Source: Candidatus Hydrogenedentota bacterium (lineage in GTDB: Bacteria; Hydrogenedentota; Hydrogenedentia; Hydrogenedentales; SLHB01). Taken from it: DNA of 64,000 nt. Positions within the stretch are counted from its first letter, which is position 1. Each line of letters opens with the position of its first letter. Both the position numbers and the translations under genes were made by a program. Where the stretch lies: NCBI GenBank assembly GCA_045863295.1, contig BTWA01000002.1, positions 1-64,000 on the forward strand, in the 5' to 3' direction. The notes beneath the pieces were generated by a model. It was not told the origin of the DNA. It did no database searches and worked only from the letters and a program-made list of their open reading frames with translations. Below, piece by piece: positions 1-64,000 of this stretch.

Positions 1-65
1 TTTGGTAACAGGCCGGTTGAATTGTTGGTACACAGTTAATTGGACAAAGTCGTGAGATATCCGGG

Positions 66-410
66 CTAGACTTCCAACGCCGGCTGGGGTTTTTCATACC
101 AGATGTTGAGATCGGATTCCGAATCCAGCGTCGCCGCCCCGAGGCGCACCGTATATGGAGAAAGGCCGTCTGGATAAAACGTAATCGACGTTTCCTCGAT
201 ATCCCACATGCCTTCGTCCGGACCACGCAACAGCAGGGAGTGCGGGAAACTACCCGGATTTCCGGTGCCCTCAAACATTTCGCCCGGTCCGGTGCCGCCT
301 TTGGCGATGTCAAACTCGACTTCAAAACCATTGATGACCCACCTGGGTTCCTTTGCAGGTCCATTCGCGCCGGTCTTGACCTTGATATCGAAAGTGTTCA
401 GCCTAGGCAT
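66..410 (-). CDS. Hypothetical 114-aa beta-rich protein (possibly PLAT/LH2-like)
   Basis: Overlaps the end of the nfuA ORF by 8 nt, suggesting coupling. Natural composition. FDIKVKTG...WDIEE pattern is reminiscent of PLAT domains. Confidence 0.7.
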   Translation of the reverse strand: MPRLNTFDIKVKTGANGPAKEPRWVINGFEVEFDIAKGGTGPGEMFEGTGNPGSFPHSLLLRGPDEGMWDIEETSITFYPDGLSPYTVRLGAATLDSESDLNIWYEKPQPALEV

Positions 411-1191
411 ATCGTTCCATTCCCACGGGCAGTTGCTTGAAGAAAGGATTTTTTCCGGCGCTGTGGTCCGTCACGTCGAGGATGGCGCCAATCTGCGGCA
501 CCGCATGCCGGAAGGATTCGTGGATACCCTGCCGCAATGTGATATCGGATGCGGCGCAGCCCTGGCATCCACCCTGCATTTCGATGTACACCGTGTTGCC
601 CTCCACGCGATCCAGGCGAATTGCGCCGGAGTGCGAGGCCACGCCCGGATTGATCTCGCGCTCAATGACCCCCTGCAGCTTCGCCGCTATTTCCTCTTGC
701 GGCGGCAGCCCGGCGAGGAATGCTTCCGTCACAACCGGCTTTTGCTCCTGCAGGTGGGCACGGATATGCGTGCCAATTTCCTTCATGGCGGCCTCCCAAC
801 CGTCTTTTGCAAAGGGCGACCGGCCGATAGTCACCGTCATGTCGTGAATCAGCACGGATTCAACCTCCGGTAGCGAGAACAGTGTTTCCGCCAACGGGGA
901 ATCTTTGGCATCGGTCTTCTTCGGAAACCACGCGGAGTGGCCGGGCAGAACCGGTCGGTCAATCAGGAACAGACAAGTAGCGCCACCTTTTTGTACCTTG
1001 GCCTTAATGCGGATCTCCTCGGTCCACGCCGTTTGATCGCCCGACTCTTCCGCAATCACCGGCGCATGCACGACTTTTCGCATCGATTTCGCGGCCGGCT
1101 TGGGCGGCACTGGTGCCGGCTTGGGGGCCTCAGCCACGGGCGCAGGCTTTTCCGCCTCGCTCTTGAACACCTTGGAAAACCACGAAGGCAT
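403..1191 (-). CDS. nfuA: NifU/Nfu-family Fe-S cluster carrier (Nfu_N scaffold domain + NifU C-terminal domain)
   Basis: SPLAETLF...VESV (Nfu_N) and INPGVASHSG...MQGGCQGC...ILDVTDHSAGKNPFF (NifU-C with CxxC). Pro/Ala-rich N-terminus. GGAG RBS upstream. Confidence 0.9.
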   Translation of the reverse strand: MPSWFSKVFKSEAEKPAPVAEAPKPAPVPPKPAAKSMRKVVHAPVIAEESGDQTAWTEEIRIKAKVQKGGATCLFLIDRPVLPGHSAWFPKKTDAKDSPLAETLFSLPEVESVLIHDMTVTIGRSPFAKDGWEAAMKEIGTHIRAHLQEQKPVVTEAFLAGLPPQEEIAAKLQGVIEREINPGVASHSGAIRLDRVEGNTVYIEMQGGCQGCAASDITLRQGIHESFRHAVPQIGAILDVTDHSAGKNPFFKQLPVGMERYA

Positions 1192-1274
1192 TGGTATGCA
1201 CTCCCTGTGAAGATGTGAATTTTACCCAGTAGAAGGGACAAAGGCAGGGGAAAGTTTTATTCCCGGGACCCACT

Positions 1275-2552
1275 TCAATCCTTGGGTGCACTCGATCCCC
1301 GCGCCTCGGGCAGCACGTCGAGCCGAATTCGAAATACCGTGTTCGGGCTGCTGTCGAGGACCGTAATTCGGAAGCCAACGTGTTCGATCACTTCGCCGCG
1401 CGAAGGGATACGGCCCGCCACGCGCATCACCCAGCCGCCAACGGTTTCGACTTCCTCGTCCATCAACGGGAGATTCATGCTTTTGGCGGCGTCCTCGAGC
1501 GGCATGCGTGCGTCTATGATGTAGTTGTCCGGGCCGACCTGATGAATGGGATCCTCTTCCTGATCATGCTCGTCTCGGATATCGCCGAAGATCTCCTCAA
1601 GCACATCTTCCAGCGTGATGAGTCCATCGGTACCGCCGTATTCGTCGATCACGACGACCATGTGTTGCTTGTTCTTCTTCATGTACTGGAAAAGGTCGTC
1701 GATTCGCATGGAATCGGGGAAATGGGGTATCTCACGGATGAAGCGGACAATGCTGGCATCTTCCGGCGACGTGTCCATCATGATGTCATGCGCGGTGATC
1801 ACGCCGACAATTTCATCCACGCTTTCCCGGTAGACGGGAATGCGCGTGCGGCCGCTGGATACCATAAGATTTAACACATCACTTCGATTGGCGGAGTCGG
1901 CCACGGCCTGGATGTCGATTCGCGGTGTCATAATCTCCTTGGCCTGGGTGGCCTGCAGATTGATGACGGAGTGGATCATCTCCTGTTCTTCCGGGTCAAT
2001 TGTTCCGTGATTGGCAGTCTCGTCTACGAGGACGCGAACGTCTTCGCGCGACGACATGAGGGGACTAAGGGCCTGCGACCCTTTTTGCCGGAACACAAAC
2101 CGCGTGAGCACGGAAACCGGCCAAGCCAACGGCGCGAACACGGCGTACCAGAATTCGATGAAAGGCAGGAACCGGATGGTGAGCCGCACCGGATCCAGAC
2201 GAAAAATACTCTTGGGAATGATTTCCGCAAAAAGCATATACAAGGTGGTAACCACAGCCGTCGCGATCAGTCCCCCATACGCGGGAGACAATTCGGTGAA
2301 GCCTTTGGTCCCGGCAATGGATCCAGCCACGGTACCCACGTTCGTGCCGATGAGAAGCATGGCAAGCATCTGGTCCGGGTTGCGGGTGTATTTGAAGAGC
2401 CGGCCCTCGCGGGTGTCTTTGTTTTCGTCCGCCGTATTGCGTAATTTGAAGGGATCGACCGTGATGAAGCCCGTCTCATATCCGGCAAATATGCCCTGAA
2501 ATATCATGGCCGCGATCACAATGGCGAAGTAAATGAGAATGGCCGTTGTCAT
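1275..2552 (-). CDS. CNNM/hemolysin-family membrane protein (DUF21 + 2 CBS + CorC_HlyC)
   Basis: FAGYETG, FAEIIPK, EIMTPRIDI, VIDEYGGTDGLITLEDVLEEIFGDIRDEHD, ETVGGW. Confidence 0.93.
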   Translation of the reverse strand: MTTAILIYFAIVIAAMIFQGIFAGYETGFITVDPFKLRNTADENKDTREGRLFKYTRNPDQMLAMLLIGTNVGTVAGSIAGTKGFTELSPAYGGLIATAVVTTLYMLFAEIIPKSIFRLDPVRLTIRFLPFIEFWYAVFAPLAWPVSVLTRFVFRQKGSQALSPLMSSREDVRVLVDETANHGTIDPEEQEMIHSVINLQATQAKEIMTPRIDIQAVADSANRSDVLNLMVSSGRTRIPVYRESVDEIVGVITAHDIMMDTSPEDASIVRFIREIPHFPDSMRIDDLFQYMKKNKQHMVVVIDEYGGTDGLITLEDVLEEIFGDIRDEHDQEEDPIHQVGPDNYIIDARMPLEDAAKSMNLPLMDEEVETVGGWVMRVAGRIPSRGEVIEHVGFRITVLDSSPNTVFRIRLDVLPEARGSSAPKD

Positions 2553-4123
2553 TCCGCGTGCCCCTTCACTTCTTCGGCATCGGGAAGGACCATGGGAGCG
2601 GCCTCTACGCGCACCTGCGAAACGCGACGGCCTTCACATTCCTCCACCGTGAAGCGCACGCCACCGGATTCTATCGTATCACCGGACTCCAGGATCTTTT
2701 CCGCTTGATCCATGAGGAATCCCGCAAGGGTCTCGTGTTCATCGTCTTTCAAATCGACATGCACCAATTCGCTCACGGTTTCCAGATCGATCTGGCCGCT
2801 GACGCGATACACGCCCGGACCGACTTCGACGTACTCCGGTTCTTCCACTTCATCCTCGTCGAAAATGTCGCCAACGATAAGTTCGAGGGCGTCTTCCAAA
2901 GCGACGACGCCGGACGTGCCGCCGTATTCGTCGACAACGACGGCAAGATGGGCGCGTTTGCGCTGGGCTTCGCGGACGAATTGTTGCACGGACATCGTTC
3001 CGGGCACGAACAAAACGGGCCGCGCGAACTGTTTGATCCTGGCGTCCGTATTTCCTTGTGCGAACGCGGGAAGCAAATCTTTCAGCACGAGCAAACCGGT
3101 AATCTGATCGATGTCGTCCCGAAAGACGGGCATGCGCGAGAACTGATGCTTTCGCATTTCAGAAAGAGCATCGTCAATGGTGGCGTCTTCTTGTATGGCA
3201 ATGATGCCGGTGCGCGGGATGTAGATCTCCTTCAGCATGGCATCGCTGGATTCCAGAATTCCCTCAATCATCTGGCGCTCGTCTTCTTCGATGACACCGT
3301 GCGTTTCGCCGTCTTCCAAAACCGCCTTGAATTCATGGTCGGTGATAAAAGGCGTCACTGTTCCCGAAGTGACGCCCGTGGCGTGCAGAAGTTTGTTCGT
3401 GACCCAGATCATGCTGTCCCGCGCCGGTGCAAGGATCCAGTCCACAAGCGTCAGGGGGAAGACGCCAATACTTGCAATGAAAATATTGGTTCGTACGGCA
3501 AGCACCTTGGGAAGGATTTCGCCAAAGAGCACCAGCACAATGGAAGTGACAATGACGGCCGATACAAACGATGCGGACACCGACAAGCCGAAATAGCCGA
3601 AGACGGCCTCCACGCGAGTGCCGAGGAATACGCCAATGAGCACATTGACAATCATGTTGCCCATCAAAATAGTCGTGAGAAGCCGGCCAGGGTGGTCCAT
3701 CAAGGCGGAAATGGCCCGTTCGATGGCGCGCGAACTGGATCCCATGGCTTTCAATCGAATCTTGTGAATGGAAAAGAAGGCGGCTTCCGATCCGCTGAAG
3801 AAAGCCGAACAACCGATCAAAAAAAGTACGATGCCCATGATTCGGGGCGGAAAAAGATCGATCGGAGTTCGCTCGGCCGCGGGAATCGCCGCAGGGGCGG
3901 CTTCGACCTGAGAAACCGGGATTTCCGCATCCTGCGCGGATACGCTGCCGTCCACGGTCCGAAAGAGCGAGGATCGGTCCCACCCCGAGACGGCCATGCC
4001 CGTGCCCATGGCAATTGCCAGCAAAACGCACGCGCGCACCAGATGAATACGTATCGCGGTCCGGTCTGACCGTGTACTGCCAGCGCCATCGTCCAAAGCG
4101 AACGAAACCTCCTCAGCGCCCAT
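2549..4123 (-). CDS. CNNM/hemolysin-family membrane protein with N-terminal extension (start uncertain)
   Basis: SAFFSGSEAAFFS, FGEILPK, FSRMPV, VVDEYGGTSGVVALEDALELIVGDIFDE. ATGA overlap with the next gene. Confidence 0.9.
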   Translation of the reverse strand: MGAEEVSFALDDGAGSTRSDRTAIRIHLVRACVLLAIAMGTGMAVSGWDRSSLFRTVDGSVSAQDAEIPVSQVEAAPAAIPAAERTPIDLFPPRIMGIVLFLIGCSAFFSGSEAAFFSIHKIRLKAMGSSSRAIERAISALMDHPGRLLTTILMGNMIVNVLIGVFLGTRVEAVFGYFGLSVSASFVSAVIVTSIVLVLFGEILPKVLAVRTNIFIASIGVFPLTLVDWILAPARDSMIWVTNKLLHATGVTSGTVTPFITDHEFKAVLEDGETHGVIEEDERQMIEGILESSDAMLKEIYIPRTGIIAIQEDATIDDALSEMRKHQFSRMPVFRDDIDQITGLLVLKDLLPAFAQGNTDARIKQFARPVLFVPGTMSVQQFVREAQRKRAHLAVVVDEYGGTSGVVALEDALELIVGDIFDEDEVEEPEYVEVGPGVYRVSGQIDLETVSELVHVDLKDDEHETLAGFLMDQAEKILESGDTIESGGVRFTVEECEGRRVSQVRVEAAPMVLPDAEEVKGHAE

Positions 4124-4628
4124 GGCGCGCGCTATTTGCGCGCGCATGAGCGTGCCCTTCGGCAATCCAAGCCTCTTCCATGGGTATTTCCAAATAAGCC
4201 GCCTGCTTTTCGGTCATGGACTCGCGCTCCGCAGCCGATCCATGATCGTACCCAAGAAGATGCAGTAATCCGTGACAAAACAGAAGGCGAACTTCCGCGC
4301 GCGCCCTCGCCGGGTCGCCATTGCATCGCCGCACCACCGTGTCCAGCGAAATGACAATGTCTCCCAGCGTCCGGGCGTCCGGGGGAAGGTCCCCTCCCAT
4401 CTTGTCGTCGGGCTGGCCGAACGACAGTACGTCGGTTGGACCCCTCTTCCGGCGAAACCGCCGGTTTAAATCCGCGATAAACGCATCATCGCAAAAGAGC
4501 ACACTGACTTCCAGTGGGCCGCGGGCACGTTCACCCCGGCACACTCTCTCGGCAATGCGAGCCAGCACGTCTTGACGATAACAACCGCGATGGCCGGATT
4601 CGTTGCGCGCCTGAACGGCAATCGTCAC
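4113..4628 (-). CDS. ybeY: rRNA maturation endoribonuclease YbeY
   Basis: LNRRFR..GPTDVLSF, LGDIVIS, HGLLHLLGYDH. GTG start overlaps the upstream TGA (GTGA). Confidence 0.95.
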   Translation of the reverse strand: MTIAVQARNESGHRGCYRQDVLARIAERVCRGERARGPLEVSVLFCDDAFIADLNRRFRRKRGPTDVLSFGQPDDKMGGDLPPDARTLGDIVISLDTVVRRCNGDPARARAEVRLLFCHGLLHLLGYDHGSAAERESMTEKQAAYLEIPMEEAWIAEGHAHARANSARHGR

Positions 4629-7105
4629 GATTCCTGTCCCCCCTGCATGGGAATGACGTTGGCCAGCTTGTTCTCCTGGGGTTGGCCAGGATAGGCAATT
4701 CGCCGATGCATCGTGCTGGACATATGCTTCGAAAGCACTTCCGCAATCGTATCCAGGTCCTTCAACCGCAGGTCGCACTCGTCGAACTGGCGATCAGTGG
4801 CCCGGTTGGTAATGATCTTGTCGATAAATTCCCGGATGCGCTCTTCGTTCGGACTCTTCAATGATCGCACCCCGGACTCAACGGCATCGCAAATCATCAT
4901 GATGGCCGTCTCGCGGCTTTGCGGCTTGGGACCCCCATAACGGAAATCTCGCTCGCTGACTTCGCCGTGCTTGGCCTGTTTCTTGGCTTCCTGATAAAAG
5001 AAACTGATCAGGCACGTGCCGTGATGCTCGTAGATCGCGTCTATAATGGGCTTGGGCAGGTGGAGTTCGCGGGCCATTTCCGCGCCTTCCGTCACGTGCG
5101 ACGCAATCGCGCGCGCACTCAGTCGGGGCGACAAATCCTCGTGGATATTGACCCCGGTCTGGTTTTCGGTGAAGTACTCGGGCCGGCGGAGCTTGCCGAT
5201 GTCGTGATAGTAGGCGCACACCCGTGCGAGCAATCCGTTCGCGCCGATGGCCTCGCACGCGGATTCGGCAAGTTGTCCCAGCATCAGGCTGTGAGCATGT
5301 GTCGCCGGAATCTCCATCGCAAGCCTGCGAAGTATGGGGTTATTCAGATCCGAGTATTCAAGCAACTGAATGTCGGTGGTAATGCCGAACAGTTTCTCCA
5401 GTGGCGGGAGCAGTCCAGGCACAATAAATACGCACGCCATGCCGTTAAGCACTACCTGACCCATGAGTTGCAACGAACGCATGGTAAACAACGGTTCGCG
5501 GCCCAAAATGACGGCGGCCATCGCTAACATGCCCACAGCCGTCGCGATAAAGGCTGCACGCGCCATGTCGCCCCGGCGCCGGACACGCGTAATGCTGATC
5601 ACCCCCGCAAACGCCATGACGCCGTTCACCACCAGCACCCGCCAACTATAATCGAATTGCAGGGATAGCAGCATGGCCGTCGCCACCGTCACAAGACTCG
5701 CGAGGCGAGGATTGGTAAGAATTGCCAACAGAATACCGCCAGCGGCCAGCGGCACCAGAAGCCCGTCGGGGTTAAAATAAATGACTACTCGTCCCGTCAG
5801 TAGCGTGGCGCACATAATGACGAGCGAAAGGTTAAGGTTGCGCATGATCTGTTCGGGCTTTGCGGAAACCAGGGGAGTCATGCGAAGCAACGAGGCAATG
5901 ATGAGACCCACGAGAATCATGTTCGCGGCCAGAATATTGACCAGATTCGCACCGCCTTCTTCCCGGGCGGCCTTTTCGGTCAGAAATGTCTGCACATCCA
6001 ATTTGGATTGAGGCGTCCAGCGGCGGCCCCGGGCCTGAATGTATTCTCCCACTTCGAAGCGATGCATAATCGCATCCACGTCGCGCCGGGCCGTTTCCTT
6101 GGCCCACATGGTCTCTTCCTCGTCTTTATCGAGGGTTGCCGTTAATTCGCCCGCGGCTATCAAGAACGCCGCGTCCTGCAACTTGGTCCAGTCCGCGGGT
6201 TGCGCAACGCTGGCAGTCGTCGTAAGTTTCTGCGTCTCTTCGACAATGCGCTGGCGCAACGCGTCCGCCGCCTTGGCCGTGGTCAATGCATCCATGACCG
6301 CCATTTCTTCCTGCCGGAATTGGGAGTCGATGGTCGTATCACGCACAATGCGAATTTGGCGCTCCGGGCTGATCTTGTATTGGGCCGCCTGACTTTCGGG
6401 GGTCAATACGCCATAGGTAAGCACGTATCGAAGCCCGGTGCGGGCCAAACTTGCCAGATGCTGGGCGTACGCAAACTGCAAGTCCGGTGCCGGCGATATG
6501 TCTTGTCCATCCGCGGCAGGCTCTGACTGCGGAGTCACGGAGGCCAAGGCCGGTGTAAGCCAGAGGGACAGCAGCTCAACGTCGCTGATATTGTCGAATA
6601 GCGGATTGGTCTCAATCGTCTTTTGGGCGGACTGTCTTACCGCATCAGCAATCACAGCCTCAGCGGACTGATCGTCAGCTTTGTTGTCCAGCGCGCGCGT
6701 GATGGATTTCATTAACGGTTCGCGCTGTGATTTCAAGGCCTCGATCTTTTGGTCAAGACGTTCAAGTTGGGCTTGAACCACATTGCGGTCTACACGGTAA
6801 ATATCAGGAACTTTAGCTTCCGCGGATTCCCGGGCGATTCGAGTTTCTTCCAGGTTCTCCGATTCAAACGGGAATTCCGCGATGAAATCTTGTTGTGCAA
6901 CCGGAGAGTCGAGGTTGTAATCCCGCTTTTCCCGCACGGGAGACAGGCGAGGCGTGACGGCCACCACAAGCACGGCAAAAGCACCCAGAATGATCACCCA
7001 CATCAAACGCCGTTCACCCGAATGGACCGGAGGCCCAGCTTGTGTGGAGCGCATTGGGCTGCCGCTAAGGCGTTGCCGCTTCTTGAACAGTCGATCCAGA
7101 ATCAT
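4625..7105 (-). CDS. pgpH: 7TM-HD(IG) phosphohydrolase, PgpH-like (c-di-AMP phosphodiesterase family)
   Basis: N-terminal TM, large extracytoplasmic domain, 7TM region, then LLEYSDLNNP, HAHS, YYHDIGK, YFTENQ, EHHGT, PQSRETAI..CD. Confidence 0.88.
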   Translation of the reverse strand: MILDRLFKKRQRLSGSPMRSTQAGPPVHSGERRLMWVIILGAFAVLVVAVTPRLSPVREKRDYNLDSPVAQQDFIAEFPFESENLEETRIARESAEAKVPDIYRVDRNVVQAQLERLDQKIEALKSQREPLMKSITRALDNKADDQSAEAVIADAVRQSAQKTIETNPLFDNISDVELLSLWLTPALASVTPQSEPAADGQDISPAPDLQFAYAQHLASLARTGLRYVLTYGVLTPESQAAQYKISPERQIRIVRDTTIDSQFRQEEMAVMDALTTAKAADALRQRIVEETQKLTTTASVAQPADWTKLQDAAFLIAAGELTATLDKDEEETMWAKETARRDVDAIMHRFEVGEYIQARGRRWTPQSKLDVQTFLTEKAAREEGGANLVNILAANMILVGLIIASLLRMTPLVSAKPEQIMRNLNLSLVIMCATLLTGRVVIYFNPDGLLVPLAAGGILLAILTNPRLASLVTVATAMLLSLQFDYSWRVLVVNGVMAFAGVISITRVRRRGDMARAAFIATAVGMLAMAAVILGREPLFTMRSLQLMGQVVLNGMACVFIVPGLLPPLEKLFGITTDIQLLEYSDLNNPILRRLAMEIPATHAHSLMLGQLAESACEAIGANGLLARVCAYYHDIGKLRRPEYFTENQTGVNIHEDLSPRLSARAIASHVTEGAEMARELHLPKPIIDAIYEHHGTCLISFFYQEAKKQAKHGEVSERDFRYGGPKPQSRETAIMMICDAVESGVRSLKSPNEERIREFIDKIITNRATDRQFDECDLRLKDLDTIAEVLSKHMSSTMHRRIAYPGQPQENKLANVIPMQGGQES

Positions 7106-7109
7106 AGAA

Positions 7110-8108
7110 TTATTGCTTAAATTCGACCGAGGGTTGGGCTGAGTCGAGCCCCTCTTGCGACGCTTCGTCTCGGTCGTAAGCCTCTATGATACTCTGAACC
7201 AGTGGGTGGCGGACAACATCGCTCCGGTGGAGCCGGATCAAGGCAATGCCCGGAACGTTGTGCAGGATGCGTTCGGCCTCTTTTAATCCTGATTTTCGGG
7301 CCTTCGGCAGGTCAATCTGGGTAATATCGCCAGTGATGACCGCCCGCGATCCTTCGCCAAGACGGGTCAGGAACATTTTCATCTGCTCGCCGGTGGTATT
7401 CTGAGCCTCGTCGAGGATGAGAAACGAGTGATCGAGCGTGCGGCCGCGCATGAACGCAAGAGGAGCAACCTCAATCATTTCCCGTTCGACCATTCTACGC
7501 GCCTTTTCAATATCAACCATGGAGTATAGGGCGTCGTAAAGTGGTCTGAGATAAGGATTTACCTTCTGAACAAGATCGCCCGGCAGAAATCCAAGATTCT
7601 CACCGGCTTCCACGGCGGGACGGGTCAAAATGAGGCGATTGACCTCTTTGTTCAAAAGGGCAGACACCGCCGCCGCCATGGCCAGATACGTCTTTCCTGT
7701 GCCCGCGGGGCCAATGCCGACAGTTATCGTATGTGTTTGAATGGCCTCAAGATAGCGCACCTGACCTCGCGTCCGCGGCTTGATACGGATTTCCCGGCGG
7801 AGCAGCCCTTCAGGTGCATCGCCAAAAATCTCCGCAAGGTCATCCGATTGGCTCTTGCGCGCTTCGCCCATGGCGTAACGAAGATCGGCGAGGGTCGGGG
7901 TGTGGCCTTTACGGACTGCGGCGAGCATTTCGTCCAGCAACCGGCCGACAAAAGTGGCATGTTCGTCGTCGCCCATAACGACGACCTTGGCGCCCCGATC
8001 CACAATGCGCACGGGAGTCTCTTCCTGAATCCGCTTTCGAAGTTCGCCGTTGCGGCCAAGAAGTTTGACGGCTTCTTCCTGGCTATTTAGCAGAATCTCG
8101 TGCGTCAG
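7110..8108 (-). CDS. phoH: PhoH-like ATPase (YbeZ); probable CTG start at 8108, first GTG at 8012
   Basis: GPAGTGKTYLA, RPAVEAGENLGFLPGD, APLAFMRGRT, DEAQN, GDITQIDL, DVVRHPLV. The frame stays open upstream of 8012 and encodes a PhoH-like N-terminus. Confidence 0.93.
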   Translation of the reverse strand: MTHEILLNSQEEAVKLLGRNGELRKRIQEETPVRIVDRGAKVVVMGDDEHATFVGRLLDEMLAAVRKGHTPTLADLRYAMGEARKSQSDDLAEIFGDAPEGLLRREIRIKPRTRGQVRYLEAIQTHTITVGIGPAGTGKTYLAMAAAVSALLNKEVNRLILTRPAVEAGENLGFLPGDLVQKVNPYLRPLYDALYSMVDIEKARRMVEREMIEVAPLAFMRGRTLDHSFLILDEAQNTTGEQMKMFLTRLGEGSRAVITGDITQIDLPKARKSGLKEAERILHNVPGIALIRLHRSDVVRHPLVQSIIEAYDRDEASQEGLDSAQPSVEFKQ

Positions 8109-8326
8109 GGCGTGGAATTCCTGGTTTGTTTCCGGTCTCGGCCGTAAGCGAAGCGTCGATGCAAGAGCAGAAGCGCCTCTCCCTAGAGTGTGCCGGGCTA
8201 TCCGTACCGGCTGCCGTTGCGAAAACCCTGCGTCTGGCAGGTCATTTGGGCTTAAAAGACTATTATTCGATCGCCGGGCCGGGGCGCCGCCCGTTCGTGG
8301 CGGCGCCCCGCACCCGGACTGTATAT

Positions 8327-8647
8327 TTATTGGCCGCGATTGGAAGGCAGGTCCGTAGGCAGCTGGATCCGAAAGATCTTCTCCCCTTCCTTGACCTGGC
8401 CTTCGCTTCGTACCTTGGCTTCAATCTCAACCGGATCTTGGCCGAGGCTTTCCACGCGCTCCTTCATATCCTCTTCAAGTTGAGTGCGGGCTTCGACTTC
8501 CTGTTCCAAGACTCGGACCTGGTTCTCGCTATCGGACAAGTCGTCGTATTGGGTCCATAAATCGCGGTGGTAAGCATACCCGAAGGCCAGGCTTACCGCC
8601 CCGATCAGGGCCAGCCAATACCCTTTACTTGTCAGCGCGCCCATCAT
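8327..8647 (-). CDS. ftsB: Septum formation initiator FtsB/DivIC family
   Basis: Single TM, coiled coil, DPVEIEAKVRSEGQVKEGEKIF. Directly downstream of eno (conserved eno-ftsB order). Confidence 0.75.
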   Translation of the reverse strand: MMGALTSKGYWLALIGAVSLAFGYAYHRDLWTQYDDLSDSENQVRVLEQEVEARTQLEEDMKERVESLGQDPVEIEAKVRSEGQVKEGEKIFRIQLPTDLPSNRGQ

Positions 8648-8659
8648 ATGCGAAACGTC

Positions 8660-10036
<1,377 letters not shown>

Positions 10037-10073
10037 TCAGTCCCGGCCATTCGGGCTGCTGACGGTGCGCGCG

Positions 10074-10850
10074 TTATCCCTTCCAGGGGAAGAAAAAATC
10101 GCGCAGTCCCCGGTTCAGATAGTCGTCGTTCCTGTCGGCCGTTTCGCCGGCTTCGCCCGCGTTGTACTTTCGGCTGAGCATTTCGTACGCGGAAGAACCC
10201 AGCACCACGAGGCAGGGGCCGTACAACACCACGAGCAACGGGGGGACCAGCAGGCAAAAGACGGTCCAACAGACCGCTTGCACGGTCAAGGCCAGCGCGA
10301 GTCCGGGGTTGGCCAGCACCAGCACGGCCGCCAGTTTGACGGTTGCGACAATGCGTCCCTTTCTCTGCACGAGCACCGGCATGACCATCAGTGCGGTCAT
10401 GCCTGCGAATACCAACAGCCACAAGGCAATTGCACCCAGCGCATACCCCAGCATGGGTATCCTGGGTCCAATCACCGCGGGGTAAAACCACACGCTTGCG
10501 GCCAGGCTCGCGGCCACAAACCCATATACTGCGCCCAGAGCCGTTGCTGAAACGGCATGCTTTCGCAGGCCCTCCAGAAAGGTCCCCACGGAACCGTCAC
10601 GCGTATCGATCAGTTCCTTGACCATTTCCGCGGCCGCGGCCGCGCCCATCGGAACCCCCGCCACACATGCGAACAGCGCCAGGGGAATCCCCAGCGCAAG
10701 ACGTATGGCCTCGCTGGGGGACAGCAACGCTTCAATGGCAAGGTAACCCGGGATGCCGGCCAGGGAGGACCATAGGAGACCGGCGAGCATGAGCTTGCCG
10801 AGATGATCGTACGTGACCCAGAATGCCATCTTGATCACGCGGGAGACCAT
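10074..10850 (-). CDS. Integral membrane protein, DUF624/YesL-like
   Basis: About 6 hydrophobic segments with GIP..AAAA...FLEGLRK pattern. Co-oriented between surA and eno. Confidence 0.7.
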   Translation of the reverse strand: MVSRVIKMAFWVTYDHLGKLMLAGLLWSSLAGIPGYLAIEALLSPSEAIRLALGIPLALFACVAGVPMGAAAAAEMVKELIDTRDGSVGTFLEGLRKHAVSATALGAVYGFVAASLAASVWFYPAVIGPRIPMLGYALGAIALWLLVFAGMTALMVMPVLVQRKGRIVATVKLAAVLVLANPGLALALTVQAVCWTVFCLLVPPLLVVLYGPCLVVLGSSAYEMLSRKYNAGEAGETADRNDDYLNRGLRDFFFPWKG

Positions 10851-10859
10851 GCGGGCCGC

Positions 10860-11843
10860 TTACATGAACACCTGGACGCGGCTGGTCTTTCGCAATTCCG
10901 CCATCCATTTTTCAAACCGTTTGCTTGCTTCGACTTGACGCAGGCGCGGCTCGATTTCCTTCCGGGCTTCCTCCAACGACACGGTGCCGGCGGGTTCCTT
11001 TCCTTCAACCAGTAGAATATGGAGGCCGCCATCAGACTCGATGATGTCTCCCACCATCCCTACCTCTTGCGTAAACGCAGCGTCGTTCAACACAGGAACG
11101 AGGTCGCCCTGGTTGACCCAACCGATAATGCCCCCGGCATCCGCGCCCGGGGCTTGCGAATACTCAATGGCCAATTCTTTGAAATCCGCGCCCGCCGCAA
11201 GCTCATCCTTAAGGGACTGTAACCGGGCTTTCGCAACTTCGCGCTGGGCGGGATCGTTCGGCGCCGTGAGGAAGATCTGGCGCACACGGACCCGCTCGTC
11301 GTGCTTAAACTGCTCCAGGTTATCCTGGTAGAACTGGGCGACATCGGATTCGGAGACCACGATGCCTTTTTCGAATTCCTGTTGCTTTCGCGCGGCCATC
11401 CCGCGGGCGAGGATTTGTTTGCGCAGCCGTTCCCGCACTTCGGTAAGGTTTTCGCCAGCTCTTTCCAGTTCTTTTTGAAAAGCTTCGGGGGATTCGAAGA
11501 GCTTCTTGTAATCCTCGAGGCGTTTTTCCACCATATCGTCGGGGATTTCCAAACCGGCAAGCCTGGCCTCGCGCACAAGGATCCGGCTGTCGATCGCTTG
11601 GTCCAAAGTGTCCTGGATCAACTTGTCCACGGCGGTGTTGTAGTCGGTCTCGCTGGCCGAGTTGGCCCGGAGTTCATTGACCTGCGGCCCGGCTTCTATG
11701 AGGATGTCGCTCATCAGGATCGGTTCCGTATCAACGGTCGCGACGATTTCATCCACGATCCGGTCCGCGTGCACGGCGAGACAAGCGATGGTGACGAGGG
11801 CCGCGGCGGCTGGCCGTGCCCAATAAAACGAGATGCTGCCCAT
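10860..11843 (-). CDS. surA: SurA/PrsA-type parvulin peptidyl-prolyl isomerase chaperone
   Basis: Signal peptide, VDEIVATVD.EPI..SD (SurA_N), GADFKELAIEYSQ..GADAGGIIGW (rotamase). Confidence 0.88.
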   Translation of the reverse strand: MGSISFYWARPAAAALVTIACLAVHADRIVDEIVATVDTEPILMSDILIEAGPQVNELRANSASETDYNTAVDKLIQDTLDQAIDSRILVREARLAGLEIPDDMVEKRLEDYKKLFESPEAFQKELERAGENLTEVRERLRKQILARGMAARKQQEFEKGIVVSESDVAQFYQDNLEQFKHDERVRVRQIFLTAPNDPAQREVAKARLQSLKDELAAGADFKELAIEYSQAPGADAGGIIGWVNQGDLVPVLNDAAFTQEVGMVGDIIESDGGLHILLVEGKEPAGTVSLEEARKEIEPRLRQVEASKRFEKWMAELRKTSRVQVFM

Positions 11844-12189
11844 AAGCGGTGTGCGAGCCTCCGTATGTGCCCCTTGAAAGGTCCCCAGTATCCGCCCAAA
11901 CAGACTTCGGGCATGATTTGGGCGGTAGCATAGCATACGTGGGAAAAGTGCGGCAAACACTTGAGGTGGCAGACCGCGGAACCAGGAAGTGGGTAAAGAC
12001 CTGGAATGACCGTTGCTGGTGGCGTGTGGCGGATTACCCGGTGTGCGGGGGGTTGGAAACGCGTGACGGAACGGTCGTGGCACGGTTTTTCTGAGTTATT
12101 CCGACAACGGAAACTCGGAGGCGAAAGCCCTCCAAGGCAGTCTGAGGGTACCGGCGCCGGAGAGCGATTTTGCCATTTTGAGGCGAAGC

Positions 12190-13293
12190 TCATATTTTGA
12201 TGTAGATCTTCCGTTGGTGCATGAAGTACGCGGATCCGGCAATGACGCCCCAGAAAACGGCGAAGCCGGCGATTCCGGCCAATAGGGACCATTGTTCGGG
12301 AGCAAATCCCTCGGCCACATCCAAGAACAGACTTTGCGCAATGTAAAGAATCAGCGGATTCATCCCCACGGATGTAAACGTTGGGATTCGAAGGTTGAGT
12401 TTGTCGCAGATGAGGTAGAACGCGAGCAACTGGAGGAAGCACAGGCCCGTTGCCCAGAGAGGAAATGGGGCGTTCATGTATCGGGCCGAGAACGGCCACT
12501 CCGTTTTGAGGCCCGGCCACTCCACATGAAGTGCATAACCGGCTGCGCACAGGGCAACGCCCCAGGTTAGACAACCAAGAACAAGTTTCTTTTCATTTCT
12601 CTCGCTCATCAAGTCGTACGCGTAAGATCCAAAGAGCAGCATCATCACCCAGCTAAGGGGACCGAGCGGTCCGCCGTTCAAACTCGTGCCGAACAGTTCG
12701 CCGTTCAGTGGAATCAACCTCACGAGGAAAGGCACATAATCAGCATCGTCCAAAGAGAACTTGCCGTGCGCTACCCACGTGCCATACGACGTAAACGTGT
12801 AGATGCTTTGGTAAAGCGCTACAAGGGCAAATGCGGCGATCAGCCGGGTGCGCGGTTTCTTGTCGATAAACGCCACGGCCAGCAGACCGGCCAGACCAAT
12901 GTCCATCAGGGCGTCCCAGAGCCACCCGGCGTAAAGCGCGAAAGCGATCAGCACCATGATGGCATACCGCTTCATCAGGGACTTCCGGCCCTGCCAAAGT
13001 CCAGTGCTTTCACTTCGGCGCAACCACGACAGCCGCATCCCCATTCCCACGACAAAAACAAAAAGCGGCGCAATCGTGTCGGCGTAGGTGAAAGTAGTTT
13101 TGTGGTGGCTCAATTGGAACAGGCACGCATCCCAGAACTTCTGTGCGCCGGGACTTTCCAGCGTCGACGTTACCGGATCAAAGAACAGACCGCTCGCATT
13201 GACCAGCAGCATACCGAATATGGCGTACCCCCGGAGTTGATCCACGCTGACAATGCGTTTTGGTTGCGTGCCGGCCGTGTCGCCGTTGGACAT
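12190..13293 (-). CDS. HGSNAT-like (DUF5009/DUF1624) membrane acyltransferase
   Basis: RIVSVDQLRGYAIFGMLLVN, FTYADTIAPLFVFVVG, VGMNPLILY. Multi-TM. Confidence 0.8.
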   Translation of the reverse strand: MSNGDTAGTQPKRIVSVDQLRGYAIFGMLLVNASGLFFDPVTSTLESPGAQKFWDACLFQLSHHKTTFTYADTIAPLFVFVVGMGMRLSWLRRSESTGLWQGRKSLMKRYAIMVLIAFALYAGWLWDALMDIGLAGLLAVAFIDKKPRTRLIAAFALVALYQSIYTFTSYGTWVAHGKFSLDDADYVPFLVRLIPLNGELFGTSLNGGPLGPLSWVMMLLFGSYAYDLMSERNEKKLVLGCLTWGVALCAAGYALHVEWPGLKTEWPFSARYMNAPFPLWATGLCFLQLLAFYLICDKLNLRIPTFTSVGMNPLILYIAQSLFLDVAEGFAPEQWSLLAGIAGFAVFWGVIAGSAYFMHQRKIYIKI

Positions 13294-13390
13294 GTCGCCT
13301 CCCCGCGGATTGCCGTTTCGCGAGGCTACTCACGGAGCGGCATTGCACCCATTGAAACTTCTCCCGGCCCTTCGAAAGGTTCCGGGTGTG

Positions 13391-13419
13391 TTGCAATATA
13401 TACTGTGGGGGAGTATATT
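13391..13419 (+). promoter_or_regulatory. Sigma70 promoter with overlapping RcnR/CsoR-type operator
   Basis: TTGCAA (13391-96), 17 bp, TATATT (13414-19). Operator ATATACT-GTGGGGG-AGTATAT (13398-13418) matches the TACT-G-tract-AGTA RcnR site. Confidence 0.85.
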
Positions 13420-13454
13420 ATACGAATCAATGGAAAAACAAGGAATTTCCCCCA

Positions 13455-13733
13455 GTGTCACATACCATTCGAGACAAGAAGAAGCTGCTGGGCCGCGTTC
13501 ACCGGATCCAGGGGCAGCTGAGTGCAATCGAGCGCGCCTTGACCGAAGAGCAGGATCCGTACGAAACCCTCCAACTGGTCGCGTCCAGCCGGGGAGCGCT
13601 AAACGGGCTGATGTTCGAAATCATTGAAGGTCATATCCGGCATCATGTCGTGGATCCAGGGCAGCGGCTGAAACGGGATCAAGCGGCTGCCGTTGAACAA
13701 CTGATCGAGGTAGTCCGGTCCTACTTAAAGTAG
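13455..13733 (+). CDS. rcnR: RcnR/DmeR (CsoR family) metal-sensing repressor
   Basis: GTG start after AAGGA. MSHTIRDKKKLLGRVHRIQGQL...RGALNGLM..IIEGHIRHH...VRSYLK. Confidence 0.9.
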   Translation: MSHTIRDKKKLLGRVHRIQGQLSAIERALTEEQDPYETLQLVASSRGALNGLMFEIIEGHIRHHVVDPGQRLKRDQAAAVEQLIEVVRSYLK

Positions 13734-13782
13734 GAGCACAGAGTCATGCCGCCCTGGCGGCACGCGCCGGGAGCATCCAGTC

Positions 13783-14733
13783 ATGCCTTCGCACCATCAT
13801 CACGCTCATAACGGCCACGATCACGGCGACGAACACGGCCACATGCATGGCGTGGTGGATCCCACAATTCTTTCCACGGAGCGAGGAATCTGGGCGGTTA
13901 AATGGTCGTTTATTGGTCTTCTTCTTACGGCCCTTTTTCAGGTGGCGGTGGTCTATATTTCCGGCAGCGTGGCGTTGCTCGCCGATACCATTCACAACTT
14001 TGGCGACGCGGCCACGGCTATCCCACTGTGGATTGCCTTTATGTTCGCTCGCATCAAACCCAGCAAGCGATTCCCGTATGGATTGGGGCGTGTCGAGGAT
14101 CTGGCGGGCATGGTCATCGTCGGAATCATTTTGTTCAGCGCACTCGTCGCCTTCTATGAATCCATTGATCGCTTTCTCCATCCCCGGACCGTACAGTATC
14201 TCTGGGCCGTGGTGGCCGCGTCCATTATCGGGTTCATTGGCAATGAAGCTGTCGCCATTTTCAGGATACGAGTTGGCAAGGAAATCAACAGTGTTGCATT
14301 GATCGCCGACGGCTATCATGCGCGGATAGACGGCTGGACGAGTCTCGCCGTGCTCTTTGGCGCGGTGGGGGTATGGCTGGGCATTCCGCTTGCCGATCCG
14401 GTGGTGGGACTCTGCATTTCCATTGCGATATTTGGCATCGTGTGGCAATCGGCCCGCGCTGTGTTTACGCGATCGCTTGATGGAATCGAACCGGTGGTTC
14501 TCGACGAAATTGCCCATGCCGTCAGTCACGTCGACGGCGTGCGCAGGATTCACGATGTTAAGGCGCGTTGGCTAGGCCACAGACTGCGCGCGGAACTGGA
14601 AGTCGAAGTCGACGCTGGATTGTCCGTTGGAGAGGCACAAGAGATCGTGGCCGAGATTGAAAATCAACTGGACCTCCATTTGGCATGTCTTTCGGGCGTG
14701 ACCATTCGCATAAGGGGTGAATCCGCGGCCTGA
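13783..14733 (+). CDS. Cation diffusion facilitator (CDF) metal exporter with His-rich N-terminus
   Basis: HHHHAHNGHDHGDEHGHMH, SGSVALLADTIHNFGD, FPYGLGRVED, ADGYHARID, C-terminal dimerisation domain. Confidence 0.93.
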   Translation: MPSHHHHAHNGHDHGDEHGHMHGVVDPTILSTERGIWAVKWSFIGLLLTALFQVAVVYISGSVALLADTIHNFGDAATAIPLWIAFMFARIKPSKRFPYGLGRVEDLAGMVIVGIILFSALVAFYESIDRFLHPRTVQYLWAVVAASIIGFIGNEAVAIFRIRVGKEINSVALIADGYHARIDGWTSLAVLFGAVGVWLGIPLADPVVGLCISIAIFGIVWQSARAVFTRSLDGIEPVVLDEIAHAVSHVDGVRRIHDVKARWLGHRLRAELEVEVDAGLSVGEAQEIVAEIENQLDLHLACLSGVTIRIRGESAA

Positions 14734-14779
14734 TGACTGCCTTTCGATACGCCCGAGATCAGTTTGGTCCACGGAGTCC

Positions 14780-16156
14780 TCAGAGCAGGTATCTTGTGAC
14801 CATACCACCCAGTGCGCATGCCGCGAGAACCTTGAACATGCCGGCGTGGTAGCGAAACGTGGCAACCATTGCTGCGACGGCCAGGAACAATGCGGCCCAA
14901 TTCACGGTGCTGAAATCAGGCACCTGCAAAGTAAGCGGGCCGAATGGCAGCTGAGTCACTTTCCCAAACACCGTGTGCAGGAAGAACCAAACGGCTAGAT
15001 TCAAGACGACTCCTACCACCGCAGCAGTTATCGCGCTCAACGAGGCATTGAGGGCTTTGTTGCCGCGCAGGACTTCGATGTAGGGAGCGCCAAGAAATAT
15101 CCATAGAAAGCATGGCGTGAACGTCACCCAAGTGGCTAGCAAACCACCCACTGTGCCGGCGAGCATTGGGTGAAGGGAGCCGGGATCGCGGAAGGCGGCC
15201 ATGAAGCCGACAAACTGAACAACCATAATGAGCGGACCTGGTGTTGTCTCCGCCATCGCGAGTCCATCGACCATTTCGCCAGGCGTTAGCCACCCATATA
15301 CGCCGACGGCCTGTTGTGTCATGTAGGCAAGAACGGAGTATGCGCCGCCGAAAGTGACGACCGCAGCTCTGCTAAAGAATGTGGCCACCAGGAAATAGAC
15401 ATCATCCTTGCCACGCGCAAGCATGAGAGCGAGGAGCGGTGCAGACCAGAGCACGCCCCATACTGCGACGACCTTGGCGGAACGCAACAGAGTTGGCACA
15501 GCGCTGCGCCCCATAAGGCTGCCGCCAAGTATGTTGTCTGGCCCGTTGGCCATGCGCGAAAAGTAGCGCTGGCCGAGGCCAAGCGCGGCCGCTGAGGCCA
15601 CGATTAAGGGAAAAGGGGTGTCGAAGAAGAAGATCGCGATGAATGCGGCGGCTGCGATGCAAACGGAAGAGCGCGATTTGAGGGTGCGCCTGCCAATGCG
15701 CAGTACGGCTTCTGCGACAATGGCGAGCACGGCGGCCTTCAGGCCAAAAAAGAAAGCTTGAACCCCCTCGATGTGTTGGGCTCCGGCATAAAGATAGCTT
15801 AGGCACAAGATGACGACGACGCCGGGTATGACGAAGAGCGTGCCCGCGACGAGACCGCCTCGCGCGCCATGAAGCAGCCAGCCGACGTAGGTGGCCAGTT
15901 GCTGGGCCTCCGGACCGGGCAGCAACATGCAATAGTTCAATGCATGCAGAAAGCGATCTTCGCTTATCCAGCGCTTTTCGTCCACCAGTATGCGATGCAT
16001 TACCGCGATTTGACCCGCTGGACCGCCAAAGCTGTTCAGGCCAATATACGCCCACGTGCGCGCCGCTTCCTGAAAGGTTGGCAGGGCCGCACTCGTTTCC
16101 AACGGGCTGGAAGTTTCTTCAGGCTTACGGTTTTCTGGTTGATTTCCCTTGGCCAC
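14780..16156 (-). CDS. chrA: Long-chain chromate efflux transporter ChrA
   Basis: SFGGPAGQIAVMH, LLPGPEAQQLA, TFGGAYSVL, AETTPGPLIMV. GTG start 1 nt after the chrB stop. Confidence 0.95.
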   Translation of the reverse strand: MAKGNQPENRKPEETSSPLETSAALPTFQEAARTWAYIGLNSFGGPAGQIAVMHRILVDEKRWISEDRFLHALNYCMLLPGPEAQQLATYVGWLLHGARGGLVAGTLFVIPGVVVILCLSYLYAGAQHIEGVQAFFFGLKAAVLAIVAEAVLRIGRRTLKSRSSVCIAAAAFIAIFFFDTPFPLIVASAAALGLGQRYFSRMANGPDNILGGSLMGRSAVPTLLRSAKVVAVWGVLWSAPLLALMLARGKDDVYFLVATFFSRAAVVTFGGAYSVLAYMTQQAVGVYGWLTPGEMVDGLAMAETTPGPLIMVVQFVGFMAAFRDPGSLHPMLAGTVGGLLATWVTFTPCFLWIFLGAPYIEVLRGNKALNASLSAITAAVVGVVLNLAVWFFLHTVFGKVTQLPFGPLTLQVPDFSTVNWAALFLAVAAMVATFRYHAGMFKVLAACALGGMVTRYLL

Positions 16157-16157
16157 G

Positions 16158-17117
16158 CTATCTTCCCTTGGTGCTAGCAATCAACTCGTCATAAAGGATG
16201 TTAAACAGTTCCACGGCTCCTGTCAGTCGATCCACGTCATTCCGGCAGGAGGAGCGAATGCTCCGCAGCACAAGCGCAATTCCCATGGCTTCTTCGCGGG
16301 CGTATTTTCCGTCTTTCATGTCGATGTCATGAACTATCTCAGCGAGTTGGGAGATCGCGGGATCGTGCAGGTGAAAGGAGTCGCACAAGACTTCAAACGT
16401 GCACTGGCTCCCTCGATGCGTGAATTCGCCTTCGTACATATCGAAGCGCAGTTCGCCGGTCCTGTGCCTATACGTTTCCACTTCGACGTATTTGAATCGG
16501 GCTTGAGGATCGACAAAACGTTTAATCAACCACGCGCTTGCCATGCGGTCCACGAAGATGTTTTTCCTTGTGACCCAGATCCCTCCGCGGGGCATCTTGC
16601 ATTGGCCGCCCGGAGACGCAGAACGCTTATTTTCCGCTGTCTTGGCTTTGAGCAAGGACTTGATGTCATCCAACAAGCTGCGTACGGTGCGGCCGCCCTT
16701 TGCGCTGAAGTAATCCCTTTCGGAGGTACGCTCCAAGTTTCTGCATAGCCGTGCAAACGCTGCCTCCAAGCGGTCTACGCGATCGGCCTTAGACTTTGTC
16801 TTGATTGCGCCAAGCAAGGTTCGAGCATCCCGTGCGATCTTCGAGTACTGTGTCTCAGCTCGCGCATTGAAAAGGCGAATAATGTCGGCATCCGTCAATC
16901 CTTCCACGAAACCTGCGTCGCATACCACACCTTCGCCGCCTTCACGCTTGATTTCATTCAACAACCACTGAAAATCTTCAATGGACTCTTCCCGGTTGGG
17001 AAGCACATACACCGTGTTCTTGATTGCCACGGCGCCGATATCGTGAAGGCGCCTGCTTATCCTTACGCGCGCATAGGCCGGTCTTGGGGGCAAATGATGG
17101 ATGAGCAATAGCCACAT
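16158..17117 (-). CDS. chrB: Chromate-responsive regulator ChrB
   Basis: WLLLIHHLP.RPAYARVRI.RRL, WVTRKNIFVDRMASAWLIKRFVD, FDM..GEFTH.G..CTFEVL, IVHDID. Confidence 0.92.
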   Translation of the reverse strand: MWLLLIHHLPPRPAYARVRISRRLHDIGAVAIKNTVYVLPNREESIEDFQWLLNEIKREGGEGVVCDAGFVEGLTDADIIRLFNARAETQYSKIARDARTLLGAIKTKSKADRVDRLEAAFARLCRNLERTSERDYFSAKGGRTVRSLLDDIKSLLKAKTAENKRSASPGGQCKMPRGGIWVTRKNIFVDRMASAWLIKRFVDPQARFKYVEVETYRHRTGELRFDMYEGEFTHRGSQCTFEVLCDSFHLHDPAISQLAEIVHDIDMKDGKYAREEAMGIALVLRSIRSSCRNDVDRLTGAVELFNILYDELIASTKGR

Positions 17118-17159
17118 ATGTTTTGCACGAGGGGCCAAAGGCGATGTATCCAGATTTAT

Positions 17160-17195
17160 GATACAATTGTATCTATATTGATGCATTATATGCAA
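17160..17195 (-). promoter_or_regulatory. Putative chrBA promoter with palindromic operator
   Basis: Minus strand TTGCAT (17195-90), 18 bp, TACAAT (17171-66). Perfect 14-bp palindrome GATACAATTGTATC (17160-17173) covers the -10. Confidence 0.6.
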
Positions 17196-17552
17196 TAACG
17201 TGTCAGTTTCCCCGATTATCACACTTGCCGGGCCTGCTTTTTCTAGAGCATTGGCGGGTTCCCGGGCCAGTTGATTCCACGAACCTGACTAAACCGGTTG
17301 AAGGAATTGTCCCAAGAGACGAGATGGAAGATCATAGAAGCCATCTATACTCCCGATCGCATACATAGAAGCGATCGGACCATGGTTTGATAACCTGATT
17401 GCGCATGGGGCGCGTCCATGAATATGGCTGTCACTCAAGAAAGCGCGCATCGGTTGCAACGGTCTTGCCTTGGGGGTATGCTGACGGGGTTTTTTGGGCG
17501 AAAGTGCAATTCATGTCCCCGACGGGGAATTTTCACGAGGGAGTTATCGACG

Positions 17553-18608
17553 ATGGCGAAGCAGGGTGCGGTGTACCGGTTTTCGTTTGGGCCCTGGAAT
17601 ATTGACGAGGGGTCCGATCCGTTCGGGCCGACGGTCCGGAAGCCGATTGAGATGGCGAAGAAGTTCAAGATGGCCAAGGAGATGGGCTTTGACGGGATGC
17701 AGTTCCACGACGACGACGTGGTTCCGGATATTGACGGAAAGTCCGCCGCGCAGATCTCGAAAGAGACCAAGGCCGTGCGCAAGAAGTTGGCGGATATTGG
17801 GTTGACGCCGGAGTTCGTCGCGCCGCGCCTGTGGTTCGCGGAGGAGACAATCGACGGCGGGTATACGAACAACAACGCGGCACAACGGAAGTACGCGATC
17901 GAGCGGACCAAACGCTGCATCGACATTTGCAACGATTTGGGTACCGACCGGATGGTGCTGTGGCTGGCGCGCGAAGGCACATACATCCGGGAGTCGAAAA
18001 ATGCGCGGGAAAAAGTGCTGGCAATTCGGGATGCGTTGAATGTGTTTCTGGATCACGACCCGAAGGTTCGCATTCTGATTGAACCCAAACCGAACGAGCC
18101 GGTGGACAGCGCGTACATTTCCACCATCGGCCACGCCGTGGGCATGTCGTATATAACGAAGGACCCGTCGCGCGTAGGCGTGTTGCTGGAAACCGCGCAC
18201 TCCCTCTTGGCAGGGCTCGATCCGTCGGATGACATGGCGTACGCGTTGGCTCACGACAAACTGTGGAGCGTGCACTTGAATGATCAGGGCGGACTGAAGT
18301 TTGACCAGGACAAGACCTTTGGTTCGTTCAATCTTCGTCATGCCTTTAACCAGATTCGCGTGCTGGAAGAGTACGGCTACGGACGCAAGGGCGAGTGGGT
18401 CGGGCTGGACGTGAAAACCATGCGCACGCAGAAACAGAATGTGAGCGCGAAGCATTTGTCAAACAGCCTGGAGCGGTTCAAGTTCCTGCATAAAAAAGTA
18501 AAGACGCTGGACAAGAAACTGGAAGCCCAGTTCATCGCGGCGCGCGATTACGAAGAGTTGGACCGGTACCTTGTGTGCCATTTGATGGGCGTAAAGTATT
18601 CGGGTTAA
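17553..18608 (+). CDS. xylA: Xylose isomerase family protein (short class)
   Basis: FSFGPWN, DPFG, FHDDD, WLAREG, IEPKPNEP, ETAH, HLNDQ..KFDQD. Confidence 0.85.
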   Translation: MAKQGAVYRFSFGPWNIDEGSDPFGPTVRKPIEMAKKFKMAKEMGFDGMQFHDDDVVPDIDGKSAAQISKETKAVRKKLADIGLTPEFVAPRLWFAEETIDGGYTNNNAAQRKYAIERTKRCIDICNDLGTDRMVLWLAREGTYIRESKNAREKVLAIRDALNVFLDHDPKVRILIEPKPNEPVDSAYISTIGHAVGMSYITKDPSRVGVLLETAHSLLAGLDPSDDMAYALAHDKLWSVHLNDQGGLKFDQDKTFGSFNLRHAFNQIRVLEEYGYGRKGEWVGLDVKTMRTQKQNVSAKHLSNSLERFKFLHKKVKTLDKKLEAQFIAARDYEELDRYLVCHLMGVKYSG

Positions 18609-18624
18609 TGGGGTCGAATTGAAG

Positions 18625-18656
18625 GCGCGCGGCGCGCAAGCCGCGCGCTCTTTCAT
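18625..18656 (+). terminator. Putative intrinsic terminator
   Basis: GCGCGCGGC-gcgcaa-GCCGCGCGC followed by TCTTTCAT just after the xylA stop. Confidence 0.5.
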
Positions 18657-18710
18657 TCAACCGGCACATGGGGCGCACAAGACACAACCCACACAGCGAG
18701 GACGATGACA

Positions 18711-19475
18711 ATGCCCATTGCGGATTTTTCTCTGAAAGACAAAGTGGCTGTCATTACCGGCGCGAGCCGCGGCATTGGCGAAGCAATCGCGCGCGGATAC
18801 GCGGAACAGGGCGCGGCCGTGGTGTTATGCTCGCGCAAGCAGCCGGGCGTGGACGCCGTGGCGGCCTCGATCAACGAAGCCGGCGGCACGGCGATGGGTA
18901 TTGCGTGCCACACGGGTGAACCGGAACAAATCGAAGCCTTTTTTGCGAAGGTGAAGTCGGAATTCGGCCGTGTCGACGTGCTGGTCAATAATGCGGCGAC
19001 GAACCCGTATTTCGGGCCCATGGTGGATATTTCCATGGGGGCCTTCGACAAGACGTTTGACGTGAACGTAAAAGGATATTTTCTGATGTCGCAACTGGCC
19101 GCGCGGATGATGGTGGAGGCCGGCTGCGGCTCCATCATCAACGTGGCGTCGATAGCCGGGATGAGCCCGCCACCCATGCAAGGCGTGTACGCGATTACGA
19201 AGGCCGCCGTCATCATGATGACGAAGGCCTTTGCCAAGGAGTTGGGCGGCGCGGGCATCCGCGTCAACGCGATTGCGCCGGGCCTGGTGGAAACCAAGTT
19301 TGCCCAGGTGTTGATCGATTCGCCGGAAATGCTGGACTGGTTCACGTCCCAAACGCCGATGGGCCGTCACGGCCAGCCGGAAGAGATTGTGGGAGCCGCC
19401 GTGTATCTGGCATCGGACGCTTCCAGCTATACAACCGGCACCGTGATGCTGTGCGACGGCGGGTTCTCCGTGTAG
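18711..19475 (+). CDS. Short-chain dehydrogenase/reductase (classical SDR)
   Basis: TGASRGIG, NNAA, YAITK, VNAIAPG, DGG. Confidence 0.95.
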   Translation: MPIADFSLKDKVAVITGASRGIGEAIARGYAEQGAAVVLCSRKQPGVDAVAASINEAGGTAMGIACHTGEPEQIEAFFAKVKSEFGRVDVLVNNAATNPYFGPMVDISMGAFDKTFDVNVKGYFLMSQLAARMMVEAGCGSIINVASIAGMSPPPMQGVYAITKAAVIMMTKAFAKELGGAGIRVNAIAPGLVETKFAQVLIDSPEMLDWFTSQTPMGRHGQPEEIVGAAVYLASDASSYTTGTVMLCDGGFSV

Positions 19476-19530
19476 GCGCGAATCAAGTCGATCAAACTTC
19501 GGGTTCGCTTGTGGTGAAGGGATTCGTAAC

Positions 19531-20412
19531 ATGCCGATAAAAACGGTGGCGATCGTGGGTTCGGGTTTCATGGGGAGCGGTATCGCGCAGGTGGTTTCAC
19601 AGGCGGGCTGCAATGTGCGGTTGATCGATACGTCCGAGATCTCCCTCGCGAAAGCGCACGCAATTATCGGATGGTCGCTGGAAAAGCTCGCATCCAAAAA
19701 TTTGGTGAAGGAGCCGGTCGAGGCAATCTTTTCGCGAATTGTATGCACGACCGACTACGGCGCGGCTTCGGACGTGGACCTTGCCATCGAGGCCATTTAC
19801 GAAGATGTGGAATTGAAGCAGGAGCTATTCGGACAACTGGACAGCCTTTGCAGCCCGGATACGATACTCGCTTCGAATACGTCGACGATTCCGATCACCA
19901 AGCTTGCCGCGGCGACGAAACGCGCGGAACGCGTGATTGGGACGCACTTTTTTGGTCCCGTGCCGCTGATGCGTCTGGTGGAAGTGATTCCCAATCCGGC
20001 CACCTTGCCGGAAGTAACCGACGCGGTAATGGCGTTCGCAAGGTTCGTGGGAAAGAATCCGGTCCTGGTGAAGAAGGACATCCCGGGCTTCTTGATGAAC
20101 CGGATCTTCGGCGCGATGTCGTGCGAAGCCATGCGTTTGGTGGAGGAAAGCGCGGGAACGATTGTGGACATCGATCAGGGAATGTGCGACGGCTTTAATC
20201 TGCAGGCGGGTCCACTCGCAATATCGGATTTGGCGGGGCTGGACATCTGCGCGAATGCCTTCAGCATCATGCACGAGATTGATCCCGCGCGATTTCCAGA
20301 GATTCCCGAAATTCTCAAGCGTTTGGTCAGAGAAGGCAAACTCGGAGCCAAGACGGGCGAAGGATTCTATCTGTGGTCGCCGCAGGGGAAGCGCATGGGG
20401 CCGGCCTTCTGA
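19531..20412 (+). CDS. 3-hydroxyacyl-CoA (3-hydroxybutyryl-CoA) dehydrogenase
   Basis: GSGFMGSGIA, EAIYED..LK, ASNTS, GTHFF.PVPLM.LVE, PGFLMNR, LGAKTGEGFY. Confidence 0.93.
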   Translation: MPIKTVAIVGSGFMGSGIAQVVSQAGCNVRLIDTSEISLAKAHAIIGWSLEKLASKNLVKEPVEAIFSRIVCTTDYGAASDVDLAIEAIYEDVELKQELFGQLDSLCSPDTILASNTSTIPITKLAAATKRAERVIGTHFFGPVPLMRLVEVIPNPATLPEVTDAVMAFARFVGKNPVLVKKDIPGFLMNRIFGAMSCEAMRLVEESAGTIVDIDQGMCDGFNLQAGPLAISDLAGLDICANAFSIMHEIDPARFPEIPEILKRLVREGKLGAKTGEGFYLWSPQGKRMGPAF

Positions 20413-20523
20413 GTATGCATAACCGGGTGTAAATCCAGAGTTGAAGTCGTGTGTTGCCGCGATTTGCCGCCGAATCGCGGTTTTTGCTTTTTTCAGGCGG
20501 CTTGGAGAAAGAAGGTTTCCACC

Positions 20524-20940
20524 ATGCGTAAAAAGAAATTGACGGTTACTACGTTTGACTTGTCCCGAATAGGGTCATATCTGGAACGTATCGCCATCGA
20601 CGAAAAACGCGAAAAGAAGCACCTTGCCGCCTTGGAGGGTGAATTGGCGCGTGGCAAGGTGGTCGCGCCTGAAAAGGTGCCATCCGATGTCATCACGATG
20701 AATTCCACGGTGAGACTCCAAGATCTCGATACCGGAAAGGAATCGGTGTACACAATCGTGTTTCCGCCGGAAGCGGATGCCGAAGCGGGCCGGGTTTCCG
20801 TGCTGGCGCCGATCGGCACCGCGTTACTGGGGTACCGCTCAGGCGACGAAATCGTCTGGCAGGCGCCGAAAGGCGCTCGGCGAATGCGCGTCGTGGATGT
20901 GTTGTTTCAGCCGGAGGCGGCTGGGCAGATGCATTTGTAA
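20524..20940 (+). CDS. rnk: Regulator of nucleoside diphosphate kinase (GreA/B-like)
   Basis: VPSDVITMNS.V, VSVLAPIGTALLG...GD.I.W, FQPEAAG. Confidence 0.9.
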   Translation: MRKKKLTVTTFDLSRIGSYLERIAIDEKREKKHLAALEGELARGKVVAPEKVPSDVITMNSTVRLQDLDTGKESVYTIVFPPEADAEAGRVSVLAPIGTALLGYRSGDEIVWQAPKGARRMRVVDVLFQPEAAGQMHL

Positions 20941-20962
20941 ACGATGGAAGATCGTCGGTGGT

Positions 20963-21631
20963 TCAGTCGCGCACACGGGCGATGGCCAGACCGTCGTATC
21001 CCTTGGTGCCGACTTGTTGAAGGATGATGGATTCGCAGCGCGGATGGGTGGCCAGGGCCGCATTAAATGTGCGAATACCCTGAATCGACTCATCCGCGCT
21101 GTTTTCATTCAGCACGTTGCCATCACGCACGACGTTGTCGGAAAGGATGAGTCCGCCGGGCCGGACAAGGCGCAACACCCAATCCAGGTAACCGGGATAG
21201 TTGTTCTTGTCCGCATCGATAAAAACGAGATCGAACGGTGCTTCGCTCCGTTCAGCGAGTTTGGGCAGCGAATCGAGCGCGGGCCCGGTCAGGATTTCGA
21301 CACAGCCGGCAAGACCGGCTCGCGCAATGTTGGCACGCGCGACCGTCGCATGGTGCTCGCTGTATTCAAGGGTGATGAGGCGGCCACCGGCAGGCAGCGC
21401 ACGAGCAAGCCAGATGGTGCTGTAGCCCGCGAGGGTGCCCAACTCGAGGATTCGTTTTGCGCCTGTCAATTTCGCAAGGAGATAGAGGAATTTGCCTTGT
21501 ACCGGTGAAATCTGAATTTCAGGCAGGCCACCCCGGTGAGCGGCATCCAACGCGGCTTCGAATACGGGATCGGCGGGGACAAACAAGCCCTCGATATAGC
21601 GATCTACCGCGTTGAAAAGGTCGTTTTGCAC
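20963..21631 (-). CDS. O-methyltransferase (caffeoyl-CoA/COMT-like, Methyltransf_3)
   Basis: ILELGTLAGYSTIWLA, FIDADK.NY, DNV, KGYDG. Confidence 0.93.
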   Translation of the reverse strand: MQNDLFNAVDRYIEGLFVPADPVFEAALDAAHRGGLPEIQISPVQGKFLYLLAKLTGAKRILELGTLAGYSTIWLARALPAGGRLITLEYSEHHATVARANIARAGLAGCVEILTGPALDSLPKLAERSEAPFDLVFIDADKNNYPGYLDWVLRLVRPGGLILSDNVVRDGNVLNENSADESIQGIRTFNAALATHPRCESIILQQVGTKGYDGLAIARVRD

Positions 21632-21696
21632 AGCGTGAACTCCTCAGCGGGTTTGCCAGCCGCAATGACCGCACAGTACAATACGGTTTCACTTTC

Positions 21697-21780
21697 GGAG
21701 GGTTAGCGTAACTGGTAACGCACCGGTCTTGAAAACCGGCGCCTTCGGGCTTGTGGGTTCGAGTCCCACACCCTCCGCCA
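21697..21780 (+). tRNA. tRNA-Ser (anticodon UGA)
   Basis: Acceptor GGAGGGT/ACCCTCC-G-CCA; anticodon arm CCGGT-CTTGAAA-ACCGG; long variable arm; T-arm GTGGG-TTCGAGT-CCCAC. TTGCCA..TACAAT promoter upstream. Confidence 0.97.
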
Positions 21781-21905
21781 TTTCTGATTTCGGTCTTTCT
21801 TGCCTTCCCGCCCGTCTTATCGGGGAGTCGAGCTCCCGGGCACTCGTTCGTGAATGGCCATACTTAACTGCACCACCTCACTGTAAGCGTGGCGCAAAAT
21901 GCGCG

Positions 21906-22877
21906 TTAGGGCGCGACTTCGTAGGTGGTGTTGCCTTCAATGCGCGTGATGACGTCCATGCCGGACTTTTTGTGTTTGGTGATATTCATGACGTGGTGGC
22001 CGGTCTTGTCCACATTCTGGTTGCTGAACAGGCGGGCCGCCTCGGGGTCGTCAAAGAAGTCAATGCGGATGTTGTCGAAACTATCAAACTCTTTTCGCAG
22101 GCCTCGCGCCATTTCAGCAAGCGAATCCTGGTCTATTCCCGGCGGAACGAGCAAGATTAATGCTTTGAGCGAAGTCACGTCGTTGCCGAGCTGCTTGGCG
22201 TCTTCCGGTGTGCGCGTGGAATCTTTCACCACAACGTAACCCTGGTCTCCATAAAGGTCTTTCCAGTCGTCGGGATTAAAGGGCAATTCCTTCGCCTTTT
22301 CGACGTCCTCCTTTGCCATCGCGACAGCGATTTCAGCGGCCTCGACGAGTGGGTTGCCGTCCGGATTCGGGACCGGAGCGCCGGTGGGCGCCTCTGAAGG
22401 ATTCAGTGCATAGAGACGGGCCAATTCCTGGCGGAGAGCGTTGTTTTCGTCTTCGATTCGGGCCAAGGTGGATTCGCGCAATTCGTTGATAGCATCCGTG
22501 AGCGTGCGAACTTCGGCACGCAATGCGGCCACTTGCGATTCGAGCGCTTCCAGCGCCATGGGCGCAGGAGGGGCCGGCTTCTCCGGTTCGACGACTTGAA
22601 CGATGGGATTCGCGTTCAAATCGACAACAATGGTGCTCATGTCGCGAAGCGTGGAATCGAGATGATCGAGCGGATTCTCATCGGCTTTCGGCTCCAGGGG
22701 CGTCGCCGATTCCGGTAAATCGCCCGCAGGGGCCGAAGGGGCGTCCACGGTGGATGTCTCGGCGACCTGATACGTCTCCTCGGCGGCGTACGACTTCGGC
22801 AAGTCCGGTGGGCCGGAACAAGAAGTAAACGCCACGGCGAAAGAGACGCAAGTAACGCACTGTTTGAATGGGTTCAT
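21906..22877 (-). CDS. Hypothetical lipoprotein with coiled coil
   Basis: Lipobox-like FAVAFTS-C, Pro/Ala/acidic linker, heptads LESQVAALRAEVRTL, globular C-terminus. Confidence 0.7.
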   Translation of the reverse strand: MNPFKQCVTCVSFAVAFTSCSGPPDLPKSYAAEETYQVAETSTVDAPSAPAGDLPESATPLEPKADENPLDHLDSTLRDMSTIVVDLNANPIVQVVEPEKPAPPAPMALEALESQVAALRAEVRTLTDAINELRESTLARIEDENNALRQELARLYALNPSEAPTGAPVPNPDGNPLVEAAEIAVAMAKEDVEKAKELPFNPDDWKDLYGDQGYVVVKDSTRTPEDAKQLGNDVTSLKALILLVPPGIDQDSLAEMARGLRKEFDSFDNIRIDFFDDPEAARLFSNQNVDKTGHHVMNITKHKKSGMDVITRIEGNTTYEVAP

Positions 22878-22925
22878 TGGACGTACTCGATTTCTAGCTT
22901 AACACGCGCCGTCCGTGGAGCGCGA

Positions 22926-24368
22926 TCACGATGCCGCCTCGAGTTTGGGTTTCCATTCGGTTTCCCACCGCTGGTCGATGCGTGCTCGCCACGATTCGGC
23001 GGCGGACCGCAGTTCAGCGGCAATATCCGGTTCGCGGTTCACCAGGTTCACCTTTTCGCCGGGATCCTCATCCAGATTCGAAAGGTGAACATCGTCTTCC
23101 GGCGGCGCGCCCTCGACCAACGTTCCATGTAACACCAGTTTCCACTTTCCGCGCCGCACAGCCGTCTGGCCCTGGTGCTCCCAGAACAAATCGCCGTGTG
23201 GCGAGAGAGCTTGACGGGTCAATACCGGCATCACATCGAGTCCGTCGATCGTGTATGCCCCAGGGTCGCCGCCGGCCGCTCGAAGAAGCGTGGGGAACAC
23301 ATCCATGCTTGCCACCGGGGCGTCTAAAACCTGGCCGGCGGGAATATGCCCCGGCCACGAGACGACACCGGGCACGCGGATGCCGCCCTCGTACAGGCTG
23401 AACTTGTGGCCTTTTTGGTCGCCCTGCGATCCGCCGTAGTAGGGTTCCTCGTTTCCGTCGAGCCAGTTGCGAACCTCGCGCGACGGGCCGTTGTCGCTCG
23501 TGAACACAATGAGGGTGTTGTCATATACGCCCTGCCGCTTCAATTCGTTGACAACGGCGCCTATGCTGTCGTCAACACAACTAAGCATGGCCGCCATCAC
23601 CTGCCGCTCCCACGGAAGATGTCCGAATCGGTTCATGTACTCCGGCGGTGCGTGCATCGGGTAATGTGGAGCATTGTAGGGGACGTAAAGAAAAAAAGGA
23701 TCGCCCGAAGAAGCCGCGCGATTCACAAAATCGACGGCGTGTTCGGTGATGAGATCGGTGAAATAGCGGCCGTTTTCCCAAATCTCCTCATTGTTCTTCC
23801 AGAGGTCATGCACCGGGGCCTTGCCGTTCGCCCCTGCCATGTGCCAGTAGAAGATGTGGGAATAGAAATCGATGCAGCCGGCCATGAATCCGAACCATTC
23901 ATCGAAGCCATGGTTGTGAGGGCGACATTGCTCAAGTACGCCAAGGTGCCATTTGCCCGCGAGGGCGGTGCGGTACCCAAGGGGTTTCAACGCGGAGGCG
24001 ATAGTTGGAATTTCGGGTAGAAGGCCCGCGGCCTCGCGGTGGCCCGGCAACACGCCGCGCACACCGGTGTTGCCGGGGTAGCGGCCTGTCAACAACGCGG
24101 CGCGCGATGCGGAACACACAGGGGAGTTTGAGTACCACGAGGTGAGCCGCGCGCCATCCGCCGCAATGGCGTCGATGTGCGGCGTGCGGATATCAGGCGA
24201 ACCCGCACAGGATAGATCCGCATAGCCATGGTCGTCGGTGAAAAAGATGACGATGTTGGGCTTGGCGTTGCGCTTTACCGGCCTGCGGGCGGTGGCGCAG
24301 TTGCCGAGTGTCAGCGATGATGCTGCGAGCGCCGTTTGGCAAAGGAAAGATCGCCGAGTGGTTTGCAT
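22926..24368 (-). CDS. Formylglycine-dependent sulfatase with Tat signal
   Basis: TTRRSFL, PNIVIFFTDDHGY, CSASRAALLTGR, GKWHLG, SDNG, LYEGGIRVP. Confidence 0.95.
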   Translation of the reverse strand: MQTTRRSFLCQTALAASSLTLGNCATARRPVKRNAKPNIVIFFTDDHGYADLSCAGSPDIRTPHIDAIAADGARLTSWYSNSPVCSASRAALLTGRYPGNTGVRGVLPGHREAAGLLPEIPTIASALKPLGYRTALAGKWHLGVLEQCRPHNHGFDEWFGFMAGCIDFYSHIFYWHMAGANGKAPVHDLWKNNEEIWENGRYFTDLITEHAVDFVNRAASSGDPFFLYVPYNAPHYPMHAPPEYMNRFGHLPWERQVMAAMLSCVDDSIGAVVNELKRQGVYDNTLIVFTSDNGPSREVRNWLDGNEEPYYGGSQGDQKGHKFSLYEGGIRVPGVVSWPGHIPAGQVLDAPVASMDVFPTLLRAAGGDPGAYTIDGLDVMPVLTRQALSPHGDLFWEHQGQTAVRRGKWKLVLHGTLVEGAPPEDDVHLSNLDEDPGEKVNLVNREPDIAAELRSAAESWRARIDQRWETEWKPKLEAAS

Positions 24369-24445
24369 GACATTGATCCCAAACGTCTGTTCTTCAGTAC
24401 GACCCACATTCTACACGAGCGACTTCTCTACACGTCATTTAAAGG

Positions 24446-26641
24446 TTAAGGTCCTTCCACATTCCTTAATCGCTCCGCCAGCCGTGTGTTTCTTCGTGCA
24501 ACGTCGGTGTTGCGGACAGCCATACGGAGCGCTTTGGGATCCCCAATCAGGACGACGATCCGGCTGGCGCGGGTGATGGCGGTGTAGAGGACGTTGCGCT
24601 GGAGCATGAGAAAATGCTGCGTGCTGAGCGGGATGATAACCGCGGGGTATTCGCTGCCTTGGGACTTGTGGACCGTGCAAGCATAGGCAAGCGTGAGTTC
24701 ATCGAGGTCATCGAAGGGATACAGAACTTCCCGGTCGTCGAACTGAATATGGGCTTCTTTCGTGGGTTCATCCACGAGGGACACAATGCCCACATCGCCG
24801 TTGTAGACGTCGAGTTCATAGTTGTTGCGCGTCTGCATGACCTTGTCGCCAAGGCCGAAAAGGCGGCGCCCGATGGGTTGCAGGTTGGGGTTGAGCACGC
24901 GTTGCATGGTTTCGTTGAGTTGGCCTACACCGGCGTCGCCGCGGTGCATGGGGGAGAGCACCTGAATGTCGCGCACCGGATCGAGATTGAATCGTTTGGG
25001 CAAGCGTTCGGTCGCGATTTCAACGACGGTGTCGAGAAGCTTTTTGGGATCGGTTCGTTCAATAAAGAAAAAGTCGCGGTCATTGAATTCAGGTTCCAGG
25101 CCGCGGTTAATGCGGTGTGCGTTCGAGATAATGCCACTTTCTCCCGCCTGCCGGAATACCGTCTGCAATCGCACCACGGGCACGATGCCGGAAGCGATTA
25201 CGTCGAGCAGAACGTTCCCAGGCCCCACCGAAGGCAACTGATCGACATCGCCCACAAGGACGAGCCGGCACGCTGGCGGCAGTGCGCGCAGAAGCGCGTG
25301 CATAAGCGCGACGTCGATCATCGAACATTCGTCCAGGACCACGAGATCGGTGTTGAGCGGGTTTCCTTCGTGGCGTGTGAAGCCGCCTTGTTTAGGGCTG
25401 AATTCGAGCAAGCGGTGTATCGTCTTCGCTTCACGATCCGTGGCTTCACTCATGCGCCGCGCGGCACGGCCGGTGGGCGCGGCCAACATGGCGCTGATGT
25501 TCTTCTTGTCGAAAATGGCAAGCAGGCTGCGCAACACCGTGGTCTTGCCCGTGCCGGGCCCACCGGTAATGACCATGATCTTGGCTGAGATAGCGGTGCG
25601 CACGGCGTCTCGCTGTTCGGGAGAGAGTTCGATGGAGAATTGCTGCTCGACCCATTTGAGCGCATTGTCCAATTGAATTGGCACCGCCTCCATGGGAACG
25701 CTCAATACGCACTTCAATCCTTTTGCAACACCCACTTCGGCGGTATGCAACGCGGGAAGAAAGTAGTCGTCCTGTTCGCGTATGAGCAGCGCTTGCAGTT
25801 CGGCTTCGGGGATCGCCTCTTCTACCCTCAATGCCTCCACTTCGAGCAGGTCAGCGGCCTTCTTGATCAGGTCCGTGCGGCTGGCATAGACATTTCCCTC
25901 GCTTGCGGCCTGCTGCATGACGTAGTGCAAACCGGCTGCCGCGCGTTTGGGCGAGTCCTTGGCAATGCCAAGTCGTTCGGCAATGGCATCCGCGCTGCGG
26001 AATGCGATGCCCGCAATGTCTTGCGCGAGCCGGTAGGGGTTGTCGCGGAGTACGGCCATCGCGGCGTCGCCGTACCGTTTGTAAATGCGCACGGCTTGCG
26101 CCACGCCAATGCCATGGCCTTGCAAAAATAGCATGATGGACTGAATCGTACGTTGCGCGTCCCACGCTTTGCGGATCTGATCAGCTCGTTTGCGGCCAAT
26201 GCCTTCGACTGTGCGAAGGCGGTGCGGTTCTTCCTCGATGACACGAAGCGTTTCCGTGCCGAACGACTTCACCAAACGTTTGGCATACGTGGGGCCGATT
26301 CCTTCGATGAGACCGGATCCCAGATATTTCTCAATGGCGTCGGCCGTCGCAGGCACGAGCGTCTGGTATTTTTCCACCTTCAGTTGGCGCCCAAACTTGG
26401 CGTCGTCCACCCACCGGCCCCATACGCGCACCGTCTCGCCAGGGGAGGCCGCAACCACGCCGACAATGGTGGTGAGATTCGGTTTTTGATCTTCCTGCAA
26501 CCGCGCCACGATAAAGCCGCTGTCCGGACTTTCGTAGACGATGCGTTCAATGGTGCCTTCAATACAAGCGTTGGTCGCTTCAGAAGGAGGCGTAACCTCG
26601 CCGATGGTGGTTTGGCGATGCGTCGGATTGTCGCCGGTCAT
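24446..26641 (-). CDS. recD2: ATP-dependent RecD-like helicase RecD2
   Basis: HhH region YLGSGLIEGIGP, ITGGPGTGKTT, APTGRAARR, DECSMID, GDVDQLPSVGPG, YACTVHKSQGSEY. Confidence 0.96.
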   Translation of the reverse strand: MTGDNPTHRQTTIGEVTPPSEATNACIEGTIERIVYESPDSGFIVARLQEDQKPNLTTIVGVVAASPGETVRVWGRWVDDAKFGRQLKVEKYQTLVPATADAIEKYLGSGLIEGIGPTYAKRLVKSFGTETLRVIEEEPHRLRTVEGIGRKRADQIRKAWDAQRTIQSIMLFLQGHGIGVAQAVRIYKRYGDAAMAVLRDNPYRLAQDIAGIAFRSADAIAERLGIAKDSPKRAAAGLHYVMQQAASEGNVYASRTDLIKKAADLLEVEALRVEEAIPEAELQALLIREQDDYFLPALHTAEVGVAKGLKCVLSVPMEAVPIQLDNALKWVEQQFSIELSPEQRDAVRTAISAKIMVITGGPGTGKTTVLRSLLAIFDKKNISAMLAAPTGRAARRMSEATDREAKTIHRLLEFSPKQGGFTRHEGNPLNTDLVVLDECSMIDVALMHALLRALPPACRLVLVGDVDQLPSVGPGNVLLDVIASGIVPVVRLQTVFRQAGESGIISNAHRINRGLEPEFNDRDFFFIERTDPKKLLDTVVEIATERLPKRFNLDPVRDIQVLSPMHRGDAGVGQLNETMQRVLNPNLQPIGRRLFGLGDKVMQTRNNYELDVYNGDVGIVSLVDEPTKEAHIQFDDREVLYPFDDLDELTLAYACTVHKSQGSEYPAVIIPLSTQHFLMLQRNVLYTAITRASRIVVLIGDPKALRMAVRNTDVARRNTRLAERLRNVEGP

Positions 26642-26744
26642 TGGGGCGAGACTTTCGAAACAAGTAGGTTGGGAGGATGAAAGATTCGCTGCTCGACAAT
26701 CCGCTGCGGGTGCAAGCCACACCGCCTGCCACTCCGCTTCATTA

Positions 26745-26800
26745 CCCTCGTTCCCAAGCTCCCGCTTGGGAATGCACTCCCGAAAAGCTCTGCTTTGAAC
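26745..26800 (+). repeat. Left REP-like palindromic repeat flanking RAYT #1
   Basis: CCCTCGTTCCCAAGCTCCCGCTTGGGAATGCACTCCCGAAAAGCTCTGCTTTGAAC; inverted copy at 27384-27439 (4 mismatches in 56). Confidence 0.9.
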
Positions 26801-26841
26801 GCGCGTGCAAAACGCCCCTGCCCTTCGCTATCCTCCTCCCC

Positions 26842-27378
26842 ATGCGATCCCGATACCGATTCCACGAACCGGACGCCGCGTACTTCCTCACCTGCACCAT
26901 CGTCGAGTGGATTTCCGTCTTCCAATCCCGCCCGTACTTCGACTCGATTGCCACATCCCTTGCCTTTTGCCGACGGCAGAAGGGACTGCGCCTGTATGCC
27001 TATGTCATCATGGAAAACCACCTGCACCTCATCGCATCGGCCCCCGATCTGAGCGCCGTTGTTCAGTCCTTCAAGTCGTTTACGGCGCGCGAAATTGTCC
27101 GAATTGCGGCATCGGGCGGCCAGACTCCGCTTCTCAGCCAATTCACGGCCTACAAGAAGCGGTACAAGATGGAGAGTGCACATCAGGTCTGGCAGGAAGG
27201 TACGCACCCGCAACGCATCCAGGGCGATGAAATGCTTAACCAGAAGGTTGACTACGTCCATAACAACCCCGTGCGGCGGGGTTACGTCGATCTTCCCGAG
27301 CATTGGCGGTATTCTTCGGCGCGGAACTATTATCTGGACGACCACTCGGTGATGGAGATCGATTCGCTGCATACTTGA
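26842..27378 (+). mobile_element. REP-associated tyrosine transposase (RAYT, Y1/HUH) #1
   Basis: YFLTCTIVEW, YVIMENHLHLI, FKSFTAR, VWQEG.HP, YVHNNPVRRG, WRYSSA. Confidence 0.92.
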
Positions 27379-27383
27379 CGGGG

Positions 27384-27439
27384 GTTCAAAGCAAAGCTTT
27401 TCGGGAGCGCGTTCCCAAGCTGGAGCTTGGGAACGAGGG
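27384..27439 (-). repeat. Right REP-like palindromic repeat flanking RAYT #1
   Basis: Reverse complement of 26745-26800; internal hairpin GTTCCCAAGCT-gg-AGCTTGGGAAC. Confidence 0.9.
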
Positions 27440-27590
27440 ATGAGAGGGATTGAGGGTTTCACCCTCCTTTTGTCCCCCTCCCTTGAGAGAAGGGAGTTAT
27501 GTGTTGGCGCATATATTGGATTATCGCCGTTCACGCGAAGTTCCAGACAATTCCCCAATCAACGGGTTCAAAGGCTTATGTGGAAATGGG

Positions 27591-27857
27591 TCATGGGGCC
27601 AATCGCTCCGGCGAGGTAAGAAACCATTCGATTCGGCCACAGGTCGAACAGGCCAGTGTTGTCGCCGATTCATTGGCCCAATCCAAACCGGCCAAGGTCA
27701 TTAATGCCGTGTTCAGTTGCGCGCTACCTTCGTGAAATTGGGTTCCGCCACAATGGTGACAGACGATCGCTTTGTCGGCGGCCTTGTACTCGCTGGGTTC
27801 CGTGTCGCTGACAATTGCCTTACCTGCATTGAGAAAAGCTTTTCCTATCTTACTCAT
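27591..27857 (-). CDS. Small zinc-ribbon protein
   Basis: CHHCG...CSTCG, LNT..MT...LDWAN. AAGGAGG RBS. Confidence 0.8.
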   Translation of the reverse strand: MSKIGKAFLNAGKAIVSDTEPSEYKAADKAIVCHHCGGTQFHEGSAQLNTALMTLAGLDWANESATTLACSTCGRIEWFLTSPERLAP

Positions 27858-28010
27858 GACATGTGCCTCCTTTGTACTAACCGGAAATATGCCAATGAGA
27901 ACGGGTCATTATAGTCATACTCTTTTCGATCCGAAGTAGCTTCCTCTTCTGTGGTGGCGATTCGTTCAACGCGCTGGCCGGGCAGGTTTCAAACGTACTT
28001 CCTGGCGTGA

Positions 28011-28583
28011 TTACTTGCCCGAACAGGTCAGCGTGACCTGGCTGCCGGCCCCGGCGGCGGTGGCCATGATCACCATTTGCCGGCCGTCTTTCTCGTAGGC
28101 GATCATGTGGGTTTCCTGGCCCGCCGTTTCCGAAACGGCGCTGGCTTCCTTCCAACCGTTCTTGGGCGCGTTGTCTTTGTAGAACTGCACTATCTTACTC
28201 GGCGCGTCCCCGCTCGTCGCTTGAATCATGAACGCCTGTTCGGTCGACTCCGCGTTTACCAGCGTGGGAGTCAGACCCGCGTAGATGGGTACATCAGAAG
28301 GGATGTTGTCCGGCATGGCAACGGCGGCACCGGCATTTAAGGATACGCTGCCTTCCGCGCCAGATACATTGACGCTGATATTGCCGTCGGCATTGCCGCC
28401 CAGATTCACGTTTACGTTTCCGTCCGGGCTTTGAATACGAATACCGGAATCGCCCATGGTAACACTGGCGGTGCCGTCTTTCGTCGTTACCGAAAATTCA
28501 GCGGTGTTCTCCTCGGTTTTCTTTCCGCAGCCCAGAGCGGCAACCCCGGCTACCACGAAAAGCAATGCACCCGAAATTCGCAT
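28011..28583 (-). CDS. Hypothetical lipoprotein
   Basis: Lipobox AALG-C, Gly/Ser/Asn-rich beta region, MPDNIPSDVPIYAG, FYKDN...GW. Confidence 0.75.
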   Translation of the reverse strand: MRISGALLFVVAGVAALGCGKKTEENTAEFSVTTKDGTASVTMGDSGIRIQSPDGNVNVNLGGNADGNISVNVSGAEGSVSLNAGAAVAMPDNIPSDVPIYAGLTPTLVNAESTEQAFMIQATSGDAPSKIVQFYKDNAPKNGWKEASAVSETAGQETHMIAYEKDGRQMVIMATAAGAGSQVTLTCSGK

Positions 28584-28807
28584 TGATGACCCCCCTTTGA
28601 CTTCTTTCAAAATCGTTGTAAACGACATGGCCAGTGTTTCAATAGTATAAAGTAAAGGTGCGTCCGGTACTCAATGCGCCGGACGGAAAGCCGGGAAAAA
28701 TTTCTTGAGATTCCCTGTGTGTCAAGTGTTCGAGAGTTAAAGCCAGTCCGCAAAATTGCCGATAGACAGATACGGGAATTTCCGTTGAACCGAGGAGATT
28801 GGGCGCG

Positions 28808-31201
28808 ATGTCCCTTAAGGGCAAGCGGTTATTGCATTTAGGCGGGGCACTGTTTCAGACGCCCGCATTGGCGTGTGCCAAACGGCTGGGGTGCGAGGTC
28901 ATCCTGGTAGACTACAACCCGGACGTGCCCGGGCGTGTACACGCGGATGTATTCGAACAGGTGTCGACACGCGATCGGGAGGCAATTCTAGCCGTGGCGC
29001 AACGGCACCGTGTCGATGGCATCATGACCTACGCGTCCGATTCCTCGGTGGCCAGCGTGGCATTTGTTGCGCAACAATTGGGCCTGCCCGGCAACCCGCC
29101 CGAAGCGGCCGAAGCCATTCGCCGGAAGGACCTCTTTCGCGAGTTTCAACGGGCGCACGGATTGCCGCATCCCCCATTCTTTTCGGCATCCTCGGTGGAG
29201 GAGGCGCTTTCGAACATCTCCGGGTTGACGTTTCCCATCGTGGTGAAGCCGGTGGATTCCGCGGGCACCAAGGGGCAATCCGTAATTCACGGCCTGGGCG
29301 AGGTGGAGCGCGCGCTGGACGTGGCCCTCGCGAATTCGACTACGAAACGCGCCGTGTTCGAGAACTTCGTCCACGCGGACATCATGGAATTGGACGGCGA
29401 CGTATGGTTCGAGTCTGGACGGTTGGCCTTCCGGCATTATGGGCACAATCACTTTTTGAAAGATCGAATCTCGAACGTGCCCAGCGGCGAGATTTTTCCG
29501 GGATTCTTTGACGAGGCGTTGGCCGAGCATATTGACCGGCAATTTGAGGCAATCATTCGCGGGCTGGGGTTACGTGCGGGCTGCATGAACTTCGATGCGC
29601 TGGCGCGCAACGGCGTTGTGTACATCCTGGACGTTGGCCTGCGCAACGGCGGCAACTTCGTGCCCGATGCAATCCAATTGTCCACGGGATTTAACCTGAC
29701 CGAGGCGGCGGTGCACGGCGCGCTGGGCATACCTTATCCCGATACGCGCTTTTCCGTGGCCGATGCAAAGCCGGTGGCGACATATCTGATAGGTTCGCGC
29801 TTTCCGGGGCGCTTTGAAGGCGTGGAATTCAGCGCGGAGATTCAACCGCATCTGGCGGAACTGCGGCTTTTCCTCGATCAAGGATCCGCTATTTCGGCCT
29901 ATACGCGCGCGGACATGGCGGCGGGCATCGCCTTCTTTCAATTTCCGGATATGAACACCTTGCGGGACAAGATGGAGCATATCGAAGACCTCGTGAAGCT
30001 CCGCGTGGTTCCCATGCGCCTTGCTCCGCGCAACGGGCGCTCCAAACGCGGCGAAATTACGACGGGGGAATATAAAGAATTCCCGGAATTGGTTTCGCCC
30101 TACTTGCGGGACAAGCTGCGCGAAGCGGAAGCGAGCAACGACCAGACCGTCATGCGCGTGTTGTCGCGGCAGTACATCGAAACGGCGGGCGAGGCCAGCA
30201 TCCGTGCCGACGAAGGCCTGAAGCATTACGAAGCGGGCGAAAAGGTGTATTGGGAAAACGAGCCGCTGGCCGGCGTTGAGCGGCTGTACCGCCGCGTGAT
30301 TCTGTTCGAGCCTTTGTACCAATGCATTGCCCATTGCCGGTATTGCCTGCGGCGCAATTACGAGCCATTCCACCAGAGCAAGGACGATATTCAACGCATC
30401 GCCCGATACGTGGGACAAGCACCCGGCCACGAGGAATTGCGGGAGATTCTGATTACCGGAGGCGATCCGTTTCTCGTGCCGCAGAAAGTGGGAGATTTCC
30501 TCGACGCCGTCGCCGAGCACGCGCCGCAAATACGCATTGCGCGCGTGGCCACCCGCGTGCCGATACATGAACCTGACCGGGTGAACGACAAGATTCTGGA
30601 CGTGCTGTCGAAGCGGTATCCGTTCAGGATTGAAGTGGCCACCCAAATCAATCATGCGGCGGAGCTGTTTCCGGAAGTGGAGGCGGCATACCGGCGCGTG
30701 CGCGATATAGCGCCGATTTACAATCAGACCGTCTTGTTGCGGGGTGTAAACGACACGCTGGACGAACTCGTCGAATTGTGCGACCGCATACGGTCCCTGG
30801 CAATCGAGAATCACTATCTGTTTCATTGCGTGCCCATTGGGGGGCTGAACAGCCTGCGCACGCCGCTCATGCGGAGCATTGATTTGGCGCGGCAACTCAG
30901 CGCGAGCGGACGCATCTCTGGCCGGGCCAAGCCGCAATTTTGCCTGATGACGGCCATCGGAAAGATCACGCCGTACGAAGGCACAATCGTCGATTACCGG
31001 GACAACAAATTCCTGCTCCGCTCGAACTACGACTATCAAGAGCGCCTGGAATGGAATCCGTCGTGGAAACTGCCCGCAAACGGCGTCGTGGACGAAGACG
31101 GACGTTTGTGCGTGTGGTATGAGGATGCGGCGGACGATGACGCGATTCCGGCAACGGTCGCGGGCCAAAGAAGCGACGTCGAAAAACAGCAGGTGCGCTG
31201 A
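28808..31201 (+). CDS. Fusion protein: N-terminal ATP-grasp ligase + C-terminal KamA-family radical SAM 2,3-aminomutase
   Basis: ATP-grasp: LGG..FQ, VDGI, RKDLFREF, FPIVVKPVDSAGTKG, NFD, LDVGLRNGG. KamA-like: CIAHCRYCLRR, ITGGDPF, TRVP, NHAAEL, NQTVLLRGVND, GK. One uninterrupted frame; GAGGAG RBS. Confidence 0.9.
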   Translation: MSLKGKRLLHLGGALFQTPALACAKRLGCEVILVDYNPDVPGRVHADVFEQVSTRDREAILAVAQRHRVDGIMTYASDSSVASVAFVAQQLGLPGNPPEAAEAIRRKDLFREFQRAHGLPHPPFFSASSVEEALSNISGLTFPIVVKPVDSAGTKGQSVIHGLGEVERALDVALANSTTKRAVFENFVHADIMELDGDVWFESGRLAFRHYGHNHFLKDRISNVPSGEIFPGFFDEALAEHIDRQFEAIIRGLGLRAGCMNFDALARNGVVYILDVGLRNGGNFVPDAIQLSTGFNLTEAAVHGALGIPYPDTRFSVADAKPVATYLIGSRFPGRFEGVEFSAEIQPHLAELRLFLDQGSAISAYTRADMAAGIAFFQFPDMNTLRDKMEHIEDLVKLRVVPMRLAPRNGRSKRGEITTGEYKEFPELVSPYLRDKLREAEASNDQTVMRVLSRQYIETAGEASIRADEGLKHYEAGEKVYWENEPLAGVERLYRRVILFEPLYQCIAHCRYCLRRNYEPFHQSKDDIQRIARYVGQAPGHEELREILITGGDPFLVPQKVGDFLDAVAEHAPQIRIARVATRVPIHEPDRVNDKILDVLSKRYPFRIEVATQINHAAELFPEVEAAYRRVRDIAPIYNQTVLLRGVNDTLDELVELCDRIRSLAIENHYLFHCVPIGGLNSLRTPLMRSIDLARQLSASGRISGRAKPQFCLMTAIGKITPYEGTIVDYRDNKFLLRSNYDYQERLEWNPSWKLPANGVVDEDGRLCVWYEDAADDDAIPATVAGQRSDVEKQQVR

Positions 31202-31315
31202 AGGATCGCTTGGAATCCAGAGGCAACACCTTCAGCCCCCGCGGTTGGCCGCTTCTATTCGCGGGAGGCGATTTTGTAGAGTGAACCCCGATGTCGAGAA
31301 TTGGGGGATTCTGCC

Positions 31316-32680
31316 GTGAACGCGTTGGATAAGTGGTTTGGCGTATCGGAAGCAGGATCGACCGTGCAGCGCGAGGTAGTGGGCGGGCTGACCACCTTCG
31401 CCACCATGAGTTACATCGTGTTTGTACAGCCGACCGTGTTGAGCGCGTGCGGCATGCCGTTTGGTTCCGTGTTGGTGGCAACGTGCTTGTCGAGCGCGAT
31501 CGCTTGTTTCCTGATGGCCTATCTCGCGCGATATCCGATCGCACTCGCACCGGGCATGGGCGAGAACTTCTTCTTTGCCTTCACCGTATGCTCCACCTTT
31601 CCCGGCGCCATGGGGTTTTCGTGGCAGGCCGGTCTCACCATCGTCTTCATATCCGGGCTCATCTTTCTTGCATTGTCGCTGGTGGGCGCGCGCGAACGCT
31701 TGTTGCGTGTCTTGCCCGACTGTCTGAAAAACGCGATCGGACCGGGGATTGGATTGTTTATCGCTTTCGTCGGCTTGCAATGGAGCGGAATCATTACGAC
31801 CAGTCCCACGACGATGGTGCACTTGGGAAGCCTGAAGTCCGGTCCGGCCCTGATATCCGTTGCGGGCGTCTTCCTGATCGCCGCACTAATGACGCTGGGT
31901 ATTCGAGGTGGAATCCTCATTGGCGTACTCGTGTCTGCCGGTTTGGGTTTGGCCACAGGCGTGTTGCCGAAGCCGGAAGAGACTTTTCAGATTGGCTTTG
32001 AGACTTTCTTCCAATTCAACGTGAGCGAACTCATCACACACTGGGACAAGGCGCTTATCGCCATCTTGCTGTTCTTTTTCATGGACTTGTTCGACACTGT
32101 GGGAACATTGGTAGGCGTAGGCAAGCAGGCGGGATTCATCAAGGATGACGGCGATTTGCCCAGGGCCGGTGGCGCATTTGCGGCGGATGCGGCCGCCACG
32201 TGCGTCGGGGCGTGTATGGGCACCTCCACGGTGACGAGCTACGTGGAGAGCGCGACCGGCGTCGCAGCGGGCGCGCGCACGGGTTTGGCGGCCGTAGTGA
32301 CCGGATTTGGCTTTATCTTCGCCATTGCGCTCGCGCCTATTGTGCACATCGTGGGGCAGGATGTGGGGCCTGCGTTCTACGGCACCGGTCCCGCCGATCT
32401 GCAGGTGGCGATGTATCCGGCGGTGGCGCCCGCGCTGATTGTAGTGGGCTTTCTTATGATGCGGCCCTTTGCAAAAGTGAATTGGGACGATTTAACCGAA
32501 AGTCTGCCCGCGTTCTTTACCGTGGCAATCATGGTCTTCGGGTTCGCCATACATGAAGGGATCGCCGCGGGGTGCGTGTCGTATGCGGCCATCAAGACGG
32601 CCACCGGGCGTTACCGGGAAGTGCACCCAATCATGTTCGGGATCGCCATCGCGCTTATTGCACGATATGCGTTTCTGTAG
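31316..32680 (+). CDS. NCS2/AzgA-family purine (guanine/hypoxanthine/adenine) permease
   Basis: EVVGGLTTFATMSYI, APGMGENFFF, DLFDTVGTL, GTSTVTSYVESATGV.AGARTGL. Confidence 0.93.
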   Translation: MNALDKWFGVSEAGSTVQREVVGGLTTFATMSYIVFVQPTVLSACGMPFGSVLVATCLSSAIACFLMAYLARYPIALAPGMGENFFFAFTVCSTFPGAMGFSWQAGLTIVFISGLIFLALSLVGARERLLRVLPDCLKNAIGPGIGLFIAFVGLQWSGIITTSPTTMVHLGSLKSGPALISVAGVFLIAALMTLGIRGGILIGVLVSAGLGLATGVLPKPEETFQIGFETFFQFNVSELITHWDKALIAILLFFFMDLFDTVGTLVGVGKQAGFIKDDGDLPRAGGAFAADAAATCVGACMGTSTVTSYVESATGVAAGARTGLAAVVTGFGFIFAIALAPIVHIVGQDVGPAFYGTGPADLQVAMYPAVAPALIVVGFLMMRPFAKVNWDDLTESLPAFFTVAIMVFGFAIHEGIAAGCVSYAAIKTATGRYREVHPIMFGIAIALIARYAFL

Positions 32681-32718
32681 GAATCCTCGGGTACTGCAAC
32701 GGGTAGAATACGCCCTTG

Positions 32719-35700
32719 CTACTTTTCGCGCTGCACAGGCAACAGCCACTGCTCATTGTTCAAGGATTGGAGAAAGGCAATCAGATCGATCAGCTCCTCT
32801 TGCGTGAGCGATTGATCCATGGCCTCCGGCATTATGGATACGTTGTGCGGCTCCATCGTAACGATGTCTTCGCGGGGGATGCGCGTATCTTGATTGACGC
32901 CCGTGCGCAACGTTATGGCTTCCGGCGTGTCGCGGCCAATCACTCCAACGTACATTTCAAAATCAGTATCAATTCGAAACGGTTCATACCCCGGCACCAT
33001 GCTGGCGCTCGGGAAGAGAATGGCTTCAAGCAGATCGTGCGCGGAACGAATCGTACCGATGGCGGTCAGATCGGGCCCCAAAGTGCCACCTTCGTTACCA
33101 ACGGCATGGCACGTAGAACATCCGACTTTTTCACCGAAAAATACCGCGCGTCCGCGTCCAACATCGCCGGAATCAAGGAGCGGTTCGAGGGTTCGGAGGC
33201 GTGCAATACGCGCTTCTTCCTCGGCCTTGGCTTGCGCGCGGAGCGGTTCCGCCGCCGCTTGTACCGCCGAGGGATAGCTCGCGAGGACGGCGTCGATCCC
33301 TCCGGGAATCAGATTGGGGTTTACCTTCGCCGTGGACAGGCCCTTCACCAACGCAAGACCGACGGCTTCCGAACTGCCGTTGCGGAAGACATCCAACAAC
33401 GCCGCAAACGTGAGCGGGTCGGCGTTCGCGATGTACTCGTTGGCAAGATGGAGCGCCTGTTGTTCGGAAAGCTTCGAACGGGCGAGAAGCTTCCCAATCG
33501 ACAGGCGCATCGTGGGATCGGTTGCCTTTGCAAGCAGGCCGGTCAGATAGTCGAAGCGCGCGGGTCCCGGCGCGGATACGGATCGGGGAGCCAACGCGTC
33601 CAGCGCCGCAATTCGGAGATTGTCCGGAGCGGACGAGTCGTTCCCGAGGGCCTCCAGCTTTTCATCGAATGCGCCGATGTTGCGGGATCGGATCAAGCCG
33701 ACCGCACGCCAGCGAACATCGAGATTGGGGTCGTCCAGCGATGCGCCAATGCGCTCGATCCACGTCTGCGGAAACTCGCCCAGATTCATCTGATCGATGG
33801 CATCCATAAGAAACAGGCGCCGGGCCACGTCGAAAACGGGATCGGCCAGCAGTTCTGGTACGATGGCTTGCACGCCCGCATCGTTGGCATAGGCCAGCAA
33901 AACTTCCCGCACAGGCACAATGGATTCGCCTTGGACATCGGCCGTGCGAAGGCCCTCTTCCAGCAGCGAAACGACCACATCGGACCACTCGGGATGGCGC
34001 GACGCAACCCACAGCCCCGCTTTTCGCAGCGATTCATCCTCCGCATCCAGAAAAGGTACAAGTTCTTCTTTCCGGAGCCGTCCACCACCCATCTGGTCCA
34101 GCGCGATCAAGGCCATTTTGCGTACCGGCGCTTCAGGAAGTTGAAGCGCCGCGCGGCATTCGTCTTCCGCGCCGAGTTGAATGAGCGAATAAACGATGCT
34201 GTGTTCCTCGAATCGATCAGCCGCTGTTGCAGCCGCCTTCAGAAGCGCGCCCGCGGCGGATCGCTCGCCAATCTGTCCGATGGCGGTGGCCGCCTGGCGC
34301 CGCACCGATGGGTCCGGATCCGAAAGTACCAGGGTCAAGTCGTCCGTTGCCCGCTCAGCCGTGGCGAGTCCTATCATTCGGGCCGCCGCCACGCGCACGT
34401 CGGGGGACGCGTCCTTGAGCGCCGTGCGCAGAATATCGTGCTCCGGCTCGATGCGGGCAATCGCCCACACGACGTTTACACGCTGCAAATCACCACCTTC
34501 TCGATATGCCTTTTCGAGCGCCTTTAGGGCATCCTTGCCCTTGCCGGCCATGTGCTCCAAGGCCCAATCGCGGACAATGGGCGAATCGGATCCCAATTGC
34601 GCGGCAAGGCTGTTCGCGCCCATGTCTGGCAGTGCGCGCACTGCGGTCCAGGAGTCACCCGTGCGCGACGAACCGGTGCGGCGGACTCGATAAATGGATC
34701 CGCGGATCTCGGGTTTGGCCACGCGCGAAATCGGACACGCATCCACATACCACGCGCCGGTATCCGATACGAGAATGCTGCCGTCGGCGTCTTCCATCAC
34801 GTCGGTTGGATGAAAATCCGGATCGATGGACGTAAGGAAATCGGTGTCTTCTGTTCGATAGGTCGCGCCCTCGCGGAAAAGCAAATGGCGTTGCACGCGG
34901 CTGGGATTGAATTGCGCGCTGAACAAATTGCCTGCGTATTCCGGACCAAAGGCCTTGCCCCGGTATTGCATCAGTCCGGCCGGGGCGATACGCGAGAACC
35001 GCGTCATGGTGGGCATAAGATCGCCCGTCCGAACGAACTCAGCCACCGATTCGTGAAACTTCGGATACACCCCGCCCTCGACCCAGTGCATGAGGGCATC
35101 CCGCTGCCCGTTCTTGGGATCCGTATAGTAGGTCATGGTGCCAATCGTTTCGCCGGCATCGGTGAAAATCAGCTCGACAGGATTGTCGAACCCGCCACCA
35201 GCCATCCGCTCGAGGTGTGTGCCGTCCGGGCGGCAACGCCATATGCGAGAGGCCATGCCCTCCAGCGTCTCCCCTTCCTTCGTGGCAATTTTGTAGCCGT
35301 GACGGCCGTGGGTGAGATACATCCACCCATCCTTGCCCAGAAACGGACCGTGAAGGCTGGCGGTATTGAGTACATTCCAGCCGGACAGCAAAACATCGCG
35401 CACTTCGGCCCGCCCGTCGCCGTCTTTGTCTTCGAATCGAATGAATTCGGGCGGAGAAGCCACATAAAGGCTGCCGCGATACCACTGGACGCCCATCGGA
35501 AGGCTGAGCGTATCCGCGAACTGCGACTTCGTATCGAATACGCCGTCCCCGTCAGTATCCTCCAACATGAGAATAGTGCATTCCGGGGCCGCCTGCATTT
35601 CCTTTCCAGAGAGATCCTTTCCCGAAGACTCCGCGATAAACATGCGGCCACGATCATCGAACGTCATGAACATGGGATACGACGACAATTCAGGTCCCGC

Positions 35701-35826
35701 GGCGAGTTCAACCGAAAAGCCCTCAGGTACACGCAACGCGGCAAGGCCGGTAGCGGTCAAACCGTCCGCTGTGGCAACGGCGGCGAAGATCCATGCAACA
35801 AATACACAATGCGATCGCTTCGGCAT
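32719..35826 (-). CDS. PVC-type protein: dehydrogenase-like beta-propeller + HEAT repeats + C-terminal heme c domain
   Basis: Signal peptide, VPEGFSVELAA, LEDTDGDGVFD, GFDNP, HEAT-like repeats (DPDPSVRRQAA), GRAVF...CSTCH..GPDLT, SIMPE. Confidence 0.9.
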   Translation of the reverse strand: MPKRSHCVFVAWIFAAVATADGLTATGLAALRVPEGFSVELAAGPELSSYPMFMTFDDRGRMFIAESSGKDLSGKEMQAAPECTILMLEDTDGDGVFDTKSQFADTLSLPMGVQWYRGSLYVASPPEFIRFEDKDGDGRAEVRDVLLSGWNVLNTASLHGPFLGKDGWMYLTHGRHGYKIATKEGETLEGMASRIWRCRPDGTHLERMAGGGFDNPVELIFTDAGETIGTMTYYTDPKNGQRDALMHWVEGGVYPKFHESVAEFVRTGDLMPTMTRFSRIAPAGLMQYRGKAFGPEYAGNLFSAQFNPSRVQRHLLFREGATYRTEDTDFLTSIDPDFHPTDVMEDADGSILVSDTGAWYVDACPISRVAKPEIRGSIYRVRRTGSSRTGDSWTAVRALPDMGANSLAAQLGSDSPIVRDWALEHMAGKGKDALKALEKAYREGGDLQRVNVVWAIARIEPEHDILRTALKDASPDVRVAAARMIGLATAERATDDLTLVLSDPDPSVRRQAATAIGQIGERSAAGALLKAAATAADRFEEHSIVYSLIQLGAEDECRAALQLPEAPVRKMALIALDQMGGGRLRKEELVPFLDAEDESLRKAGLWVASRHPEWSDVVVSLLEEGLRTADVQGESIVPVREVLLAYANDAGVQAIVPELLADPVFDVARRLFLMDAIDQMNLGEFPQTWIERIGASLDDPNLDVRWRAVGLIRSRNIGAFDEKLEALGNDSSAPDNLRIAALDALAPRSVSAPGPARFDYLTGLLAKATDPTMRLSIGKLLARSKLSEQQALHLANEYIANADPLTFAALLDVFRNGSSEAVGLALVKGLSTAKVNPNLIPGGIDAVLASYPSAVQAAAEPLRAQAKAEEEARIARLRTLEPLLDSGDVGRGRAVFFGEKVGCSTCHAVGNEGGTLGPDLTAIGTIRSAHDLLEAILFPSASMVPGYEPFRIDTDFEMYVGVIGRDTPEAITLRTGVNQDTRIPREDIVTMEPHNVSIMPEAMDQSLTQEELIDLIAFLQSLNNEQWLLPVQREK

Positions 35827-35979
35827 ACTGCGGAAATCTCCTTGAAACCTGTGGTACGAATGGCCAGCAGATCGCAGTGTACCCTGACCAAGCGAAAAAA
35901 TACACGCGTTCGGACGCGTGTAATTGGAATGGCCCGGCGAGTACTATACCCGCAGGGCGCAAACCAGGAGTCCGATGTC

Positions 35980-37389
35980 TTGACGGAGTTTCTTGCGCGA
36001 TTGGAAGTGCAGCATCTGGCCACCATGCTCGGATTTGGTCTCGCCGTGTTGCTGCTTGTTCGCATCCTTCGCCAACGCGAACACCCGTCCACAACCATCG
36101 CGTGGATCATGGCAATCGTGCTGATTCCGCATCTGGGCGTGCCCGCATACCTCATTTTTGGCGGACGAAAGCTCCGCAAGATGGCTGATCGGAAGGAACA
36201 TCTCTATCCTGACGTGACCGATCCAAAGGACGCTGTCGAGAAGTGCACCTCTGACAATGAACGCGTACTCGTGACGGCCGGCCTTCCGCCCGCCCGAAAA
36301 GACAATCACTGCGAACTGTTGCCGGACGGCGAAACCGCATACCGCGAACTCTGCGACCAGATTGATGGCGCAAAGCATTCCGTACATATCATGACGTTCA
36401 TTCTCGGCAAGGACGAAGTGGGCCGCGATCTGATTGCGCGATTGGCCCGCAAGGCGGAGTCTGGCGTCAAGGTGAGGCTCCTGCTGGATGCACTGGGTTG
36501 CCTCTGGACGCGGGGGCGTTTCGTGAATCCATTGAGACACGCGGGCGGACACGTGGGCGTTTTCATGCCCATGTTGCCGCTGCAGCGCAAATGGTCCGCG
36601 AACCTGCGGAATCACCGCAAGCTGGCGGTCTTCGACTCGAGCACCGCGTTTCTGGGGGGAATGAATATCGCCCGTGAATACATGGGGCCCGAGCCCGATG
36701 CCGATCGTTGGATTGACACAGGCATGCTGCTGCGGGGACCGATCGTCGGCGATATCGACTGGCTTTTTCAACGGGACTGGCGGTTTGCCGTGGGGCAGGA
36801 GATAGAGCCGCACGAAAAAGCAGAAGTCAACAGTCAGGGTGACAACGGAGAGGCCATCGCGCAGTTGGGCGTAAGCGGACCGGACGTCGACGGCGATCCG
36901 TTGTATGACGCCCTATTGACGAGCATGCACGATGCCGTACAGCGCGTCTGGATCGTGACACCGTATTTCGTGCCCGATGAAGGGTTGTACAAGGCTCTGG
37001 CGCTCCAGGCACGTCTGGGCCGCGACGTGAGGATCATACTGCCGGAGCATTCCAATCACATACTCGCGGATTGGGCAAGGGGCCGATTCCTTCGGCAATT
37101 GCAGGAAGATGGCGCGCGAATCCTATTTCACCCAACACGCATGATTCACGCAAAGCAGATTGTCATTGACGATTGGCTTGCGGTGTCAGGTTCGGCCAAC
37201 CTCGATTTTCGAAGTCTGTACTTGAACTACGAAGTGGCGGTGTTTCTGTATTCGCCACCGGAAGTGAAGCGGACAGCGGACTGGATTGAGCAATTGTCCC
37301 GCGAGTGCGTGGACGCACAAGTGCCTCAACCCGGTCATTTGCGGCAATGGGCGGAAGACTTGAGTTGGCTGGTGTCGCCGCTCCTGTAA
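35980..37389 (+). CDS. cls: Cardiolipin synthase (PLD family)
   Basis: Two N-terminal TMs and two HKD motifs (NHRKLAVFD; HAKQIVID..GSANLD.RS..LNYE). TTG start after AGGAG. Confidence 0.92.
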   Translation: MTEFLARLEVQHLATMLGFGLAVLLLVRILRQREHPSTTIAWIMAIVLIPHLGVPAYLIFGGRKLRKMADRKEHLYPDVTDPKDAVEKCTSDNERVLVTAGLPPARKDNHCELLPDGETAYRELCDQIDGAKHSVHIMTFILGKDEVGRDLIARLARKAESGVKVRLLLDALGCLWTRGRFVNPLRHAGGHVGVFMPMLPLQRKWSANLRNHRKLAVFDSSTAFLGGMNIAREYMGPEPDADRWIDTGMLLRGPIVGDIDWLFQRDWRFAVGQEIEPHEKAEVNSQGDNGEAIAQLGVSGPDVDGDPLYDALLTSMHDAVQRVWIVTPYFVPDEGLYKALALQARLGRDVRIILPEHSNHILADWARGRFLRQLQEDGARILFHPTRMIHAKQIVIDDWLAVSGSANLDFRSLYLNYEVAVFLYSPPEVKRTADWIEQLSRECVDAQVPQPGHLRQWAEDLSWLVSPLL

Positions 37390-37450
37390 GCCCAATTCAG
37401 TTCTGTAACGCTGATCAATGACGCCCCACGAGAGGATAACGCGCGCGGGA

Positions 37451-37969
37451 CTACGGCTGCAGCACGTAAATGGCGGGCAGATGCCGGTAGGCCTGTTCGT
37501 AATCCAGGCCATACCCGACCACGAACTCATCATCAATAACGAATCCGACGTAGTCTGCACTAACCGGATGCGCTCGATGGCTCGGCTTGTCGAGCAACGA
37601 ACACAACTTCAGCGAAGCGGGCTGAATCGCCAGGAGCCGTTCAAACAGTGTGGACGCCGTCAAACCCGTGTCGAGTATGTCTTCCACCAGGATAATGTGC
37701 TGTCCGTGAAGACTCCGCTCCGGCCAAAGACTGATGTTCATCTGTCCCGAACTTTGCGTTCCCGAGTAGCTGGTTGCGTGCACCAATTCGACGGTGACCG
37801 GCACCCTGAGTTGGCGCATCAGATCCACAGCGAAAACCAGCGCCCCTTTCAAAACAATGGCAAGTACCAATTCCTTGCCCGCATAATCGTTGTTGATCTC
37901 CCGCGCAAGGTCGCTTACCCGGCGCTGAATAGTCTCGGAGTCGATCAAAGGGATGTCACACAGTGTCAT
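37451..37969 (-). CDS. hpt: Hypoxanthine phosphoribosyltransferase
   Basis: VLKGALVFAVDL, LVEDILDTGLT, LLDKP, FVVGYGLDY. Overlaps the tilS end. Confidence 0.95.
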   Translation of the reverse strand: MTLCDIPLIDSETIQRRVSDLAREINNDYAGKELVLAIVLKGALVFAVDLMRQLRVPVTVELVHATSYSGTQSSGQMNISLWPERSLHGQHIILVEDILDTGLTASTLFERLLAIQPASLKLCSLLDKPSHRAHPVSADYVGFVIDDEFVVGYGLDYEQAYRHLPAIYVLQP

Positions 37970-39335
37970 CGAATACCTCCAGCACGGCAAAACGAGTCGT
38001 ATGACCAGTGACAGCCATGTGCGCACTGGTCGCATGGCCGGTAATCCATGCGATTCGTTCGCCCGCGACCAACAGCGGAATGCGCCCGCGCTTGCCATGC
38101 GGGATGCCCAGGTCCACAAAATAATCCTGCAGCTTCCTCGATCCAGACATGCCCAAGGGCGTGAAACGGTCGCCGTCGCGCCGAAGCCGAAGGGTGAGAC
38201 GGGGTCCGAGCAAGTCTGCATCAAAGACCTGCCGTGACGAGTTGCAGAATTGGGCCAATGGCTCGACCGGCGCGCGTTCCGAAAGCGCAATGCGGAATCG
38301 CCTTCCAAATGCGCTAACCTCACCGGGCATGGGCAGCACGACCTCGCTGTCGTCCTGAGCAGGTTCGCCGCGCAAAATCTCCGTCACATCGCGGCTGTTT
38401 CGCAACAGGACCCCGCCGCCGAGATCGAACGAATTTCCGGCAGACGCTTCAAGGATGAAGGCACGGGCGGGGTCAATGCGTTCAAACGGTGTTTCGATGC
38501 CGTGCCGCCAGCCAATGAGCACAAGGCCACGCCGCTGCAGGGCCACCGGCGCCGTGCAAAACGGAACTCGCTGAATGGATCGTCCATCCGGACAACACAC
38601 AGTCAGAAAAGTGCGTGTGAGTCCATTAAGATATTCATTCTCCTCACGCTGCATTTCGGCCAATCGAATCAGCGCCTCGTCGAGTTTGGGATTGTAGTCA
38701 TTGCGCAGCATCGGAAGCAGTTCACCGCGCACGCGGTTGCGCAAGTACAGCCTATCGGCGTTGGTACGATCCGTACACCATTCCAATTGCCGCTCGGTCA
38801 AGTACGCGATGATTTCATCTCTTCGGCAATGAATAAGAGGGCGGATAATTCGAATTCCACTCTGAGCGCGAACCGGAGGTATACCGGCAAGGCCGCCGGG
38901 ACTCGTCCCGCGCAACACCCGCATCAAGACCGTTTCCGCCTGATCGCCGGCATGATGTCCGGTGGCTATAACGGGAAAATCGTGATCAATGGCCATTTGA
39001 AGGAGCGCCGTGTACCGCACCTCGCGAGCATACTCTTCAAACGACCTGCCCAACGCGGCAGCTTCCTCAGCGACCGGTTGTGTCGTGAAGTAGAAGGGAA
39101 CTTGCCACGCTTCCGAGATGTTTCGGGTAAACGCCGCGTCGGCGGCACTTTCGCCTTCCCGCGTCTGATGGTCGAAATGGGCAATGCCCACTGCGTATCC
39201 AAGTTCGCGCAAGGCGTGGGCCAGACACACGGAATCCGGCCCGCCGGAGACCGCAACCAGGACGCGGGCTCCCGGGTCCGCCATCGCATGTGCGGCGATC
39301 GTCTCGCGCATCCGATCAAGAATAGATGGGCTCAT
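37956..39335 (-). CDS. tilS: tRNA(Ile)-lysidine synthase
   Basis: VAVSGGPDS, EEYAREVRY, GHHAGDQAETVL, RPL, RNRVR, C-terminal GDRFTPLGM.GSRKLQDYF. Confidence 0.96.
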   Translation of the reverse strand: MSPSILDRMRETIAAHAMADPGARVLVAVSGGPDSVCLAHALRELGYAVGIAHFDHQTREGESAADAAFTRNISEAWQVPFYFTTQPVAEEAAALGRSFEEYAREVRYTALLQMAIDHDFPVIATGHHAGDQAETVLMRVLRGTSPGGLAGIPPVRAQSGIRIIRPLIHCRRDEIIAYLTERQLEWCTDRTNADRLYLRNRVRGELLPMLRNDYNPKLDEALIRLAEMQREENEYLNGLTRTFLTVCCPDGRSIQRVPFCTAPVALQRRGLVLIGWRHGIETPFERIDPARAFILEASAGNSFDLGGGVLLRNSRDVTEILRGEPAQDDSEVVLPMPGEVSAFGRRFRIALSERAPVEPLAQFCNSSRQVFDADLLGPRLTLRLRRDGDRFTPLGMSGSRKLQDYFVDLGIPHGKRGRIPLLVAGERIAWITGHATSAHMAVTGHTTRFAVLEVFDDTV

Positions 39336-40120
39336 GGGGTTTCAATGGCCTTGTGCAACGCGGCCACGGAATCGAATACATAGTCCGGCTTGCGTGGCGC
39401 CTGCTCGACTTCTTGCCGCGTGGCCTCGCCGGTCAGCACGAGAATGGCGGTGGCCCCGGCGCGATAAGCCATTTCCATGTCCGTATACAGCCGGTCCCCA
39501 ACCATGGCGGTAGATTCGGGAGATGAGTTCAGCTTGGCCAGACCCATATGGATCATCTCGGGATTTGGCTTGCCAATGTATTTGGGATCGCGGCCAGTGG
39601 CTTCCTTCAACAGAGCGGCAATCGCTCCGCAATCGGGAATGTAACCGTATTCTGTCGGGCATAGTTTGTCGGGGTTTGTTGCCACATAAGGCAGGCCCTC
39701 GCGTAACAACAGGCAAGCCCTTTCCAGCTTTGCATACGTCAACGTCTTGTCGAACGATAAGACGACCACGTCGGGCTCGTTTGTTTCGAGGGTAAGCCCA
39801 TGACGCTGCAATTCAGCTTCAAACGACGGCGTGCCAATAGCGAATACCCGGCGATGCGGAGTATGCAACACCAGAAAACGTGCCGTCGCCTCCCCGGAAG
39901 TGAGGATCTGTTCGGGCGACGTGTCTATCCCCATGCCACGCAGCTTTTCACTGTAAGCGATTGCGTCGGACGAGGGATTGTTGGTGAAAAACAGGTGTTT
40001 GCGCCCGGACTGATTCAGAAACGCGATGAACTCCGCCGCGCCCGGCAACGGTTTGGGTCCCAAATAGATCGTACCGTCCATATCAAGCAGAAAAGATTCG
40101 ATGGTATGCAGCGCGGCCAT
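39332..40120 (-). CDS. HAD-IIA family hydrolase (NagD-like)
   Basis: DMDGT, TNN, ATNPD, GKP, GDRLYTD. Confidence 0.93.
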   Translation of the reverse strand: MAALHTIESFLLDMDGTIYLGPKPLPGAAEFIAFLNQSGRKHLFFTNNPSSDAIAYSEKLRGMGIDTSPEQILTSGEATARFLVLHTPHRRVFAIGTPSFEAELQRHGLTLETNEPDVVVLSFDKTLTYAKLERACLLLREGLPYVATNPDKLCPTEYGYIPDCGAIAALLKEATGRDPKYIGKPNPEMIHMGLAKLNSSPESTAMVGDRLYTDMEMAYRAGATAILVLTGEATRQEVEQAPRKPDYVFDSVAALHKAIETP

Positions 40121-40127
40121 GTCCCGT

Positions 40128-40814
40128 TCAATCCATGATTCGATAACGAATAATTGTAAACAGCGCCGCCAATCCGTCTTTCCACGTAATCTTCTTGCCT
40201 TCTTCGTATCCCCGGCCGCTATAGCTGATGGGAACTTCGTAAATCCGGTATCCGCGTTTGGCGACTTTCGCGGTAAATTCAGGTTCGAACCCGAACCGGT
40301 CGGATTTGAGCACGATCTCTTTCAGGATGCTCGCCCGAAACACCTTGTAACACGTCTCCATGTCCGTGAGATTGATGTTCGTGAACATGTTCGAGAGCAG
40401 CGTCAAAAACTTGTTGCCCACGGAGTGCCAGAAATACAGCACCCGGTGCGGTCCGCCCAAGAAGCGGGATCCGTACACAACATCAGCCCGGCCGTCAAGA
40501 ATCGGTTCGAGCAGCTGCGGATAGTCCTTCGGGTTGTATTCGAGGTCGGCATCCTGAATAACCACGATATCACCTGTGACACGCGCAAAACCGGAACGCA
40601 ATGCGGCGCCTTTACCCCGGTTGACTTCATGCCGGAGGACAAGGACGGGCAGCCCCAGTAAGTACTCCCCTGTAAGGACATCTCCACTGCCGTCCGTCGA
40701 TCCGTCGTCCACAATGATGATTTCTTTCTCCATGGGCACATCCAAGACCCGGGCCACGACGGTCTCAATGGTGGCGGCTTCGTTGTAGACAGGAATAATG
40801 ACGGACAGTTTCAT
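40128..40814 (-). CDS. GT2 glycosyltransferase, polyprenyl-phosphate sugar synthase (DPM1/ArnC-like)
   Basis: [49 protein letters not shown]. Confidence 0.93.
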
Positions 40815-40955
40815 ATCCGACGATTGTAACGGCGAAGGAGACACCGCTTCCAGCCGCCCCGGCCAGAGTTGAGGGCAATAAAGGTGTCGATGGCCTTTGT
40901 TTCGCAGTACTAACTGGCGTTGCTCGAATCTCGTGCAGACCTCGGCAGTCCGGAG

Positions 40956-40979
40956 GAAGCGGCAAGATGCCGCTTCTAC
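40956..40979 (-). repeat. GTAG-type REP palindrome
   Basis: Minus strand GTAG-AAGCGGCA-tct-TGCCGCTT; degenerate second copy near 40838-40853. Confidence 0.55.
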
Positions 40980-41032
40980 TTCCATGCAATTCCGCTCTAT
41001 TATGGTTTCTTTCCTCGCAAGGGCGGGTTTCG

Positions 41033-42850
41033 ATGGTCTTCTTTTCACTTCTATTCGCTTCGTGCCTGCTGGGTCTGCCGGTGAAACACTTGTTTCGCAG
41101 CGCGCCCCGGGCAGATCGCGTTCTATTCCGGCTGGCTTGCGGTTGGATGCTTTGTGGCGTTGTCGTAATGGCGGTGGGCAGTGTTCGGTTGGAAGCGGCG
41201 GTGTGGTTGGTATACGCGCTGGCTGCAGCACAGACGATGCTCTGGATCCCAGGGACGCGGATGGCGTTCAAAGCCCGTGCATTGTCGTCATGGCGGACAC
41301 TATCCTGGGAGGCCGCGATTGCATGGGCAGTCTTGCTGTTCGTGCTCGGCACATGGGTTGTCCTGTTGCGTGCCCCGGTGACCGGATGGGATGCCGCCGT
41401 GGCGCATTTGGCGTTGGCGAAAGACTATATTCGCGAAGGCCGCATCGGCCTTATGCCGGGCAACAGCTACTCCGCCTTTCCGCAACTCATGCAGGCCCTC
41501 TACACCATCGCACTGTTTCACGGCGGCGAATGGTCCGCGTCCATGGTGAACTGGATCTTCGGCGCGTTGGCGTGCCTGGCGGCCTGTGTCCTGGCAAGGC
41601 GCATGGCCGGCGAAGTCGCCGGATACGTTGCAGCCGCGGCAACGGCGGCTATGCCCGTGTTTGTGAGCCAACTATCGGCGCCAGGCGTTGATCTGCCGTT
41701 CGCGGCTGTGGTCTTGTGCGGATTGGCCGCGTGGATCTGCGCAGACCAGGAGAATCGTCCGGAGTGGCTGGCGGTATCCGGCGCGTTGCTGGGCTCGTCC
41801 TTCGGTATCCGTCACACGGGACTGTACGCGGCCGCGCTAATGGTCATCGTAGTTCTGCTGGCACGATCTCCTGGTCGCATCCGATGGACCGTAATCGTTG
41901 TATTGGCTGTTGGGGCAGGGGCATTACCGTGGCTGGTGCGTTCGTTTTGGCTAACCGGCAATCCGGTATATCCATTTCTGGCGTCGTGGATGCCATCCGA
42001 GGGATTGCCTTCCGACGAACTGGCGCGCGTGGGTGCGCATGAGTCTGTGCGTGGCGGAAATCCGCTTGCGGCGCTCGTCTTTTATGGCAACGTGATTCTG
42101 TTTCCCCACCACTACGACGGTTGGATGCAATCGCCTGGCATGGTGCCGCTGGTGTTGGGCCTGCCCGGTCTGCTCTTGGCGGGCCGGTATGGCCGTTGGA
42201 TGGGCGCATTCAGTATTGCCGGAGTCACGGGACTGTTCTTCTTCAGGCAGTTCGCCCGGTATTTGTTCCCGTTCTATTTGCCCATGATGCCCGTGGGCGG
42301 CGCCGTTGTCTCTCACAAGGGCCGCTTTAGGCCATGGGCGCTCCTGCTGATTGGCGTGTCGTATGTCGTGGGCGTAACCATGACCATGGCGTTTGCGTCG
42401 GTGAAGGCCCCAGTGGCGTGCGGCTGGATTTCGAAACAGGGGTACCTCCAGTCGCGCGTGGAACGATACGCGGCGTTTCAATGGGTAAATGAGAATCTGC
42501 CCCATGACGCCATGGTGTTGATGATCGATCCGAGGGCATATTATGTGGACCGTCGCACAGTCAGCGATTTCGAAATGATAAAGGCGCTCGTACCGCTCGA
42601 CGATCGCAGCAGGCTGGACTGGCTGCGCGACAAAGGCATCACCCATGTGCTCCACGCGCGCCGGTATGCGGAAGAGTCTCCAGGATTTCGCGAGACCGGC
42701 GTACTGGGTGTAATCGAGAAATGGCGCGGAGATTCGAGTCATTTCGAAATCGTTTATCGCGAGAATGTGCCCACTACCAGGAACAGCGGCAGCGACGTGG
42801 TGGAGATATATCGAGTGAAAGGACTGGGGGAGAGCTCCGGTGTCCATTAA
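41033..42850 (+). CDS. GT-C (ArnT/PMT_2-like) integral membrane glycosyltransferase
   Basis: Many TMs; [13 protein letters not shown]...[12 protein letters not shown]-terminal soluble domain. Start uncertain. Confidence 0.75.
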
Positions 42851-44405
42851 GCGGACCTTAGCGCGCAACACCGCGTTCAACGCCGCCGGGCGTCTATGGG
42901 ATGCCGCCCTGACCCTGGTGTTGACTCCGTACATCGTGAACCGGATCGGGTGGGAGGCCTGGGGCCTGTGGGCCTTGATCGGATCGCTCACCGGATACGT
43001 AGGTCTGCTCGACTTGGGAATGGGGAGCGGCCTGTCGAAATTCATCGCCGAACACGCGGCGAAGGGCGATCGCAAGGCGCTGTCGTCGGTGGTGAGTACC
43101 GCGTTCTTTTTTTACGCAGGGTTTGGCGCGCTGCTCGTGGCCGCTGGTTGGCCGCTGTGCGGCGCGGCTATAGAAGCGTTCGCCGCATGGCGCGGCGGAG
43201 AACCGGCTGTCGCCGCGGATGCCGTGTTCCTCGCACGCGGTTCCATTCTCCTTTACGCGGCATCCATGGCCATCGTGCCGTTTATGGCGGTGCAGACCGG
43301 TTTACAACGAATGGGCGTGGCCAACGCCGTAAGCGGTGCGGCATCTATCATCAAAGCAGCCGCGATTGTGACCCTTTTGGAACTGCATACGGGTGTGCGC
43401 GGGCTGATCTACGCCAACAGCGCGTCAACCTTGTTCGTGGCACTGGCGGGCGTGGTGGCGGCCTATGCGCTGGCGCCGGGTCTGCGCGTTTCACCCTCGG
43501 GCATCTCGCGCGAAACGTTTAGTACGCTGTTTGCCTTTGGCTGGCGCGCACAAGTGGCAAGGTTGTGCAATCTGGTGATGCTGGAAACCGATCGCGTCAT
43601 CGTGGGGTTTGTTTTTGGTTTGACCGCCGCGGGCCTATACCGGGCCGGAGAGGAAATCGCGAACAAATTGCGGCAGGTTCCCGTATTGGTGTACAGCGCG
43701 ATTGTACCGGCCGCATCCGATCTCGATGCGCGCGGAGACGTCGAACGGTTGAGAGGACTGTACCTGCGAGTGTCAAAATACGGCGCTGCCGTGGCAGTGC
43801 CCATGTTGCTGTTTGGCGGCGCCTCTGCCGGAATGATTATGCGCGTCTGGTTTGGCCAGGAGGAAGGCCTCGACACGGCGGCATGGGTGCTTCAAATTAT
43901 CGCGATAGGTCACTTGGTCAACGTTCTTGCGGGGGCCGGTGTCAGCATCGCGCTGGGCAAGGGGCGCGTGGATGTGCAGATGATACCCGGACTGATTTCC
44001 GCGGGCGCCAACATCGTCTTGACCGTCGTCTTTGTCCAGGTAGTCGGCTTTTACGGTGTACCGGTGGCCACAACGATGGCCATGTTCCTGGGATGGGCAT
44101 GGCTGCTTCGCGCGATGGGATCCATCGTTGGGTTGAGAGGAACGCGAACCGTGCGGAAATCGCTCTTGTGGCCGCTCGTGGCGGCGTTGCCCGGTATAGC
44201 CGTGTGTGCGGCGGCCGATATCTACACCTCGGGTTGGTCGGGACGCCTGCTGAACGGCGGCGCCCTCCTGGTCTGCCTGTCCACAGCCGGCGTTATTTAT
44301 GCAAGTCTGCTACAGGCAGCGCCGTTCTGGGATGCAACCGATCGCGGCCTTTTTGGAAGCCTGCGCGGAACCGGAAGTGAAAACAAAATGAGCGGATTAA
44401 ACTAA
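42840..44405 (+). CDS. Wzx-type oligosaccharide flippase
   Basis: LARNTAFN, TPYIV.RIG...WG, LLDLGMG, TDRVIVG...G....GLY; about 14 TMs. Confidence 0.88.
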   Translation: MSIKRTLARNTAFNAAGRLWDAALTLVLTPYIVNRIGWEAWGLWALIGSLTGYVGLLDLGMGSGLSKFIAEHAAKGDRKALSSVVSTAFFFYAGFGALLVAAGWPLCGAAIEAFAAWRGGEPAVAADAVFLARGSILLYAASMAIVPFMAVQTGLQRMGVANAVSGAASIIKAAAIVTLLELHTGVRGLIYANSASTLFVALAGVVAAYALAPGLRVSPSGISRETFSTLFAFGWRAQVARLCNLVMLETDRVIVGFVFGLTAAGLYRAGEEIANKLRQVPVLVYSAIVPAASDLDARGDVERLRGLYLRVSKYGAAVAVPMLLFGGASAGMIMRVWFGQEEGLDTAAWVLQIIAIGHLVNVLAGAGVSIALGKGRVDVQMIPGLISAGANIVLTVVFVQVVGFYGVPVATTMAMFLGWAWLLRAMGSIVGLRGTRTVRKSLLWPLVAALPGIAVCAAADIYTSGWSGRLLNGGALLVCLSTAGVIYASLLQAAPFWDATDRGLFGSLRGTGSENKMSGLN

Positions 44406-44412
44406 CAGCGTC

Positions 44413-45201
44413 ATGAAAGATTTTGTGCCTTGGCTAATAGGACCGTACGCGAGTCAACGCAAGTTTCGGCAATTCTGCGAAATCGGCGCGCGCACCGGCG
44501 CGACCAGCGCTCGTTTGCTTGAATTGGATGGCGCGACCTTATCGATCATCGATCCCTGCGAGGACGACGACCTCATTACCCGCTTCGAGGGCGATTCGCG
44601 GGTGAAAGTGATTAAGGGCTTCAGTCTCGACGTGTTGCCCGTGCTCACTGACACATTTGATGCTTTTCTGATCGACGGCGATCACAATTGGTACACGGTG
44701 TACCACGAACTAGCCGTCATCCACGATCGCTCCTTGCTGAAGCCCGGCGGGGTGATCTTTCTGCACGATACCGCATGGCCGTACGGCCGGCGCGACATGT
44801 ACTTCGACCCCGGCCGCATACCCAAGGAATACGTCCAGCCCCATGAAAGAAGGGGAATTGTGAGGGGACAACCGGATCTGGCCGACAGCGGCGTAAACGC
44901 GCATCACTACAATGCCCTGCATGAAGGCGGACCACGCAACGGCGTATTGACGGCGGTGGAAGATTTCGCCCGGGAGCATAAGGGCGGCTACATCCGCTAT
45001 TCACTCGACGTGCAGTTCGGCATCACGATGCTTCACCGGTGCGGACGGCCCGAAGAAGACTGGATGTTCGAGCGCTTCACGCGTTCCATATCCCGCCGCA
45101 TTCGCATCGGAGCATGGAAACAACGAATGGATCGGATCGTACCCGGCGCCGTGCCTCTATACCGCGCAGTGCGACGCCTGTTTCGGCGGAACTCCCCATG
45201 A
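44413..45201 (+). CDS. Class I SAM methyltransferase (Methyltransf_24-like)
   Basis: EIGARTG, IDP, IDGDHNWYTV, GGVIFLHD..WPYGRRD, NGVLTAVEDF. Confidence 0.85.
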   Translation: MKDFVPWLIGPYASQRKFRQFCEIGARTGATSARLLELDGATLSIIDPCEDDDLITRFEGDSRVKVIKGFSLDVLPVLTDTFDAFLIDGDHNWYTVYHELAVIHDRSLLKPGGVIFLHDTAWPYGRRDMYFDPGRIPKEYVQPHERRGIVRGQPDLADSGVNAHHYNALHEGGPRNGVLTAVEDFAREHKGGYIRYSLDVQFGITMLHRCGRPEEDWMFERFTRSISRRIRIGAWKQRMDRIVPGAVPLYRAVRRLFRRNSP

Positions 45202-46157
45202 GCCAGGCCGTGACGGTTATCATTCCAACGTGGAACCACGGCGACCTGCTGAATGCGTGTCTGAATTCGCTGGCAGATCAGATTTTTCAGAAATTGGACA
45301 TTATTGTCGTCGATGACGCGTCGTCCGACGGCACAGTGAATGCCGCCGTGTCCGGTCGCCAAAACGTTCGGATTCTGAGGAATGAGACCAACCGCGGTTT
45401 CGCCGCATCAGCGAACCGGGGACTGCGTGAAGCAACGTCGGATTGGGTTATGCTTCTGAACAATGACGTGACCCTCGCCCCGGACGCCATTGATCGGCTT
45501 GTAAATGCGGTGGAGTCTGAACAGGCGGACATGGTGCAACCGCTGATTCTATGGCGAGACGCTCCGGATCGCATCTATTCCGCGGGTGACCGGCAGCGGC
45601 TCAACGGCCGTCCGGAAGGTATCGGTTTTCGCGATCAGCGGGAAGGCTTCCGGTTTGACGAACCTGTGTTTGGAGTGACAGCGGCGGCGGCACTGTACCG
45701 GCGGGAGATATTCGACCGGGTAGGGTACCTGGACGAGACGTTCCTGGCATATTTCGAAGACAGCGATCTGAATTTCAGGGCGAGGCTCGCGGGGTTCCAA
45801 GCGGCGTGTGTTCCAGAGGCGGTAGCATGGCACGTTGGCTCGGCGAGTCAGTCCGGCAAAACCTGGTGGCGATCACGCCAGTGCTTTCGCAATCACGCCC
45901 TGCTCGTGGTCAAAAATATGCCGTGGCCGCTGCTGATTCGGTATGCGCCATCCATACTGCGAGAGCGGCTCCACCAGATATCCATGCTGATCGGGTCTGC
46001 CCGCGCCGAATTCGGGCTGGCGAAAGCGCTGGCAATTGCCGCTCTGGCAATAGGCTCTACATGGCGGGCACTGTTGCCTTCCATGATGAAGCGGTTCAAT
46101 ATTCAGCGGAATCGCGCGGTTGACCTGCAGACATTGCGCGACCTGTTGCGCGAATAG
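45198..46157 (+). CDS. GT2 glycosyltransferase
   Basis: VIIPTWN, VVDDASSDG, NRGFA...NRG, LLNND, YFEDSDL.FRA. Confidence 0.93.
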   Translation: MSQAVTVIIPTWNHGDLLNACLNSLADQIFQKLDIIVVDDASSDGTVNAAVSGRQNVRILRNETNRGFAASANRGLREATSDWVMLLNNDVTLAPDAIDRLVNAVESEQADMVQPLILWRDAPDRIYSAGDRQRLNGRPEGIGFRDQREGFRFDEPVFGVTAAAALYRREIFDRVGYLDETFLAYFEDSDLNFRARLAGFQAACVPEAVAWHVGSASQSGKTWWRSRQCFRNHALLVVKNMPWPLLIRYAPSILRERLHQISMLIGSARAEFGLAKALAIAALAIGSTWRALLPSMMKRFNIQRNRAVDLQTLRDLLRE

Positions 46158-46242
46158 GGAGGAGGACCCTGCCCACGGAGGAAGGAACCTCAATTGCGCA
46201 AATAAGGTATGATACGGCAGGTTGCAAATCCGGGAACTCAGT

Positions 46243-49200
46243 ATGACGCATGCGTTTCACTTCGTCCGTCCTTTCACAGCAATCTGCATACTGGCGGCGC
46301 TTCCTTGTGCCCATGCAGTTGACGAAAAATCCGCCTACTTCGAACTCGAGATTCGGCCACTCCTCGCAAAGCACTGCTTTGAATGCCACGGCGAGGAAAA
46401 GCAGAAATCTGAATTGAGGCTGGATACACCCGAAGGACTCCTCAAGGGCGGCACGCGCGGACCCGCCGTAATGCCGGGCGATGCAAACAGCCTTCTTCTG
46501 GAGGTGGTGAATTACCTTGGCGACGTGCAAATGCCGCCTGCCGGAAAACTGCCCCAGCAAGACATCGACAAGTTAACGGCATGGGTTTCGGCCGGCGCGG
46601 TGTGGCCGAAATACGCATCCGATGCCGCACCAACGGGCGGCACGGACAAGGCAGAGGCACTTGCACAAGCCAAAAGCACGCACTGGGCGTACCGGCCTCT
46701 CGCATCACCCCAGCCTCCGGCAATCACCAACGCGGCCTGGCCGCACAATGACATCGACCGATTCTTGTTGGCAGGCATGGAGAAAGAGGGCCTTCAGCCT
46801 GCCGCACCCGCCGACAAGCGTACGTTGATCCGACGGGTCACCTTCAATCTCACAGGTCTACCGCCCTCCGTTGACGAAGTGAATGCATTTCTTGCCGACG
46901 AGAGCCCAGAAGCATTTTCCACGCTGATCGATCGGCTGTTGGCGTCGCCACGGTACGGCGAACGGTGGGGAAGGCATTGGCTGGATGTGGTTCGCTACAC
47001 CGATTCTTTCGATTCGCGCGCGAGCATCGTGACCGACCCCGCGGAGATTTGGCGTTACCGGGATTGGGTGGTCAATGCATTCAACCGGGACATGCCTTAC
47101 GATCAATTCCTCCAGTATCAGATCGCCGGCGACGTGCTGCCCGGACCGGACGGGGGGTTCAACCGCGAGGGCCTTATCGCAACCGGCATGCTCGCCATCG
47201 GCAACTGGCCCCAAGGCGATGCCGACAAAGAGAAAATGGTGTCCGACATCGTCGACGACCAAATCGACGTGATCACGCGTGGCATGTTGGGCATCACCAT
47301 GGCGTGTGCACGGTGCCACGATCACAAATTCGATCCGTTCACCACGGAAGAGTACTACGGCATGGCCGGCGTGTTTTTCAGCAGCAGCATCCTGCCGGGC
47401 CCCGGAGCAAAGACCGAAGGCTCGCCAATTCTGCATTTGCCCATTGCCTCGAAGGAAGATCTGGCCGCACGTGAAGCCCGAGCAGCCCACGAAAAGGCGC
47501 TGCGCGATGAACACGCCGCGCTACTGCTGCAGGAACGAACCACGTGGGCGCAGGCCGAAGCGGCAAAAACCGCGCAGTACCTGCTGGCAACCACAAGCGA
47601 TGCCTCGGAGGCTGCGGGACTCAACGCCGAGGCCCTGCGCCGCTGGTTGCGCTTCACCAATCAAGGCGTGCACCCCGCGCTCAATACCGTCGATCGTGAC
47701 CTGCAAGGCAAGCCCGGCCTGTTCGCGCGGCGCGACGCAGTGGATTTGCCATCGTCGGTGGCCAATACAAGCGGCGAGGAGTATCGCTATGCAACCATCA
47801 TCCATCCCGCCGGCGCCTTGGCCGTGCATCCTTCGCCGGATCAGGGCGTGGGGATTGTGTGGCGCAGTCCCGTTCAAACAAACGTTCATGTGACGGGCCG
47901 CGTAGCCGATGCCGATGCCACTTGCGGAGATGGCATCCGGTGGACGCTGGAACACCGCGGGCGAGGCATAGCGGAGATCGTAGCGCAGGGCGATATGCCA
48001 AACGGAGGCGAGGTGCCCATTCAAGTGGCTTCCACGCTGTCCGTGTCCTCGGGCGATCAACTCGTACTTACCGTCTTGCCCAACAACGGTCACGGCTGCG
48101 ATACAACCCTAGTGTCGTTGAATGTGCAATCCGACGGTAGCGATACTTGGGATCTGGTGTCCGATGTGCTCAAGCACTTTGCCGAAGGCAATCCGTGGCC
48201 GGACGTCACGGGCCGCCCGGACGTTTGGTGGTTGCATGCGGGCGAGGCAGGACCGCGCGCCGACCCCATATTGTTCGCCCCGTGGTGGAAGGCACTGGAG
48301 GAAATGCAGGCGGGCCGTCGCGGTCCGGACGCGCTCCAGCAGGCCGCCGCGATGATTCAAACAGCGATAGACGGAGTGACGCCCGAATCGCCCCTCGCGA
48401 CGGCCATCGCTGCTGTCACCGGCGACAACGGACCTTTCTGGATCGACCCTCAGCCTGCGCAAGAAGGATCGCGCCGCGCTGTGATCGAATCGGAACTGGC
48501 TTCCCTGGAAGCGCAACCGTTGCCCGAACTCGAACTGGCCGTAGGCATTCAGGAAGGCGGCGTGCCCGGCACACCCACCGAGGGAATACGAAATACACGC
48601 GTTCACCGGCGCGGAGACTACAACAACCTCGGCGACGAAGTGCCGCGCGCAATGCCCGCGGTCGTGCGTGAAGTACCGCGACCCGTCACGGCGGGAAGCG
48701 GCCGCGCGGATATGGCCAAATGGGTCACCGAAGACTGCGCCGCCCTCACCGCGCGCGTTATGGTCAACCGCATTTGGCAACATCATTTCGGCGAGGGACT
48801 CGTGCGAACGCCGGGCGACTTCGGCAAACAGGGCGAACCGCCCACACATCCCGAATTGCTGGACTACCTTGCCAACCAATTCATCGAATCGGGCTGGAGC
48901 ATAAAATCGCTGCACCGCGCGATTCTGAACACGGCCGCGTACCAGCAGTCGTCGCAGGCCGATGCAACCGTTACTTCCCGGGATCCCGAGAACAAATGGC
49001 TCGCGCGTAACTCACGCCGCCGACTCGATGCGGAGGCGCTGCGCGACAGCCTCTTATATGTTGCAGGTGTGTTGGATCTCACGCCGGGCGGCCCCGCCTA
49101 TGCCGATATGAACATCCCGCGACGGACACTCTATCTGCGTACGGTGCGGTCGAACCTGAGCACGTATACCATGTTGTTCGACGGCGCGGATCCCACAAGC

Positions 49201-49494
49201 GTGGTACCAAAACGCGCCGAGTCGATCGTTTCTCCGCAAGCGCTATTTCTGCTCAATAACGAGTTTATCGCCAAACTGGCGGATGCGCTCGCGAAGTCAG
49301 TCGAATCGCAGGGAGCCGATCTGCCCGCCTTGGTGGATGTATTGTATCAGCGGCTCTACGCGCGGCCCGCCACCCCAAAGGACATCGAAATCGCGCAGCG
49401 GCTGCTGACCGGGTTGGGATATCCCGCCTCGGAGTCGCTGGTGGCCTACGCACAAGTCCTGGTCAGCGCGAACGAGTTTATGTTTGTGGATTAA
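46243..49494 (+). CDS. Planctomycete cytochrome c domain protein (PSCyt1 + DUF1549 + DUF1553)
   Basis: CFECH, MPP, HWAY, RYGERWGRHWLDVVRY, CARCHDHKFDP, ARVMVNRIWQHHFGEG, PTHPELLD.LA, RRLDAEALRDS. Confidence 0.95.
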   Translation: MTHAFHFVRPFTAICILAALPCAHAVDEKSAYFELEIRPLLAKHCFECHGEEKQKSELRLDTPEGLLKGGTRGPAVMPGDANSLLLEVVNYLGDVQMPPAGKLPQQDIDKLTAWVSAGAVWPKYASDAAPTGGTDKAEALAQAKSTHWAYRPLASPQPPAITNAAWPHNDIDRFLLAGMEKEGLQPAAPADKRTLIRRVTFNLTGLPPSVDEVNAFLADESPEAFSTLIDRLLASPRYGERWGRHWLDVVRYTDSFDSRASIVTDPAEIWRYRDWVVNAFNRDMPYDQFLQYQIAGDVLPGPDGGFNREGLIATGMLAIGNWPQGDADKEKMVSDIVDDQIDVITRGMLGITMACARCHDHKFDPFTTEEYYGMAGVFFSSSILPGPGAKTEGSPILHLPIASKEDLAAREARAAHEKALRDEHAALLLQERTTWAQAEAAKTAQYLLATTSDASEAAGLNAEALRRWLRFTNQGVHPALNTVDRDLQGKPGLFARRDAVDLPSSVANTSGEEYRYATIIHPAGALAVHPSPDQGVGIVWRSPVQTNVHVTGRVADADATCGDGIRWTLEHRGRGIAEIVAQGDMPNGGEVPIQVASTLSVSSGDQLVLTVLPNNGHGCDTTLVSLNVQSDGSDTWDLVSDVLKHFAEGNPWPDVTGRPDVWWLHAGEAGPRADPILFAPWWKALEEMQAGRRGPDALQQAAAMIQTAIDGVTPESPLATAIAAVTGDNGPFWIDPQPAQEGSRRAVIESELASLEAQPLPELELAVGIQEGGVPGTPTEGIRNTRVHRRGDYNNLGDEVPRAMPAVVREVPRPVTAGSGRADMAKWVTEDCAALTARVMVNRIWQHHFGEGLVRTPGDFGKQGEPPTHPELLDYLANQFIESGWSIKSLHRAILNTAAYQQSSQADATVTSRDPENKWLARNSRRRLDAEALRDSLLYVAGVLDLTPGGPAYADMNIPRRTLYLRTVRSNLSTYTMLFDGADPTSVVPKRAESIVSPQALFLLNNEFIAKLADALAKSVESQGADLPALVDVLYQRLYARPATPKDIEIAQRLLTGLGYPASESLVAYAQVLVSANEFMFVD

Positions 49495-49568
49495 AATAAA
49501 GGTGCTCCAGATAAACAGGACCTGATTGATAGACATGTACACAATAGCCCAAAAAAGGAGAGCAGACG

Positions 49569-50309
49569 GTGAAAGTTCACGTTGTGTCCGCCTTGGCAAT
49601 GGCCTGCGCCAGCGCGCTTGGCGCCGCCGCCGAAGACACCCGCTGTTACGAGATGCGGATCTACTACGCCGCCCCGGGAAAGCTGGAAGCATTGCAGGCC
49701 CGCTTTCGCGATCACACCTGCGCCCTTTTTGAGAAACACGGGTTTACCAACATCGGCTATTGGGTGCCTCTGGAAAATCCTGAAAGCAAACTGATCTACA
49801 TCATTGCCAGCCCCAGCCGCGAGGCACACGCCACAGCATGGAAAGCGTTCGTCGCAGACCCGGAATGGAAGCAGGTGGTGGCGAAAACGGAAGCGGACGG
49901 AAAGCTGGTGACGAAAGTGGACAAGATCTACCTGACCGCAACCGATTTCTCGCCTGCGGTCGTGCCGTCAAAGACCGAAGAGCCGAGGGCATTCGAACTG
50001 CGCACCTATACCCCTGCGCCAGGCAAGATGGACGCGCTGCTCACTCGATTCCGCGATCACACGGTAAAACTGTTCGAAAAACACGGCATGACCAACATCG
50101 GCTACTGGACCCGCCAGGACAAGGAAAACGATCAGCTCATCTACATTCTCGCCCACAAGAGCAAAGAAGCCGGCCTCGCGTCCTTCGATGCCTTCCGCGC
50201 CGACCCGGCCTGGGTCGAAGCCAAAAGTGCCTCCGAAGTGAGCGGCTCGCTGACCGAGAAGGTTGAGTCGGTGTACCTGACGCCGGCCGACTTCTCGACA
50301 ATCAAATAA
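49569..50309 (+). CDS. Secreted tandem NIPSNAP-domain protein
   Basis: Signal peptide; duplicated (Y/F)E.R.Y...PGK..AL..RFRDHT..LFEKHG.TNIGYW unit. Confidence 0.88.
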   Translation: MKVHVVSALAMACASALGAAAEDTRCYEMRIYYAAPGKLEALQARFRDHTCALFEKHGFTNIGYWVPLENPESKLIYIIASPSREAHATAWKAFVADPEWKQVVAKTEADGKLVTKVDKIYLTATDFSPAVVPSKTEEPRAFELRTYTPAPGKMDALLTRFRDHTVKLFEKHGMTNIGYWTRQDKENDQLIYILAHKSKEAGLASFDAFRADPAWVEAKSASEVSGSLTEKVESVYLTPADFSTIK

Positions 50310-50515
50310 GTACCTATAACGAATTAATAATAGCGTAAATAGTGAGATAAACCATTATATACCCTTGTTTCAATCCGCTAGAAAAATTCGGCCTTTGAAC
50401 TCTCCACTGGCAGGGCAACGCGGCTTACTATATTGTTAGAAGCTACTTGGCAGACTGGGGATCTGGAAGGCGGTGGAAATTGCAATTTCGCCAAATGAAG
50501 GCCAGAAGACGATCC

Positions 50516-51931
<1,416 letters not shown>

Positions 51932-52101
51932 AACGGAGGAAGGTGTGTATTAGCGCATCTTCTTTCTGCCGTAGCGGGGATAACCCGGCCCCGCGGCATC
52001 GTGCGAACGAGACGCCTGCTTTTTGACTCAATTCCGTTTGCAGAGTACAATTCCGGCCTTCCCATGCGTCCACGCGGCAATTCACGGAGATTTGTTCCCC
52101 C

Positions 52102-53355
52102 ATGGCAGATATCAAGGGCTTCCCGGCGTTTCGTTACAACAAGGCGCGCATCGGCAATATGAGCGACGTAATTACGCCGCCGTTCGATGTAATCGACGCC
52201 GAACAGCGCGCCATCCTGGGAGCGAAAAGCCCCTACAATTACGCACACCTGATATTGCCGGAGGAACGGGACAGCCTCTCCAAATACGAGTATTCCGCAA
52301 AGCTGTTCAATCAATGGATCGCCGAAGGCATTTTCAAGCAGGACGACGCCGACTCCTACTACGTGTTGGAACAAAAGTTTAAAGGGTTGGATGACAAGCC
52401 ACACACCCGGCGGGGTTTCTTCGCGGCCGTGAAAATCCCGGAGTCCGGCGAGGAATACATCCTCGGCCACGAGCGCACGTTCGAATCCAAGTTTCAGGAT
52501 CGGCTGCGCCTCATGGAAGCCACCGGCGCGCAGTACGGCGCGGTGTTTCTCATGTACTCCGATCCCAAACACGAACTGGGATTCTTGTTCGATCCGATCG
52601 CATCGCGCGATTCGGATATCGCGGCGGACACCATCGATGGCGTCTCCCTACGCGTATGGCGCACCAGTACCGATCCGCGCGTGAACGACTTCTTCAAGGA
52701 TAAGACGCTCTACATCGCCGATGGACACCACCGGTTCCGAACCGCCATGGCCTACCGCGATCACATGCGCACACTCCACGGAGGCGATGGCAAAGCCCCG
52801 TACGATTACGTGTTGGTCGGATTGGTGGAAGCGGACGATCCCGGATTCCTGATTTGCCCCGCACACCGGTTGCTCGACGCACCCGAGGGCTTCTCGCTCG
52901 AACAATTCCTGATTGATGCGCAGGAATGGTTCGACGTGCAAACGGTCGAAGGCGATGTGCTCGAACACGTGAATGCCGCCAACGAGTGCACCATCGGACT
53001 TCAGACGAAAGAGGGCCAGAAACGTGTGCTCGTGCTGCGCGACATCGATCGCACCAAACTGCTCGGCGAAGAACACGGACCCGCCTGGCGCGACCTCGAT
53101 GTGAGCGTGTTGCACGGCGGTATTCTCGAAAAGCTGATGGGTCTCGACGCCAACGCCATGCTCGTCTACGAGCACGACGGCAAAAAGGCGCTGGAGATGG
53201 TCAAGTCCGGCAAAAAGGAAATGGTCTTTGTGTTGAAAGGCGTCACCCCGCGTCAGCTCTTCGCATGCGCCGACGCCCGCGAATTCATGCCCCAAAAATC
53301 CACCTACATCTTCCCAAAATTGCCCTCAGGCGCCGCCATCCACAAAGTGGGCTGA
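52102..53355 (+). CDS. DUF1015 family protein
   Basis: PPFDVI, HERT, YIADGHHR, MPQKSTY.FPKLPSG. Confidence 0.9.
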   Translation: MADIKGFPAFRYNKARIGNMSDVITPPFDVIDAEQRAILGAKSPYNYAHLILPEERDSLSKYEYSAKLFNQWIAEGIFKQDDADSYYVLEQKFKGLDDKPHTRRGFFAAVKIPESGEEYILGHERTFESKFQDRLRLMEATGAQYGAVFLMYSDPKHELGFLFDPIASRDSDIAADTIDGVSLRVWRTSTDPRVNDFFKDKTLYIADGHHRFRTAMAYRDHMRTLHGGDGKAPYDYVLVGLVEADDPGFLICPAHRLLDAPEGFSLEQFLIDAQEWFDVQTVEGDVLEHVNAANECTIGLQTKEGQKRVLVLRDIDRTKLLGEEHGPAWRDLDVSVLHGGILEKLMGLDANAMLVYEHDGKKALEMVKSGKKEMVFVLKGVTPRQLFACADAREFMPQKSTYIFPKLPSGAAIHKVG

Positions 53356-53362
53356 CCGGATC

Positions 53363-53557
53363 TATGGACTGCGGAAGCTTGCTTCCGCCTTAGCTAAGCA
53401 AGCTTGCTTGCGGTTTCGTAGGAAAGCGCGTCGCTGTATGGCGACGAGCGGGGATGGTTTTGTACAGCCGGATCGGTTTATCTTCGTTTCGCTGACTTGC
53501 GCGCACGCGGGAGCAAGCTCCCTTAGGCAAGGCGGAAGCAAGCTTCCGCAGTCCACA
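53363..53557 (+). repeat. REPIN-like element, copy 1 (left of RAYT #2)
   Basis: Arms TATGGACTGCGGAAGCTTGCTTCCGCCTT ... AAGGCGGAAGCAAGCTTCCGCAGTCCA form a long inverted repeat; direct copy at 54157-54350. Confidence 0.92.
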
Positions 53558-53596
53558 GGGAGGATCCACAATTGGATTTGCCGGAGGGAACGTCGT

Positions 53597-54142
53597 GTGA
53601 CAGATCAAGAATCCTCATACTGGCACCATGCGCCGCCTCATGTGTTTATTCCCGACAGCACGTATTTTATTACCGCTGGAACAGTGGACCGCGCCCACCT
53701 GTTTAACACGTCTGAGAAACGGGATTCACTCGTAGCCCAATTTGCCGCCGACGTGGAACGAGCCGCATGGCAACTCCATGCATGGGTATTCTTTGCCAAT
53801 CATTATCACTTCGTTGCGTTCGCGCCCGAAGGCGCTTTGCCCATGAAACGCTTGCTCCAAGCCTTTCACTCCAACTCCGCGCGGGCGCTGAACACGGTGG
53901 ATGGCACTCCAGGCCGGAAAGTCTGGCACCAGTACCGCGACACACGCTTGACGTTTGAGCGAAGCTATCTTGCACGGATGCGGTACGTTCTAGAGAATCC
54001 CGTGAAACACGGTTTGGTGAAGGTGTCAGAAGAGTATCGATGGGGCTCAATGCGTTGGTTTTTGAAAGAGGGAAACCCAGGATTTCAAAAGACCGTACTT
54101 TCCTTTAACATTGACCGAATCTCGATCGACGATGACTATTGA
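53597..54142 (+). mobile_element. REP-associated tyrosine transposase (RAYT, Y1/HUH) #2
   Basis: HAPPH, YFITAGT, AWVFFANHYHF, VWHQYRD, YVLENPVKHGLV, YRWGS. Confidence 0.9.
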
Positions 54143-54156
54143 AACGCGTGGTCGAA

Positions 54157-54350
54157 TATGGACTGCGGAAGCTTGCTTCCGCCTTAGCTAAGCAAGCTTG
54201 CTTGCGGCTTCGAAGGAATGAGCGTTAAATTATGGCGGAGTGTGAAGACCTTCTTGCGCGGGCTGGTGATTTATTCTTGCTTTAGCGACAGGTGCGCAAG
54301 CGGGAGCAAGCTCCCTTAGGCAAGGCGGAAGCAAGCTTCCGTAGTCCATA
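54157..54350 (+). repeat. REPIN-like element, copy 2 (right of RAYT #2)
   Basis: Near-identical outer arms to 53363-53557 with a diverged central spacer. Confidence 0.92.
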
Positions 54351-54382
54351 TGGGTGCACGAACCTTACAGACACTTCTGCCA

Positions 54383-54886
54383 TTACTTGCTAATGTTTTC
54401 TTCTCTATCCCCACGAATTCCAATAAAGTGAGAAACGCCGAAATCCGGCGAATTTAGTAGAGGTAGCCACTTTCCGTAGGAGTAGTTTTCATCCTGGAGG
54501 AAGAATCTTATTCTGCTGCCGTCCGGGAACGAAACTGAACCGTGAAACTCGTCTGCAAACCCATCCAATTCAATTTCGTAGTTGTCAGGAAAGTCGTAAC
54601 CGACAAAGTCTTCTAAATCCGCGCCGGAAAAGGCGGAAGTTCCCGCCGTCAGCTTTGGAATCTCTCCAGTTTCCAAGGCAGACAGCGACTGGCGCATGAA
54701 AGCGTCGGCCAACTTGATTCGGCGCATTCGATCGAAATCGTTGAGAAGAAAAAAGTATAACCAGATCAACGCGAATCCAAGGTTTCCAAATATCTTCGCG
54801 GCTTTGCCCTTGCCTTGTCGCCATTGGACAAATCGATAGATTGCGGCAATCAGAAAGATAGAGAAGATAATTCCGTCGAGTAACAC
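54383..54886 (-). CDS. Hypothetical 2-TM membrane protein (paralog A)
   Basis: AGGAG RBS + GTG; two N-terminal TMs; similar to 54969-55478. Confidence 0.75.
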   Translation of the reverse strand: MLLDGIIFSIFLIAAIYRFVQWRQGKGKAAKIFGNLGFALIWLYFFLLNDFDRMRRIKLADAFMRQSLSALETGEIPKLTAGTSAFSGADLEDFVGYDFPDNYEIELDGFADEFHGSVSFPDGSRIRFFLQDENYSYGKWLPLLNSPDFGVSHFIGIRGDREENISK

Positions 54887-54968
54887 GTTACCGGACTCCT
54901 ATCGATTCTCGACTAGAGGAATCGCCGCCATCCCCTCAATCGTCGTCAGGACTATCCCACTCAAGGGT

Positions 54969-55478
54969 TCACATTTGCGCTGTGTGCTCTTTGAATTCGA
55001 ACGATTTCAACCTGAAGCCAGGCGCATTGAATCCCCGAATCCAGCCCCAACCCATGTAGCGAATATCTTCGACACTAACGTCTATTTCGCCCTTGCCGGG
55101 CAATATCACGTTGCAGCGGAAGATCTCCCGGAAGATATAAGCATCGTCAATACGGACGTTCGTATTTAAGTCTCTCCCCCGAGTCTCTTCGATCGACGCA
55201 CGAGTAGAGTCAAAAGCGTGATCGGAAAGCGGAGGTGTCTCTCCTGCCTCCAATGTTGTAAGGGCGTCTCGCACAAACGCTTCGCTCAGTTTCGAGCGGC
55301 GGACATCGTCAATGTCCTGCAGAAAGAGAACCAAATATAGTAGCGTGATGGGTGGAAAAGTAACCAAGGTGGTAGTGGTTCCTTTACTATTCCGGCCGCT
55401 ACGCCAACGCCGCCACTCTACGGCCACGCAAAATGCGAACCAGAAAAATGCGATCCCACTGATGTAGACATTGCCCAT
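54969..55478 (-). CDS. Hypothetical 2-TM membrane protein (paralog B)
   Basis: Two N-terminal TMs; shares D.D..RR.KL..AF.R..L..LE.GE.P.L with its neighbour. Confidence 0.75.
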   Translation of the reverse strand: MGNVYISGIAFFWFAFCVAVEWRRWRSGRNSKGTTTTLVTFPPITLLYLVLFLQDIDDVRRSKLSEAFVRDALTTLEAGETPPLSDHAFDSTRASIEETRGRDLNTNVRIDDAYIFREIFRCNVILPGKGEIDVSVEDIRYMGWGWIRGFNAPGFRLKSFEFKEHTAQM

Positions 55479-55575
55479 CGGCTTTTATCCAATCCGCCCC
55501 CCCTGACACCGGACGGGCGCTTTCGTCGTCCAATACGTATAATATGACAATGCTTCACATAGGGTGATTCTGTCA

Positions 55576-56388
55576 ATGACTTCACATTCCCTGGGCCTGT
55601 TCGCAGGCTTTAAGATACCGATTCCGCTTGCGGAGCGGTTTGCCATGATGCGCGATGCCGGGTTTGATTCCACCGTGTTGTGGTGGGACGACGCTGACGG
55701 GGAGCGGCGTGTCTGGCGGGATTCCGTACCGGATATGGCCCGGGACGCGGGATTGGCCATCGATCATTTCCATGTGCCGTACCGCGGGTGCAACGTGTTG
55801 TGGGGCAGCCTTGAAGCCGATCGGATGGCGCTGGTGCAACGGCACGTGCAATGGGTAAGAGACTGTGCACGTCACGACATTCCCACCATGGTGATGCACG
55901 TGACCCAGGGGCGGGCCGTGCCGGAGCCGACGCCGGAGGGCATTGACAGTCTGCGCCGGATTGTGGCGGCAGGGGAAGACAGCGGCGTGACAGTGGCCGT
56001 CGAGAACACCCACTGCCCGGACCACCTCGACGCGTTACTGGCGGCGATCGATTCGCCGTGTCTGGGGCTGTGCTACGACATCAGCCACGACTGGCTGCAC
56101 AGCGGCGCGCCGTTTGCCTTGTTGCGGCGGTGGCGGCACCGGGTGGCGGCGCTGCATCTGAACGACACGGATGGCCGGTTGGATCGGCATTGGCTGCCAG
56201 GAGAGGGACAGGTCGACTTTTCAGAGGTCATGAGGATTTTGGCGGCCGGTACAGACAGCCCCGTACTGATGTTGGAAGTGGTGCCCAAAGATCGGGCCGA
56301 GAGCGTGGAGCCGTTTCTGGCGCGGGCGCGCCAGAGTGGAATCTGGCTCCAAGGGCTACACAGGGCAGGCCGGGCGGCCGTGGCCTGA
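55576..56388 (+). CDS. Sugar phosphate isomerase/epimerase (AP endonuclease 2 TIM barrel)
   Basis: AGFD, VAVEN, CYDISH, LHLND, HWLPGEGQVDF, LMLEV. Confidence 0.88.
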   Translation: MTSHSLGLFAGFKIPIPLAERFAMMRDAGFDSTVLWWDDADGERRVWRDSVPDMARDAGLAIDHFHVPYRGCNVLWGSLEADRMALVQRHVQWVRDCARHDIPTMVMHVTQGRAVPEPTPEGIDSLRRIVAAGEDSGVTVAVENTHCPDHLDALLAAIDSPCLGLCYDISHDWLHSGAPFALLRRWRHRVAALHLNDTDGRLDRHWLPGEGQVDFSEVMRILAAGTDSPVLMLEVVPKDRAESVEPFLARARQSGIWLQGLHRAGRAAVA

Positions 56389-56532
56389 CGAGGAAAGCCA
56401 CGGGGCGGAAAGGGACGGGCAAGGGCACTTCCCGCGCACGGAACTGTCCTTCCACTGCCCGTAGCCCAAATTCCGTACCCCCGGCACCCACCCAAAGGGC
56501 AGCCCCATCCGGTCTCCAGCCTCGCGACCGAT

Positions 56533-56562
56533 TTGACTCCCTCCTCCTTTGTTTGCTACCGT
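56533..56562 (+). promoter_or_regulatory. Putative promoter of the infC operon
   Basis: TTGACT (56533-38), 18 bp, extended -10 TGcTACCGT (56554-62). Confidence 0.55.
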
Positions 56563-56579
56563 ATGGCACGCTTGTGCGT

Positions 56580-56715
56580 AAGCGGCAAGAAGGGCATTTG
56601 TCCTCACCTCGTGGCGATCCGTTGGATTTGCTAGCAGGTTACAGAACGCAAACTTCATGCTTGAAGTGTGTCTGTACGGCAGAGTTGAGGAAATCGCTCT
56701 GCCGTTTTTGTTTTT
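56580..56715 (+). ncRNA. L20-leader-like 5' UTR with intrinsic terminator (attenuator)
   Basis: AGAAG..TCCTCACCT...AGGT core upstream of infC-rpmI-rplT; terminator ACGGCAGAG/CTCTGCCGT + TTTTGTTTTT. Confidence 0.6.
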
Positions 56716-56773
56716 CAGCGCGGGTCGCTGAGGGGTCGCGTCTCCCTCGAATGGGCGCATGGAGGAGCCAGCA

Positions 56774-57304
56774 ATCGCAAAGCCGACGGAACAGAAAGTT
56801 CGCATCAATCGGATGATTCGCGAACGGCAGATTCGCGTTATCAGTGATGAAGGCGAACAGTTGGGCATTATGTCGCCGGACGATGCCATCCGGGAAGCGG
56901 AGAAGCAGGGTCTGGATTTGGTGGAAGTGGCGCCGGGTGCGGTGCCGCCGGTCTGCCGGATCATGGACTACGGCAAGTACAAGTACCAGCAGAGCAAGCG
57001 TGCAAAGGAATCGAAGAAGCATCAGCACGTGATTGTCATCAAGGAGGTGAAGTTTCGCCCCAAGATCGACAAGCACGACTTCGAATACAAAACGAATCAC
57101 GTGCGCGAGTTCTTGCAGGAAGGGAACAAGGTTAAGGTCACGGTCATGTTTCGCGGCCGCGAGATGGCTCACCCCGAGTTCGGGCAGGAGTTGGTCGCGC
57201 GGGTGCTGGAAGGCGTGAAAGACTTGTTTCAGGAAACCATCGACGTATCACGTCTTCGCCTCGAAGGGCGGACGATGACCGTGATGCTTTCACCGGCGAA
57301 GTAA
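56774..57304 (+). CDS. infC: Translation initiation factor IF-3 (probable ATC start)
   Basis: RINRMIR...RVI..EGEQLGIM, LDLVEVAP...PPVCRIMDYGKYKY, KEVKFRP.ID.HD, FRGRE. GGAGG SD 8 nt before the in-frame ATC. Confidence 0.97.
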   Translation: MAKPTEQKVRINRMIRERQIRVISDEGEQLGIMSPDDAIREAEKQGLDLVEVAPGAVPPVCRIMDYGKYKYQQSKRAKESKKHQHVIVIKEVKFRPKIDKHDFEYKTNHVREFLQEGNKVKVTVMFRGREMAHPEFGQELVARVLEGVKDLFQETIDVSRLRLEGRTMTVMLSPAK

Positions 57305-57409
57305 GGCCCATTCCGAACGGTTCTGAGCCCGAACGCGCCAGTCTGGGCACTGGGGCGGCAACCGGGCATGTCGCGCCGCATGGCGACGTGTCCCACGGAG
57401 GAGAGTGAA

Positions 57410-57607
57410 ATGCCGAAAATGAAGACCAACAAAGCCGCGAAGAAGCGGTTTCGGGTAACGAAGAATGGCAAGGTGCTGCGGAAGCAGGCCGGTGTGCGCC
57501 ACATTCTGACGAAGAAGTCCGCAAAGCGGAAACGGAACCTGCACAAGACCACGTTGTTGTCCGAGGCGGAGTCCGATCGGGTTCGCCGGTTGCTGCCGTA
57601 CGGCTGA
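57410..57607 (+). CDS. rpmI: 50S ribosomal protein L35
   Basis: [21 protein letters not shown]...[13 protein letters not shown]...LLPY. Confidence 0.98.
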
Positions 57608-57684
57608 ACCGGGCACAACGGAAATTGAACAGGGACGTGGTTTCCGCTTTCTGAGCGGAGCGCAACGAAGAAAGGGCCAAACCC

Positions 57685-58053
57685 ATGCCACGGGCAACCA
57701 ACACGCCGGCCGCGAAAGCGCGGCGCCGCAAAGTCATGAAAATGGCGAAGGGCTTTTTTGGAGGCCGGCGCAAGCTGCTCCAAACCGCCCGGATTGCTAC
57801 CCATAAAGCCGGACAATACTCCTACCGCGATCGCCGCGCGAAAAAGCGCGATTTTCGCCAGCTGTGGATCACGCGCATCAACGCCGCGACCCGCGCCTCC
57901 GGCCTGAGCTATAATCGCTTTATCCAGGGATTGCGCCTGGCGAACGTGGACCTGAACCGCAAGATGCTTGCGGAAATCGCGGCCACCGACGAAGCGAAGT
58001 TTCAACAATTGGTCGAGCTGGCCAGGACCTCGCTGACCGCGGCCCAGTCCTGA
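57685..58053 (+). CDS. rplT: 50S ribosomal protein L20
   Basis: AKGFFGGR, YSYRDRRAKKRDFRQLWITRINAA, LNRKMLAEIA. Confidence 0.98.
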   Translation: MPRATNTPAAKARRRKVMKMAKGFFGGRRKLLQTARIATHKAGQYSYRDRRAKKRDFRQLWITRINAATRASGLSYNRFIQGLRLANVDLNRKMLAEIAATDEAKFQQLVELARTSLTAAQS

Positions 58054-58055
58054 TT

Positions 58056-58784
58056 ATGCGGGTCTTGCCCGCGGTGGACATCCGGGGCGGGTTGTGCGTC
58101 AACCTCGTCCAGGGCGACTACGATCAGGAAACCGTCTTTTCATCCGATCCGGTGGAACAGGCGCGCCTCTGGCACTCGCTCGGCGGCGACTTGGTCCACA
58201 TCGTCGATCTGGACGGCGCGCGCGTCGGCGAAGTCCGTATCGAATCCGAACTCACCGCCATCGTCTCGTCCGGCATCCCGGTCGAAGTCGGTGGCGGTAT
58301 TCGTTCCATGGCGGCCGTGGATGCGCTGTGCGCTTTGGGCGTGGACCGTGTGATCCTCGGCACGGCCGCTCACGACGATCCCGCCTTTCTTCTCGCGGCG
58401 GCCGAAAAGTATCCCGGTAAGATTGCCGTCGGTATCGATGCCAAAGCAGGCAAGGTCGCGCTCCATGCGTGGAAAACTGTCACCGATACCGAAGCGGTCG
58501 CTTTTGCGCGCGACGTGGAGCGTGCGGGAGCGGCACGCATTATCTACACGGATATTCTAAGCGATGGCATGATGCTGGGGCCTAACTACGCGGCCACCCG
58601 CGCAGTGGCGGAGGCAGTCTCCATTCCCGTAACCTTATCGGGCGGCGTTTCCTCACTGGAGAATATCCGCCGGGCTCGTGCGTTGGAACCGGCGGGAGTG
58701 GACGAGATCATCATTGGCCGGGCTTTGTACCTCGGGGCATTCACGGTCCCCGAGGCTCTCGCGGCGGCACGGGAGGGCGTTTGA
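58056..58784 (+). CDS. hisA: ProFAR isomerase HisA
   Basis: PAVDIRGG.CV.L.QGDY, HIVDLDGA, VGGGIRS, YTDI..DGMM.GPN, SGGVSS. Confidence 0.95.
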   Translation: MRVLPAVDIRGGLCVNLVQGDYDQETVFSSDPVEQARLWHSLGGDLVHIVDLDGARVGEVRIESELTAIVSSGIPVEVGGGIRSMAAVDALCALGVDRVILGTAAHDDPAFLLAAAEKYPGKIAVGIDAKAGKVALHAWKTVTDTEAVAFARDVERAGAARIIYTDILSDGMMLGPNYAATRAVAEAVSIPVTLSGGVSSLENIRRARALEPAGVDEIIIGRALYLGAFTVPEALAAAREGV

Positions 58785-59641
58785 AGCCGACATTCGACAT
58801 CGTCACGATTGTGGGTGCGGGACTGTTGGGCGGCTCACTGGGATTGGCGCTAAAAGCAAACGGCCAAGCGGGTGTAGTGCGCGGCGTGGGGCGGCGGCAG
58901 GAAACACTGGAGACCGCCAAAGCCCAAGGCGCCATCGACGAAGCCCACCTGGATTTACGAGTAGCGGTCAAAGACGCGGATCTGATTGTCGTCTGTACTC
59001 CAGTCCTTCAAACCATTGCTCAACTCGAAGAAATGACCGGCGAGATTTCCCCAAATGCCGTGGTGACGGACGTGGCCAGCACAAAGGCGGCGGTTTGCTC
59101 GGCCGTACGCGCCGCGTGGCCCAAGCCGTACCGCTTTATCGGCAGCCACCCGATGGCGGGTTCAGAGAAGTTTGGCCCCGAACATGCCCGGGCGGATTTG
59201 TACGACGGCAAGGTCGTGGTGGTAACACCGACCGAGTCCGACGATCCCGGCGCTCGCAAAACCATTTACCATCTATGGGAATCCCTGGGTGCTGATGTGG
59301 TGGAGATGGATGCACGGGTGCACGACGGTCTGGTGGCGCGTACCAGCCATGTGCCTCACATCGTGGCCGCATGCCTTTCGCAATTGGCGGCCGCGGCAGG
59401 CGACGACGCGAGTCCGGTGGCGGGTTCGGGTTTTCGCGACATGACCCGTGTAGCGGAAGGGCGGCCTGAATTGTGGCGCGACATTTGCCTCACCAACGTG
59501 GACGGCATATCCGAGGCGCTTCGCGATTTGGAAAATCAGTTGTCCGTGTTTCGCACGTGGCTGGAAGATCGTGCCGACGAAGACGTGGAAGTCTTTTTTC
59601 AGGCGGGCCGGGATGCGCGCGCGCAGGTGTTGCATGAATGA
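58781..59641 (+). CDS. tyrA: Prephenate/arogenate dehydrogenase
   Basis: GAGLLGGS, TDVASTK, GSHPMAGSE, HD..VA.TSHVPH, GFRDMTRVA. Confidence 0.94.
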   Translation: MKPTFDIVTIVGAGLLGGSLGLALKANGQAGVVRGVGRRQETLETAKAQGAIDEAHLDLRVAVKDADLIVVCTPVLQTIAQLEEMTGEISPNAVVTDVASTKAAVCSAVRAAWPKPYRFIGSHPMAGSEKFGPEHARADLYDGKVVVVTPTESDDPGARKTIYHLWESLGADVVEMDARVHDGLVARTSHVPHIVAACLSQLAAAAGDDASPVAGSGFRDMTRVAEGRPELWRDICLTNVDGISEALRDLENQLSVFRTWLEDRADEDVEVFFQAGRDARAQVLHE

Positions 59642-60264
59642 AGGGTGTATTCATCACATTCGAAGGCATTGAGGGCAGCGGAAAATCTACCCAAATTGCG
59701 CGCCTGCGGGCCTTTCTCGAATCCCACAACCAACCGGTCATTGAGACCCGCGAACCCGGCGGCACTCCCATTTCCGAATCCATCCGCGCTCTGTTGTTGA
59801 ATCCCGCGCATTCCGCCATGGTACCCATCACGGAATTGCTGCTGTATGCGGCGGCCCGCGCCCAGCACGTAGCCGAACGCATTACGCCGGCCCTGGAAGC
59901 GGGATACGTTGTGCTGAGCGACCGGTTCAGCGACTCCACATTGGCGTATCAGCAAGCGGGTCGAAGCCTTCCCGCGGAGGCCATCGAGGGCATTAACAAC
60001 TGGGCCACGGGCGGATTGTGCCCGGAATTGACGATCGTGATCGACGTGCCCGTGGAAATGGGTCTTCGCCGGGCGTTGAATGTAGGTGAACTCGACCGGA
60101 TTGAACAGGAATCACGCGAATTTCACGAGCGCGTTCGCCAGGCCTTCATCGATCTCGCGGAGCACGACTCGGAGCGGATCCACGTCATCGACGGCACATT
60201 GCCGGCGGACGAAGTGGAAAAGGCTATCCGGGAACTGGTGGCGCCGCTGCTGGAATTGCCATGA
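59638..60264 (+). CDS. tmk: Thymidylate kinase
   Basis: FITFEGIEGSGKSTQ, TREPGG, DRFSDSTLAYQ, DRIEQE. Confidence 0.97.
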   Translation: MKGVFITFEGIEGSGKSTQIARLRAFLESHNQPVIETREPGGTPISESIRALLLNPAHSAMVPITELLLYAAARAQHVAERITPALEAGYVVLSDRFSDSTLAYQQAGRSLPAEAIEGINNWATGGLCPELTIVIDVPVEMGLRRALNVGELDRIEQESREFHERVRQAFIDLAEHDSERIHVIDGTLPADEVEKAIRELVAPLLELP

Positions 60265-61349
60265 GTCTGGCAGGGATACGCGATCAGGAAGTGGCCTTGA
60301 AGCTGTTGCATAACGTGCTTCGGACACGACGCGTGCCCAACGGATTTCTGTTTCTCGGGCCGCCGGGAGTGGGCAAATTCACAACGGCAATGGAGTTGGC
60401 GAAGGCATTGTGTTGCGCGGCGGGGCAGGAAGACGCCTGCGACGCCTGCCTGGCGTGCCGCAAGGTGGAACATGGCAATCACCCCGATGTTACAGTGATC
60501 CGGCCCCGGGAAAAGACCCGCCTCATCAAGACGAAAGCGGTAGAAGAGATCAACAGCTTTGCCGCGTTGCGTCCGATGGAGGCTCCCCGACGGGTGTTCA
60601 TCATTGAAGATGCGGATCGGATGAACGACACCGCCCAGAACAAATTTCTGAAAACGCTGGAAGAACCGCCCGGCAAATGCGTGTTTATATTGGTGTCGTC
60701 GTATGCGAAATCGCTTTTGCCGACCATCCGGTCCCGTTGCCAAATGGTTCGATTTGGCACACTCCGGGAGGAGACGGTTCAAGCCTTGTTGACCCGAATG
60801 CGCGATGTGAACGAAGGGGATGCGGCGACGCTGGCCGCGATATCGGGCGGTCAGATGACGCGGGCGATCGACCTTGTGGATACCGACAAGCGGTCCATCG
60901 TGTTGACGCTGACCGAGAGCCTGGCGGCGGGGGCGGATCCCGTGCTTCTGGCAGAGGAATTTGCCGGCCGGTTGGCGGGCATGCGCAAACAGCACGAGGC
61001 CGACGTGAACGCGAGCCTCAAATCGGACGATCTGGACGACTACGATAAAGAAGAGGTCGACCGCATTAAGGAAGACCGGATGGCGGTACTGAATGCCCTG
61101 GTTCAGCGGGACATTCTGGAGTACCTCTATTTGATTGCGACCTGGTATCGCGACATCGGTATACTGTCCGCCACGGGTGACATGAGCCGGGTTTGGAACC
61201 GGGATCAGATATCGCGGTTGGAACGGGAAGGATCGCCGCGCGTTGCCGAAAAAATTGCCGCCATCGAGAGGACGCGCCGCTATCTCGATCGGTATATCAA
61301 TGAAGAGCGCGTGTTTCGCGATCTCTTCTTTCAGTTGGCGGCGAATTAG
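60261..61349 (+). CDS. holB: DNA polymerase III delta' subunit
   Basis: GPPGVGK, CDACLAC, HPDV, NKFLKTLEEPP, LLPTIRSRC. Confidence 0.95.
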   Translation: MSLAGIRDQEVALKLLHNVLRTRRVPNGFLFLGPPGVGKFTTAMELAKALCCAAGQEDACDACLACRKVEHGNHPDVTVIRPREKTRLIKTKAVEEINSFAALRPMEAPRRVFIIEDADRMNDTAQNKFLKTLEEPPGKCVFILVSSYAKSLLPTIRSRCQMVRFGTLREETVQALLTRMRDVNEGDAATLAAISGGQMTRAIDLVDTDKRSIVLTLTESLAAGADPVLLAEEFAGRLAGMRKQHEADVNASLKSDDLDDYDKEEVDRIKEDRMAVLNALVQRDILEYLYLIATWYRDIGILSATGDMSRVWNRDQISRLEREGSPRVAEKIAAIERTRRYLDRYINEERVFRDLFFQLAAN

Positions 61350-61370
61350 CCCATACAGGGAGTCGTATAG

Positions 61371-62534
61371 ATGCAGATGGTCAAAGTTCGCCTGCGCAAG
61401 CCAACGCGGGTGTTCACGTTCTTGTCCAAAGACTCGGAAATCAAGCGGAACGACAATCTGATTGTCCGCAGCGATCGCGGGCTCGAATTCGGAACCGCGA
61501 TTCTGCCACCCGAACCGTGCGCCGAAGATTTGGAACAGCGGTACAAGATGAATGTCGTGCGCAAGGCGACGCCCCACGATCTCACCTCCTTTATGCAGAT
61601 TCAGATTGAAGAAGGCCGGGCCATGGAGATTGCGCGGGAAAAGGTGAATTCGCGCAACCTGCCCATGAAGATGGTGGATGTGGAATACACGTTCGACAAG
61701 CAGCGCGTCATGTTCTATTTTGTCGCGGCGGATCGGGTGGACTTCCGCCAGTTGGTGCGCGATCTGGCGCAAGAGTTGAAGACGCGCATCGAGCTTCGGC
61801 ACATCCAGGTGCGCGACGAAGCCAAGATCAAAGGCGGTCTCGGCGTATGCGGGCGCGAACTGTGCTGCTCTACATGGCTGACCGAGTTCAAGCCCATTTC
61901 CATGAAGATGGCGAAGCGCCAGAACCTGAGCCTGAACCCCACCAAGATCAGCGGCCAATGTGGACGCCTCTTGTGCTGCCTCGGCTACGAGAACGAGGTG
62001 TACCAGATGCGCAAACGCGACGAGCAGAATGCGCTGGCGCAGCAGGCCGCCATGGAAGAGGACGACATCCCGGACAGCGAACTGGCCGCGCTGGAAGACG
62101 AACCCGCGAGCCGTGCCACCGCGCGCACAGGCGATCGCTCACCGGGCGGGCAGCGGCCCCAAGGGCCGCGCCGCGGCGATGACCGTCCTCAAGGAACCCA
62201 AGGCCGGCGTCCTGATCAAGGACCGTCCGGCCAACGCCCGGATCGCGGGGGGCGTCCGGAGCGGCCGCGCCCGGAACCGCAAGCGGGAAGCGGGCGTCCT
62301 GATCGACCCGACCGTCCGGATCGCGGGCCGCGCCCGGAACGGCCGCAACAGGAACCCCGCAGCGAACGGCCAGTTCAATCCATGCCGCCGGTTCGTACGG
62401 AAGCACCGGCGTCGCCCGGACCGGATTCCGATCAACCTTCACCCGATGGTGGGGCCGCGGAAGGCCAAGATAGCAAGCGCAGAGGACGCCGTCGACGCCG
62501 CCGGCGCAACCGGCCTGGCGGCGGCGAGTCGTGA
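61371..62534 (+). CDS. ricT: PSP1/RicT (YaaT) Fe-S protein with long Arg/Pro-rich disordered tail
   Basis: RVDFRQLVRDLA, RIELRHI.VRDEAK..GGLGVCGRELCCSTWL, MAKRQNLSLNPTKISGQCGRLLCCLGYE. Confidence 0.93.
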   Translation: MQMVKVRLRKPTRVFTFLSKDSEIKRNDNLIVRSDRGLEFGTAILPPEPCAEDLEQRYKMNVVRKATPHDLTSFMQIQIEEGRAMEIAREKVNSRNLPMKMVDVEYTFDKQRVMFYFVAADRVDFRQLVRDLAQELKTRIELRHIQVRDEAKIKGGLGVCGRELCCSTWLTEFKPISMKMAKRQNLSLNPTKISGQCGRLLCCLGYENEVYQMRKRDEQNALAQQAAMEEDDIPDSELAALEDEPASRATARTGDRSPGGQRPQGPRRGDDRPQGTQGRRPDQGPSGQRPDRGGRPERPRPEPQAGSGRPDRPDRPDRGPRPERPQQEPRSERPVQSMPPVRTEAPASPGPDSDQPSPDGGAAEGQDSKRRGRRRRRRRNRPGGGES

Positions 62535-63304
62535 CCGGACTGGTCGACACGCATTGCCATGTACAGGGCGAGGCGTTCGAGGGCGATCGGAATGACGTGC
62601 TGGAACGGGCTCTGTCCGTATTGCGCTGGATAGTGCTGATCGGGGATACGTTGGCTTCGAGCCGGCGCGGCGCGGAAATGACCCGCGAAGGCGTGTATGC
62701 GGCGGTGGGCGTGCATCCGTATCATCCCGAGGAGGTCACGGAGGCCGGCTTGGCGGAATTGCGCGAAATGGCCCGGCTGCCTCGTGTAGTGGCCATTGGC
62801 GAGATCGGCTTGGACTATTACAAATACAACCAGGCGCCCCGCGATGCCCAGCACGCGGCCTTTCGATCCCAGTTGGAACTGGCCTCGGAACTGGACCTGC
62901 CGGTGATTATCCACAACCGCGAGAGTCACACCGATCTAATGTCGATACTCGCGGAGTTCGACGGGCAATTGCCTGACGTACTGATGCATTGTTTCGCCGG
63001 CGATCAGGACTTTTTGCAGGCCTGCATCGAACGCGGGTACTACATCTCCTTCGCAGGCAACAGCACCTATCCCAAGGCACAGCCCTTGCGCGACGCGGCC
63101 GCGCAAGTACCAGAAGGTAAACTGTTGGTGGAAACCGATTCGCCGTATTTGTCACCACAGGCCTTGCGCGGCAAACGGTGCGAACCGGCATACGTCGCGC
63201 ATACGGCGCGCGCGCTGGCGGAATTGAGAGGCCTGACGCTCGACGCCTTCGCAGACCTGACCACCGCCAATGCCCGGCGGTTTTTTCGTATCCACGATGC
63301 CTGA
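62531..63304 (+). CDS. tatD: TatD family hydrolase
   Basis: DTHCH, GVHP, GEIGLDY, IIHNR, MHCF, ETDSPYL. Confidence 0.95.
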   Translation: MTGLVDTHCHVQGEAFEGDRNDVLERALSVLRWIVLIGDTLASSRRGAEMTREGVYAAVGVHPYHPEEVTEAGLAELREMARLPRVVAIGEIGLDYYKYNQAPRDAQHAAFRSQLELASELDLPVIIHNRESHTDLMSILAEFDGQLPDVLMHCFAGDQDFLQACIERGYYISFAGNSTYPKAQPLRDAAAQVPEGKLLVETDSPYLSPQALRGKRCEPAYVAHTARALAELRGLTLDAFADLTTANARRFFRIHDA

Positions 63305-63566
63305 TCCGCAGTCGACACGTCGCCCCACGGATTTCCGGTCGCGAATTACCTGGGACTGGGTTGTTCTGGTGTGCTGCGCCATGGTGGCCACGGCCGCGGC
63401 AGGATACCAACTGCTTTGGAACCCGTCCGATGGGCTGAGCGGGAGCCTGCTACTTCGCAAACTCTTCTTGCCCGGTTTGCTCTGGGTGTTGGCGGCGGAT
63501 CAATTCTTCACCGGCAAAAGACGCTTTCTGAACGGCGCCGCGCGCCGCCGTGGACGCGAGAAATAG
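63297..63566 (+). CDS. Small hypothetical 2-TM membrane protein
   Basis: ATG overlaps the tatD end; two hydrophobic segments; fills the gap before the next gene. Confidence 0.5.
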   Translation: MPDPQSTRRPTDFRSRITWDWVVLVCCAMVATAAAGYQLLWNPSDGLSGSLLLRKLFLPGLLWVLAADQFFTGKRRFLNGAARRRGREK

Positions 63567-63633
63567 TCAGCGCCACAGGCGGAGCGCCCCTTTCTTGCGC
63601 GCGGCGAATGCATCGTGAAACAATCCGTATGTA

Positions 63634-64000
63634 ATGAATGCCACCCACTCAAACGCGGTCGCGTCCACGAAAAACGCCGAGGCACCGCTCGTATCAGTCG
63701 CCTTGCTCACATGCAACGGTGGAGCCTTACTGGGCCGGTTGTTGCAGGCGGTGAAAGGCCAATTGACACCGCACCCCATTGAGATTGTCGCCGTGGATTC
63801 CGGATCGACAGACGGCACGCTGGATATTCTCAAGGAGCACAACGTTCGCGTCATTCCAATTGCACCGGAAGACTTTGATTTTGGTAAGACGCGGGATTTG
63901 GTGTTCGAACAAACCCGGGGTTCCTTCATCGTATCGCTATCTCAGGACGCGATTCCCGCGACACAGAACTGGCTGGAGAATTTGTTGAAGCCGTTTGACG
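63634..64000 (+). CDS. GT2 glycosyltransferase (rhamnosyltransferase-like), truncated by the window end
   Basis: Manual translation: VSVALLTCNGG...IVAVDSGSTDGT...EDFDFGKTRD...SLSQDAIP..NWLENL. Confidence 0.88.
   Translation, partial: MNATHSNAVASTKNAEAPLVSVALLTCNGGALLGRLLQAVKGQLTPHPIEIVAVDSGSTDGTLDILKEHNVRVIPIAPEDFDFGKTRDLVFEQTRGSFIVSLSQDAIPATQNWLENLLKPFD

Follow-up and report, generated by a model that had tools for sequence, protein, structure and literature searches.

In the EpmB/EpmA system for beta-lysylation of EF-P and in the PylB/PylC system for pyrrolysine, an unusual amino acid comes from a radical SAM mutase and is attached by a separate ligase, and the fused protein described here resembles both systems in this logic. 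EpmA, however, is an aaRS-like ligase and not an ATP-grasp enzyme; PylC is an ATP-grasp enzyme, and PylB is not a KamA-family protein. The Epm system acts on a protein and the Pyl system on a free amino acid, in contrast to the sugar that we propose as the target of the fused protein. The C-terminal half has the fold of lysine 2,3-aminomutase KamA (Clostridium subterminale, 2A5H) and of its family, which includes AblA, EpmB and the 2,3-aminomutases for arginine and glutamate. CxxxCxxC and GGDP are present both in this half and in 2A5H, as are an Arg at the third Cys +2 and a lysine at the position for PLP. In contrast to 2A5H, the fused protein has Val and Met at the two Asp positions and lacks the Cys of GVNDC, and it differs from KamA in its shorter N-terminal part and in the ligase joined to it.

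The N-terminal half has the three-domain ATP-grasp fold in common with L-amino-acid ligases (BL00235, 3VOT; RizA, 4WD3; BacD/YwfE, 3VMM) and with PurT and PurD. Its nearest ATP-grasp relatives of solved structure link free amino acids to one another, and PurD and PurT illustrate that an amine carried on a sugar can be acylated by an enzyme of the ATP-grasp type. Unlike the L-amino-acid ligases and PurT, to which its N-terminal half is 16–20% identical (Foldseek), the fused gene is found in a context of glycan synthesis and not of peptide antibiotics or purines, and its ligase is joined to a putative supplier of its acyl substrate. PseH, the UDP-4-amino-4,6-dideoxy-N-acetyl-beta-L-altrosamine N-acetyltransferase of the pseudaminic acid (Pse) pathway, is a GNAT that uses acetyl-CoA and has no homology to the ATP-grasp fusion. 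When we searched the literature for an ATP-grasp/aminomutase fusion or for an aminomutase in the nonulosonic acid (NulO) pathway, we found only unrelated papers; the initial annotation of this DNA likewise knew of no characterised fusion.

An ATP-grasp ligase and a KamA-family domain in one gene

The features of the fused gene in the window (the whole stretch of 64,000 nucleotides that was analysed) are listed here with the basis for each.

28792..28797, + strand: Shine-Dalgarno-like GAGGAG, 10 nt before the ATG (read directly)
28808..31201, + strand: whole fused gene, 797 codons and stop (ORF list and translation)
28808..30013, + strand: ATP-grasp carboxylate-amine ligase domain, residues 1–402 (Pfam, NCBIfam, PDB sequence search, Foldseek)
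30014..30076, + strand: basic, disordered linker, residues 403–423 (pLDDT below 50 at residues 407–420)
30077..31138, + strand: KamA-family radical SAM/PLP domain, residues 424–777 (NCBIfam, PDB sequence search, Foldseek)
30323..30346, + strand: CxxxCxxC motif CIAHCRYC, residues 506–513, with C506, C510 and C513 (invariant in 59/59)
30350..30352, + strand: R515, after the third cluster Cys (aligns with the 2A5H Arg at third Cys +2)
30830..30832, + strand: V675, at the position of Asp293 of lysine 2,3-aminomutase (gapless, YLFHCV to YIYQCD)
30947..30949, + strand: M714, at the position of Asp330 of lysine 2,3-aminomutase (gapless, PQFCLM to PTFVVD)
30962..30964, + strand: K719, candidate PLP-binding lysine (invariant in 59/59)
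31139..31198, + strand: acidic, disordered C-terminal tail, residues 778–797, not conserved (pLDDT below 50)

Translation from the ATG at 28808 gives a 797-aa frame with no stop inside it, and thus the single continuous ORF of the initial annotation is borne out. The listed ORF (28799..31201, + strand, 800 aa) has a TTG start; the ATG is the likelier start because GAGGAG lies 10 nt upstream of it. Every motif quoted from the sequence alone was found at its place in the translation: IVVKPVDSAGTKG at residues 144–156, NFD at 261–263 and LRNGG at 278–282 in the ATP-grasp half, and GGDP at 551–554, NQTVLLRGVND at 639–649 and GK at 718–719 in the KamA half. An AlphaFold2 model made with a 59-sequence alignment has a mean pLDDT of 87.8 and falls below 50 only at residues 407–420 (linker) and 778–797; together with domain searches and Foldseek, it agrees with the plan of ligase, basic linker and KamA enzyme that had been read from the sequence. 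Matches of stand-alone KamA-like relatives begin at residue ~424, and the alignment of homologues to the fused protein ends at residue ~775.

Single-protein scans of genome and metagenome contigs found no relatives, and alignment-based scans of such contigs recovered them. We found 58 other full-length fused homologues (41–74% identity) from many phyla, annotated as 'lysine 2,3-aminomutase' or 'hypothetical', and so the fusion of homologues, which the initial annotation had set down as a point to check, is widespread. The junction near 29990–30080 had been set down for a check as well, for a stop or frameshift. Here an independent contig from a sludge study (X3, record 12, 29702–30106) spans the junction with 0 differences and no indel across 29990–30080. 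The fusion is therefore not an assembly artefact, because there are 58 fused homologues and an independent contig that bridges the junction. The sequence cover of the junction consists of assembled contigs, so depth, expression and transcript ends are not readable from it and gaps in cover of the gene in X2, X3 and X6 carry no meaning, and an RNA-library contig (X17) that covers 30032–30293 is not distinguishable from one of DNA origin.

In the N-terminal half, Pfam ATPgrasp_N scores 31.1 bits (cut-off 27), the Pfam ATP-grasp core model stays under its cut-off (21.9 versus 27 bits), and NCBIfam PurT/CPS-type ATP-grasp models match residues 6–353. The PylC model of NCBIfam gives a weak match (25.7 bits versus a cut-off of 248). 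A PDB sequence search matches the L-amino-acid ligase 3VOT to residues 24–366 (E 9e-14), and Foldseek finds 4DIM, 3VOT, RizA (4WD3) and PurT (1KJ8) with E values of 1e-27 to 1e-23 and TM scores on the target of 0.77–0.82. Close relatives of this half carry a LAL_C2 domain. K147, E194–D198, N261–F262–D263, R279, G281 and G282 are invariant in 59/59 fused sequences, and we take K147, E194–D198, N261–D263, R279, G281 and G282 to have the catalytic roles of their ATP-grasp counterparts. The modelled N-terminal half is a three-domain ATP-grasp fold of the L-amino-acid-ligase/PurT-like branch, with conserved predicted ATP- and Mg-binding residues.

The KamA-family domain and its candidate substrate-pocket positions

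Six NCBIfam KamA-family models match residues 483–743 (E 1e-35 to 5e-32), all far under their cut-offs (111–123 bits versus 199–650): TIGR00238 scores 119.8 bits against a curated cut-off of 199.2, AblA 123 against 525, EpmB 119.5 against 369, arginine 2,3-aminomutase 112.4 against 600 and glutamate 2,3-aminomutase 111 against 650. Pfam Radical_SAM is just under its cut-off (28.7 versus 29.5 bits) and Pfam Fer4_12 is above it (23.7 versus 22 bits). Lysine 2,3-aminomutase 2A5H matches residues 485–739 in a PDB sequence search (E 1.6e-29) and matches the C-terminal half by fold (Foldseek, E 5e-20); this half thus has the CxxxCxxC motif within a partial TIM barrel of the radical SAM type. Judged by these profile scores, the C-terminal domain is a divergent KamA-family clade outside the curated TIGR00238 model.

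All 59 fused homologues keep unchanged, besides the cluster Cys residues, the Arg that follows the third of them, GGDP and the lysine of GK. We take the equivalent of R515 in lysine 2,3-aminomutase (R134) to bind the carboxylate, and K337 of that enzyme to be the PLP aldimine lysine; K719 is one residue off the 2A5H GGGGK in the HMMER alignment because the loop is 2 residues shorter. With signature residues invariant in 59/59 sequences, it is supported that both halves are catalytically plausible.

Unlike the catalytic residues, both of the Asp residues found in lysine 2,3-aminomutase are replaced. V675 is invariant in 59/59 fused homologues and M714 is at least 90% conserved among them; among rows with at least 36% identity, position 675 is V or I and once C, and position 714 is M or L throughout the KamA clade. 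In distant KamA-family rows of the same alignment, 7/13 have D/D at these positions. D293 and D330 of lysine 2,3-aminomutase presumably hold the epsilon-ammonium group, and V675 and M714 in their places suggest that the substrate is probably a neutral amino acid and not Lys, Arg or Glu. The comparisons with BlsG, EpmB and lysine chemistry made in the initial annotation are thus loose ones, with Val and Met at the Asp positions and the substrate-specific NCBIfam models far below cut-off.

The low scores of the six KamA models are also what one might see if the C-terminal domain were not a free-amino-acid 2,3-aminomutase and carried out other radical SAM/PLP chemistry, or isomerised an aminoacyl group after its attachment to a sugar. 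The shorter part before the cluster motif (the match starts at residue 104 of 2A5H) and the Thr that replaces the Cys of GVNDC point the same way. We regard this as very unlikely, however: the cluster Arg, GGDP and the GK lysine are invariant, as expected for the PLP aldimine of a free amino acid if they have the roles we assume, and the ligase found with stand-alone forms of the domain is an adenylating enzyme, for which a free carboxylate is required.

Neighbourhoods of the fused gene and its relatives

In the window, the fusion is flanked by a 205-aa ORF without a family and by an NCS2-type permease that starts 100 nt downstream. No glycan gene is adjacent to the fusion in the window, and a neighbour scan agrees with the initial annotation that no biosynthetic genes adjoin it there. 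From this arrangement one could propose a stand-alone small-molecule system, whose product would be a free dipeptide or amide with a beta-aminoacyl group, serving as osmolyte, signal or antibiotic, and whose substrate or product the permease would move. The ligase fold, closest to the dipeptide-forming 3VOT, RizA and BacD, would fit, as would two Streptomyces loci (L010, L031) where a PGM1-like peptide-ligase ATP-grasp gene and an MFS transporter come after a KamA-clade gene. However, no Xan_ur_permease family gene is found among the scanned neighbours of other fused or adjacent loci, and the closest relative has pseI in that place. A terminator-like hairpin (31250–31270) lies between fusion and permease, although a promoter and terminator scan gave site counts no higher than in shuffles. 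In a tree, nine fused KamA domains form one clade (SH-aLRT 100) that nests among NulO-associated stand-alone KamA forms, and in a 135-genome phylum sample, where the KamA clade is present in 5 genomes and NulO synthase in 15, all 5/5 KamA-clade carriers have NulO synthase, with the two genes adjacent in 4/5. Against these observations, a small-molecule system appears improbable.

The permease was also considered as a functional partner of the fusion and rejected; it is not a conserved neighbour of the fusion, and no NCBIfam model matches it.

Neighbours of relatives were counted by six-frame tblastn over 13 fused loci, three of them too short to show a neighbour. We found a NeuB-family gene just downstream of the fusion in 6/13 (L002, L005, L006, L007, L085, L088). 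When G113, the closest relative (same family, 74% identity; fusion at C302:893–3244, PseI at 3352–4332), is added, pseI is directly downstream in 7 of the 11 informative fused loci, the window's own locus apart, and the remaining informative loci are other glycan loci. PseI is above the NCBIfam cut-off of 340 bits in all three that were scored of the six loci (522, 514 and 499 bits), and these loci also contain PseB (542 versus 408 bits), PseC (533 versus 423.5) and PseG (206 versus 153.6). In L088, the order is cytidylyltransferase, PseG, fusion, PseI. As a control, none of 13 distant KamA-family loci has any NulO gene. The fusion and its clade are therefore linked to, and co-occur with, the Pse-pathway genes pseB, pseC, pseG, pseF and pseI. 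The claim of a stand-alone system is not supported: the orthologues lie in glycan loci, and the genome has the rest of a Pse pathway elsewhere. 'Stand-alone' fits the window and no more. From the earlier list of acceptors (small molecule, osmolyte, glycan or protein), the evidence favours the glycan.

Stand-alone KamA-like relatives (356–381 aa) span exactly residues 424–777 at 40–49% identity. Among 54 stand-alone KamA-clade loci, 27 have a PaaK-like ligase and 24 an LpxD-like transferase, and this split cassette of KamA-like protein, PaaK-like ligase and LpxD-like N-acyltransferase in NulO loci resembles the fusion in clade, in V/I and M/L at the 675 and 714 positions and in its NulO neighbourhoods. 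It differs in using an adenylating enzyme and a hexapeptide transferase, with no fused ATP-grasp domain. Other, independent arrangements of this logic are an LpxD-like N-acyltransferase fused to a KamA-like domain (P0107) and a Wzx-like flippase with ATP-grasp (P0219). Across genomes, members of this one KamA clade occur with any of three kinds of carboxylate-amine ligating device, and the make-then-attach logic proposed in the initial annotation thus recurs.

An ArnC/PgfS-like GT2 (139–179 bits, below cut-off) adjoins the fusion in L003, L024 and L086 in place of Pse genes, and it adjoins all 4/4 loci in which the two activities are separate adjacent genes, with no Pse genes beside them; on this evidence a different acceptor, or a wider range of acceptors, may be used. 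Further genes in L024 are a DegT aminotransferase, a PMT_2 (ArnT-like) gene and a UDP-sugar dehydrogenase; P0058 has a formyltransferase-like domain in addition, and PMT_2-like, flippase and GT2 genes lie at 40967–46157 in the window. These genes would suit the same chemistry on another glycan target, either a different amino sugar (e.g. an undecaprenyl-phosphate-linked 4-amino sugar, Arn-like) or, by reverse amidation, a sugar carboxylate (uronic acid or NulO) joined to the amine of the beta-amino acid. We consider another target possible but rather unlikely: pseI is the commonest immediate neighbour in the informative fused loci, each of the closest relatives (74, 63 and 59% identity) has a Pse context, and the window GT2 is weakly ArnC-like (29.8 bits).

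In the genome that carries the window, NCBIfam models identify PseI (444 versus 340 bits), PseB (480 versus 408), PseC (449 versus 423.5) and, under its cut-off, a PseG-like gene (132 versus 153.6) beside a cytidylyltransferase gene. The pseB/pseC genes, the pseG-like and cytidylyltransferase genes, and pseI are scattered in this planctomycete-type genome. The link between the fusion and the Pse genes in this genome rests on the neighbours of homologues elsewhere and not on position.

A proposed role in pseudaminic acid decoration

The fusion is found between pseG and pseI where no other acyltransferase shows (L088, L006), a point of likeness to PseH. No PseH above cut-off was found in its own genome (best 40.6 versus 93.1 bits), and PseH is above cut-off in only one of five other fusion-carrying genomes, G003 (L007), which has both PseH and the fusion. 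This absence is soft because there are six weaker GNAT matches in the own genome, the other genomes are MAGs and G003 has both genes.

Taken together, these data suggest, with a probability of roughly 0.5, that the fused protein produces a beta-amino acid, which it then uses to N-acylate an amino sugar of the Pse pathway, possibly as a substitute for PseH. The fused gene would then encode a bifunctional glycan-decoration enzyme. The C-terminal KamA-type domain would use [4Fe-4S], SAM and PLP to take a free neutral L-alpha-amino acid and shift its amino group from C2 to C3, giving a beta-amino acid. The N-terminal ATP-grasp domain would turn the carboxylate of this product into an acyl phosphate and then join the acyl group, by an amide, to the amino group of a nucleotide-linked amino sugar, for which the likeliest candidate is the PseC product, UDP-4-amino-4,6-dideoxy-beta-L-AltNAc. 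In this step the fusion would substitute for the N-acetyltransferase PseH, leading to pseudaminic acid with a beta-aminoacyl group on N7. The gene would only seem to be an orphan, its Pse partner genes being scattered elsewhere in the genome.

More tentatively, the C-terminal domain may be a neutral-amino-acid 2,3-aminomutase and the ATP-grasp domain a non-homologous replacement of PseH, which together yield a zwitterionic beta-aminoacyl-pseudaminic acid and have spread horizontally through at least eight phyla; we hold this combined proposal to be possible but doubtful. To our knowledge, a neutral-amino-acid specificity has not yet been described in the KamA family, and we know of no report of beta-aminoacyl-pseudaminic acid as a class of NulO decoration. 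The portions of the NulO survey literature that the analysis covered make no mention of aminoacyl or beta-amino modification.

Many surface glycans and flagellins of bacteria and archaea are capped by nonulosonic acids, whose N-acyl groups determine charge as well as recognition by phages and by the immune system. A beta-aminoacyl group would supply a free amine and offset the negative charge of the sugar, like an acetamidino group. If the proposal is true, neutral amino acids become a new class of substrate for the KamA family, ATP-grasp ligases get a new role as nucleotide-sugar N-acylases, and there is an explanation for a gene now annotated by pipelines as 'lysine 2,3-aminomutase' or 'hypothetical'. 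The enzyme could serve in making beta-amino acids and modified pseudaminic acids, and what the proposal predicts could be tested in untargeted CMP-NulO surveys of bacteria from sludge and the environment.

A continuous gene with two conserved domains

The fusion is a single open frame at 28808-31201 on the forward strand, stop-free in translation for 797 residues from the ATG at 28808; GAGGAG is found 10 nt 5' of this ATG, and the ORF listing (28799..31201) begins at an alternative TTG. All motifs quoted in the initial annotation are present in the translation, with CIAHCRYC at 30323-30346. In a word-indexed protein search, the fusion has 101 matches at E ≤ 0.001, and P0001-P0060 reach E ≤ 1e-194. 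These 60 include 58 other full-length fused proteins (coverage 95-99%, identity 40-74%, length 753-999 aa) and one shortened form (P0054, 521 aa). Their annotation goes no further than 'lysine 2,3-aminomutase', 'ATP-grasp domain-containing', '4Fe-4S cluster-binding' or 'hypothetical', and four ESM Atlas clusters with this architecture (52, 65, 147 and 202 members) carry automatic names only. Sludge metagenomes sequenced in other studies also have contigs with this gene, one of which (29702-30106, record 12 of contig set X3) covers the fusion junction with 0 differences and 0 indels. Because fused homologues exist and an independent contig crosses the junction unchanged, a frameshift or chimera at this site is excluded; the continuous fused ORF first described is real. 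Set X17, whose library is listed as transcriptomic RNA-Seq, contains a 262-nt contig that matches 30032-30293 exactly and is indistinguishable from carried-over DNA.

The initial division into ATP-grasp and KamA-type halves is seen again in family, sequence and structure matches. Pfam ATPgrasp_N scores 31.1 bits (cut-off 27), Fer4_12 23.7 bits (cut-off 22) and Radical_SAM 28.7 bits, below its cut-off of 29.5. NCBIfam PurT/CPS-type ATP-grasp models align to residues 6-353, and six KamA-family models to residues 483-743 (E 1e-35 to 5e-32), each far under its cut-off. The best solved-structure sequence matches are the L-amino-acid ligase 3VOT for the N half (E 9e-14, residues 24-366) and lysine 2,3-aminomutase (LAM, 2A5H) for the C half (E 1.6e-29, residues 485-739). 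The AlphaFold2 model (59 aligned homologues) has a mean pLDDT of 87.8, with values below 50 only in the linker (residues 407-420) and tail (residues 778-797); Foldseek matches its N half to 4DIM, 3VOT, RizA and PurT and its C half to 2A5H.

In an alignment of 59 sequences, C506, C510, C513, R515, G551-G552-D553-P554, V675 and K719 are invariant in the KamA half, and K147, E194-L195-D196-G197-D198, N261-F262-D263, R279, G281 and G282 in the ATP-grasp half; M714 is conserved in at least 90%. Because these signature residues are conserved, both halves look active. HMMER alignment to 2A5H along gapless strands (YLFHCV/YIYQCD and PQFCLM/PTFVVD) places V675 and M714 at the two Asp of the lysine enzyme. 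In LAM those Asp bind the epsilon-ammonium group, and the Arg after the third cluster Cys binds the carboxylate. In an internal control alignment, locus proteins of at least 36% identity have V/I (once C) and M/L at the Asp positions, and distant KamA-family rows have D/D in 7/13 and E/A in 4 more. Since V/I and M/L occupy the two Asp positions, lysine, arginine or ornithine is an unlikely substrate, and an amino acid with a neutral side chain would account for this most simply. That the C-terminal domain is something other than a 2,3-aminomutase of a free amino acid we consider quite improbable.

Neighbourhoods and descent of the clade

Scanning a single genome for each species with an alignment gave 78 loci: 8 fused, 3 split (halves as neighbouring genes), 54 stand-alone (KamA-like genes of the same clade lacking the ATP-grasp part) and 13 distant KamA-family. 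Metagenomes, scanned as well, contributed a further 5 fused loci and 1 split locus. By six-frame count, a NeuB-family gene is directly downstream in 6/13 fused loci, while 3/13 are too short to show a neighbour. Stand-alone loci have nonulosonic acid (NulO) genes in 22, a PaaK-like ligase in 27 and an LpxD-like transferase in 24, and such neighbours occur in 0/13 distant loci. NCBIfam identifies fused-locus neighbours as the pseudaminic acid (Pse) proteins PseI (522, 514 and 499 bits vs cut-off 340), PseB (542 vs 408), PseC (533 vs 423.5) and PseG (206 vs 153.6). The genes of L088 run cytidylyltransferase, PseG, fusion, PseI; those of L006 PseG-like, fusion, PseI; and those of L005 PseB, PseC, cytidylyltransferase, TIM-barrel protein, fusion, PseI. 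The xylose-isomerase-like TIM-barrel protein (AP_endonuc_2) immediately precedes the fusion at two Pse loci, overlapping it by 4 nt in L005; the window's genome has no orthologue at E ≤ 1e-15.

L005:7034-7822, TIM-barrel protein
L007:7233-7988, TIM-barrel protein

What the data show is a pair of domains that look active and that sit among Pse genes; beyond this, an enzyme working in two steps would explain the findings most economically. Its KamA-type half would convert a neutral alpha-amino acid to a beta-amino acid, and its ATP-grasp half would join the carboxylate of that product to the amine of a sugar, most likely the PseC product, replacing the N-acetyltransferase PseH. We put glycan decoration as a whole at about even odds (0.5) and regard the specific PseH replacement as less likely than not. 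An ArnC/PgfS-like GT2 is adjacent in 3 further fused loci and 4/4 split loci, and it counts against this reading that several loci indicate an ArnC-like route instead; the same chemistry on a different glycan target (e.g. an Arn-like route) is unlikely beside the PseI-adjoining loci, but it has these loci on its side.

In a planctomycete MAG (L001:3894-5274), a pair made up of a HisH-like amidotransferase and a HisF-like cyclase comes after the fusion, together with capsule-export genes.

Further domain fusions agree with the neighbourhoods. P0107 joins an LpxD-like acyltransferase to a KamA-like domain, P0219 a Wzx-like flippase to ATP-grasp, P0193 ATP-grasp to GNAT and P0137 ATP-grasp to a methyltransferase; P0058 has a formyltransferase-like domain ahead of the whole fusion. 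KamA-like, LpxD-like hexapeptide N-acyltransferase and PaaK-like adenylating ligase genes form a widespread cassette in stand-alone loci (L009-L066), often in NulO clusters, and this cassette is a split counterpart of the fusion.

L061:7060-7965, cassette example
L027:1908-3227, cassette example

Two Streptomyces loci (L031:7866-11599, L010:7977-11590) have the order KamA-like gene, PGM1-like ATP-grasp peptide ligase, MFS transporter, possibly a third context in which the same clade serves a small-molecule beta-aminoacyl pathway. The nearest solved ligases form free dipeptides, which counts against glycan attachment; a stand-alone small-molecule system, set beside the NulO neighbours, nevertheless seems to us rather improbable for the fusion.

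In a tree of 65 KamA domains (3 fragments left out), the 9 fused domains form one clade (SH-aLRT 100) nested among NulO-associated stand-alone forms, and the query's nearest row is a Nitrospiraceae MAG, not a planctomycete. A single fusion event with later horizontal spread across phyla would fit this tree.

The window, its genome and the phylum

Upstream of the fusion, and divergent, are a 205-aa ORF without a family and a RecD2 helicase; downstream, a 100 nt gap precedes an NCS2-type permease and then a DUF7133/HEAT/cytochrome c protein. PSCyt1/PSCyt2/PSD1 and DUF1501 genes are present and identify the genome as planctomycete-type. No NulO genes were found in the window, and this missing linkage counts against the glycan-decoration reading.

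14780-17222, reverse, chromate resistance pair (ChrA transporter, ChrB), unrelated to the fusion
26677-27378, forward, IS200-like Y1 transposase ORF (Pfam Y1_Tnp, E 2.5e-6)
40967-46157, forward, PMT_2-like membrane protein, MOP-type flippase and GT2, the sole glycan genes in the window

The glycan genes sit 10 kb downstream of the fusion; the PMT_2-like protein belongs to the LIC_10190 family (47.6 bits, under cut-off), and the fused locus L024 also has a PMT_2 gene. The transposase ORF precedes the fusion by 1.4 kb, and a longer ORF on the antisense strand (26638-27558) overlaps it. In the closest relative (G113), pseI starts 108 nt past the fusion, and the mobile element could be linked to the parting of the two genes in the window's genome.

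This genome has one fusion copy, no further KamA-family match, and Pse genes elsewhere:

Contig 34, PseI (NCBIfam 444 bits vs 340)
C2:310-312 kb, PseB and PseC side by side (480 vs 408; 449 vs 423.5)
C2:200-202 kb, PseG-like gene beside a cytidylyltransferase gene (132 vs cut-off 153.6)

No PseH lies above cut-off here (top 40.6 bits vs 93.1), and PseH exceeds it in 1/5 other fusion-carrying genomes; G003, which carries PseH as well as the fusion, counts against PseH replacement. Among 135 genomes sampled from the phylum, which are related and give counts only, the fused form is in 2 (this genome and G113, 74% identity) and a stand-alone KamA-clade gene in 3. A NulO synthase is present in 15/135; 5/5 KamA-clade carriers fall among those 15, and in 4/5 the KamA-clade gene adjoins the synthase.

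We found no paper tying an aminomutase to NulO synthesis or describing the fusion, in a corpus outside which most subscription journals lie. The KamA and ATP-grasp enzyme families are both known; we know of no earlier account of this clade and its probable substrate class, of the architecture, or of the putative glycan role.
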